NCBI GenBank assembly: GCA_050084985.1
Contig: JBITNC010000001.1
Location: 160,518,001-160,582,000 of the forward strand
DNA length: 64,000 bases
Source: Nageia nagi
Lineage: Eukaryota; Plantae; Pinophyta
Direction: 5' to 3'
Positions 1 to 64,000 of this stretch are shown piece after piece. Positions within the stretch are counted from its first letter, which is position 1, and every line of letters begins with the position of its first letter. A program made the position numbers and the translations under genes. The notes beneath the pieces were generated by a model. The model worked only from the letters and a program-made list of their open reading frames with translations. It had not been told where the DNA came from and ran no database searches.

Positions 1-360
1 GAAGATTGAGGATAAAGTGATTTTCAAAAATATCCTTAGATCACTATCATCCATTTTTGGTGCCAAAGTCTCAACCATAAAAGAACTAAAGGATTTAAAT
101 ACTCTTACTATAGATGAAATGTATGGTACCTTAATTGCCTATAGGATGATGATTATAAATTCCAAGACTAATGATAAAGAAGTTTTCTTCAAATTTTCTA
201 AAGCAAATTCAATTGAAGAAGATACTTCAGATTATGAAGAATCCAACTTTATTTAGAGACTCAAAAGAGGGTAAGGTAATTATAAAGGTAAGTTTCCTTT
301 AAAGTGCTTCAGATATGGTTTAATTAGTCATTTGTCTAATAAATATCCCTACAAGGAGAA
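1..360 (+). mobile_element. Degenerate Copia-type gag remnant (UBN2/Retrotran_gag_2-like region plus decayed zinc knuckle)
   Basis: Translation KNILRSLSSIFGAKVSTIKELKDLNTLTIDEMYGTL resembles the Copia gag KILRSL..F..KV..I.E.KDL..L..DEL.G.L motif, followed after stops by KGKFPLKCF..G..SH (decayed CCHC). Part of an older element that seems to continue to ~10460. Confidence 0.75.
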
Positions 361-1238
361 AAGCCTCATTTCTAAAGAAGATAATTATGAAGGAGATGAA
401 TATAAATATGATACTAGTGAAGTTTCATTTATAGATTTTAAATATTTAGAATTTAATGGTACTATAATTGATTCAAATTTTAATAAAGTGAAGAAAAATA
501 AGAGCCAAAAGGTGGAAATGGTTCCATTTCATTCACACTAGCTAGTTTATGGTTGCACATTCTTAGGGAGAGAAATTCCTAGTTTATATTATATGCTTCT
601 ATGTATGGTTGCTATTATTTTTATTGCTTACTTGAACTTGAGAATTGTACATGAATTTAGTGGGAGTATTTCAATTACTTATCTTCCTACCCTCAAACTT
701 AGTCTTCATAAGTTATCTTTCTTATTTTGTCCAAGAAATTGGTGTCTAGTATCTTATTGATTAAGATTGCTATGTACAACAATAACTTTCTATCTTACAA
801 TACCACTTCCTTACACATTTTATTTTTATCATATTACATCAAGGAGAAAATGTTATATTATTTGGGCTTCTTATTGTTGTCATTCATTTGTTTGAAGATT
901 ACATATTTTGGTGTATTATCAGATGATGAAGAAGAAAAGAGACTAATTTTATGCCAATATGTTGAATCTTGGTGTTTTATTTATTCTTGGTGGAGATTGC
1001 TATTAAGTTGTAGATATGCTTCAGTGTCCTTATAATACATCATTGATATTATTGAAAAAAATGGGGAGATAGGTATTGAATGGAGTGAGTTTTTACAACA
1101 ATGGTAAAGAGGGAGATTATTTACCATATGCTTATGCTTGTGTTGGTGTTCTCATTATTATCAAAGGAGTCTGCACATATGCCATAATATCAAAGGTGAT
1201 CAAGTGCAATTATGTTAAAGTCATACAATATATGAGAA

Positions 1239-1737
1239 TGAAGGATTTGAACAATAACATAAGAAACTCTAAAGTACCAAGATCTCATGAAAGCATAGAA
1301 TTCATATCTAAATAAATCTAATAAGATAATATCACAACATAACATAAGATGTAAGTGGTTCCTCCAATTAAGAGTACATCAACTAACTAGATCTCACTTC
1401 TCAACAAATATGAACTCTTACAAATCTCCTAATCTTCATCTCTTAAACACTATCCTATAGCATAACTTTATGCCACAAATTGATGTATGATACAAAGAGA
1501 GAGCCTTCTATTTATAGGCCAAAATCTCTCTTTGGATCACCCTTTTACCCAATGTATAAAATCATGACATGCACATCCTTTTACCGAAGGAGCATGCTCA
1601 TAACATGGAGTGTAGGACAAGTTACATTATCATATTCACTTAAATACTTAAGGTATCTAATGATACACTTAAGTATTAATAAATTTATAAAGCAAATTAA
1701 TACAAACCTTTATAATAATGTATTATACATTCCAACA
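1239..1737 (-). repeat. 3' LTR of Copia-1
   Basis: Starts TGAAGGATTTGAAC, ends TCCAACA, abuts the PPT; 124/142 identical to 7648-8146 over the first 142 nt. Confidence 0.95.
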
Positions 1738-2444
1738 CTCTCCCTTAATGTAATATTTGGATAGAGTGAATAAGAGAGAAGGAAGAGAGAAAATAAGAAA
1801 GTTATCCTCCAAATAGATACAATAAAGATGAGAAATTTTTACATATTTATAAATTAAGAAAGATCTAGTTTGAGGCTCACTACATTACTAAATACAATCA
1901 TTAATCACAACTGGTTTCAATGTACATGAAGTAGTCATCCAACTGGAAGTCATGAAGAATATCCAAGATCCTAAATATAAGAAATAAGTAACTTACAATC
2001 TCAAATGAACCTACAAGTCATAAGCAACTCAAATAATAAGATCAATTAGATGCAACATATTCATACCAACTAGGATATATGAATAACTCAAATACCATCA
2101 TGAATTGATCAATGGTGCACTATAAGTCATCACGAAGATGACAAGCCAAAACTCATAATCCCCTGCTATATATAAAATATGTGTTGATTATCACTACAAA
2201 ATAGAGCATGCACATATGAATAACTAAATAGTGCTAAAAGACACATAAGAGTTCCTTATACATGGAGAATTGAATAGTACTAGATTGGCCAATCTTTTTG
2301 TTTTAAAAATTTGTACAATAAGTTTCTCATATAGAATGAACTTACCATAAATGTGTACAACAAAATCAACACTATATATCATAAAATCTTTCTAGGGGTG
2401 AAGTTGTCATTGTAAACATGAATTCAATATAAGAATTTAAACTT

Positions 2445-5400
2445 CACTCTCCCTTGAGAAAAACTTTACCAACCTGATGGTATCCTTAAGCTTACAAAAC
2501 TAAGCTTTTAAGAGAGGCTTGGTGAACAAATCAATGGATTTCAATGTGGATGGATAATACTTCAAGTGTATGATGCCATTAAGAACCTTCTCTCTGATAA
2601 AATATGCCTAGATATTCACATATTTTATTCTTTGATGAAACATAAGATTCTTAACCTAAGAGATCATCGATTGATTATATGAAAAAATCAAAGATGAACC
2701 ACCTTTCTCATACCTTATTTATTATAGAATATGCCTTAGCCAAATGGATTCTTAGGTTGCAATAGACATGGCACAATATCTAGCTTTTATGGTGGAAAGA
2801 AAAATAGTAGGCTACTTCTTAGAAGCCTAAGAGATAGCACCTAAAGCAATGCTAAACACATATGCAAAGGTTGATTTCTTATCATCTCTATCTCCACCAT
2901 AGTTAGAATTTGAGAATCTAGAGAGAATAAATTAGGACCATTTAGAATACTTAAGACCAAGATCTTTAGTCCCTGCAACATATTTCAAGATTTGCATAAC
3001 AATAATGAGGTGTTCAAGATATGGCTTCTACATGAATCAAGCCATCAGATTCATTGCAAAGGTAATATTTGGCTTGAAAATAGTTAAATACAAAAGACTA
3101 CTAATTAATTTCCTATGAGCTATAGCATTAACTAACTAAGAGTTGGAACTCAAAGAAATAGTGATTCTAGGAGAGACTAGGATTGCAACATATCTACATT
3201 TTTCTATTTAAAATTTTTATAAAATGTTTGATATATATTTAGATTGACTGATATAAGTACAATCTTTGTATTAATACACTTGAATTCCAAGATAGCAGTG
3301 CAAGAGATCAAGATCATTCATTTCAAATGTTACCTTAAATTTGGATATGCACTTTTGAATGATTTTTTCATTATTCTCAGTTATAAAAAGATCATTCACA
3401 GAAAAGAGAATCAATACCATGTCTTTTTTTTTTATTGAGCACATATAGAACAAAGTCAAAAAAATACTTGGAGGAACCAATATCTACAAAAAACCTTGAA
3501 ATCTTCTAGTACGAAGCTTTAGTTGCTTTCTAAAGTCCATACAATGACTTCTTTTGCTTGCACACAAAGGATTCTTTGCCTTCTACCATAAACCTTTTTG
3601 ATTGATTCATGAATATTTCCACATCTAACCCACCATTAAAGAATGCATTTTTGATGTCAAGTTGAAAAACTTTTCATTCTTGAGCTACAGAAAAAGCAAA
3701 GATAATTCTTATTGTAAGCATATTTACCATGAGAGCAAAGGTTTCTTCATAATCTACACCATATTACTGAGCAAAACCTTTGATTACCAAACTTGCCTTG
3801 TATTTTTTAATATTTTCAATAGAATTGAACTTGACATTGTAGATTTACTTATTGCTAATCATATTCTTTTCATTGGGATAAGAAACCAACTCTCAAGTTT
3901 TATTTTTCATAAGAACCTCGTACTCCACTTTCATGGTTTCCATCTAACACTTATGCTTAAAAGCTTCTTTGAAGGTTGAGGGCTCATACTTATTATCAAC
4001 CTTGGTAAATAAGGATTTGTTTAAGGTCATGCTCCTAATTACCCTTTGAGTTAAATAATTTTGATTTTAAAATGACTTATTTACATCAATATCTAACCAG
4101 TTAGGTGTAACTAAAGAGTCATCTATATCATCAACATCCTCATTAGAACTAGATTCTTTAGGATGTTCATTGAACTTGACATCTCTTAAAATGAACACTA
4201 CTTTATAGGATGGAGAGTAGAGCTTGTAACCTCTATGCTAACTATCATAACCTACAAAGATTCATTTTTTAGCTTTTTTATCCAATTTTTCCTTTTCTTC
4301 AAAAATAATGTAAGAGAATGCTTCACAACCAAATACCTTAAGATGAGAAATCTTAAGTTTTCTTCCTAACCATGTCTCAATAGAAGCTTTACCCTGAACA
4401 AATTTTATGAAAAGCCTATTCAAAGTGTAAATACTAGTTTTTATAACTTTACCCTATAAGAAATTAGAAATATTACCCATCATGCATCTAGCCATCTCCA
4501 TAATTATCCTATTTTTTCTTTTAAAAATACCATTCTACTGAGAAGTGTATAAACTTATAAACTACCTTTTGATTCCATGCTTAGCACAATAGTCATTGAA
4601 CTCATTACTATTATATTCTCCCCCATTATCTTATCTCAATATCTTGATTTTAAGGTTAGTTTGATTCCTAACAAAGGCCTTAGAAATCTTAAAACTCTCA
4701 AAGGTTTGATCTTTATGCTCAAGTAGATACCCAAAGGTCATCTTACTAAAGTCATCAATGAAGGTCAAGATGTAAGATGCTCCTCCAAATGACTTAGTTT
4801 GAAATAGACCTATCAAGTTTGAATGCACAAATTGAAGAGGTTGAGATGCTCTTATTGCCTTATCTTTTTTAAACTTTAATCTATGAATCTTATTAAGAAT
4901 GCACTTCTTTTATAGACCAATCAAAGATAAAATTAAAGGCAAACCTTTCATAAGTTCTTGGTATTTCATGACTTGAATACTCTTGTGGTTAAGGTGTCAT
5001 AAATTTTTGTGCTAAAGATTGTCTCTAGAACACACACTTGTAGTAAGACACATCTTTGTTGGAACTTGATCCATAATGTAGAGATCATCTTTCACTAATC
5101 TCTTAACCAACATGGATGTTTTTTCTTAATGCACTAGGATTGAGAGTTGAACTCAAAAGAGTACCATTTTATAGCAACTTGGATCATGGACAGAAGGTTT
5201 ATCTTAAGCTTAGGAACATAGAGCACATTATCAAGAACTTTCTTATGAATCAACATACTCCCAATTCCTTAGGCTTCAAGGCTAGAGTTATCACCTATCA
5301 CAACCGCATCTTTTCTATAGTTTTGAAAGTTTTTAAACTTTTATTTTTCAAAGAATAGGTGATTAGTGCAACTAAAGTCAACAAACCAATCAGATGAAAA

Positions 5401-6392
5401 AGAATGGGACATGGAGTAGAGCACTATAATAAAATTGGCATGAATATTCTTTTTTATTTTAAAGTTCCTTACATTACTATTTTTCTTTTTCTATATTTTC
5501 TTTTTGTAGTAATCAACTTTTTTATGACCTTAGATGCTATAATAGTTAAAATTACCATCAAAATTTTTTTTAGGATGTGGATTGTTTGCTTTGCCTTTTA
5601 CATCTCTTTGCTTGAATTGGTTATTATTTCTATTATTCTTATTATTGTTGTTATTCTTATTGTTGCTAATGTTACCATTGTTCATACTATTGTTGTAGCC
5701 ATTGCCTCTTTTTTAAATCTTTTGGAAAAAGAAATAGAAGATTTCTTTTGATGGTTGAACTTCTTCTTGAGAGAAATTTTAGTTGCTCCAAGAGCAATGT
5801 TATTATCTTTTAGAGAAGAAATCAATCTTTTTGTTAAGGGTTTTCTCATACTTCAAAAGGAGCCTATAAAGGTTATCAAATGAGAATACTTCTTTATCAT
5901 CAAGCCTTATTTCCATAACTACCATAAAGTTTTCAAACTTTGAAGAATGATGAAGACCATGAACTCATCATTGATCCAATTACACCCATAATCAACAAGT
6001 TAGGTCCTTAGGTCAATGATTTTGTTCAAGTAGATGGCAACATTTTCATATTTCCCTTGATGAGATTGAAACAACTTTTGGAGAATGGTAAAATTTCATG
6101 AAAACTTTGAACCAAGGTAGATTTGCTTAAATTTATCCTAAGCTTTCTTTATCGAGGTTGAAGAGAAAATTATTAAGAGCACATCATCTAATACTGTATA
6201 GAAGATCATGGAGTTTACTAACTCATTCTTTGTGTTCTAAGCCTCTAGTGCCTTCTCATTTATAGGAGGTAAAAGGTTCTCATTCACTATTTACCAAAGA
6301 TTCCTTGCCTGCAACTTAGCTTTCATTCGAGGTTCTCAAATCCAAAAGTTGGAATCATTAAGAATTTATTTGGGTAAAAATGAGTCTCTCAT
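2445..6392 (-). pseudogene. Copia-1 gag-pol with many stops and frameshifts
   Basis: Integrase HSNLIG..QTKSFGGASYILTFIDDFSKMTFGYLL (4631-4828); RT FEMNDLDLLHCYLGIQV (3271-3480); Asn-rich gag segment near 5620-5710. Confidence 0.9.
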
Positions 6393-7164
6393 TTGCTACA
6401 CAAGAATATGAAACAAAATAAGCATGTGGTTTAATAAACAACAATTTATGTTAACTTTTACATGTTACATTTAATTAACTAAGACATGCTTGATTTGACT
6501 TAAAAAAAATTCCTAAGCATTAACTTAAAAACCTTAAATCCTAAGCATAAGCATGCATCATTTCTACACTTATATCATTTCATAAGTATGCATTATTTTA
6601 TTACTTTGCATAAGTTAAATTTGTGAAAAAATGCATTAAGATTAAAAAATTAAGTAGGAATGCATCAAATAATCCATCATGCATAAGTATATTTGATAAC
6701 TATGTGTAATTACTTAGAATCTATGCATTTTTTTTAGTATCTAAAAAAGTAAGTAAAGATTATAAAATTTCCCCCTTCTTTTACTTAAAAAAGATCCCCA
6801 AAGATAGAATACTAACTTAGCATAGCAATTTATCTTTAAATTCCTTCTAAGTATATATCTATTAGAAAATAATATCCCCCTTGTTTACTTTAAAAAAATT
6901 TGAGTATCCCCTTTAATCAATAAAAGCTTAGTAAAATTTGATCATATGAAAGGTTCAAATATCTTAAAAGTACTTTTACCAAAATAAATTGTAATATATA
7001 GTTAAGCAAATAGAAGGAAATTTGTAAATATTCTTACTAATTTTGCCATTTTAAAAATTTAATTTAATTTTTATTTTTATTAAGTAGTCAAAAAATAAGC
7101 CATCATTGCAAAAAGTAAATGAAGGAAGAAACTTACTCCATTTATGCATTTAATATAATAGAGA

Positions 7165-7362
7165 CAAACCCCTCAATTCTCATGTTGGTGCATTATTCTC
7201 CACCTATTTTGTTCTCCTTTATTCTAACCTACTAGTGAATTAATCTCTATCAGTTCTCTTAGTTGACAAAAATTAGTTACAAATTAGGGAGATGATGGTG
7301 TTGACTGGCCAAACTCCTCAATTCTCCTATTGGTGCATTGTTCTCCACCTATTTTATTCTCC
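7165..7362. repeat. 53-bp direct repeat pair in the Copia-1 5' UTR (7165-7217, 7310-7362)
   Basis: CAAAC(C/T)CCTCAATTCTC..TTGGTGCATT(A/G)TTCTCCACCTATTTT(G/A)TTCTCC occurs twice. Confidence 0.9.
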
Positions 7363-7647
7363 CCTAGTAGATGACATTCTTCCTCTTGGTGTGTTCACCC
7401 CCTTTAGTGTGTTATTCAACTTTGGTAGCCATCGCAACCTTGAGTCCACTCTTGCCCCCTACCAACTACCTTATATGGCCACTCTTACATTTGCCTTACC
7501 TTCTAGTTCTCCCTGCCTCCACCTTGCCTCTTGATTCTTCTTGCCTTTGACCCCACTTTCCTCTGCTCATAGCACAACTACATCATTGGGGTGGCTCACA
7601 CATCTATAGCTCATGAAGAGGAGCCTCCAAGGTGATCTGATACCAAT

Positions 7648-8146
7648 TCAAGGATTTGAACAATAACATAAGCAACTCTAAACTACTAATATCTCATGAA
7701 AGCACACAATTAACATCTAAATAACTCTAAGAATACAATCTCACAACATAACACAAGATGTAAGTGGTTCCTCCAACTAGAAGTACATCCACTAACTAAA
7801 TCTCACTTCTTAACAAATATGAACTCTTACAAATCTTCTAATCTTCATCTTCTAAACACTATCTTATAGCATAACTTTACTTCACAAATTGGTTTATGAT
7901 CAAAAGAGGGAGCCTTCTATTTATAGACCAAAATCTCTCTTTGAATCACCCTTTTACCCAATGTACAAAAGCATGACATGCACATCCTTTTACCCAAGGG
8001 CCATGCTCCTGACATGAAGTGTAGGACAAGTTACATTATCATATTCACTTAAATACTTAAGGTATCTAATGATACCCTTAAGTATTAGTAAATTTACAAA
8101 GAGGATTAATACAAACCTTTACAATAATGCATTATACATTCTGATA
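7648..8146 (-). repeat. 5' LTR of Copia-1
   Basis: Homologous to 1239-1737 with mutated termini (TC..TA); PBS adjacent; followed by TSD GAGAA. Confidence 0.95.
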
Positions 8147-8424
8147 GAGAAGTGTACCAAAATCTAAAGACTTTAGTCTAGGCATGTACAAAGTTTGCCA
8201 AGTGCCTAAGAGATGTATAACATATTGTGTTGGAGTTTTGAAAGTATTAACAAGCATTTAGATTCTATCGAAGTTGATGAAATTTTGTTTACTCCACTCT
8301 ATCAAATTTTAATCAGAATTAAACAATATTAAAATGGTTAGAGTATAATGTATTCTATTTTTCCACCATTCTAGTGAAGTTCATCTACTCCAATTCTACT
8401 GAATTTTTGTTAGAATCAAACATT

Positions 8425-8525
8425 ATGATGCATGAAGGTGAAGACTATCGGATGATGATGCAATGAAGGTGAAGATCGATCGAATGATGATACAATGAAG
8501 GTAAATACCATTGTATGATGATGTA
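8425..8525. repeat. ~31-bp tandem repeat x3 within old LTR-element remnant
   Basis: ATGATGCAATGAAGGTGAAGA-like units; also present in copy B near 56750-56845. Confidence 0.75.
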
Positions 8526-11500
8526 CAGAAATGGAGTTTTATTGAAAGGCTTAATGCTTATGTAAAAAAGGAATGTGAATCTGAAACTTTGAGAAACCTT
8601 ATGATGCTAGCATGTTTTTAAGTGCAAATGTTTTTATTACATTGTATTTTTTTTAGTATGGAGAAATATGATAGTGTTAGCAATAACTGAAGTGCAAATT
8701 TCCCTCGTATAATGGTGTTTCTTGGGTGTAGAGAAATGTGGTGAAATCAATAATATTTAGAGTGTGAATTTCCCCTCTAACATTATGTTTCCAAGGTGCG
8801 AATGAGCTTAATGATGTTAGCACTCTACAAAGTCAAGATTCTTCAGCAGACATTGCAAAATGACATGAGTTTGATGTAGATTACCTTAGGGAGAATATGA
8901 AAGAGTTAATGCGGCCATATAAGGGCTTATGTGAAAAAGTAGATGCTTATGCAGAGATGAAATATATTATGCAAAAGCAGATGCATAGTTACCAATTTGT
9001 CATCTGAAGAGCCCATACTTTGTGAGAAGAGATGTTATAAATATGATGAAGGAAGAAGCTGGAGGTATGATGTCAATTGTGAACAAAGGTGTTATAAAGA
9101 GATGCAATTGCTTATGCAAAAACTTTAACCCTTATGCAGTAAAGTAAAGACTTATGAGATGCAAACAAAGCTTATGCAGACAAATGATGCCTTATGCATA
9201 GAAGTGAGGTCCTATACAGACATAGATAGTCATGTGTGGAGAGATTCTTGACAAACATGTACAATAAAATGAATTAGATGGATATCTTAGATTTTTATTG
9301 CAACTTATTTACTCTATTTATAAACATCATTTCTAGTTTTTAAACTTTTGTAGAAGATGTTAGACCTCAAAGTGGGTTTGTATGGTAACCTTTCATATTA
9401 ACATAATGCTAACTATTAATAGCTAGAGCATGTGTGCTTTGCATAGCCCTTTTAAATATTTGTTGTTATTTAATGTTTATTAATAATAGTGAACAAATAG
9501 TTTCAAGGAAGAATATTTGTTTGAATAATAAGCATTTACCCCATTTAAATTAATCCATAGGATTTATTTTTTATTATTATCAATTATTTGGAACAATCTT
9601 GTTTGGATTAGGGTAGTGGCAAATATGGAATTCAAAATCTTAAATTGTGTGATTTTTAATATGTTTATACTTGGTAAACCTCAAATCTAAATATTTCATT
9701 AGTGCATATGAGGCATTATTAGTGTTATGTGAGTGTGGTTATTAGTAATTTTATGTCTAGGAGAGTGCCAAAAGGTTTATCATCTACTTAAACATTACTA
9801 CTATTTATTTAAAGAAAAGGGTAACTTTCTTTTTCTAATATCCATTGCTTCTATGCTATGAGAGTGTTCTAATAAGAAAAGTAGGATTTACCTAGAATAT
9901 CATGATTTACTTGGAATAATTGAGACTACTATGTCTCATAATAATGTAATTAGATAAAATATGCTAGAGGAAACTATGGATTCACATCCAACTTTATACA
10001 TTTAATGACCATCTCATCTCATATTGTAACAAATTTGTTATTTTTATTATTATTATTATTACTATTTTATACTATAGGAATCGATTTTGACTTACATTTA
10101 TAATCTTCTCTTCATGAATTTGAATCCTAATCCTTCCTACCACTATAACCTCTAATTGCACAAGATAAACCTTTTAACATAACTAATAATGTTGGTACTA
10201 TAAGGCTTAGCAATGTGGTTGTGGCTTGGCAAGTAGTTGAGGATATTTCACATATTGCAATAATGTATTTTTTATATTGTAGGGGAGTTTTCATATACTT
10301 CAAGCTGATTTCACTTGCTAGTATGCATTTTATGCCTAGGAACTTATCTTGATAATGAAAAAGTTAAATACTTAGCATAGATAAGAAAAATCTTGTTGGT
10401 TGGTACTATGAGAAAATTTCAGGACTTTAGAGACTAACCATTTATAAGTTTTTCACCATCAACTATCGAACCTGCTTTGGAATTATGAATAATGAATAAT
10501 AGATTAAGATTACAGACCATGGTATCATATGATGTGATATCTTGACATAAAAGGAAATTTATGATAAGTAGATACTATTATAAGTTACCCATTTAGTTTG
10601 ATGTGATATTTAGGAATCATAACAAAGAGGCACTCAGGTTTAAAGTGAAAGTAATTAACACTTGTGAATGCATATATACAATTCACCTAATTAGCATGGA
10701 GCATATTATTTGTGGAAATGGTAAATAAAGCCATGAGATAAATTTCCCAAATTCATTTATGATTTCATGTAGTCATTGATATTTGATATTATAATTTTTT
10801 TCATGTGATATAAAGAAAGTTGTGAATCTTTTTCAATTATCTTATTAAATGTATAAAATTCATGACCATGCATAAGCTTCAAAAAAATATTTGTGCTATT
10901 AGTTACATGCTCTCATTCCATTGATCTCATAGGCACAAATTAGATTGTGTTATTTATAAAGTTACAAATCATCATTTGTCTATGGATATGAAGAATGTTC
11001 TTGGATATTTAGAGGGAAAATTATGGGTGTATTAAATAACAATTAGTTTGATGATTGATGGAAGTCATCGATGGTTATGAAGAAACCTTGCCTAATTATA
11101 AACACTACCTACAAATACCTTAATAGTCAAGATGATTAAAATTCTTTTTTCTAAAAAATAACCTAAAAATGTAAGAGATAAATAACATATTATGAGCACC
11201 TTACTATACCTAGAATTATAAATCTATTTCTAGCCATCTAAATGTGTAAAATTTTTAATTCGATCTTCAATGTTAATTTCAAAAAGTTCGAAGCTAAAAA
11301 ATAGTCAGATGCTACTCTGTTGCAATTTCTAAACTATGACAAGACCATCCCAAAATCTTTGGTCCAAATATGATTTTGCATGTCTACCATGTGTTGTTGG
11401 TTTTGTATTTAGGTATGTTACAAAGATGTTATAAACCATAAAGGTCAAGGATTAGTCTTCAATACTACCCTTTGCAGACCATTCTATCTACTGCTTTGTT

Positions 11501-12292
11501 GTTAGTAATCTCTTAAATTAGACAGGCACTTATAGTTCCTTTATTTGTAAGACTTAATATGATTCATACATTCCTTCTAATAGTGCGACAACAATGGAGC
11601 ATACTAAATGCTCCAAAATCAAACTTAGATTTAAATGTTGTCTTGTAACACAATTCCATTTATCTAACTAAAATTAGTTTTTTGTACAAAATTATTATGG
11701 TTCGAACCAATACCATAAAAAATCTTAATTTTTTTGGTTCCAGTAGAGAGTTATGACCAAATTACGAATAATATTTTAAGCCATTAAAATGGATTGTTTT
11801 AGAATGTCATTCTTATGGTAGAGTCTTATTTGCCTACCTTTCACATTTTTGTAATGGTAGATGGTTAAATACAAGACTAAATACTCCCCTAAGTTGTTAT
11901 AAATAGTTCATTACAAAAAAAATAGAAAATAAAAAGAAGAAAAAGAATAAGAATAATAAGAATTTTAATAATACAAATAAGAATAATAAAAAATAATAAT
12001 AAATGCAACAATAAAAATAAATAAAAATTATACGATATATGTAACAAAATTTTCCCTCGTTAACTTTCCACACATCTTGCTTATTGCACAAGGTTCCAAT
12101 TGGTAGTATATATCTGTCTATATATATATATGAATGGGCATTTAATGGCCAATTACCTTTTTGCCAAAAATCTTACATGAGTATCGTCTTATATCAAAAG
12201 CTCTATGGTCCTTATTCAGATTAAGAAATAGGCTAGCTATTATTTGGAAAATGGAACGGATGTTATATTAAAAGTAATAAAACGCCATTAGG

Positions 12293-12497
12293 AAATTGTA
12301 TTGGAATTCAAACACTGCTTCGATGATTCGAATGAATGGCCATTCGTTATTCAGAAGCGTTTGTCCTCTTAATGTGGCTGATTTATATATCAAATAGCAA
12401 GTTGTAGTAGATTCAAAATTTTGGTTTGATGATTCCAATGAATGGTTATTCTTTTATTCATAAGCTTTCGTCCTCTTCATGGGATAATTTCTATACT
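12293..12497. repeat. ~107-bp tandem duplication upstream of hairpin A
   Basis: ATTCAAA..GATGATTC(G/C)AATGAATGG..TTATTCA.AAGC.TT.GTCCTCTT.ATG occurs twice (~12293-12390, ~12400-12497). Confidence 0.8.
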
Positions 12498-12775
12498 GAG
12501 ATATGTTTAATATCAATGTTTGAATTTTGTTGAGTTTTGATTCTACTCCAAATAAAGTTATTAATGTGCGACAAAGCGAATAAGTTCGGTAAGCCGGCCT
12601 GGATCATTTGCTAAGGAAGCGTACATAAAAATACGAGTTCGCACAGAACAGCCGGTTGTCTTTTGTGAGGCACAAGCAGACGCGAGCTGACCATCTGTGA
12701 AATTGAAATATAGTCCTTATTACCAATGGGTTGAATATCTCCATTCCTCGTTAGCGAAGGCAACCACAGAAGTTC

Positions 12776-12877
12776 AGATTGTTTTCCGCCATTCTTGCTC
12801 TACAAAAGGCTTCCTCATCAATGAATGGGTGTTTGTGGCGAGGAAGTTTTGTAGGGCAATAATGGCGAAGAACGTCT
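12776..12877 (+). ncRNA. Candidate pre-miRNA-like stem-loop, copy A
   Basis: 5' arm GTTTTCCGCCATTCTTGCTCTACAAAAGGCTTCCTC (12781-12816) pairs with 3' arm GAGGAAGTTTTGTAGGGCAATAATGGCGAAGAAC (12840-12873) with 2 mismatches, a 2-nt bulge and G:U pairs that form only on the + strand; 23-nt loop; lies in a CpG-retaining island. The fold is seen in sequence; expression is not shown. Confidence 0.6.
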
Positions 12878-14999
12878 CCAAAAACACCAACTATATTTAC
12901 ATGCTTCCACTTCCTTCTCCTGTAGCGTCAATCCAACAATTGCATGGTAAGAGGGCATTGAGTATATTTGGATTGGTTTTCAGTTGAGTTTCTTGCTTCG
13001 CCTTTAAATTTTATTTTACACAACTGCTTGCTCTGCGGACTAGATCCCTTTCTGAACGCAAGGGCAAAGATATTTTATTTTACTTTTTTTTTTTTTTCTA
13101 TCGATGGAATTTTAGTGTCCTGAACGGTTCACAACATCTAAATCGTGTATAGAAATTGGGTAAAGCGATAAAAAAGTAGTCTACCAAACGAACAGTAGCA
13201 TCGATTACCTAGATCAAACTTCCTTGCAAATTACCTAGCACCCTTTGGCCCGTCCAATGTTGAGGAGTTTATTCTGCAATTCCAGCTTCTCCTTTGTGAA
13301 AACTATTCTACATATTCAATATTGTGCATCGTTAACATCACTGCTCTTTTGAGATGGATGCCATTAACGCTTCTATTGACAAAAATAAGCTTGCCAAATC
13401 CTGATGGTATTCTAAAATTTATGGATTTCTATGGGTTTAGACTCTATAGAGAGAGAATGATTGGAAATGTTTTTGGTTATGGTTGTCTGTATTTAGTAGG
13501 TGGCTTTTGTGTTGAAGTTATTCAAAAGTTGTATTTAATCGAAGTTATCTAATTGTTGCATTTAGTGGACATCTTCTATTTAATAGAATTTTACAATGGT
13601 CACATTAAAGGATTTTGAGTTCGACTTTCTACATTAGAAATAGTTTGCACTTATATAAATTTAATGCTAAGCATCATTTCATTAATTGTGTTTGAATGAT
13701 ATACAGGATAAAGAGTTTATATAATATATATTATTTTAAGTCATACTTATTTCATTTCTATTATTTATTTAAAAGTATTTAAATATTAGCATAATATTGT
13801 ATGTTGGATTTCAAAGGTATGTTAAGTTGATTTTGCTAAGAGTAATCTGAATAACATGCATAATATGTATATACAAAACTTCTTGTATCTTTATATTATA
13901 TGTTCTATGACATTTAATCTTGATTTTTTTTTTAAAGTTGAGTTGATTTGTTTTATGGTGTGTTGAGAGTTTCACAAACCAAAGTGATTGCATCCTTGTC
14001 TCTAGTAATCATTTCAAATTATTTTTCTTTAAAAACTAAGACCTTATTCTTGAGTTTCAAATACTACTTTGATACTATGAAACAAAAAAATTCTTAACAA
14101 ATAATTAAAATATTAGTTTTGAATAAGAATTATTTTGATGTTTTTTAATAATTTATTTAAAATTAATAGTACATTGTATAAATATTAATAGAAGCCTCGA
14201 TAATAAAGAACATCAGGAAGTTCATTTTATCGAGTAAATCTCTACAAATATGTAAAACTACTTTTAAATTATTAAAAATAGTACATTTAATTTGTATTTT
14301 AACTATTTAAATAATATTTTCTCATATTCATTACGGACTTTGATGTGAAATATTTATTAATATTTTACTTTGTAATGGAATTAGCATATATGAAGTGATG
14401 AGACTTATATAGAATATGGATGATAACTTAATCAAATAAAAAGTCATATTTAATCCTTAATATTTAACTAGTGGAAAACATAATTATGATTTATGATTAA
14501 ACTCTATTGAGTCCAAACATCATATAATATGTAATACTAGATTATTTTTACCATTAATATCATGGCAAAGAAGATCTTAATAATAAAGTTAAGTAATATA
14601 AGTTTTACAGTGAACATAAATTAGGAAGGGCTAATATTTACATAATATATTAAGTTAATAATATTATAGTTGAATTAATAAAGAAGAATTCCAACCAACA
14701 TATGACAATAGTAATAATAGATTGAAATGAAATAAAAGTTTAATTTGATAAAAATGAGTTATATAAGTTTGAAAAAGAAAATAGTCATGTAGAAAGTTAA
14801 TATATTTTTATCAACATTGAATTTTGAAAAGCAAATTCCAAATGAAATAATCTTGTTAAAGGATGATAATATTTTTATAATGATTAAGCTTTTATTAAAG
14901 TATGAAATATTTGATCATACATAAAAAATAGGTGGACACATCACACATCAAGCATTAATGCACTATCCAATCAAAATAAAATTCCCATAAATAATACAA

Positions 15000-17900
15000 G
15001 AACAAAACAAAATACCTTACAATTTCGTGGGGTTAGCTACTATTCAATCAATAATATTACGAAGTAAATGAATGTAACCCCATAAAATTTTAGTAAATGA
15101 GAAAAGTGCTAGCATGCATATTTGCATGCTCATCATTAATGGAAATTGAGGGATTTGTAGATTTCTCATGATTTTTCTACACATTAGAAGAAACAATGGC
15201 CCACCTAGTGTTAGGGATGTTGTTGTAAATATCATATGAGTTTGGCCTTAAGTGGCTTGGTGTGGGGTATATAATAATTAATTGGGATATACAGAGTTCA
15301 TCTATTTAGGACCACAATCTCATCATTAATTATTGGAGAATCACAATCATGCCTTCCATTATCACCATCATTATTAGAACCTCTCCATCCATCATTTAAG
15401 GAGAGGAATCTATCAAATCACCCATACGGTTTCTTATAAGGAGAAGCTTTGAAAAAATTCACAACCAAGAGAAAAACAAGTAGGAGATGGATATGGTTTC
15501 CAAGTGTTATTATATCACTAGTATTGTGGTCAAGTTGGTATATGATCTCACCCCTACAAGGGAGGGAAATGACTTTCCTCAAGCGAAATCACTCTTAAGT
15601 TTTAGAAACTAGCAAAACATGACTCAGAGAGCATAAATTATTTTCCCAATAATCAATGAGCTCCTACACATGGCTAACTTTTAGCGTCATCTTAATCTTT
15701 AATCTAAAATCAAATATCATGAAAAATGATAAGCTTATCAATTGAAGAGAATTCTATAGAAGAAATATTCTCTACAAAAATAATAGCATTCTAGTATTTT
15801 CAAAGATGAAATATATTTTTAATTTTTAATACATTCCATAATTCTTCAAGCCCTTCAGAGAAATCTAGAGGCTATTCTATGTGATTGGGGAGCCAACTTA
15901 AAGGTTCTTTTAATCTTTGGAATAAGACTTGAAGAGATGAATTATCATTTTTTCTTACCCATAGAAGGGATAGGTAGGTTTATCAACTCCTACATGTATA
16001 AATCTATGGCCAACTAGGAGACCTTAAAAAATTAGGCTCCAAAGAAAAGAAAAATATTTCCTTGCGTTCAATGAAATTATCCCATATCAGCTTGATTCTA
16101 GAGTTCCATCTCTCTTTGGAAGAGAATAGATTCCATTCCTTATTACTCTTCGACACCATGTGTATGTTAGGAGAGAGCCAAAAGTAATCATGTTTACCTT
16201 TATAGATAAAAAGTGAAATATGTTTAAACCTCTTCCATTCTATCCACCATGTATATTTAGCTAAATGGATACGATTAGGCCATTAAGAAGGAAGGAGTAC
16301 AATTGATCACCAAATCATTTGTATCATTATCCTCATGTTGAAGCACATAGGTAATTATTTTATTAAAAAATCTTTTCATCATAAATCCATTGAGTTATTC
16401 CAAGAAAAAAATTCTAAAATTTAATAACTAGAGATTAACACACATTAAGAGAAGATAAGGAATCTTCATTACAGTATCCATCACTTTTTTAAAGGAGCCA
16501 AGGCTTAATAGCCTCCCATTATTTCCAAATGCTTTTACAAATAAATGAATTAAAGATATTAATTGGTGGTTGGGCTACTATGATGGAAGGCAAATCTAAC
16601 CCTCTCCAACATTTTTTATCGAAAGTAATACCTTTAAAGATACAATGTTGAATTAATATATTTTGAGATTATGAACCCTTTAAGTCTTTGATGATACACT
16701 TAGATCTCAATCAAAAGCCCTGAATGTTAATAGTCTAAAAGATTAATGCCTCATGAAACTATGGGAAGGCAAAAAAATTCCAAGGAAACTTTATGTAAAT
16801 ATTTTTTCTTTGATGTTAGTGCAAAGAAAGTATTTGAGAAGTTTTTCTAACTTTTTATAGTAGGCTTGAGATAGAACTTAGTACCTGACTAGTAGTATAT
16901 AAGAGTGTAAGCAAGGATCTTTGAGAAAATTTGAAATTTACTAGCTAGGGATAATTTCTTAGAGATCTAATAGGATACTTTTTTCCTATATTCTAGATAA
17001 CATACTCCCATAATTCGATAGGGATACTTTGAAATATAGTAGTATACATAAGAATATAAATATTTCATCTATTATAATTTAATGCTAAAGGTAAGAGGCT
17101 ATACAATCAGGTACATTTATAGGAGATTATCCATAACAAGATATCTTAGTTCATTGAATACTTAACCTTGATGCCTTGTAAAGAGTATCAAGGAAAGTAG
17201 ATGCTTGACACATTGAATTTGTTTCTTCCTTTAGAGGAAGGAATGAGTCATCCATAAAATACCCATTGATTAATTATCCATTATTTCTTGGAAGCGAAAT
17301 TATATGAACTAGCCCCTACAAAGCTTTTCTTGTTAACAATAGCTATATGCTTTAATTTCCAACACATATAAAAAAGGGGCAAGAGAAAAACCTTTTCTAA
17401 ATATCTAAAGAGATAAATTATGACTATCTAAATACCATCAAGAGTAAGTGTTGATAACACATGGTTGAAGAGAATTTCAATCGAGGAAATAAATGCAATA
17501 CCAAATCTAATTTCCTTAATCATGTAAAGAATGGAATTCCATTCAATCTTTTCATAAGATTTTTTAAAGTCAATTTTTATGGAAAGTAAATGTTGCTAAG
17601 TAGCTCAAGCCCATTCCACACCTTCCTACATAACAATCAAATTATAAAGAATGTATTTATTTTGAATGAAATCCATTTATTTAGGATGAAGAATATAGGG
17701 AGAGAAAAAGCCTTAGCATTAATGCTAAAGGTTTTACTATGATCTTGTAGCTTACAATGAATAAAGTAATAATACTATAGCTAGCAAGAAATTTAGGATC
17801 TCCTAACTTGTATATGAACTTGATATTTTCTTTAGTTATTATGTGATCCTACAAGACTTTGACAAGAACTTCATGATGAATGAGAAGAGGTTCTGGATCA

Positions 17901-19228
17901 ACTACATCCCAAATCTCTTTGCAGAATTCAAATATAAAATCTTTTCATGTACCATATAAGAAAGAGTCATTTTTAGATCCTCGAGGGAGGGAAGGTAGCC
18001 ATATGCTACCTTTTAAGAGGCATATAACTTCTCTAATGTAAATTTACAATATTTAAAGAAAGTATTGTATCTATCCATGGTAAGTTCTCATACTATAAAA
18101 ACTTGTTAATAATATTTGAAAAATATAAGGGAAATATTGAAAGGCTATATGACTCTTACACTTGCATCCATGATGGGTTTAAATTGTACAACTCATTTTT
18201 GGGTTGAAGATATTGGAAGAACTTTTTAGAGACTTTATCTTCAATTTGAAGGCAATGAATATGGATTATCATCTATGCTAATTTAGCTTCACATGTCTTA
18301 ATATTTCTTAAGTTATCTCTACCTATTTCTACTTACTACTAAAGAGTGATGCTCATTAGATTGGCTTTAAGTCAAACTAAAGTTTGGATAATCTCTTCTA
18401 TAAGAGTATGAATAGAACTCTCACAAATTTCAGCAAGCTTAATCCTTATGACTTTAAACACTAAGATGGATCTAAATATTACATTGTTCCATCAATCAAT
18501 CCAACTAATACTCCCTAAATAACTTGAAACAAGATACTAAACTCTACAAATAGGAGCTACATTAGTTAGATGTTATGAAAATGAGATATTAAAGTAAAAT
18601 GTAGAGTGAAACACCTTGGGGGAAGGTGCAATATTAAAAATAATGGTCATATGATCTAAAATTATGTTACTAAGAGATACAATAATAAGAGACCAAGAAA
18701 TACTAATAATGTGGAAGGAAAATCTTGAATGGTATATAAGCATATCATTTTCTAGTCACTTTAAAACTATATCCTCCTTAGCTTGAAAATTAGATAAGGT
18801 AAACTAGATGAAATATATAAAGTCATTGGAAGTGTTATAAGCATTAGGGTCTACTAGCCCATGATTATTAAAAGAAAAAAAAAATGTATATTGCTTGCCT
18901 ATACAACAACGAATTAGGAAGTGGCCCACTTTATATTTCAATTTTTTAATCATATTGAAGTTGTGATAAAAACCCAAATAGATTAGGGAGGTGATAATGA
19001 TTGATATTTCTATAGGAAAAACTTATCAGGGTCATTTTTGGAAGCATAAATGTTAACAATCCTAAATATCTTTTTATCAATATTAGAAAATGTACATACC
19101 ACTTTGTTAGATGGATCCACACTCCAAGAGATTAGAATTCAATGTCATTTAGGTGTAATAAGGATGATAGTGCCACCTCTTTAATGAAAATTATTAGTAG
19201 AATAGAAAAAAAATTAGACCAAGGAAAA
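15000..19228 (-). mobile_element. Degenerate L1-type LINE ORF2 (endonuclease + RT), copy A
   Basis: Minus-strand motifs IVNIYAS (~19040-19060, endonuclease), IKIDFKKSY (~17553-17580), a decayed RQGCPLAPFLY-like motif (~17365-17400) and FMDDS (~17245-17260, FADD-like). Ends approximate. Confidence 0.85.
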
Positions 19229-20270
19229 GGGTCAATTCAAGAAGTTAGGTCCACTTTAAGGCCAAAAAGTGAAAGTGTTTTCCTTGATTTTCAAATTTTG
19301 ACACAAGTAGTTTAAAAATTTGAAGCACTTAGACATGGAATTATGAAAAATATCACTGCGATGAAAATGTAGTGCTAAGAGTCTAGTTTTTAAATATGTA
19401 ATTTATTTCATTACCAAAATGATAGAAATTAAAGTTTTATATGTGGATGAACAAAAATCACATTTTATAATATATTATTTTAGGACCATACCATGCATGT
19501 GTTTGGCAAGCATAATTTAACCTAAATAAAAGTATTTTTTAAAATCCTTTTTGGCATAGATACCTAAGGCATTGATATTTTTCCATAATTTTTTCATGAA
19601 TGCTTTTTTATTATTTTCATATAAGTCATGTTTATTATTTCGAAAAGTGCTTGTATCTAGAATGCATAATTTGATCTAAACTTATTCATTTTTAAATATT
19701 TTTATCTTCAAATATAATAGTTTGAAGCTTGTCCCGATATAATGTTTTTCAAAACTCCCAAAAAATAAAAAAAAATTATTAAGAAAATAAGATACCCTAA
19801 TATTTCAAGTATATGGACTAGTTTCATCAAAAATTAACTAAAAAACATCAAATCAAATCTAGTTGAAAAGTAATTTTCATATTTCAAATTTGTACTCTTT
19901 CATTTGTAATGGGTTTCAGTTTCATAAAAAAATTCCATCAAAATCACCATCTAAAGTATGCTCAAAGTTGCAATTTTTTAGTGAAATCAACTATGAATAA
20001 GCCCGTGTAGGTCCAAGGCTAATGGTTGGCTCACTAAGCATTTCCCAAGCCCCAAACTTAGGATGTTGGAGTGAGAAATGAATTTGAATATATTAGGATC
20101 CCAATATATCAAGATTGTAATATAAGTTACATATATCAAGATCTTGATATATTGAGATCTCAATTTTTTTACACTCATTGAAAAACCATTTTCCATTATA
20201 AAATATATAGAGATTCTAATTTGTTTTTACCTATTACAAACAAAAAAATTGCAGACACCTAAATTGAGTA
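19229..20270 (+). mobile_element. ~1-kb non-coding dispersed repeat, probable non-autonomous DNA transposon (copy 1)
   Basis: Homologous in reverse orientation to 52897-53840 (GGTCCACT.TAAGGCCAAAAAGTG.AAGT; CACTTAGACATGGAAT; CATACCATGCAT); internal inverted repeats at 20097-20159. Confidence 0.75.
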
Positions 20271-21580
20271 TGTGGATATATTTTCTTAGCTTTTATAAAT
20301 CATATAAGAATGTAATAATAGGGGAAGTTATGGAAATAATCATTTTTTTGTTGTAGCCCTAAATATGCTCCATCCCATATTCTTCTATAAAATATTTATG
20401 CTAAGGTGGGAAGCTAGGATGGGATTTAAAGAGTAATAATAATGATGAAGGATAAAGAAATTTAAGGAGATATTTGGATTGTACTTTGAAATACTAGGAT
20501 AAAAGTTATAATCTCCATATCCATATAAATATTACTTTCATACAATTAAGTCAAGATGGGCAATTGAAGGATACAATGCATATTTTTCTTACTCTAAATA
20601 TATAAACACATTACTCTCTTTAATCTTCAGCATGTCTTCAAATCCTAAATACCTATATCACAAACAATACCCTTTTAAAGGGAAGTCTCCTTCATTCACT
20701 CATCCATTACAGTAAAAATTACATTTGGTCCATCCACACATAAGTTTCTACAAAATATAGTTATCTAGATGAATTTCAAGTTGGAAAGTTTGATGGATTC
20801 TTGCATAGTTTGGAAACTTCTAGCTATAACAATTACATCTTAGAGTAGCTATATATGTGAGAACATCTATTTGATTATTTTCTCTCTTTATTCCTTTCTT
20901 GTTTCTATTATATATATTACACCCTTATTTAAAATTTTATTTTTTCTTTACTATATTAAATGGTAAGCTATCTCCTCTATAAGATGGTAAATTATTTCTT
21001 TTTTAAGAACCTACTCTCAACCACTAGTCCTTTATCAAAATGTGAATCGTTGATTAAAATATTAAATAATTTCCTTTTTAGAGCTACATTTATATTCTTG
21101 GTGCTTCCAAAAACCTACATCAAATGGTAAACCATCTTATCCTATCAATAGGTAAATCATCTCACTATTTGTACCTAACATATTGATCTCTTAAGTGGAG
21201 AGACAATCTAAATAATTATCTCTCATTTGGTCTCTACATGAGTCAAACCATACATATTCCCATCAACAGATCTAATAATATCAATTATAGTTTGCATAAA
21301 AGATGCATATCATAAAACATGGCTTTGGAAAGTACAAATACTCTCAATGTGATTTATTTTTTGCTATAACTCAGTGATATTTTGAGCAATAGTATCTAGC
21401 AATTGCTTATCATCTATATCAATGGGTGGAGGTGGAGGTGGAGGGGGTGGAGGTCGGGCATGTGAATAGGGTGAATTGTGTGGGACATTTTGGTTTATCT
21501 TATCCAATTTCTCATGTATATACCTTGATAAAGGTAATCTGATGTATCATCCATGATCACAAAAGAGCTCCTACAAACAT

Positions 21581-21724
21581 TAGGAATTACATAGAAATAT
21601 AAATAAACTCAATAAGTTGGATAAAAATAGAACATTGAATTAGTGTTAAATTTGATATAAATAGGACATTACATAGAAATAGAGATAAACACAATAAATT
21701 GAATATAATAGAACATTGCATTAG
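21581..21724. repeat. ~81-bp-period tandem duplication
   Basis: ATTACATAGAAATA.A.ATAAAC.CAATAA.TTG..TA.AATAGAACATTG.ATTAG occurs twice. Confidence 0.85.
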
Positions 21725-22807
21725 AACACATCGATTTTTAGAGTTGGTTTGATTTAAATATATTTGTTATAATTTGTATCCATGGATTATGATATATATG
21801 AATATCTACTCATTATATTTATGGTTATAAGGTGAATAAGCAATGCTCCATCCCCTTCCCTTACCCTTGCATATTATTTTAGAATCATACTAAGGTCTAC
21901 ATGTGATGACAAATGAATGGATCATACCATAAAGGTATCAGTCATGGGAAAAGAAAATGTAAAGGTGATGGAATCTTAATTGAATACCCATAACAAATCA
22001 CTATAACATAAAGTATTTATGATAAGGAGAAGAAAATACGAAGGTAGTGGGCTGCTTACTTAGTGGATGTCATGCTAGTGGATCAATACATTTTCAATAG
22101 GCATTTGGTTCTCTAAGTAGACTATGATGGTCTCTCAAACCTGAGCTCTGATGGTCAATCTTGAGTACTAACTATTTATGGAAATGGCCAACTCTAATAA
22201 CTGATCTTCCAATTATGGAAGTGTGCCCTTACCTCATATAAAAGCATAGATAACAATATGAACACCCCATACATAGAAAATGCAAAACCTTCCTCTTCCC
22301 AAATGAAAATCCTACTATAACCTTGGAATCATATCCCTTACCAATCAAACATGGTTATTGAAATGAATGTGAGCATGGATACAATTTCCCTAACGTGAAG
22401 CAACCTTTCATCTTGCCAGGGAAGTCCTTACATGCACATTTAACATTCCTTTTAAATAAAGAATAAATTTAACAATTAAATTTATATATAATTTTAAAAT
22501 ATATAATATAAATTAGAATAATAATAAAAAAATAAGAATTAAAAACTAACAATAATAATTAAAAAATTAATAATAAGAAAAAAGTACCAATAAAAAATTA
22601 ATAATAATAATAATAATATAGTTTTTATCAATAGGGATAGTTCCGTTCAAATATCTTTTTAATTTGTGTGATTGCGTAATATTTTTGTTTTATAAAAGTA
22701 TTGAAGGTTATATCATTTTTACAACTTATAATATTCTTCTTTTATGAAAAATAATTATTCAAATATTTAATTGATATATATTTACTTCACTACCAATAAA
22801 TCAATAG

Positions 22808-22809
<2 letters not shown>

Positions 22810-22869
<60 letters not shown>
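22810..22869. repeat. (TA)30 microsatellite
   Basis: Perfect dinucleotide run, flanked by a ~70-bp direct repeat (22731-22805, 22878-22943). Confidence 0.98.
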
Positions 22870-22871
<2 letters not shown>

Positions 22872-23474
22872 CTTCAATATTCTTCTTTAAAGAAAAATAA
22901 TTATTCAAATTGATATATATTACTTCTCTACTAACAAATCAATCAATTTAAAAGAATAATAAAAAAATCTACTTATCAGTTGAAATCAGACTGATACAAC
23001 GCACTGAAGTAATAAAACAAAAAACCGTCTTACAATGTAAAATATCTCAATACAAAATCACACCGTAAAATATGTGTTGTACTCTTTGTATCTTATATCA
23101 ACTCATAAAGTTAACTTTTGCCAATAAAAGAAATAATGCTTACCATAATGATTTGTTGTGAGCATGTCCATGAAAATCCGAAAACTTGGGAAACATATGG
23201 GTTAATTAATGCAAACCTCGTAAGAGTGTACCTCTACGACAGTTCCAGATGCATAATTAAGAAGAGCCATGTGCTGTTTAGAATTCAGAATTTTGAGTAG
23301 CTATTTCCTTTACATTAAATTCCGTGCTCTGGTGCGTATAGCCCTCGTCTTTCTCCTCTATATTCCGAAGGACAATTCGAAAAGCCAGTCCTCTTGATAT
23401 CTGCCGAGTTCCTTAGTTCTAGTTCTGTCTCTGCTGTGCGTGTCCAAGGCCCTGTGTAGCATCTAGGAAATGCC

Positions 23475-24331
23475 ATGGAAGAAAATAATAACAACGTACC
23501 CATGTTCCATTTGCGCAGGGTCATTTCATACCCTTTATCTCCCTCGCAAAAATGCTTGTTTCTCAAAGGTCTCAAAGTCACGTTCTTCGCCACAACTGCA
23601 AACACCCTCAAACTCGAATCCCAATTTAATGGACACCCACTTGGATCTGATATTCGTCTGGTGTCTCTTCCCCTTCCGCCCAATGATGGCCTCCCTCCAG
23701 GTTCTGAGAGCGCTGATGTTTTTTCCACAATCCAATCCTAATTGTTGGTTTGCTCCTCCCATAAGCTGTCAACACCCTTCGAGGAATGGTTGGAGACGAC
23801 GCAGAAGAAGCCCTTCTGCATAATAAGCGACGTCTTACTATGTTATTGGTTACCCGTTTCTGCTTCCACGTTTGGAATTCCCTGCATCGCCTTCCATGGG
23901 TTTGGTGCCTTTGGGGCGTCAGTCATGCAATATCTCTTCACAAATCGTGTAGAGGAGGTCATAAGTTGTCGTGAAATAATTAGATCCGAGACCATTGTAT
24001 GGATATTAATCTTACGCGTGAGGTTCCTTATTGTTGAGAAGCGAGAACCCGCTATCGGCATCACCCTCGAGGATAGTGTTTCAAAAGGGTATTTACAGAG
24101 GCCAAGGAGAGCTGCACCGCAACGCTTGTAAAGACGTCGGATGTCCTGGAAGGAGGATATGTCCGCTATTTAGAGGAATCCACGGGTAAAGACCGTTTGG
24201 CTCGTAGCTTCTGATCGTCATCTGCATCAGGTACACCCTCCTGTCTCAGATTGTATTCGTTGGTTAGATAGTCAGAAAACATGATCTATGATGTATATCT
24301 CGTTTGGATCTCAGATATTTCTCTCGTCAAG
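23475..24331 (+). pseudogene. Family-1 UDP-glycosyltransferase pseudogene, 5' part
   Basis: Across frameshifts and stops: MEENNNNVPMF/FAQGHFIPFISLAKMLVSQ/GLKVTFFAT..DIRLVSLPLPPNDGLPPGSESAD..PFEEWLE..PFCIISD..FGIPCIAFHGFGAF..CIRWLDSQK..MMYISFGSQ. Interrupted by Copia-2 at 24332. Confidence 0.93.
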
Positions 24332-27300
24332 TGTTAGAATCATCAAGTTCGTACATTACTTTTGTAATAATAGTCCAAGAACAACAATAGAACTTGAAAT
24401 GGATTTATTACGAACCAAAGTTATACAAAACCTTAATGGAACAAAACAATTATTACTCATTGTTGCTGCATTATAAAAATGCGGAATGCTATTCTACCTC
24501 AAACACCCGAGTCTTTTTTATTTATTGTATTCCAAAATGATCCTACAAAATATCCTTGTTTAGGTTACAAAATAGCTTTGTATAAGTGTTTATTGAGAAC
24601 ACAACAGCTCTAACTAAACACCTCAAAACTGCCACAAAATACCAGCAAACACATAAGTATCCAAAATCGATACAAAACATAACTACCAACACAACCGGCC
24701 AACATAATCAGATGCATATATCAAACTTATTATTTTAACATTCCCCTTTAAATTTGATAATCCAAAATAAAAGTCAAATTTATGTAACACTCCCTTAAGT
24801 TTGATAACTCCCAAGCATGTTCTCAGTTTTGCAAACTATTCTTGTGGCAATTCTTTTGCATATTGATCAGTAGACTAGCAAAACTTCAAAGAAACCTCCT
24901 TCTTATTTACAAGTTCTTTGATAAAATGGTACAAAACATCTATATGCTTAATCCTCTTATGGAAAACATGATTTTTGGATAATTCAATGGTAGAATTGTT
25001 ATCACAATATATTTGTGTGGTACGTTTTTGTTGTTGCTCCAAATCTTGAAAAATCTTTCTCATCCAAATTGCATTACAGGTTATGGAAATGGTAGTGACA
25101 TATTCAGTCTCTATGGTAGAAAAAATCATAATGGATTATTTTTGTGAGGCCTATGAGATAGTTCCTAAAATGAGATAAAAATTTATACCTTGTAGCACTC
25201 TTTCTATCATCATTACTCTCTACATAATCACTATCAGAATAACCAGTCAAACAAAAGATAGAGGAGCAGCTGCATAGAAAATGCATGGGTAATTTGCTAT
25301 CTAACAAATGTATCTTAATATTCATTTACCAACTTGTTAATATTTTTCTCTTGGTTTTTCTATGAACCTTGAAATCAAACTCATAGCATATTGAAGATTA
25401 GGAGGTGTAGAAGTTAAATAAATTAAACTACCTATATGTCTTTTGTACATGGTGGACTCAACTCTTTCACTCTTATCATGTTTGCTTAGTTGTAATGTTG
25501 TAGTAAGAGGTATAGGGAATGGTTTATATGTGTGCATTTTAAATCTCTTAAAGATATCACAAGCATACAATTTGAGCAACTTCAATACCCAAAAAGTATT
25601 TCATGAGCCCCAAATTTGTCATATCAATATTTTTTGCATCTCATATTTAAACAAATCAAGAGATCAATTTCTGAAATAGATTAAGTCATCCACATATAAA
25701 CAAACAATGAGTATGTTACCATGATCATTTATTTTAACATAACATGATGGCTCACTACTAGATTTGTAAAAATCAATTTTCAAAAAATAGGAATCAATTT
25801 GATTGTACATACCATGCTCAAGAGGTTTAGTTAAGACCATACAATGTTTTCTTCAACTTCTAAACTTTGTGCTCATGTACCTAAACTTGATAACCAAAAG
25901 CTTATTCAAGATACACTTCTTCCTCTAAAAACCCATTAATAAAATGTAGATTTCACATCTAATTAATACACTTTCCATTTATAATGATGTTCCATTACCA
26001 AAATAGAATGAATAGTATCCAATCTAGCTACACGAGCAAAGCTTTCAAAGTAATCAATATTAGGTTATTGAGAATACCCTTTGACAACAAGTTTGGCTTT
26101 GTATTTTGAAATCTATCCATTAGCCCCAACTTTGGTCTCATAAACCCATTTAACACCAATCATTATCAATTGCCTCTTCAAAATATTCAAGATCAAAATT
26201 TGAAACTAATGTAAAATCTAACAATGTAAAATATAAAATTAAATTAGCACTATAACCATTAGGAGTGATTGTTTAAGTTACCTTATTAGTTTCTTTCAGA
26301 CTTCAAGTTTTCCTAGGACTCTCATCAAAGTTTGACCTATCATAAAAATGTTTTGAATAAGTGAGAGAGAAAGATGCTCCATATTATCCATAACTTCCAT
26401 ATGTACCAGATATGATTTGTGGTATTGAAATTGAATATAATCCATACGAACTTGAATTTGTTTCATAAAATTATCTCTTGTCAAGAGAATGTTGTTGTAG
26501 TGTTTTAGTATCCCACACACTTTCATCATTTTCTAGAAATTTTACCTCCTTAATGAATACACCTATATTTGTAATGGGATTATAGAATTTGTAAGCCTTG
26601 GAATACTCACTATATCCCATAAAAATACATTTTTCTCCTCTATCATAATTTTTTTCTCTTTTCATAAACAACATGTGCATATGTAATCCACCCAAAAAAA
26701 TTGTAAATAGAACACACTATGTTTCTTTTGGCTCTAAGCTTCTTGTGGCATTTTGAATTTGACATTGATTGTGAGAGAATAGTTCAAAATATGCAATGCA
26801 TAAGATACTATTATAGCTAAAATAGTATATGGCAAATGTTTCACCTTCAACATACTCTAAACCATCTCCGTGATTGTTATGTTCTTCCTTTTATTAATGC
26901 CATTTTTAATGGTATATACCTTGTTGTACATTGTTTCTTAATACCATCCACTTTACAAAAATTCAAAAAGTCATTAGTCTCATATTCACCACCTCTACAA
27001 GTTCTCATAACGTTTATGTAATTTCCACTTTCTTTCTCAACTAAAGTTTTTAACCATTTAAATTTTTCAAAAAATACGCAAATGTTTTTCTTGAGTAGTC
27101 ATTAACAAAAACCAAAAAATACAAATAACCTTGCAATGAAATAGCTTGCATTAGACCACATAAATCTAAATGCACAATTTCTAAAGGACCTCTTACTCTA
27201 AGTGATTTACCTACATGAAATAAATCTTTATATTTTTTTTACCATGAATGCATTCCTCAAAAGTTTTTCTTTCTCATCCAGTCAAAGGTAACCCATTCAC

Positions 27301-29099
27301 CATATTCTTTTTATGTGGCAAATTTAACCTTTTAAAACTCAAATGACCATACCTCATGTACCATAACCATGATTGATCTTAAAAAACAACCTTATAAATA
27401 ATAAGAATACCCTTTTGTAAATATAAGAGAAATATTTTATTTGTCTGAAAGGAAATTTAGCAACCAATCTTTTATGTTTGTAAAAAATGTATAGGCATCA
27501 TCTTCAAAATATAATTTGAAATTTTTTTTCACCAATATAACAACAATCATCAAACTTTATTTGAGTTCTGGAACAAACCAAACATCATGAATATATTTTT
27601 GATCTCCTTATTTGGTTATGATATTCGCTTTTCCTTTACTAGTAATAATAAGTGTCTTATTCTCTCCTAATTTACCACTATCTAGAAACCATACTCCATT
27701 TAAATTTTCTTGTGCTACATTACAAGAAAGAAACATGGAATCTTTATCATAATTTTGACATTGGTTTTCAACCTAACTTTCCCTAGAAAATTTGCATTCC
27801 CTTTACTCATATTATGTTGATTTTTCCTACAATCCCTTGCAAAATATCTAAACTTCTTGCAATAATGATATTGAAGTTTAGATTTATCATATCTTTAGGA
27901 TTCATGATAATTAGCCTGATTGTTATAACTTTCTCCTTAATTTTTTTGTCTCTTATATTCATATGCATTTTTCCATCTACTAGTATTACCATGATTATTG
28001 AATCTTCCACCTCTTGATCCTCTTTTATTACTTGCCTTGAATGCATTTTCAAGAGAAGAGCTTATCATATATATTCAATCTTTGTTCATGATTTTGTAAT
28101 GATCCCATGAGTTTATCAATGTAAAGAATATATAAATATTTTGATTCTTCTCCTATTACTACAACAATCAAATCAAATTTAGGTGCAAGATTACATAATA
28201 TTCTTTCTATAAATTTTTGATCCTATAAGGTTTCACTATGCATTCTAATTTCATTTATTATATGCAAATCTTTGGTAAAGAATTCTGAAATAAACTAAAT
28301 ATTTTTCATTCACAAACATTCAAATTCCCTTCTAAGCACTTATAATCTTAATAATTTTTCCTTACTATTGCCATGGTATGTCATTTGAAGATTATCCCAA
28401 GCTTGTTTAGCCCTTGTTGCTACCACAACCTTTAGAAACATTATTTCATCCATTGCTTGTTAGATAAAAAATAATGCTTTTGCATCTTTTTTCTTATTCT
28501 CCTTCTCAATATTTTTCTCAATGTATGTCAAGTCATTGAATGAATCTTCATTTCTAAATTCTACAAAACCTTTCTCCACTAAATCCCACAAATCCTAAGA
28601 ACAAAATAATGAACTCTCATCTAGATTCTCCAGTAATCATAATTCCTTATAAAAAAAGAGAGGAAGTTGAGGTTGTACATTCCCATTGCTAGCATTTTCT
28701 ATTATGGCTCTAATACTAATTTATTATAATCATCAAGTTTGTATACTACTATTGTAATAAATTTGAAGAATAACATGAAATTGAAATGGATTTAATAAAA
28801 AATAAATTAAAAATAACATTAACGGAACATAATAGAAATAAAAAGGTATTACTTAATGTTGTTGCAATATAAAAATTAACAAAAACCAAAGCTTTTTTAA
28901 TTTATTATATTTCAATATGATCCTACAAAATAGCCTTGTATAGGACTTTAAATTGATAACATAAAACCCCTAACTAAATACCTCAAAATACCATAAAATA
29001 CTAACAAATACATAACTACCAAAATGAATACAAAACATAACTACTGAGCACAAACAACTATCATAACCAAATACATATGTCAAAATTATTATTTCAACA
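24332..29099 (-). mobile_element. Full-length, highly degenerate Ty1/Copia element (Copia-2) inserted in the UGT
   Basis: LTRs 24332-24740 (TG..CA) and 28722-29099; TSD TCAAG (24327-24331) / TGAAG (29100-29104); PPT reverse complement TTCCCCTTTA at 24741; decayed Met PBS at 28707-28718; RNase H STIETEY..IYCDNNSTIELSKNHVFHKRIKHIDV..HFIKELV (24875-25129); RT YKRHIGSLIYLT (25337-25585); KCIFMGYSEYSKAYKFYNP (26471-26695). Confidence 0.95.
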
Positions 29100-29640
29100 T
29101 GAAGTGCAAATAAAATCCCTCACCGTAGGCATCCAAGCCAGCAAATAAGAATTCAATTAGAAAATAAAAGAATTCCTTAGTAGTAATATCAATTCCTATA
29201 AGTTTTTATCTAATGGATTCAATGAAGCAGCAAGTGAAAGGGGTATGGTAATCCAAGGTTGGGTTTCATAGAAACAAATTCTTATCCATCCGTCTATTAG
29301 ATGTTTTGTGAGTCATTATGGATGGAATTCCACTTTAAAGAGCATTTGTATTCGAGTGGCAATGGTGGCATGGTCGATGATATTTGACCAAGTCTTTAAT
29401 GCTATATTGGTGATGGAGGAGTTGAAAATAAGATGGCAAATATGTAAAGGTGATTGATTCAATATCATTTTGAGTAACCATGAAATGGAGAACATATTTA
29501 AGCATATGATGCTAAAAGAAAAAAGGGAAGGAGATTGATGAACGAGCAACCATCCTAAAAGAATCAATCAAGGGATGGTAGGGTGAGGCATGTGTTCAAG
29601 CTGTTGTGTTTCACTTCCATAGCATGAGTAGTCTATTGAA
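29100..29640 (+). pseudogene. UDP-glycosyltransferase pseudogene, 3' part with decayed PSPG box
   Basis: VQIKSLTVGIQAS..ERGMVIQG followed by a 44-codon PSPG box WVS*KQILIHPSIRCFVSHYGWNSTLKSICIRVAMVAWSMIFDQ (29260-29391). Confidence 0.92.
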
Positions 29641-31049
29641 TATATAAGGTCTATCTTATTGCTAAGCTATGTGCTACATTTTATTCATGTGAATTATATT
29701 AACAATAACCCTATTGTTGATCATATATACTAAACCTTAATAAAACCATAAATAATTTATTAAGGGATAGTTATGGATTATATGAAAATTGAATTAAGTA
29801 GAGGATTTATCTTAATATGTGTTCTCTTTTGATGAGTAGGTAAATTTAGAGTTTATTATTTATCTAAAATTCATTCCGAAATAATGGATTGTTTGATTAT
29901 TCCAATATAATTGTTCAAGTAATCTTTTCATCTATATTATATTTAAAATATAATAATTATTTTTAATTATAAAATAAATAATTAAAAATTTATTATCATC
30001 AAAGTTTTTCTACTATTGTATTATATTATGATTAATTAATAATAAAATATTTAAAGTTAATGTAAACATATAAAAAAATAAATGTTGATATATATATTTG
30101 TAATTTTAATATATAAATAAGTTCAAATACGATGCAAATAAAATTTGAAAATATTTTTGAAAAGTTTATTATAATAACAAGAAGATTTTTTAAAGGCTAG
30201 ACAAATATCGAATAAGATCGCTAGAAAGGTAAATTGATATGGTTGTACTAGCACTTTTATTTGATATAGATTGTGAAATAGTAAATATTTCCCCCTCCTC
30301 TTGCTTGTATATCCTTCCTTGAGCTTAGTATTTCTACAAATACATAAGGGTTTGAAGGCTAAATTTTGTAGGATAAGTTAAGGGTTACATGCTTTTGAAG
30401 GATTTCCTACCACACCAAGCTTGAGATCTTCATGATACACCTATTGTGGTAATATTCTTATGTTAAATTTCATACAATATTGCATATATTTTTTTTATCT
30501 TCAAGAATTTGTAGGTTTAAAACAATTATCACCATGGGAAATATTAGATCTATCAAGCTTTGTATCCTCCACTAAACATTATGTGCATTTAGTATACTTG
30601 TTAGGCTAAATTCATAATAAATTGAATTTCATCAATTAAATATTAATCTTTTATCCATATGTATGCATTAGTTTATGGTTTAAATATCTTTTTAGTCATG
30701 TGGGTATACTCTAATATCTTATATCGAAGGATTGTTAAAGATCTAGAACATTCATAGCATTTTAAATTTGCTTAGGGTTTGAAACATTAAATTACATAAT
30801 TGTTCTTAAATACTTGAAAAGAACAATTTAGATTTCTTCATTTCACCATAAAAATTATTAAAAGAGATTAAATACATAATCATCTTACATAATAGGCATC
30901 TATAATTTCATTATCTTCATTTATTTGGAGGCTAGAAGGCTCGAATTGCCATTTGATGTGAGGAAACTCACTCCAGTATTATTTAGGTTCCTTAATAGGC
31001 CTAAATTAGAGATATCCCTACCTAGATTAGATGAATGTGGGTCTCTTTA

Positions 31050-33500
31050 TCATTATTGTAAATTCTTGAAGCTTCATTTAAAGTTTAAGACATACTGTTA
31101 CCACAATCTTTTATCATTCTAATTGAGAATAGCACACAATATGTACAATGAAGATTTATGTGTGGTGCTAACTCATTTATGCATCTTAGTTCATTTTAAG
31201 TATGAATATTAGTGCACATTAAATGGTGAACCTATTTAAGATAGTCTTTTTATTGATGGTGCCATAAGTATTTGGATGCTAAATTCAGTTCATTGATGTA
31301 CACTTGTGATTGGGGTTCATTGTGGTGCAAGGGTGAGTCTAGAGAAGACTTATATAAGGTGATCACCTCAACATGTGTTACTTTCCAAAATGAATGTTAT
31401 GGGACTAGATATCACAAGGAAGCCATTGTATTTATAAATTGGTTAGAGGATCTAGGAGTAGCCTCAATATCATAGGCCTTAAAATATTCTTATAATTATT
31501 CCACCATGGCCTTGTATTACCTCATACGAGGTTGATTGCATGCGTAGATCCCTTTAATTTGGTTGAAAATTAATAAAGAATCACCATAAATATTTAAATG
31601 CTCATATTTCATTTCAATATCCAATTCAATCCCAATAATGAGTTCCTCATATTCTACGTTATTATTTGTACACTCAAAAGATAATTTAAAGGAAACCAAT
31701 ATAAGAACACCTGAGGGATTATGAAAATAGTCCTGGATCCTCCCCTTGTTCACAACATGAACCATCAAAATAGAAGGTTATACAATAGTCTTATTGCTAA
31801 ACCTCCTTCACTATCTCAAAAATGTTAAACAAGTTACTATCTAACAACTCTATATTAAAGGGAATGCCATCTTTTTATGAAGCCTTCACCAACTGATAAA
31901 AAATAACTTGAACTTTAACATATTTTTTAGTGATAAAATCCAAGTAAAACTCAATGAAAAATATGAATCATTTGGTAACTTTAGCATTGAGGACATTCTT
32001 ATTCATCATGTATTTTAATAGGTCCATCTTAGAGATAACATATGTTTTATGATTAATCTATATTGCCTAAGATTTTGTATCATAAAAATAATTACTAGAC
32101 ATAATTTATCAAGTTGGGCATACTTGGTATCATAAATTACCATAGTATGAATTATTAATATATGGATTTCTCTCATTTTTCATCATTTTATTTGACCAGC
32201 ATCAAGCGCAAAGCAAATTTCGTAGCAAAAATGTAAAGATGAAAAGGTACTCCCACACTAGGAGGAATCAATATGGAAGGTTGTGTGAGATAATGTTTAA
32301 TTACATGAAAATCCTCTTAGCATTATAAGTCTCACATAAATTTAGTGTTCTTTTTTAGTATTTCATGGAATGGACAATATTTATTAGATAATTATGTTAT
32401 GAATCTCTTGATTGCCTATTTTTTCTTATTATCTTTGTAACTATTTCAAATTCTAAGGAGGCATTTAATTTATAGCCCTAACATTATTAGGATATACTTC
32501 AATTCCACACTTTGATTTAATGAAACTTAAGAGTTTACCTTATAACACCCCAAAGGTACACTTTTTTATGATTAAACCTGATCTTGTAATATAACATTCA
32601 ATCTAAGATCTTGCATAGTGCCTATAGGTTAGACTCATTTGTTTTGTATTTAACAATTAAGTCATCCATGTAGTCTTTGACTATTTCATACATATATTCA
32701 TGCATGATGTAATTCATAGCCCCTTGATAGGTAACACCTACATTATTAATTCTGAATGAAATAACTCTATAACAATATGTTCCAAATGGCATTGTGAATG
32801 TTATTTTATGCTTGTCTTCTTCTATGATCATGATTTGATTGTAACAAAAAAAATGATCCATCAATGAGAACATTTCCTTACTAGTAGTATTATCCACTAA
32901 GGTATACATGTTTGAAAGTGTAAAGTCATCCATAGGGCTCACTTTATTAACATCCCTAAAATATTTGCAAATTCTTATTTTTCTAACTAGTTTGGTATGA
33001 TGATAGGATTAGACACCCATTACGGATAGGTAATGGATTCTATAAACTTAGTATTTAGAATTTTTTGAAGTTCAAAATTTAGTAATAGATACTTTTTAGG
33101 ATTCATTTAGGAATGATTTCTACTTTACTAGCTTTGCATCATCCCTTAAGGTCTAATGGTGTACCACTAGATTTGTGTCTAAACTTGGTATATCTTGATA
33201 GGCATAAGCAAATACTTTTATCCTTTTCTTGATCTACATACATCTCCACTCTTTCATTTCCTCTTTAGTAAGGCTTTGACCATACTACATAATTTTAGGA
33301 ATATTTTGGCCATTCCCAAAGTCAATTTCAATGTCCTTCTCTACTAGTATATGAGATCCATCCTCCCACTAATAGCTAAGATAGTGATAATAAGTAACTT
33401 CATCTAGTTCCTTCTCATAGGGATCGACATAGTCACACGAGAGAATAAAAAGGTCATGGGTGGTAAGATCGTTCATCAAAAGCATAGAGAAATCAACAAT
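31050..33500 (-). mobile_element. Degenerate Ty3/Gypsy pol of the Tat/Ogre type (RT, RNase H, additional RNase H, start of integrase)
   Basis: VFAYAYQDIPSLDTNLVVHH (~33165-33225); RT FSLMDHFFCYNQI..DKHKITF..GTYCYRVISF..YMDDLIVK (32622-32942); second RNase H FECTNNNVEYEELIIG..IYGDSLLIFNQIKG (31517-31768); LRCINE near 31180. Ends approximate. Confidence 0.88.
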
Positions 33501-35596
33501 ATCTTGGTCCATCATATGAAAATCATCAAAATCAAGAGGATGATAAAAAAGTGAAATGAAGGAAATTCCAACTATAATGATTTATTCAAATAGAAGGAAG
33601 AAATACAATACTAAGCTAGAGGTGAAGAGGGTGCTTAAAGGAGAAAATCCTCATAAGGGGAGGAATATTCCTCATAATCTCTCTCATCCTATATCTCATG
33701 GATTTAGGCTTTGGCTATTATAGTTTGAAGACCCTTGTAATCAAGTCCTCATTTATCTTTTTCACATTGAGTAGGTAATTGCCTAACATGTATCATTCCT
33801 TGCTCTGTAAAAATTGCAAAGCTATAAAACTTTCTACAAAGTTGCAAAAGTTGCAAGAAGTGAAAATAACTCTCAACCTTCGAGTAGATTGAGAATAAGG
33901 TATGAGTGAACTTCTCATACATGTCCATAAAATTTATCAAGAAAATTAATTTTATTTTGAAGAAATCATGAAAATTGACATAATTACTAATTTTGTTATG
34001 AATAATGAAAATTGATAATTTACAAGTTGTATTGAATTAACAATTTATTGAGTTTTGATATGTAAATAGTTGATGATATTATAAGTTTAAAAAGATTAAC
34101 GATGTAATGAATTGGTTATTTCATGAGTTTGATAATTTTGTAATGAATTAGTATGATTTTGAATGAGATTAGCATGTTACCTTCATAAGTAAGCTGGGCA
34201 TAATTAGATGGTCAATTTTGGTAGCTCTTAATTGGGAATGGGGTTATGTTAAGAAGTAATTTGAGTTGGTTTAGATTTAGTATCAGATGTTTAAGATAAA
34301 TATGATGTGAGTTCAACGTGGAATTCAATTGTTAGTTTAGATTTTTAGTGAGATTTAAGTATGTAAGACTTTGCCTAAGGTGAGGGGTAAGTCTTTTGCG
34401 AACATTTTATGGAATACTCTAGGTGTTGATGCTTAGAGTTAAAAATAAATTTTATATGATTAGATCAAATTTCATATTGTTACTCTCATAAATGATAAAA
34501 AAAATTGTTTTGGGATAGTTTTCATTGATGTTATTGAGTAGCATCACTTGACATAGTATTAAATTTGATATTAAAGGTTTTAGTTTAGTTTTGTATAAGT
34601 GAATTCAATCCAAAAAGTGGTCATTTGCTCTAATATTTTTTAAATTCCTTTATTCTTGATGACTTAAAATAATTCAATTCAACAACATTAAACACCTATC
34701 TTTTGCTCTTTATATTTAATGATGTTCTAGTTTTATTGATATTGTTGTATAGTTTTCTTTGTTCATGATTTGATAGTAAAATGATGTTATGCCTAATCAT
34801 ATCTTGCTTATCATATCATGTTTATTGTATAATGTTCGTTATACTAATCTTATTATTGGTCTCTTTATAATAGAAGGGCACTATTATCAAGACCTCTCCA
34901 AAAGGTGGGGCATGTTATTACTTTGAGGTATGCCCTTATAAGTGGGGTAACATGCTTGATATGATGATATTGGCTTATGCTTTGAGATATTATGATGATA
35001 TTAATATATGATATGTTCAAATTTTATTAGGATAATTGATACATTTAAAATGCTTTTGTATGTTATATCTTTTTCACATTATCCATGCATTTTTTGCTTG
35101 TGGAAAATTAATTTTCAAAAAATTCTCAAAAAATTCTTGTAATGTCATTGTATTCCAGGTGATGTTGTTATGTTAGTGAGGTCAAAATTATATATTTTTT
35201 CAAATTTTATTTTTTTGTATTAGTAATTGTATGAAAAAGGTCATTCACTTATACAAGAGAGTTTCTTATCATAATTTGTTTATCATTTTACATGTCCATA
35301 ACATACTTATCATGATTTCAAAAATACTTATCATATATTATCATTAATTACTTCTTGTTATATTTTATTACAAATATTATATCAAATTTTTACATGTTCT
35401 TAAGTGCAATATTTTTTTATCATATAATGCTTGTCATACATTACATGTCACTACTATTAGTGGATATATCTTATCATACTTATTGCTAAATGCTTACCAT
35501 ATCATCCTCTTGCTCTTATCATTAGCTCCTTTATGTTGAAGTGGTATGCTTATCAAAATCCATGGAAACATGGTGTCTTGGAGAACCAAGTTAGCT

Positions 35597-35766
35597 GCAT
35601 TCTTATCATTTGTTCCTATGTAAGGGAGGGGCATTCTTAGCATATATTCTTCTATAAGGGATGGGCATTCTTATCATTTGTTTCTTTGTAAGGGAGAGGC
35701 ATTCTTATCATTTATCTCTTTATAAGGGAGGGGCACTTTCATTATTTATTCTTCTGTAAGGGAGGG
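35597..35766. repeat. 34-bp minisatellite x5
   Basis: GCATTCTTATCATTT.TTC.T.TGTAAGGGAGGG units start at 35597, 35631, 35665, 35699 and 35733; typical of a retroelement 3' UTR. Confidence 0.92.
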
Positions 35767-36186
35767 ATAACCTTATCAAAATCAATTGAAATTTGATGGT
35801 TTGGGAAACCAATCCTGTTACATAAATTGGAATTTTATTCTCATACTCTTGATGACGAAGTCACCAAGGATAGTTCTTACATCTTATCCTTTATATAATT
35901 TACATATATTATGATGTTTAATGTTTATATTTGATATATGTTACACACAATATTTCTTGTCTAAGTTGATTATAAGTTTCTTTATATTTTCCTTAGATTG
36001 CTCCTATAATGAGAGGTCCACCATATCACAACCAAGCCAAAAAGGGGGTTAACATTGATGAAAAACTAGGGCATTTTAATATGTCATCATTAAAAATAAT
36101 TTAGGGAGCATTTTATTTCTTATTTTATTATACTTTGAATTTATGCTTTCATTATCTTTTTTTTCCAAAAGCATCAAATCATATTC

Positions 36187-36909
36187 AAAGTGGGGCATCT
36201 ATTAAATCCTAAAAAAGAATTTTAGTTTAATTAAAATACATTTTAAGGTATTTGAAATAATTTATTTGTGAAATTAAATAAACACTCTTATCATCATGCA
36301 CTCTCATCTACTTTTATGTTTTATGATAACATGTTAGTCTATATCACCATAAGTTCAAGGAGGAGCCTTCGAACTAGCCCTACTATGCATAAATGTGGAG
36401 GGGTTATGCATAAGGAATTATGAAATGATCTTTGAATCATTAATAAGTGGTAATATACTTATATCATTATTGATTAGTATTTCTTAATGTCATCTATCAT
36501 ATCTAGATTTTATTATAGACTGATCATATCTACATTTATGAAAATCTTTTCAATCCATTTGTGTGTGATATTCTAAGCTTCAAAGGGAAAATAATAACAT
36601 TGAGTTAAAAGGTGAGGCATTATGGAAAGGTAACCAAACATTATCATTGGGATACTTGGGTTGAGGTCATATTGGCAGCTTCATTCTTTAGGGAAGCTTT
36701 TCATTCTTCTCCTTTCAGTTGAATATCATCTTTGATCATTGTGATAGGTAAAACCTAGGTTTGCATCCTTTGTAAATCCAGTTTGATAAGTCAAGGTCAA
36801 TTAGATCATTTTCATCATATTTATTGCTTTGATTTTCTAGTATTTTTTAATTAATTAATTAAATTAAATCCTATAAATAACCTTAGTTATTATTATTTTG
36901 GTTATAACA
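36187..36909 (+). mobile_element. Probable PPT plus 3' LTR of a plus-strand Gypsy-type element
   Basis: Purine tract AAAGTGGGGC (36187-36196) followed by a ~710-bp segment ending GTTATAACA; preceded by a tandem-repeat-rich UTR. No partner LTR in the window. Confidence 0.45.
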
Positions 36910-39900
36910 ATAAACTTGGTAATGTTCTAACATAACTCACAATTATTTTTGAGAATGATATATTTTGTTGATTAAAAATAATTTACTTTCCTTTACCCAA
37001 CAAATATATAATCTTTGACTCCTCTTTGAGAATTTTGGAAAGTGATTCAATAATGTTAAGGATTTTTCAATAGAACCTAAATTTTTAGAAATAAATTCCA
37101 TAAGAAATTGAAGTTCAACCTTTTTGAATTAGATTCATAACCAAAAACTTTACATGGAGATATATTATGCTTATATGGGACCTACTCATTTTTTTATAAA
37201 GTATTTAAAATTCATATTTGGACTATCACTATTATAATCTCAAATCGGAATCATAGTTGATAAGAAGTTATTTCTTCTTAAATCTCCTATTGTTCTATAA
37301 GATATGAATGCTATGATTGCCTAATTATTCTATTATAGAATTTTATTTAAAAAAAAAAGGAGAGAAGATATAAGGACTTAAATACAACAAAGAATTTATA
37401 CAAGCTAAGAACAATAAATAAACCTTGAAGAGGAAGTTCAATGATTATTTTTGAAAAATCAATATATATGATATAATAAATTGAAGTTGTCCTCAAAGGG
37501 GAGTGGAGTTAATTAATATGATAGCTTCACTTCATTTTAATGTTGTATCTTATTTTTTAAAAGAAGATTGATTTATTTATTGAATAGTTTCTAAATTGTT
37601 GTTGGGTTATGGTACATAGAAATTATGCAAGTTTCTTACTCACATAAAATTTATTGATTTGTTCCCTCGAATTATAAATTTATTTGATTATTGATACATA
37701 TGAATTATGTATAAGTTTTTATTTCTCGTACAAAATTTATTAATGCATGATTTTATGTGTTTATTTTAAAACTAATGGAATATATTAAATATTTTAATTA
37801 TTCATTATTAAAATTGCATTTGCTAAATTGAATTCAAAAGAAGTTATGGGGTAACTTCAAGATTGAACAAGTTATTATTCCATTATGCATATATTTGTTA
37901 TTTTTTACGTAATTTGATGTGTAATATTATGATACGTGTTTATTTATAATTTATTTGTATGGCATAGATTTGTAAGAATTATTTATATTTTGTAAAATTA
38001 TATGTAATAGCTAAGCTTATACATATATTGTTATTTGCACTAATAATTACTCTTCACAACTGCATAAAGTTTTTGTTTGTTGCTTACAGCATGTCCATAA
38101 GTAACACATAGGTTATAAGGGATTCCTCATACTATGAGTTTCAAAGTAACTCATCATTACACATGTATGAAGATATATTAGAGAAAGATAAAAGAGTTAT
38201 AAAGATTCATCTGATGTATTCTCTCATAAGTATAATTTAATAAATACAACAAATAGAATTACTTTTATTACATTACAAATAAAAATTAATATTTCTATCA
38301 ACTTAATATGTATAACGAGTAGAAATTCACCTAATAATAAAGATATGATTCATCTTAAGGAATATTTAGATAGAAAATAAGTAGTTGTCAAATGAAAGTA
38401 GTTTAGAACATCATGTTCCAAATCATTCATATTTTGAAATAAGTGTTAAAAATGCTCAAAATCAATAGTAGTTATGAATGACTTAGATTATTATTTTTGA
38501 CTTAATGATTATATTGGTAGAAAACATGATTAAAATTGGTATCAATAATAATCCCTTCAACTATATTTGAATGATTTCAATAAAATTAACAGTTAGATAT
38601 ATTATATATGGTTTTTTTATGTATTTATTTTTTTGTTTACCTTAAAAAATTAATAAATGCATCACATGAATTATACATCCATTTTATGGTACACATATAA
38701 TAAACTATATACTTTCTCATTAGTTAAATGTTAGTATATATTGCACAAAATCATACTAGCTTAAGAAATATTTAAAAGAACTAACAAAACTCTTAATAAC
38801 CCAACCTTTTTGATTCCATAACATATATCTAACAACCACCCAAGGACTCTCATATCATAGAGGTTATTTCAGAAGAAAAACTATTATAATTCTTCTTTTA
38901 ATATCAATGTTTACTCTCTATTTATACAATTTAAAGTATCAAATATGTCACTAAGAAAATACATATAAATTATGAAGATGAAGAAAATGCTTAATAATCA
39001 AGCAAGAGAAGACACAAGAATACTAACTCATACTATTAAACTCTAGATTGTTGAAAAGAGAGTGAGAGAAAAGTTATAGTATAAGTCTCATATGCTATAA
39101 TTTCCATCTTGTTTAAAGAATAAAAAATATGCAAGTACAACACATAGGTCACAAGGTAATTTTCATGGTTCTATTTTTGGATCATTTCTCCTATTTTTAT
39201 TTTACTAAGGATTAATTTGATTCTTGCATTGTTGACATGATTAAAATGGAATTTGAATGAGTTTTGCTTTAACATATCTTCAACAAATGGGATTACGTTG
39301 ATCAATTTCTTACAAGTAATGAAATTAAAAATGGGTAGTTAATGTTAAGTGAAAGAAATAAATATCTTAAAACAAATTAATGTTAACATATTTATTATTA
39401 CTTTTGAAAAACTATAAATAATATTATATAAGATATTAATATTATTTATTTTATTGTTGATAATTTATTTTCAATAAATATTAACTTTTGAATAATTTAT
39501 GGTATTTATTACTATTATTATTACTAATTTGATAATGTTATATTATTTGTTAACTATCTACAATTTAATTATTAAATTGTAATTATTTTAAAAATTATAA
39601 TGAAGAATAATTTTTGAATTTTGAAAAAAAAATATTAATGATGATTCATCTCTAGGAGTTTCAAGAGGTTTTAAAATTGAAATGGTAGTTCTCCAAACAC
39701 CTAATCCTCTCTTATAAATGAAAATCATTTGGGTTGGACTAGTGATTGATGGAAAAGGGTTTTCAAGTATGGAATGAAGAGGAAGAGAGAATGATCGCAA
39801 AGATCAAAAGATGACAACATGAGACTTACATAGGGTTTCAACCAATTCAACTAGGGATCACTCTCAAATATTGCTTGTGATTTCTTTGATTGGTGTTTGC

Positions 39901-41526
39901 TCAATATAAGTCCCCTTGATTTATGATCATACTAATGTATGTATTAGAAATATTTTGTAATTTTATTTGAATTTTTGAAATTTTTTTGGAAGTATATTAC
40001 TTATTTTAAGGGAGAATACAAAATATAATTTTAAATATGTATGTTGTTTGTAAATTGAGAAATAAAACTTCAAAGAAAATCTTAAAGAAAAACCCATCAA
40101 CATGTTTTTCTCATATTTGAAAATGATCATGTATTGAAAGAAATATATTCATGTCAAGATTCTCAGATTCTTTGGGTCTTAATAACTTTGCAGGGATAAA
40201 TAATTTAAAATATTATTATTTTATTTTTAATCTAAAATAATAAATAATTTAAAATATTATTTATTAAAATAATGAATGCACTAAAATAAAAGTTCTTACA
40301 AAACTATAAATTATTACTTTAAGAGAGTTTAAGATAATAAGGATTTACAATTATTTATAATGGTCCACCTAAAATTATTTATTATATAAGTAGATTGTTA
40401 GATAATAAATAATAATGAATTTGAATTTTTATATGAAATAAATAAAAATTAAATGTTTGTTTAATTGCAAGTGAATTAGACAACAATAAAAAAATGATAT
40501 TTTTTAATTTGTGTTTTCTTTAAAAGAAATGATAAGTGTATTGAAGTTCAACTTAAGGGAAAATTAATATTTTATTTTCTAATTTGCATGTTATTATTTA
40601 ATTAAAAATGAATTTTTTTTATTGTTGATAATTAATATTTATTATTTAAAACATAATTTTAAATAATAAATTTAAGTAAAAGTAAAATTTTTTATTGTTG
40701 GTATTTATTATTTTAGTAAATTTATAAAGAAAATGTGTTATATTTTAATTTGAATCTAACAAATAAATACATAAATAGACAAAGAAAAAATCAATTTCAA
40801 ATATTAAAATATAACATAATTATTTAATTAAATAAATATTTTAGAATAATCAACTAATAAAATAAATCTCATCAATAAATAAATAAATTAAAAAAGCATG
40901 GATTAAATAAATAAATAAATAATATATAAAATATTCAGATCATATTTATAGGCATAAAGTTGCAAAAATATTTATTAAAATTATTTCTTATAAACGATGT
41001 TACATATCTCCCAGTTTGGCGCGCGCTTGGGGGACGCTGGTAACGGTGAATTGATATAGGTAGACTACTACTATTGTTTGTTATATTTGGTGAAACAGTG
41101 GCGTAGCCTATTGTGGAGGAAGTTGTGCCTTTGGTAATATGAAACTATCATATTCTATGAGAAGTTGTCATAGTTGTGCGTTAAGTCACACAATAAAAAA
41201 CTTGGCAGGCACCCTCCAAACTTTTGAGTTAACACATATGTGGATGAGGTTGTCTTGCACAATACTTATATTTGGATGAATCAAATTTAAGCCTGCAGCT
41301 ATTGATGAGTGAATGAAGGAGCCTGCTGGAAGAGCATTATTGGTGATATAGATTGTAGGAGCACCTATATTTGCAGCAAGTAAAATCTTATAGCCATGTA
41401 TTTATTACAAAAATATTTATATCTAAGATCAAATTTAATTACAAATATATTAATTCTGGTTAGATATGGATTTCGTTTCATTTGGATTGGTTGTTTTCTT
41501 TGGAATTTATTTATTTATTTTATTAT

Positions 41527-44500
41527 TTTTGGGATTTATCATTCTTGATTACGTGTGAGAAAATTAGACACTAGAAATAAACATTTATGTAGATAAAGGT
41601 TAAAAATCAAAATTGGTGAGGTTCACTTAATATCTTATTGAGTGAAGAAGAATGCTATATCCTCATAGAAGCATTAGCACACTAATTCCATTATTTTGGC
41701 AATTCTAATATATAACAAATAAGAAATGTGTAGCAAAAATAACTACAACAGCCTTTCTTCATCTCTCTGCAAGCTTCTTGGACATAGATTTCTTGTTACC
41801 CATAAAACACCGTAATCACTCCACTATGATTACAACATACTTGTCATTTTGACATCAAGAAGAATACATTGATTTAGGATTGGCATTATAGCTCTCTAAA
41901 TGCCCTTTAGCATTATGACACTTATTCCTAGAAACATCATCATATTACACTCACTTGGTAATACGGCCTCAACATTGCAATCCAAACTAAAGATTACATC
42001 TCTTGGACTAGTTGGTGTACATAACAAATCTATTAATATGCATTTATACAACAAGAATAACTTTTTCTAATGTTATAACAACTTTCTAATATTTAATCAT
42101 ACCAAAAAAATTACTATTCTACGACCAAAATTGCTATGTTAGGTCTCTTCTAATCTATTTAATGCCATCTTCAACAAATATGATCCAACATCATCCACAT
42201 TCAAATTAGGGAAATACAACATGTTGAACATCTTTTGGTTTCCTCTCATATGATGTACCTCACACCAATATATTAATAGGGCCATCATTCTTATCTAGAT
42301 GTGTATCTTCCTCCACACACCCAATAATCTCCCACTTGAAGTCTAATTCACTATTTTAGATAACAACACAACTTCATCTTCTTCTTATGATGCTCCATAA
42401 AATTTTCTTTATTCATGTTGGATCAACCATATCTTCATGCAATCTTCATCAACTTTTTCCTTTTACCATTATCCCTCTTTTTCCATCATACATAAAAAAC
42501 ACCATGCACCATCTAGCCTTGTGGAATGTCAACTTCCACTCTTTCTTTGATTTCCTTGCATAAACACTCACCACCATCAATACGCAAGTTATTTAAAATA
42601 ATAGAGAACTTTAGAGTTCACCTCCATCTTCAAACATTCTTGTGGAATTTCTTTTATCTTGAGGATAAAGATCCTTTGCACCCTTGGTATCCATATCACC
42701 TCCTTGAAGTCTTCTCCTACAAGATCTCATACAATCTCCAACATCATTTCTCCCATCACTTCTTCATTTTATGCACTTTTGCAATTGAAATAATTACTTT
42801 CCAATTTGAAATCCATAAACAAAAATGAAGGAATGACATAAGAAGATCTAGTTTCATCAAACTTGTTAAATACCCATAATTAAGCTCTAATACCACTTGT
42901 TGGAGTTGCCCAATAGAAATAGTTGCATCACCCTCTCTTCATCTATTTGCAAGCTTCTCAAATGTGGATTTCTCCTCACACACAAAAAATCATAATCATT
43001 CCATAGTGATTACAATATTTCTCTCATTTTCATATCAAGAGGAACACATTGATTCAAATATACCATTTCAACATTACAACCTTCTATATGCCCTTCTAGC
43101 ATTAGCACACTTAGTCCCAAGAACATCCTAACATTAAATTCAATTGGCAATACAACCTCAATATTAGAACCTCACCTAGAGATTACATCTCTCTATTATA
43201 TACCCCTCTCTTGGACTAATTGGCATGCATAATAAATATATTTATATATATTTACATAACAATAATAACTTTATATTATGCTACAAAAATGCTCTAATAT
43301 TTAATCACACAAAAACAAAATTATTGTTCTGCCACCAGAAATGCTATGTTGGGTCTCTTCTAATCCATTGAACATCATCTTCAGCAAATGTGATCCAACA
43401 TCATTGACATTCAAATTAGGGCCATCATTCCTATCTAGTTGTAAATCTTTCTCCACACACCTAACAGTCTACAACTTGGAGACTTATTCACTATTTTAGA
43501 TAGTAAAACAAATTCATCTTCTTCTTATGATTCTCCATGAACTCCTCCTAGTTCATCCTAGATCAACCATATCCTCATGCAATCTTCATCAAGTGTTTCT
43601 TTACATCCTTGTCCCTCTGTATACATATTGCACACAAAACATCATGCACCATCCAACCTTGTGGATTGGCAACTCCTACTCTTTCTTGGATTTCCTTGCA
43701 TAAACACTCACTACCATCAATATGCATTTGAAACTACAAGAAACTTCAAAGATTTTACCTCCATATTCAAACATTCTTGGTCGAATTTCCAAGGTTATCC
43801 TAATGCTAAAGATCCTTTGCACCCTTGGTACCCATATCAACTCCTTGAAGCCTTCTTCTATAATATATCATCCTATCTCCAACATCATTGCTCTCATTGC
43901 TTCTTCAATTTTCACACTTTCAAAATCAAAACAACTATTTTCCAATTTACAAGCCATACATAGAACTAGGGAAGGAATGAGACAAGGAGCTTCCATTTAC
44001 CATTCATTTGATTTCCCAAAGTTTGATTATTTATGAGCTCACATTGGTCAGCAACCTATCTCTACTATATCCTCCTAACTCCCACTAAAATCATAATCTA
44101 TCAAACATGATAAATGCCCATCATTAAACTCTAACACCACTTATTGGGATTTAGACTTCTAGTTTATGTGTGAACAAAATTGAAAAATAAAAATAAATAA
44201 AACTGCAAATAAAGAGCATAAAAATTTAACAAGATTCACTCAACATCTTGTTAAGCTACATCCTTAGAAAAGTACCAGCATAGAAATTCAAATATTCTAA
44301 CAATTAAAATATACAAGAAGGAATAATTGACCAAAATGAAATAACTGTAACACCCTATCTGCATCCCTCTACAAGCTACTCAAATATGGGTTTACCCTCA
44401 CCTACAAAACACCATAATCACTCCATTGTGATTACAACATTCCTCTCATTTTTACATTAGGAGGAATATATTGATTAAGGTATACCATTTTGGTATTACA

Positions 44501-44944
44501 ACCCTCTTTATGCCCTTCAAACATTACCACACTTAGTGCTAGGAACATCCTGACATTACAATAACTTGGCAATATAACCCTGACATTACAACCCCACCTA
44601 GAGATTATATCTTTCAGGTATTTACCCCTCTCTTGAACTGATTGATGTACATAACAAATCTATTTATATACATTTACACAACAATAATAACTTTGTCTTA
44701 TGCTATAACAACTTTCTAATATTTAGTCATACAAAAATAAAATTATTGTTTGAATTGCTATGCTAAGTCTCATTTTATTCCATTTAATGCCTTCTATAAG
44801 AAATGCAATCCTACATTGTCCATATTAGGAAACACAACATATTGAACATCTTTTGATTCCATCCCATGTGATGAACCTCATGCTAACACATTAATAAGGC
44901 CATCATTCTTATTTGGGTGTGAATTTGCTTCCACACACCCAACA
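41527..44944 (-). mobile_element. Tandem non-autonomous LTR element with three LTRs (LTR-internal-LTR-internal-LTR)
   Basis: LTRs 41527-42326, 42898-43466 (internally deleted) and 44142-44944; two Met-type PBS (42884-42895, 44128-44139); two PPTs (ATCTCCCACTTG at 42327, decayed copy at 43467); outer TSD ATTAT (41522-41526) / ATTGT (44945-44949); internal regions only ~570 and ~675 bp. Confidence 0.9.
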
Positions 44945-45425
44945 ATTGTTCTTGGAATTGATTTGTTGAATGAATTCATTGTTTATCCTCAAAATTGATT
45001 TTTTCATTCGGATTTCAGATTTACAATTTTGTTAGAATTGATTTCTTAATTTACAAGAAAAAATATTACATATTTAAAATATTTAATATAATGGATTAAT
45101 TAGTATTAATATTTAAAATATTACATTAAAGCTCTTCTAACCTTGGTGTAGAAAGCCTTTCAAGGTAATAACTTCAAATTTCATAGAGAAGAAAACTAAA
45201 ATTAAAATATTCTTGAATTTTAAGAGTATTTATTTAATTTCTAAAAATTAAAAGAATGTATTTATATAATTTCATGAATTATAAATGTATTTTTGTAAGT
45301 TTCCCTCAAACCAAAAAATATATTTTTTATTAATTAAATCTCAAATATATGTGGCAGAAAAATCATACAAGTTCTAAATATAAAAAGAACTAGCCAAACT
45401 CTCAATAACCAACCTTGTCGAGTCC

Positions 45426-45916
45426 TCAACATAAATCAATACTGCTACCCATTGAGGCTACCGTCATAGAGATTGTATCAGAAGTAGTTTGATACTTCCT
45501 CTTATAATATCCTAGCTTCGTCTCTGTTTCTTGAAGTTTAACTAACAAATCTGTGACTATTTGTCGCTCGACCTCATATCGTTGCTCTGCTTTATCTGCT
45601 CTCTGCATCTCTCGTTCCCACATTCCCCACCAATCTCTTTGAGGAGGATTCCTCTCCCTCTCTCTCATTGTTTCGTGTAAGTGCTCAATTTTATTCCGTA
45701 GCATGTTCACCTCCTGTGAGCACTCAAGAATGCGAGAGTTTAGGTCTTCTCGCATTCGCTTCTCCTCTTGGTGCGGTAAGCTAAGCTCAACCATGACAAT
45801 AAACACATCACTCTATCGCCCACTTCTCTTCGCTACATGTTTGCGTACAACCTCTCCACCTTCAAGAGCAAGATTAATGGTAACCTGTATAAGAGATCTC
45901 CATTCCTCTACACTAC
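45426..45916 (-). pseudogene. Last exon of the TIR locus: coiled-coil region
   Basis: A GT-AG intron (45917-46012) joins WYEGDPG to SVEEWRSLIQ in frame; one internal TAG (45813-45815); then E/R/K/Q-rich helical sequence REDLNSRILECSQEVNMLRNKIEHL..ETKLGYYKRKYQ to the stop at 45426. Confidence 0.7.
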
Positions 45917-46012
45917 CTGTAAAACCATAAGAACAATATATATTTTATTACTAATTAATTAATATCTAGAAATCTTATTTTAATAATTTAACCGACTAAT
46001 ATAAGCAAGTAC

Positions 46013-46795
46013 CTGGATCACCCTCATACCATGTCATGCCCTGGTGTACTGACTTGATTTGCATGGACTCCAAAATGGAGTCATCACCTACATAACCCAC
46101 CTTATTGCCACTGAAAAAGTTCACACATACTCCAATATCCAAAATCCAGTTGGAGGAAGTCAAAGAACGGCTTTGGTTTTGATTTGGAGATGCTTCCTTG
46201 TGAATGGGGAACTCCACATAGATTCGGTTGAGGAGGAAGCAAACGGATTTCACAACTTTATTTCAGAAATCAACTTCATTTTCGTCTTTGCCAAAATATA
46301 AACCGTTAATGGAACGAACTTCTTTTAGAGCATCTTGCCATTTACTTCTTGTGTCATTGCTTTCCTCTAACTTTTGCCATTCGGAACTGTCCTTTGTGAT
46401 GTTAGAGAGTTCTTTTGGGCTAATCATGAAGAAGACCGGCAATATTTTAACGTGGGCGTTTTTCCCTGAATTTATGGCGCTAATGAAAGCGGACAGTTCA
46501 AGCATTGGCCATTTTGAACTAATAAATTCTTTGGATAGAACCACGACCGCTATTTTGCATGTTTGAGCGGCTTTAAATATAAAAGGAGGAAATTGCTGGG
46601 CAGGTGGCAAGCTTTTGTGATCCTCGTCAAAAAAGCATGTAATATGTTGTGTCGTCAGGTGTCTGTAAAGCTGCCGAACAAAGTTTTTCTGTTTGCCACT
46701 GTGACTAAGAAATACATCCTTATTCTCCCCGTCAACTTTTCCCCATTGAACGTCACTGCCGACAAGTATAATAGCGGACTAATCAGCCGCATAAT
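46013..46795 (-). pseudogene. TIR-domain exon (TIR at 46266-46718), probably of a pseudogene or a TIR-only gene
   Basis: DVFLSHSGKQKNFVRQLYRHLTTQHITCFFDEDHKSLPPAQQFPPFIFKAAQTCKIAVVVLSKEFISSKWPMLELSAF..KILPVFF..KWQDALKEV: a canonical plant TIR retaining the conserved Glu; in-frame TAG at 46779-46781 and TGA at 46263-46265; upstream GT-AG intron 46796-46870. Confidence 0.9.
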
Positions 46796-46870
46796 CTACA
46801 AGGCAATAGTGGACTATTAACAACAAAATTATAGATAAGGGAAGAAAAATTTAAATTGAGTCCATATTAC

Positions 46871-47950
46871 CAATGTTTTGAAGATCTTAATTCCTCCCTA
46901 GCTGATTGAATAGCCTTTGGAGGGCTCCCGACCACACAAGTTCAGATTGTTTTCCGCCATGATTACTCTACAAAATGCTTCCGCGGCAAGCAGTACCCAT
47001 AATAACAATAGTTGGCATGACCAGCTCATTTTGACCATAAATCGTTCTGGTGCTCGTTTGTTAGAGTGTTGTCTTATCCTTCTAACCAATTTTAGTGCAC
47101 GATCTACACGGTATGAAACATTTAAATCACTATAATCCCAATGGTGGAAATGTAAACATTAAAATAAGGCTACCACTTTTCAAATGCCAGAAGAAGTAAA
47201 TCTAGTTAGCAAACCAAGCATTCTTAAAAGCTTTAATGCAAAATAAAGATTTACTGAAGAGGGAAACACACCTGAAAACCCATCCACTGTTGATAGTTTC
47301 CTTCAAGACCTCATTCTTGTCATGGGATAAGACCATAATTATCACGAGGAAACATCATGATACCGCACTAATTCATTGATATCAGACGGAATCCTGATCA
47401 TGCAACTCCATTATCTCGGTATGGATAAAGAGTGTATACGTTGAGTTCATCGTGCGGATAGCCTAAGTGCTGTATGCATTTGAACTTGCACGGCAGTTAT
47501 ATGTCCGTGATGCCCAATGCATATGTCCAATGGATCTCCGTAATAGCCAATGTATGGTTTGGCCTTTTTAGCCCACCTTCATTCTTCTATCGAAGCTCAA
47601 ATGCTTCTGCTTTCGTTGAAGGTGCGGGTTTCTATCCCCACCACCCACAGATGATGATATTGAGGTTGTTCAATCAAATATGAAACTCGGTGGTCATCCT
47701 ATGTTCCTTCCACGGTCTTAAATTTTCTAGAGATTGCTACATTGTTCATGTCAACCATTAGAATATTCCTGCTACTGCTTTTCTATTGCACAACGAATAT
47801 AGCAGATATAAGACGTTCAAGAGACACATCATCATAGAAGATAAGGATGTTCAACGGTTAAACCAACGTGGATTTGTGAAAAGCAATGTTCGATGCTAAG
47901 CATTTTCTATCACGACTAAAACTGCATCATAGAAACTCGCCATGAATAGA
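46871..47950 (-). pseudogene. Degenerate upstream exons of the TIR locus (possibly plant mobile domain-like)
   Basis: CpG-retaining, coding-like composition; splice donors at 46870 (TTG|GTAATA) and 47271 (CAG|GTGTGT); interrupted translations LSAR*TQRIHSLSIP and LVWSGALQRLFNQL weakly recall PMD motifs. Confidence 0.4.
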
Positions 47951-48117
47951 TGTGGTCCACAACAAAATGACTAGAGGGTTTCCATTTTCAACCAAGATGA
48001 AGCTTGGGGAAGTATACGGGGCCTTTTAATCGATTGCTGGTACGAATTATTTTTTAATATTTGTTTCAAAAATAATTATTTTTTCGATAATAGTTCTGTT
48101 TTTTTTTTTTTAATTTC

Positions 48118-48495
48118 CATTAAGAAGCATGGCATGGCGATTTTTCAAGATCGTCATGCGATTCTTTTCTTTAATTTTAAAATTTTTTGTTTGGTCATTT
48201 TATCTATGTAAAAAAACATGAAACAAATTATTAAATGTTGAATTGGATAAAAGGTTTTTGTGGTATTTGAACTCAGGTCATTAAATTCAAATTTCAATGC
48301 TTTAACTGTATACCATAGTATAGATGATGAAATTGATTACAAGTAAATCAAATTTATTTTTCAAAAATCAAATCTTATGAATAATCATTAAGGAGTTTTC
48401 TAAAATCTTATGTTATTCTATTTAAAAAAAATAAAAATTAAAAATAAAGAGAAGAATCGCCGACGGTTTTAGAGAATCCATATGGTTCATCAATA
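48118..48495. mobile_element. MITE-like foldback element
   Basis: 48132-48188 (GCATGGCGATTTTTCAAGATCGTCATGCGATTCTTTTCTTTAATTTT) is an imperfect inverted repeat of 48424-48485 (AAAATAAAGAGAAGAATCGCCGACGGTTTTAGAGAATCCATATG). Confidence 0.55.
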
Positions 48496-50733
48496 ATGTT
48501 CAAGTAATGAAGTTTTTAGAGAATCACTAACGAAAATGATTCAAAGACACAAAATACCGTTACGCTTTCCATCTCTGCAGTCCTTGTATTTCAAACAAAA
48601 AAGTTCAAGTAATGAAGTTTATTTTTGAGGTTTATTTTCTCTAATGATGTTACGAGCTTTTACATTGAACCTCAATTTATCGTTCAGACATGCTATGTAC
48701 AAATCTCTTAAGACCTTCGTTACTAATAAATACATTGGGTTTCATAATAGAAGGTTTCCATGCATTGATAATGGTTTCTAGACAGAGATCGTTCTCACCA
48801 ATATCCTCTTATTTTGGTTATCATAATAGACCTAACATCTTTGCTTTTCTCATTTTCGTATATGTTGTCTCTATTCAGTATATTGAAGGACGTGTTTCCT
48901 TCACTACTTATTTACACGCATTAATAATATATCATTTCATTTCTCCTTCGGTCGTCCTGTTAAGAACTCGACCTCTCCTCCACTCCTCGGTCTATATCAT
49001 TATTCTTCAAATTTAGAAAGGATGGGTTTTGTGGCCCTATATTTAAGTTTGCACTCAAGTTTAATGTTATTAAATTTAAACTAAATATTGAATTTCCATA
49101 TGCATGTCTTAAAATTGTCTTACTTTTTTCATACATACATTTTTAATGTATGTGATTTAGTTTAGTTTTTTTTTAGAGTTTGTTATTTGATACAAGATAT
49201 CATGAACTTTTTAAGTTAAGAGTTGTAATTGAAGGGAATTCACATCGTAAAAAATTATTGGAGCATGATCTTTGTCTCAACAGCATCTATCATCAACTCG
49301 ATAGAATTTGAGGTATGTTTCAACTTTTAGGGGAAAAGAGTTTTGAATGTCAACCTTCCATATTTGAGAGCTTTGAACTACCCACCTCTCCAACTCCCCT
49401 ATCTGCCAATTCATTATATGATTTAATTTCAATAGTTTTAATATTTAGTATTACTACTTAATATAGTTTTTTTTTTTTTTGCATTATCTTTTATGTATTG
49501 TATTTTTCATATTCAAAATTATGTACTACATATTATATGGATTTAATTCTAGATATATTGAATGAAATGAAAGTACTTAGTATTTTCTTATATCTATTAT
49601 AATTATTTGCATCTCTACCATGATTTCTATCTAATTTTTGGCATTGTTAATAATAGGTATAATAAACATTCTTCATATTTATAGCACCAACAACTCATTT
49701 TGGATGATAATATTAACTTCATATGTAGAGAAGCTTCAACTATCTTAAATATTATCTCTTTATTCATTGATGCTTATATAAATTTCAAACTTAGCAATAA
49801 TAGCAATAATATTAATAATTTTTATACTATAAAATATTTAAAATTAAGATTTGTTTCTTTATCTATATTATAACAAGATGTATTAGAATTTTGATATCCA
49901 AATTAAAACTTTGTATGATATAATTCACAATTTTATTGTTGTTTTTAATATGATAATTTTTGTTGATTATAAGAAAATTACATCATTATTTTTCTAACCT
50001 TACAATATTCTTTTTGATAGATCATATATTAATTGGATGAAGGAAATTCTTTCTACATTACAAAAATAATTGATAATTTATAATAAAAATAAGTTGAGAG
50101 TTAAAAAAGTGGAATACCCTAAATTACATAAGATAATTCTATAACTCTTATAGATTGCATTATTATAAAGAAAATTCTTTAACTTGTAAGAATAAATCAA
50201 AATATAATTTACAACTACAATCCACATATTACAAGCATTAGGTTTGTGGTATCATAATATTGAGACAAAAGTATTAATAAACTAAGAAATCCCTTAAGGA
50301 TCTTCACTACCTCAATTAAGTATAATCTTTAGCATTATTGATAATATAATAATAGCTTATTAAATCTAATATTCTCTTAGTGCCAATTTTGCAATTTCTA
50401 GGTATATTTCATACATCATAAAATATTATTATATTTCAAGAGTATGATATCAATTATTATTGAAGATAGTCAAATTTATAGAATAAAAATAAGAAAGAAG
50501 TATGATTATCTTGTTTTCACTTCAAACTTTATAATAATACAAAAGGAAGGCTCAACTACTTTTATCTTTAAATTTGGTTTTTATAATGTAAATATCTTAG
50601 TTTTAGTTAGAATTTATGTAGTTAACTACTCTTATATTAATTCATATAATTAATTATCATTTTTTTATATTTATTACTTAGAATTATATTATAGGAAATT
50701 TATCATTATCTAACAACAACATATATCATGATA

Positions 50734-50852
50734 TTTTATTTTTGATACTCTAACCTAAGAACATACACATCCTCGCAGGTTGGATCTTAGGACCTAGCCA
50801 TTGTACCATCACCAAGCCCAAGGCCCCACCACTATGCCACACCCATTGAGGC
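50734..50852 (-). mobile_element. tRNA-derived SINE
   Basis: Minus strand has A-box TGGCATAGTGG (50829-50839), a decayed B-box ~40 nt downstream (50778-50788) and an A-rich tail CAAAAATAAAA; a GC-rich island in AT-rich DNA. Confidence 0.6.
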
Positions 50853-51309
50853 TATTATATAACATTCATGATTTAATATTATATTTTCATTTTAATTCAT
50901 TGTTATTATTGAGAATTTTTATTTTCAATATATTATGTTAGTTACAGTTATTTAACATATTAGAATATAAAAATATAATACATCATGGAAGATGGATATG
51001 CAATCTTATGAATGGTCGTGATTTACAATAAAATAATGATTGTTGGGATTTTTCATTTGTTATTTTTTGGTTCATCAACTCCATCTTACATAACATATTT
51101 TTTTGCTTTTTTTTGTTGGTCAGATAGCCAAAATTTTATAACCTCAAAGTATTTTTATATAAATTAACTAAATATACTCGCCATCAATTTTGTACCATGT
51201 TACCTATATTTTATAAATACTTATTTTTATGAGTAAATCATGTATTGAACCCAATTACTATAGTGGAAAGAATGCAGATTTGAAAGAGAAGAAGACTACC
51301 ACATAAGAG

Positions 51310-51530
51310 GAGAAGATGAGTGCATTATTGGAGAAGACAAGTATGTTCTTGGAGAAGATAAGCATCTTCTTAGAGAAGATAAAAATCTTATTAGAAGATA
51401 CAAGCATCTAGTGAGATAAGAAGATAAAAATCTTTTTAGAAGAGACAAGCATCTAGAAGAGATAAGCATCTTGTTGCATAAGTTGAGCATTTATTGTAGA
51501 AGATTAGTATCTTATCATATAAGATGACCG
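51310..51530. repeat. Degenerate ~21-bp minisatellite
   Basis: GAGAAGATAAGCATCTTCTTA-like units, about ten copies. Confidence 0.85.
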
Positions 51531-51599
51531 ACCCATAACTTCAAGACTAGCATCCTTGAGATCGAAGTAAGCATCCTTTAGATAAAGAATAGTATCCCT

Positions 51600-54500
51600 T
51601 TTTAAAATGACAAGATAAGGTGAATGTATCATAATAATTATTTTTGACATGAATTTCAAAGATCTCATTGATGATAGTTTCATGGCTCTACTAGGGTTTC
51701 ATTCTAAAGTTCTTGAGGAGGTTGTTACACATTCATATAAGGTTTTCAAAGGTCATAATGGCTTTTTTGATAGAGATAAAGAAGATTTTTACAATGTTGG
51801 TGGTTTGAGTAGAGTAGAGTCTAAGGTTTAAGGTTTTAGTACTAGAGGGTATTTTTGGAAGCACTATGGATGTGGCAAAAGATGACCCCACTATGTCCCC
51901 ATGATGTTCTACAAGGGATTCTAGTTCGTTATTGTTGGTAATGTGGGTTGTTTCTACATTATCAATGAAGAGAATATTTTGTTATTCATTAGGCTTCCAC
52001 ATTTTTTAAAGGTTATGTTTGATGCTCTATGTTGCTTAGTCATAGAGATCTAGGTAATTCCTACTTCCTCCTCTCTAGAATTAAGCATACTGCCTCTTGT
52101 TCTATTTTGTATGCTTGCACTATCAGAAGGTGTTATCAAGTATGGCAACTTCTATGGCTTTCTCAAGGCCTATGATATGGTGATGGGTGTAAGTATTTCC
52201 TTATGTATTATGTCATTCAAGGTTAGCCTTGAGGCACTTTTATCTTCTCACTTAAGTCATGGCTCGGTAGCCTTTACAAGGGGTCTATTTAATCTGGATA
52301 GTTTTAGCATGTCTTTGACCTTTTCATTTTATTCCAACCAATCATGGTGCAACTTGAAGGGGTTTTAAGCTACCTAAAAGGATTTTTCAAAGGGTTTCTT
52401 AGTCTCCACTTCTTTTATTTGGTATTTATTCATCGAACATGTGCTAGTGTGTTATGATGGATTTTTGGAAGGTTTTTATGTATTTTTGTATCCCTATCTA
52501 GTTGGGTTATATGGTATTCTTCCATTGGGGGGTCTTGGGAGTGGTATGTGGGTTATTATGAGGTTGTACCTTCCTATTTACTCTAGGTAATTTAACTTTC
52601 TTTGTATGTTATTCTTTTTATTATAGTTATTATTTCATCCTTTATTTTATGCCCCTTGGAGCTTGGGTACTCTTATGTTTCTTGGTCTAAGCTCCTGAAG
52701 ATTATTTCATATTCATTTCATCTTGGCATTATCTATCTTAAAGAATCCTTAGGAGTGAAGCTTTGGCCCTAGAGAGGTATTCATTATGTGGCTCTACTTG
52801 GAGGAAGGTTTTTTTAAGTATTCTATGGGTGAAAGCAAGAAGTTGAGTCCACATAAAGGAGAAGTGAGGAAAATTAAGGAAGTTAAAATTCAATATTGGA
52901 AAAATTGGTATCCCAATTTAGGTTTAGTATACAATAAATATTGGGATACTGATATTTAAAACTAAAATACATACATTTATCAGGATCATGATATTTAAAT
53001 CTCAAATTTTACATCTAATTTAGGCTCAAAAAAGGCTTGGTCAATCAACACTTAGCCTTAGACATGCAAACATATGTTCATGGTAATGTTAATAGAAAAT
53101 CTAAAATTCAAGCATATGTTTGATGGAATTTTTGGTAGAATTGCTTCATCAAATTAAAACCCACTATAGATTAAATAGTTTAGATTTCAAATATGTAATG
53201 TTTTGTGCAATTGGATAAGATTTTATATTTTTTTCCATTTTTTTAGTAAAAGTGGTCCATATACTTGAAATGTGAGGGTCTCATATTTTTTTAATAATTT
53301 TTTAGGGAGAGTTATGAAAAAAAAATATATAAGTACATGTTTCATAGAATTATCTATAAGAATAAAAAAAATACAAAAAATAAGTTTATATCAAATTATG
53401 TTGGACAGACAAGAGCACTTTTTGAAACCATAAATATGTCCAATAAAAATAAAATATTGATACAAAAATTATGAAAAAATATCTAAGATAAGCTCCAAGG
53501 TGTTAGGTATCCTTTTCTAGAAGGATTTTAAAAAATACCTTGATTTTAGTCAAATTATGTTGGACGGACAATGCATGGTATGATCAAAAAATGATTTTTT
53601 TTATAAAAAGTGAATTTTATTCATCCTATAGAATTTTAAATTCTATGATCTAGATATTGGAACAAATTATATATTTGAAAACTAGAATCTAAGAACTACA
53701 ATTTCACCTTTATGTTCTTTTTCATGATTCCATGTCTAAGTGGTTCAAATTTTGAGATCAATCATACTCAAACTTGAAAATTAAGAAAAATACTTCCACT
53801 TTTTGGCCTTATAGTGGACCCAAAATATTGCACCCACCCCTCTATTTCTTTAAATAATCTTAGTTTGTGGGTTTCTCATTTTTAGATGCATTCTAAGGAT
53901 CCAATTTAGAAGGACCATTGATGAAGATTAGAGTTAATTTAATGGTGCAAGCTTTTCTGATGTATCTTAGTAGGTCTAGAGCCCATGGACATAGGTGGTA
54001 TTTTATTCAGAATAGAGTGCATGGTGGTGATTTCCATTATTGTATCTTTCTTGGAAGGTATTTCTACCCCTTCTTCTAAGGACTCATTGAGGGTTTAATT
54101 TAAGATTGATAGATGGTGGAGTTAGTTTAGATCCAAAAGTCATAATGCTAGAAGAATAGACTGCTTTACTTAGCTCAAGAAAGAAGAAACTAGATTTATC
54201 TTATCTTATCTATGGGGTTGAAATGTTGGTCCCAATATTTCGATACCACAACTTCCAAGGCTCAATAGCTAGTCCCTTTTAGAGTGACAAATTTCAAAAT
54301 TCAAATCTCTTTAAAGATTTTGAATGATTGTTGGAAAGTGTATAGGTTTTAATGTGTATCTTAGGATATGTACATGGTTTCAAAAAATGATCATTCTTAC
54401 ATGTTACTAATTTTTTTATCCCTTGCTCTAGGTTGAGGAACTTTCATTGATTATTTGTACCTTAAGGAGTTTGAGGGATAATTTCAAAATAGAAACTACT

Positions 54501-54650
54501 TTTGATGTAACATGTTTTAGGGATCTTTCAAAATCTAGATCATGGTTATTCTTTTCATAAAAATCACCCACCAATATAACAAAAAAATGATCTCATTGAT
54601 AACATTAATATTACTTCTTATAGCCAAAATGGTAGCATAAGGTACTAGAA
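51600..54650 (-). mobile_element. Highly degenerate L1-type LINE remnant interrupted by the 1-kb repeat
   Basis: Minus-strand PFKLHHDWLE (~52335-52365; LINE ORF2 PF.F.N.WL motif) and SKYWDQHFNP (~54215-54245; ORF1 W.P.F.P-like motif). Confidence 0.45.
52897..53840 (-). mobile_element. ~1-kb dispersed repeat, copy 2 (inverted relative to 19229-20270)
   Basis: Reverse-complement homology along its length; GTATCCCAAT/ATTGGGATAC inverted repeat at 52908-52949. Confidence 0.75.
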
Positions 54651-54943
54651 ATAAAGGTCAAAATTCATGAAATTTGATTTATATATTTTGCATTTCTGTC
54701 ATTTTGAATACCATTATTTTCAAATTTGATAGAACTATTTTTAAGTGATACTCATATTGTATAGTCACTTTTTTCTTATATGAGAAGATAATCATTTCTT
54801 TTTTTATACTGAAAGTTAATAATCCAATCAATGTAATGATTTTGAATTTTTGTAATGTATTACTTATGAAGATTATCATCTTATATATGTAGGTACTTGT
54901 CATGTATACATAGACTCTCATCTTGTTAATTAAGATGCTCATC

Positions 54944-55043
54944 NNNNNNNNNNNNNNNNNNNNNNNNNNNNNNNNNNNNNNNNNNNNNNNNNNNNNNNNN
55001 NNNNNNNNNNNNNNNNNNNNNNNNNNNNNNNNNNNNNNNNNNN
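54944..55043. other. Assembly gap (100 N)
   Basis: Exactly 100 N, typical of a placeholder of unknown size. Confidence 0.99.
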
Positions 55044-58000
55044 AAGCTATCAAAAATTGTGGCTTGATGTAGAGTATGTCAAGGGTTTCTATAAAGATCA
55101 TTTGGGGATGTAGTGTTAAATGTATATTATGCATGAGGAGGTGTACACTATCAATGTAGATATTTCTATACAGAGGAAAAATGGTATCAATGTTAACACA
55201 AATTAAGCAGATTGGTAAAGAGGGTAGTACATTATCTATGTAGATCAATTGTAGAAACTATAAGATATAGCCAAGAGTATGTTGATGAGATACAAACTAT
55301 GAGGGTTTTGTATATAGTGAAGGTATTTTTATGTCATATTTGTTAATTAAAGTTCAATTCTAATTTGGTGTTTGATATAGGGGTTGGTGCTTCTTGTAGT
55401 TAGTGCTATAGAACATAGGGTTTATGAAGAGTCTCTTCAAAGTTTCCTTCAAAGTTCCTAAGAGTCTCAAGAAAAAAGCAAATTCAATTAAAGAAGATAC
55501 TTTTAGATTACAAGAATCCAATTTTATTCAAAGACTCAAAACAAGGTAAGGTAAGTATAAAGGTAAGTTTCCTTTCAAGTGCTTCAGCTATTGTTGACTT
55601 AGTCATTATTCTAATAAATATCCCTACAAGGAGAAATATCTCATTTCCAAAGAAGATAATTATGAAGGAAATGGATATGATATGGTACAGTGAAGTTTCA
55701 TTTATAGCTTTTAAATATTTAGAATTTAATGGTACTATAGTCAATTATAATTTTAATTAGAGTGAAGAAAAAGAAGAGCTAGCTAGTTCAAGGCTGCACA
55801 TTCTTAGAGGGGGAAATTCCTAGTTTATATTGTATGCTCCTATGTATGGTTGCTAATGTTTTTATTGCTTCTTGAACTTGAGAATGGTGCATGAATTTAA
55901 TAGGAGCATTTCCAATTTTCTATCTTCCTACCCTCAAACTTAGTCTTAATAAGTTATCTTTCTTATTTTGTTTTAGAAGTTGGTATCTAGTGTCTTATTG
56001 GTTAAGTTTGTTATGTACAACAATAACTTTGTATCTTACAATGCCACTTCCTTCCACATTTTATTTTTATCATATTATATCAAGGAGAAAATGTTATATT
56101 ATTTGGGCTTCCTATTATTGTCATTAATTTGATGAAGATTACATATTTTGGTGTATTATCAAATGATGGAGAAAGAAAAGAGACTACTTTTGTGCTAATA
56201 TGTTGAAGCTAGTGTTTGATTTATTCCTAGTGGAGATTGCTATTGAGTTGTCAATATGCTTCAATATCCATATAATACACCTTTAATATTATTAACAAAA
56301 TTGGGGAGATAGATACTGAATGGAGTGAGTTTTGACAACAATCCTAAAGAGGAAGATTATTTACCATACACTTATGCTTGTGCTAGTGTTGTCATTATTA
56401 TCAGAGCTTGTACATATGCTATAATATCAAAGATGATCAAGTGCAATCATGTTGTAATCATACAGTATATGAGAAGTGTACCAAAATCTAAAGACTTGAA
56501 TTTGGGCATGTACAAAGTTTTCCAAGTGCCTAAGAGATGTATAACATATTTGTTAGAGTTTCGATAGTATTAACAAGCATTTAGTTTCTATTGAACCCAA
56601 TGGAATTTGGTCTACTCCACTCTATCCAATATTCATTAGAATTAATTAATATTAAAATGGTCAAAGTATAATGTATTCTACTTTTCCACCATTCTGGTGA
56701 AGTTTGTCCACTCCAATTCTATCAAAATTTTGTCAAAATCAAACAGTGTGATACGTGAAGTTGAAGACTATTAGATGATGATGCGATGAAGGTAAAGATC
56801 AACTAAATGATGATACAATGAAGGTAAATATATTGTATGATTATGCAAAGAAATGAAGTTTTATCGATAGGCTTAAATGCTTATGCAAAGAAGGAATGCG
56901 AATCTAGGATTTTTGAGAAACCTTATGATGTCAGCATATCTAAAAAGTGCAAATTTTTTTTATTACATTGTATTTTTTGGGTATGGACAAATATGATGAT
57001 GTTAGCAATAACTAAAGTGCAAATTTACCTTGTATAATGGTATTTCTTGGGTGTAGAGAAATGTGGTGATATCAATAATATTTAGAGTGCAAATTTCCCT
57101 TCTAACATTGTGTTTCCAAGGTAGGAATGAGCTTAATGATGTTAGTGCTATATGGAGTCAAGATTCTTCAATAGACATTGCAAAATGACCTGAGTTTGAT
57201 ATAGATTACATCAAGGAGAATATGAAAGAGTTTATGTGACTAGATAAGGGCTTATGTGAAAAAGTAAAAATTTTTGTGAAGATAAAATATATTACGCAAA
57301 AGCAGATGCATAGTTACCAGTTCATCATCTGAAGAGTCCATACCTTGTGAGAAGAGATATTGGAAATATGATGAAGGAAGAAGCTAGAGGCATGATGTCG
57401 AATGTGACCAAAGGTGTTACAAAGAGATGCAGTTGCTTATGCAAAAACTTCAACCCTTACGTAGTAAGGTAAAGGCTTATGAGATGAAAATAAATGCTTG
57501 TGCAAACAAAGGATGCCTTATGCGGAGAAGTGAGGTCCTGTATGAACATAGATAGTCATGTGTGGAGAGATTCTAGACGACATGTACAATAAAATGAATT
57601 AGATGGATATCTAGATTTTTATTGCAACTTATATACTCTATTTATAAACATCATTTCTATTTTTAAACTTTTGCAAAAGATGTTAGACCTCAAAGTGGGT
57701 TTGTATGGTAACCTTTGAGATTAACATGGTGGTAACTATTAAATAGCTAGAGATGTATGCTTTGCATAGCCCTTTTGAATATTTGTTGTTATTTAATGTT
57801 TTTTAATAATAGTAATCAAATAGTTTCAAGGAAGAATATTGGTTGGAATAATAAGGATTTACCCTATTTAAATTAATACATGGGATTTATTTTTTATTAT
57901 TATCAATTATTTGGAAGAATCTTATCTGACTTAGTGGCAAATATGGAATCCAAATCTTAAACTGTGTGATTTTTAATATGTTTATACTTGGTAAACCTCA

Positions 58001-58431
58001 AATCTAAATATTTCATTGGTACATCTAAGGCATTATTAATGTTATGTGAGTGTGGTTATTAGTAATTTTATATCTAGAGAGTGCCAAAAGGCTTATCATC
58101 TACTTAAACATTACTACTATTCATGTGGATAATTTCTATAGTGAGATGTGTTTAATATAAATTTTTGAAGTTTGTTGAGTTTTGATTCACTCCAATAAGT
58201 ATTAACCCCACAAAGCGAATAAGTTCAGTAAACCGGCCTGGATCATTTGCTAAGGAAGCGTACATAACAATATGAGTTCTTTAAGCTCAGAATTGATACG
58301 CACAGAAAGCCGGTTGTCTTTTTTGAGGCACAAGCAACGCGAGCTGACCATCTGTGAAATTGAAATATAGTCCATATTACCACAGGTTGAATATCTCCAT
58401 TCCTCATTAGCGAAGGTCACCACAGAAGTTC

Positions 58432-58533
58432 AGATTGTTTTCCGCCATCCTTGCTCTACAAAAGGCTTCCTCACCAATGAATGGGTGTTTGTAGCGAGGA
58501 CGTTTTGTAGGGTAATAATGGCGGAGAACGTTT
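58432..58533 (+). ncRNA. Candidate pre-miRNA-like stem-loop, copy B
   Basis: 5' arm GTTTTCCGCCATCCTTGCTCTACAAAAGGCTTCCTC (58437-58472) pairs with GAGGACGTTTTGTAGGGTAATAATGGCGGAGAAC (58496-58529); several G:U pairs on the + strand; 23-nt loop. Confidence 0.6.
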
Positions 58534-60659
58534 CCAAAAACACCAACTATATTTACATGCTTCCACTTCCTTCTCCTGTAGCGTCAATCCAACAATTGCA
58601 TTGTAAGAGGGCATTGAGTATATTTGGATTGGTTTTCAGTTGAGTTTCCTGCTTCGCCTTTAAATTTTATTTTACACAACTGCTTCCTCTGCGGACTAGA
58701 TCCCTTTCTGAACGCAATGGCAAAGATTTTTTATTTTACCTTTTACTTTTTAATCGATGGGATTTTAGTGTCTTGAATGTTTCACACCGTCTGGATCGTG
58801 TATAGAAATTGGTAAAGCGATAAAAAAGTAGTCTACCAAACGAACAGTAGGATCGATTACCTAGATCAAACTTCCTTGCAAATTAGCCAGCACAATTTGG
58901 CCCGGCCAATTTTGAGGAGTTTGGTCTGCAATTCGGACTTCTCCTTTATGAAAACTATTGGGCATATTCATTATTTGTACATCGCTAACATTTGCTTTGA
59001 ATTTTCTCCTTGTATTTCTCATCACTGCTCTTTCGAGATGGATGTCAATCTTCTATTGAGAAAAAGAAGCGCGCCAAATCCTGATGGTATTAAAAAAATT
59101 ATGGAATTGTATGGGTTTAGAGAGAGAATGCTTCGAAATGTTTTTGGTTATGGTTTTCTGTATTTATTAAGTGGCTTTTCTGTTGAAGTTATTCAAAAGT
59201 TGTATTTTATCAAAGTTATCTAATTGTTGCATTTAGTGGACATCCTCTAACGAATATAATGTTTTAATGCTGACATTAAAGGATTTTAACTTTAACTTCT
59301 ATATTAGAAATAGTTTCTAATTCTTTTAATTTATGTTGATAATAGATTGCACTTAAGTATTATGCTAAGCATCTTTCAATTAATTGTGTTTTAATGCGAC
59401 ATATGAATAAAAGTTCATGTTATATATTTTATTTTAAATCTTACTTATTTCATTTCTATTATTTATCTAAAAGTAGTTAAACTTTAACATAATGTTCTAT
59501 GTTGGATCTCAAAGCATGCTAACTTGGTTTTGTAGATAAAGTAGTAATCTAAATAACAATGCACAACATGTATATATAAAAGTTACTCTGTCTTTATATT
59601 CACATGTCTATGGATTTAATCTTGATTTTTTTCAAGTTGAGTTGTTTGTTTTACGGGGTGTTGGGAGTTTCACAAACCAAAGTGATTTCCTCCTTGTCTT
59701 TATTAACCATTTTAAATTATTTTCCTTTAAATACTAAGACCTTCTTTTTGAATCTCAAATACTACTTTGATATTATGAAACAAAAAATTTCTTAACCAAT
59801 AACTAAAATATTAACTTTAAATAATAATTATTTTGATATTTTTTAATAATTTATTCAAAATTAACAGTAAACAATAATAGAAACCTCTATAATAAAGAAC
59901 ACATGAAGTTCATTTTATAAGTGAATCTCTACAAAAATGTAAAACTACTTTTAAATTTTTAAAAATAATGTATTTAATTTGCATTTTTAACTATTTAAAT
60001 ACTATTTTCTTACATTCAATAGGGACTATGTTATGAAATATTTATTAATATTTTATTTTGTAATGTAATTAGCATAGATGAAGTGATAAACCTTATATAT
60101 AATATAGATGATAACTTAATCAAATAAAAATTCATATTTAATCCCTAATAGTTAAATAGTAGAAAACATGATTATGATTTATATTTAAACTCTATTAAGT
60201 CCAAACATCATTATTATATCTAACACTAGATTATTTTTATCATTAATATCATGGTAGAGAAGATCTTAATAATTAAGTTATCTAATATAAGTTTCATGAT
60301 GAACATGATATTTACATAATACATTAAGTCAATAATATTATAGTTGAATTACTAAATAATTATTCCAACAACATATGGCAATAGTAATAATAAATTGAAA
60401 TGAAATAAAAATTCAATATAATAAAAAACAAGTTATACAAGTTTGACAAGTTAATATATTTTTGTTAACATTGAATTTTGAAAAGCAAATTCCAAAAGAA
60501 ATAATCTTGTTAAAGGATGCTAATATTTGTTTTAATGATTAAGCTTTGTATTAAAGTATAAAAGAATTGATCATACAAAAAATATAGGTGGACACAACAC
60601 ACATCAAGTGCTAATTCACTATCCAATAAAAAAAAAAATCATAAATAATGCAATAGCCA

Positions 60660-63600
60660 AACAAACTACCTTATCAAGTGGTGGGATAAGCTATATATTC
60701 AATCAACAACATTACAATGTAAATGAATATAACCCTATAAAACTTTAATACATAGGCAAAGTGATAGCAACTGAATTTGATGCTTATCATTAAAAAAAAT
60801 TGAGAATTTGTAGACTTCTTAAGATGTTTCTACAAATTACAAGAAATTATGTTCCACCTAGTGTTAGGTATGATGTTGTAAATCTCAAATGAGTTTGGTG
60901 TTAACTAGCTTGGTAGTGATCTATAATAATTAATTAGGATGAAAATTTCATTTATATATCACCACATCCTCATCATTAATTGTTGGGGAATCACAATCAT
61001 ACCTTCCATTGTCTCCATCATTAATGGAACCTCCCCATGCATCATTTATGGAGAGACACTAGGTAGATCCCTTAGATGGTTTCCTAGATGGAGTAACTTG
61101 TCAAAATTACCAACCAAGAGAATAAAAAGTAGGAGATAAATATGGTTTCCAAGCCTTATTTTATCATTGGTATTATAATCAAGTCAAGATATGATCTCAC
61201 CCCTGCAAGGGAGGGTGATAATTTTTTCTCAAGCAAGAGCACTCTTGAGTTTCAAAGCCTAATAGAACTTGACTCATAAGGCATGGAGCATAGCGCCAAT
61301 GATTAATGAGATCCTACATGTGGCTAAATTCTAGCATTATCTTAGCAACTTAATCTTTAATCTAAAATTAACTATCATAAAAAATGATAAGCTTATTAAT
61401 TGAAAAGAATGCTATAGAAGGAATATTCTTTGTAAATAATATCATTCTAGTCTTTCCATAAATAAAACATAATTCTAAATTTTAATAGATTCTAGAATTC
61501 TTCAAGCCCTTAGAGAAATATAGGGGATCTCCTAAGATATTAGGAACCAAACTTAGAGTTATTTCAAATACAGATGAAAATATGTATTCCATCCATTCTC
61601 AAGATTTAATCTTTGTAACAAGCCAAAATAAATGAAATATCATTTATTAGTACCCATAAAAGGGATAGGTAGATTTATCAACTCCCATGTGTATAAGTCT
61701 ATGATGAACTAACAAACCATGAAAAAAGGCTTACTTAGACTCCAAGGAAAAAAAGGGTTACTTGGGTTTAATATGATTATCCTAGATCATCTTGAATCTA
61801 GAGATCATCTCTCTTTCGATGAGAATAAATCTCATCCCTCATTATTCTTCAGTACCATGGGTAAGTTAGGAGAGAGTTAATATTAAGCATGGTTGCCATA
61901 ATACTTAAAAATAGAGATATTTTAAAACCACTTCCATTCTATCCACCATGTACATTGAGCTAAATGGACAAGATTAAGCCATTAAGTTGAAATGAGTACA
62001 ATTGATTACAAAATCATATGCATCATTATCTTCTTATTGAAGCACATGGGTATGTCTAAAGGTTTCCCATAGAATGCAATCTTTGGAGAAGTATCTAAAG
62101 AAATCTAAAAGAGACGTAATTATTATCTTAAAAACAAAAATTATCTTAAATTGATTGAGTGCTTCGAAGAAGAAAATTATAAAATTGAATAACTAAAGAC
62201 CATCGCACAATAAGAGAAGCTAAGGAAGCTCCTTTATGGTGGCCACCACTTTTTAAAGGAGATAAGGCTTAAAATTAGACTCCCATAATTTCCAAATACT
62301 TTTGTAGATAAATGACTTGGAGATAGTAATTGGCACTTGGGCTACTATGATGGAAGCCAAGTCTATTCTTCTCTAGCATTTCTTACCAAATAGAATAGCT
62401 TAAAATATACAATGTTAAGTTAATATATTACAAGATTATGAACCCTTTAAATCATTAATGATCCACTTGACACTTAAGGAAAAGACTTGATGTTGATAAT
62501 TGAAAAGATTGATACCTCATGATATTATGGGAAGACAACAAAATTCTTAGGAAACTCTATGTAAGCATTTTTTTTCTTTGGTTTTGGTACAAAGAATATC
62601 TTTGAGAAGTTTTTCTATCTTATTGTAGTAGGCTTGATATGGAACCCAATAAGATAGAATTAGATATATGAGCACAAGTAAGGATCTTTGAGTAAATGTT
62701 TAACTTTCTAGATAGGGATAGTTTCTTAGAGACCCAATAAGATAATTGTTTCCCATAATTTAGATAACATACTCCCAAATTGGGTAGGGATAATTTGAAA
62801 TACCATTGGGATACATAAGGATTTAAATATTTTACATAGTATAATCTAATACTAATGGTAAGAAGTTAGTTGATTAGGTTTTTTTGTAGAAAATTATCCA
62901 TAGCAAGCCATCTTATTCCATTGAATACTTGATCTTGATGCTTTACAAAAACTATCAAAGAAAGTAAAGTCTTGACACACTGAATTCTTGTGTTCCTTTA
63001 AAGCATAGAAAGAATCATCCACAAAATGCCTTTTGATTAATTATCCATTATTTATTAGAAGTTAAATTCTATGAAATAGCCATTGAGAAGTTTTTCTTGT
63101 TAGCAAATAGCCAAATGCTTTAATTTCCATAATATATAAAAAGGGGCAAGAGGGAAACCATATCTAAAGATCTAAAGAGACTAATTGTGACTATCTAAAT
63201 GACATCAAGAGTAAGTGTTCTTGTAAATGATTGAAAAGAATCTAATTTCTTAAGAATGAAAAGAATAGAAGTGCATTCAATCTTGAATAAGACTTTTTGA
63301 AGTCAATTTTGATGAAAATTGCATCTTGATAAGAAGATCGAGCATGTTCCACACCTTTCTATATAAAAATCAAATTATCAAGAATGTATTTATTTTAAAT
63401 GAAATCCATTTATTTAGGATGAATAATGTAGGGATAAAGACCTTAGAATAAAGGATAAAGCTTTAGTTGTGATCTTGTAGGTCATAATGAGTAGAGCAAT
63501 AGGTCTCTAGTTAGTGAGAAGTTTAGGATCTCCTAACTTGGGGATGAACCTTATATTTTCCTTTGTTATTTATGTGACCCTAGAAGCCTTTGGAAAGAGC

Positions 63601-64000
63601 TTCATGATAAATAAAAAGAGGTTCTAGATCAACTACATGTTCCCAAATCACTTTGCAAAATTCACATTGAAAATCTTTTTCATTTACCATATTATAGAGA
63701 GTCACTTCTAGATCCTTGAGGGAGGGAGGACAATCAAATGCAACCTTTTAAGAGGGAAATAACTTCTTTGATACAAATGTACAATATTTAAATATGGAAT
63801 TTTATATATCCATGGTAAGTTCTTATGCTATAAATACTGTTACTAATGCTTTAAAAATATATTACAAATATTGAAGGGCTAGGTAACTCTTATACCCATA
63901 TACAAGATGCATTTAAATTGCACAACTCATTTTGTGGATCTAAGATATTGGAGGAACTTATTTGATACTTTGGAAGAACTAAAGATTACATCTCCTGGAC
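60660..64000 (-). mobile_element. Degenerate L1-type LINE ORF2 (RT), copy B
   Basis: Paralogous to 15000-18236; minus-strand HFVDDSF (~63010-63030) and IKIDFKKSY (~63287-63313). Confidence 0.85.

What the first reader, a model, noticed from the sequence alone, without database searches (positions are those of the whole stretch)
12712..12877. MIRNA-like hairpin built from an inverted duplication of an exon of the neighbouring TIR locus
Seen: 12776-12877 folds into a ~38-bp stem with a 23-nt loop, and its G:U pairs form only on the + strand. The 5' arm plus upstream flank matches the TIR locus: 12763-12814 vs 46931-46982 is 47/52 identical, and 12712-12755 vs 46859-46902 is 36/44 and includes that exon's splice donor. 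The 3' arm is a second, inverted copy of the same segment. The TIR locus is on the minus strand, so a + strand 5'-arm small RNA would be antisense to its transcript. Established: homology extending beyond the duplex is the signature of the inverted-gene-duplication route of MIRNA birth (described for Arabidopsis MIR161/MIR163), and immune-gene families are frequent miRNA targets. Inference: a lineage-specific small-RNA gene physically linked to its source/target locus.
Basis: partly seen in the sequence, partly recalled or inferred. Interest (0 to 1): 0.88.

Follow-up and report, generated by a model that had tools for sequence, protein, structure and literature searches.

The report
TIR-gene-derived hairpin, present in two copies
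A small stretch of plant DNA copied head-to-head from the front end of a neighbouring immune (TIR) gene can fold into a microRNA-like hairpin and has survived in two old duplicate copies, but no RNA data could be obtained, so whether it makes a regulatory small RNA is still open.

Summary
12776-12877 folds into a 44-pair hairpin: + strand -48.8 kcal/mol, z -5.2; - strand -41.8. The stated matches to the TIR locus are exact (47/52 and 36/44, against a window background of at most 29/52). The 3' arm is a second, inverted copy.

New findings:
- A second copy (58432-58533) lies in a large segmental duplication and also folds (-47.8).
- The right flank (12969-13194) is a colinear copy of the TIR locus's upstream region. 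It points away from the hairpin.
- This roughly 550-bp patchwork of TIR-gene front-end fragments is the best-conserved 400-bp window of the 8.4-kb duplication (95% against a median of 80%).
- Conservation is not centred on the hairpin. Stem substitutions look neutral: 2 wobble-preserving, 3 pair-breaking, no double compensatory change.
- A 23-nt block (12770-12792) is perfectly antisense to the source's ATG region and is identical in both copies.
- No Rfam family matches.
- The run search listed only one doubtful run, holding almost none of the sampled words, and no reads laid on the locus. Expression is untested.

Verdict: origin by inverted duplication is well supported. MIRNA function is plausible (about 0.4) but unproven. 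An inert relic homogenised by gene conversion is nearly as likely. The scan had already noted the second copy and the source site on this same window.

The parts
12776..12877 (+). Hairpin A: 5' arm about 12776-12816, apical region 12817-12839, 3' arm about 12840-12877
   Evidence: MFE -48.2 to -48.8 on +, 36 WC + 8 GU pairs, MFEI 1.07, z -5.2. Inverted repeat I1.
12763..12821 (-). Minus-oriented copy of the TIR-locus segment 46931-46989. It carries the 5' arm and includes the ATG region.
   Evidence: 86% over 59 nt, E 6e-15; 47/52; alignment A1.
12700..12755 (-). Continuation of that copy: the end of the exon-1-like segment, the GT donor-like site, and the start of what follows it. It has a 21-bp deletion relative to the source.
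   Evidence: 80% over 56 nt, E 1e-10; 36/44.
12847..12873 (+). Plus-oriented second copy of the same segment (the 3' arm). It is more diverged from the source than the 5' arm.
   Evidence: 81% over 27 nt; in copy B 75% over 44 nt, E 5e-5.
12770..12792 (+). 23-nt block perfectly complementary to the sense strand of the TIR locus at 46938-46960 (ATG plus 20 nt). It is identical in hairpins A and B.
   Evidence: target score 0 for all 21/22-mers inside it, in both copies.
12878..12968 (+). Spacer of unknown origin just 3' of the hairpin. It is the most conserved piece between copies A and B (1 difference in 91).
12969..13194 (+). Colinear, diverged copy of the region just upstream of the TIR locus's exon-1-like segment (47286-47051, gene-sense). 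It is oriented rightward, away from the hairpin.
   Evidence: A 62%, B 68% over 170 nt; E 2e-14 and 3e-19; alignment A2.
12652..13222 (.). Conserved island between copies A and B. It coincides with the patchwork of TIR-gene 5' fragments.
   Evidence: 5.7% divergence vs 10-18% in the flanks; transitions and transversions both reduced; best 400-bp window of 142: 95.3% vs median 80.5%.
58432..58533 (+). Hairpin B, the paralogous second copy. It differs from A at 7 positions.
   Evidence: + strand -47.5 to -47.8, z -5.4; - strand -38.5, z -2.3; MFEI 1.03.
58357..58846 (.). Copy B of the whole TIR-derived patchwork, with the same order and orientation of pieces.
   Evidence: B rows.
46847..46992 (-). 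Source-like segment at the TIR locus. It lies downstream of a hydrophobic ORF segment, contains an ATG, and ends at a GT donor-like site near 46871. All three frames have stops.
47051..47286 (-). Region upstream of that segment at the TIR locus, homologous to the right flank of both hairpins.
46266..46778 (-). Intact TIR-domain exon of the neighbouring locus.
   Evidence: Pfam PF01582, 2.4e-11; 1.5e-68, 70% identity to P0001; 193 bits against a TIR HMM built here.
45429..45812 (-). Downstream open frame of the same locus, rich in charged heptad-like sequence (putative coiled-coil exon).
Evidence: There is no Pfam family above threshold.

Best explanation
Shown: a short piece of the 5' end of a TIR-coiled-coil immune-type gene (the ATG region, up to a donor-like GT) was duplicated head-to-head. 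This created an imperfect palindrome of about 40 bp. The palindrome sits inside a patchwork of about 550 bp that also holds a copy of the founder gene's upstream region. The patchwork existed before a large segmental duplication and has been kept, unusually well, in both resulting copies.

Inferred: it is a young MIRNA-type or hairpin small-RNA locus of the 'inverted duplication of the target gene' kind. If the + strand is transcribed, the hairpin would be cut by a Dicer-like enzyme. Small RNAs from the lower half of the 5' arm (about 12770-12796) would pair almost perfectly with the start-codon region of transcripts of the founder family. They would then guide slicing or translational repression of the linked TIR-coiled-coil genes.

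Not shown: transcription, dicing, small-RNA size and precision, and target cleavage.
For: - The hairpin is real and far better than chance in both copies. MFEI is 1.07 and 1.03.
- Every 21-nt register of the stem has at most 3 unpaired positions (structures).
- Both arms and the flank derive from the TIR locus.
- A 23-nt perfect antisense block is identical in both copies.
- The + strand folds 7-10 kcal/mol better than the - strand in both copies.
- The island holding the hairpin is the best-conserved window of the whole duplication, with transversions reduced as well as transitions.
- The hairpin keeps its stability better than random substitution predicts. It is in the top 6.5-8% given 7 substitutions, and the top 0.3-1% given the flank rate.
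- The antisense (5') arm changed at 1 of 39 positions, the 3' arm at 4 of 39.
- One stepwise A-U to G.U to G-C change at 12797:12857 can be read with the source as outgroup.
- The + strand ORF through the hairpin is not under protein-level constraint (pN/pS 0.76; no Pfam hit).
- The route is established for MIR161/MIR163 and for 16 Arabidopsis loci (PMC1790633), and for NLR-derived MIRNAs (PMC5026261).
Against: - There are no expression data of any kind.
- Conservation is highest in the 91 nt after the hairpin and extends about 300 nt further. This is unlike typical plant pri-miRNAs, where the foldback is the conserved part.
- Among the A/B stem differences, 2 keep pairing (G-C/G.U) and 3 break a pair in one copy. 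Two of the four stem transitions are wobble-compatible on +, which is the neutral expectation. There is no double compensatory change.
- The stability test is only suggestive (p about 0.07).
- The founder-promoter-like fragment lies downstream of the hairpin and points away from it. No upstream promoter was identified.
- A small RNA from the upper stem (about 12792-12812) would, by my own position-by-position count on the same scale (not a tool output), score about 6 against the source in the window, which is too poor for slicing. So function depends on where the hairpin is cut.
- Many structurally acceptable hairpins in large plant genomes are never processed.
Confidence: 0.4

Rival explanations
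1. Inert rearrangement scar. A foldback or palindromic junction arose while the tandem TIR-gene cluster was being shuffled. It was carried along by the segmental duplication. It looks conserved only because a short gene-conversion tract, or a locally low mutation rate, homogenised the two copies. It makes no functional RNA.
For: - The locus is a scrambled patchwork of founder-gene pieces in mixed orientation, which is typical of rearranging immune-gene clusters.
- Conservation covers 550 bp and peaks outside the hairpin.
- Stem substitutions look neutral.
- No promoter was identified upstream.
- No RNA run holding the locus was listed.
- The source locus itself has stops in all frames of the matching segment, so the neighbourhood holds decaying copies.
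Against: - The island's edges coincide with the edges of the TIR-derived patchwork. A randomly placed conversion tract would not be expected to do this.
- Transversions as well as transitions are reduced, so lack of methylation alone does not explain it.
- Both copies keep near-maximal stability.
Confidence: 0.38
2. The conserved island is the promoter and first exon of a + strand transcription unit derived from a TIR gene (a pseudogene or long non-coding RNA starting near 12930-13000). The palindrome is only upstream sequence of that unit: a cis element or a passenger.
For: - The right flank is a colinear copy of the founder's upstream region, oriented rightward.
- The best-conserved stretch, 12878-12968, lies between the hairpin and that copy and contains a TATA-like motif near 12889-12898 (the motif reading is mine, from the sequence).
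Against: - No TIR exon or other recognisable exon follows on the + strand (tblastn; HMM).
- The ORFs downstream have no Pfam hit.
- No transcript evidence exists.
- This reading does not explain why the hairpin's stability is retained.
Confidence: 0.15
3. A miniature inverted-repeat transposon (MITE) or another mobile element that happens to resemble the TIR locus.
For: It is a short imperfect palindrome present more than once in the window.
Against: - The two copies lie in colinear flanks of one segmental duplication.
- The only other match in 64 kb is the single, non-palindromic source.
- The arms are gene-derived, and the similarity runs out of the palindrome on one side only.
- The bases flanking the stem differ, so there is no target-site duplication.
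- There are no terminal repeats around the island.
Confidence: 0.03

Closest known systems
Arabidopsis MIR161 / MIR163 and the 16 gene-similar young MIRNA loci (Allen et al. 2004, cited in PMC1790633; Fahlgren et al. 2007, PMC1790633)
   Same: - The foldback arms are opposite-orientation copies of a protein-coding gene.
- Similarity extends beyond the putative small-RNA site.
- A founder-gene upstream fragment is also present, as was proposed for MIR163.
   Different: - Here no small RNA has been observed.
- The founder fragment is the ATG and 5' end of the gene, not an internal conserved coding region.
- The promoter-like copy points away from the hairpin.
- The organism is probably a gymnosperm.
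NLR-derived MIRNAs with extended similarity to their targets (MIR472, MIR825, MIR1885, MIR6025 and others; Zhang et al. 2016, PMC5026261)
   Same: - The hairpin was born from a duplicated immune-gene family and is linked to that family.
- Its expected role is to dampen expression of close paralogues.
   Different: - Those miRNAs target conserved motifs in NB-ARC or TIR coding sequence, and so hit many genes. Here the site is the poorly conserved N-terminal / start-codon region of TIR-coiled-coil genes that lack NB-ARC and LRR, so only close paralogues could be hit.
- There is no match to any Rfam miRNA family.
Young hairpin / inverted-repeat siRNA loci processed by DCL4, DCL2 or DCL3 ('proto-miRNAs'; described in PMC1790633 and PMC5026261)
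   Same: It is a recently formed, still fairly well-paired inverted duplication of a gene fragment. It could give heterogeneous siRNAs rather than one precise miRNA.
   Different: The stem is short (about 40 bp) and already carries mismatches and G:U pairs. That is closer to a DCL1 substrate than to the long, perfect inverted repeats of that class.

Membership tests
Plant MIRNA gene (current annotation criteria: foldback plus precise small-RNA duplex) | A single foldback under 300 nt, in which a 21-nt duplex has at most 5 mismatched positions, at most 3 of them in asymmetric bulges, with no secondary stems inside the duplex | tested here: met
   The stem is continuous, with 1-nt symmetric mismatches and one 2-nt bulge. 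Every 21-nt register has at most 3 unpaired positions. MFEI is 1.07 and 1.03.
Plant MIRNA gene (current annotation criteria: foldback plus precise small-RNA duplex) | Small-RNA reads showing a dominant 20-24-nt miRNA and its miRNA* with 2-nt 3' overhangs, processed precisely, in independent libraries | not testable with these tools
Small-RNA libraries do exist for Welwitschia (PMC8275611, methods). The paper's supplementary files held here (some truncated) contain no miRNA list or sequences.
Any described miRNA family | A match to a curated family model at its gathering score | tested here: not met
   The best hits score 26.3 bits (animal mir-253, threshold 72) and 23 bits (MIR6445, threshold 100). 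These are generic hairpin similarity only.
MIRNA born by inverted duplication of its target gene | Both arms similar to one protein-coding gene family, in opposite orientations | tested here: met
MIRNA born by inverted duplication of its target gene | Similarity to the founder gene extends beyond the small-RNA / duplex region | tested here: met
   On the 5' side the similarity runs to 12700, through the donor-like GT (36/44). In addition, the right flank copies the founder's upstream region.
MIRNA born by inverted duplication of its target gene | The small RNA produced is complementary to transcripts of the founder family and guides their cleavage | tested here: inconclusive
   In silico, 21/22-mers within 12770-12792 score 0 and those up to about 12796 score 2 or less against the source. 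Upper-stem registers score about 6 by my own count, not a tool output. Which register is produced is unknown. Cleavage cannot be tested here. The intact paralogues lie outside the window.
MITE | Many dispersed copies, terminal inverted repeats at the element ends, and a target-site duplication | tested here: not met
   There are only two copies in 64 kb, both inside one colinear duplication. There is no target-site duplication at the stem base. Genome-wide copy number could not be tested.

The most novel reading that the evidence does not exclude
A working, lineage-specific MIRNA gene in a gnetophyte that was born inside its own target cluster from the start-codon region of non-canonical TIR-coiled-coil genes. 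It has been kept under selection in two paralogous copies, together with a fragment of the founder's upstream region. It tunes TIR-only immune signalling genes rather than NLRs.
Probability: 0.2. Interest if true: 0.55.

Novelty: new member of a known kind. Interest (0 to 1): 0.36.

Why it matters
If it is active, this would be a clean gymnosperm example of MIRNA birth by inverted duplication, caught with both arms, the flank and a founder upstream fragment still recognisable. Two diverged copies would allow the early evolution of a foldback to be studied. It would also extend small-RNA control of immune genes to TIR-only (TIR-coiled-coil) genes.

If it is inactive, it is an ordinary by-product of rearrangement in an immune-gene cluster. 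In that case it is mainly a caution that a good fold plus gene homology does not make a MIRNA.

Tried and rejected
- Rfam at a permissive threshold: only sub-threshold generic hairpin hits.
- Run search, one allowed: a single doubtful run holding almost none of the sampled words (share 0.00). Laying it on 11500-15500 gave no contigs. This is no evidence either way.
The cDNA or genomic context of relatives could not be fetched, and the intact flanking paralogues could not be read.
- The search for homologous proteins with the 115-aa and 171-aa TIR pieces: no protein from the same genome. The nearest relatives are Taxus and Cryptomeria proteins and an unnamed Logan contig.
- Metagenome scan for the 23-nt block: nothing.
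- Welwitschia genome paper supplements: no miRNA list.
- Protein-coding reading of the + strand ORF through the hairpin (98 and 90 aa): rejected. pN/pS is 0.76 and there is no Pfam hit.
- The idea that the hairpin's minus-strand frame is a decayed TIR beta-A/alpha-A fragment: a BLASTX hint scored only 1.8 bits against a TIR HMM built here and was absent from the six-frame search. Not significant.
- MITE: rejected on copy number and anatomy.
- An inverted copy at the TIR locus itself: none.

Full report
**1. The observation**

The sequence at 12776-12877 is an imperfect palindrome.
- In a 131-nt context the + strand folds at -48.8 kcal/mol (z -5.16; none of 200 dinucleotide shuffles as good). 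The - strand folds at -41.8 (z -4.0).
- The 102-nt hairpin alone has 36 Watson-Crick and 8 G:U pairs, and MFEI 1.07. It survives in a 351-nt fold.
The best unrelated 52-mer in the window reaches only 27-29/52. BLAST E-values are 6e-15 and 1e-10.
- A five-way alignment shows two things. The 5' arm and its left flank are a minus-oriented copy of the source that runs through a GT donor-like site, with a 21-bp deletion. The 3' arm is a shorter, plus-oriented and more diverged copy.
- The TIR locus is on the minus strand. The TIR-domain exon 46266-46778 is intact (Pfam TIR 2.4e-11; 70% identity and E 1.5e-68 to its nearest relative).

**2.

(a) There is a second hairpin at 58432-58533.
- It folds at -47.8 on + (z -5.4) and -38.5 on - (z -2.3), with MFEI 1.03.
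- It lies in a large segmental duplication, roughly 200-18236 against 55475-63971, with insertions.

(b) The right flank of each hairpin is also derived from the TIR gene.
- On the + strand, 12969-12999 and 13025-13194 are colinear with 47286-47256 and 47220-47051 on the gene-sense strand of the TIR locus. That is the region just upstream of the source segment (62-68% identity, E 2e-14 and 3e-19).
- The hairpin is therefore part of a patchwork of about 550 bp. In order, it holds: antisense exon-1-like piece, sense exon-1-like piece, a 91-nt spacer of unknown origin, and a sense copy of the founder's upstream region.
- That upstream copy points rightward, away from the hairpin.
- The TIR locus itself has no inverted copy.

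(c) The source segment has stop codons in all three frames.
- In one frame a hydrophobic stretch runs straight into the ATG-containing piece.
- The frame that would splice in phase to the TIR exon has no start codon.
- So either the locus at 46 kb is a decaying copy, or its model is more complex than assumed. 'Exon' is an inference.
- Earlier notes of this scan report intact TIR-coiled-coil genes 9.5 kb before and 3.4 kb after the window (s1-859561, s1-859144). I could not read them.

**3. Organism**

The TIR exon's closest named relatives are Taxus chinensis and Cryptomeria japonica proteins. The window's GC is about 29%. That matches the unusually low 29.07% reported for Welwitschia (PMC8275611). 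A gnetophyte, probably Welwitschia, is an inference and was not shown.

**4. Is there constraint?**

- Copies A and B differ by 14-18% to the right of the island and 10% to the left, but by only 5.7% in 12673-13222. Both transitions (3.5%) and transversions (2.2% against 6-8%) are reduced.
- Of 142 sliding 400-bp windows over all 8.4 kb of aligned duplicate, 12652-13051 is the best, at 95.3%. The median is 80.5% and the best window elsewhere is 90%.
- The island's edges match those of the TIR-derived patchwork.
- Within the island the hairpin is not special. It has 7 differences in 102 nt, while the 91-nt spacer after it has 1.
- By arm: 5' arm 1 of 39, 3' arm 4 of 39, apical region 2 of 24.
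- Of the five stem differences, two are G-C/G.U and three break a pair in one copy. None is a double compensatory change. Two of the four stem transitions are wobble-compatible on the + strand, which is exactly the neutral expectation.
- With the source as outgroup, three older shared transitions all gave G.U on the + strand, and one pair went A-U to G.U to G-C in copy A. Counting all seven stem transitions, 5 of 7 are compatible with the + strand. By my own binomial calculation (no tool run) that is one-sided p of about 0.23.
- A simulation that places the observed 6 transitions and 1 transversion at random gives -39.5 +/- 5.8 kcal/mol. The observed -47.5 and -48.2 fall in the top 6.5-8%. At the flank's rate (15 changes) they fall in the top 0.3-1%.
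- The + strand ORF through the hairpin shows pN/pS 0.76 and has no family match. The conservation is therefore not protein-coding.
- Net reading: something keeps the whole patchwork similar in the two copies, either selection or a local conversion tract. The evidence that pairing itself is selected is only suggestive.

**5. Target logic**

- The block 12770-12792 is perfectly antisense to 46938-46960 (ATG plus 20 nt) and is identical in A and B. 21/22-mers within it score 0, and those up to about 12796 score 2 or less on the usual plant scale.
- Registers higher in the stem would, by my own position-by-position count on the same scale (not a tool output), score about 6 against this source.
- Whether the locus could regulate the family therefore depends on where a Dicer-like enzyme cuts. 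That is unknown.
- It also depends on the sequences of the intact paralogues, which are outside the window.

**6. Expression**

No contig of that run lay on 11500-15500.
- A metagenome scan for the 23-nt block found nothing.
- The Welwitschia paper made small-RNA libraries but lists no miRNA sequences in the files held.
- There is thus no evidence for or against transcription or dicing.

**7. Comparison with what is known**

- Anatomy and inferred origin fit the inverted-duplication route of MIRNA birth (MIR161/MIR163; 16 Arabidopsis loci in PMC1790633) and its use by immune-gene families (PMC5026261).
- Those papers also note that a new locus must lie near a working promoter. They note too that such loci range from precise miRNAs to heterogeneous siRNA hairpins, and to nothing at all.
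- No Rfam family matches.
- It is not a MITE. There are two copies in one colinear duplication, no target-site duplication, and the arms are gene-derived.

**8. Verdict**

- The origin story is well supported.
- The functional claim is untested. I put it at about 0.4 for a small-RNA-producing hairpin, and about 0.2 for a precise miRNA that regulates the family.
- An inert scar homogenised by conversion follows at about 0.38. A + strand TIR-derived transcription unit in which the palindrome is a passenger follows at about 0.15.
- If real, it is a new member of a known kind.

Noticed in passing
window 200-18236 vs 55475-63971: A large direct segmental duplication at 77-88% identity, broken by insertions. 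It carries both hairpins. With TIR-coiled-coil genes reported on either side of the window, the region looks like a tandemly expanding immune-gene cluster.
   Followed up: partly
window 1241-1732 and 7650-8141: Two 492-bp direct repeats at 90% identity bracket about 6.4 kb that is absent from the other duplicate. The bracketed stretch contains retrotransposon-like ORFs (for example 4634-4909). This looks like an LTR retrotransposon inserted after the duplication.
   Followed up: no
window 46847-47060 (-): The exon-1-like segment of the TIR locus has stops in all three frames. A hydrophobic stretch and an ATG share one frame, and the splice-compatible frame lacks a start. This suggests a frameshifted or decaying copy, although the TIR exon itself is intact.
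   Followed up: partly
window 12777-12851 (-) and 58433-58507 (-): The minus-strand translation across the hairpin resembles the start of the TIR domain (an HS..K.FVEQ..R pattern). It scores only 1.8 bits against a TIR HMM built here, which is not significant. If real, the 'exon 1' segment would itself be an old partial copy of the TIR exon.
   Followed up: partly
window 41526-44946: A run of about 1.1-1.4-kb tandem repeats at 70-79% identity with strong C-over-G skew, just downstream of the TIR locus.
   Followed up: no
window 19245-20043 vs 53031-53823: An inverted pair of about 800-bp repeats at 71% identity, lying between the duplicated blocks.
   Followed up: no
window about 54.9-55.0 kb: A run of N (seen as X in the 54682-55257 minus-strand frame). 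This is an assembly gap next to the start of the second duplicate.
   Followed up: no
window 22810-22869: A dinucleotide microsatellite, visible as a ladder of self-hits in BLAST.
   Followed up: no
window 12289-12389 and 12395-12495: A tandem duplication of about 106 bp at 75% identity, just left of the point where the A/B homology resumes (12473).
   Followed up: no
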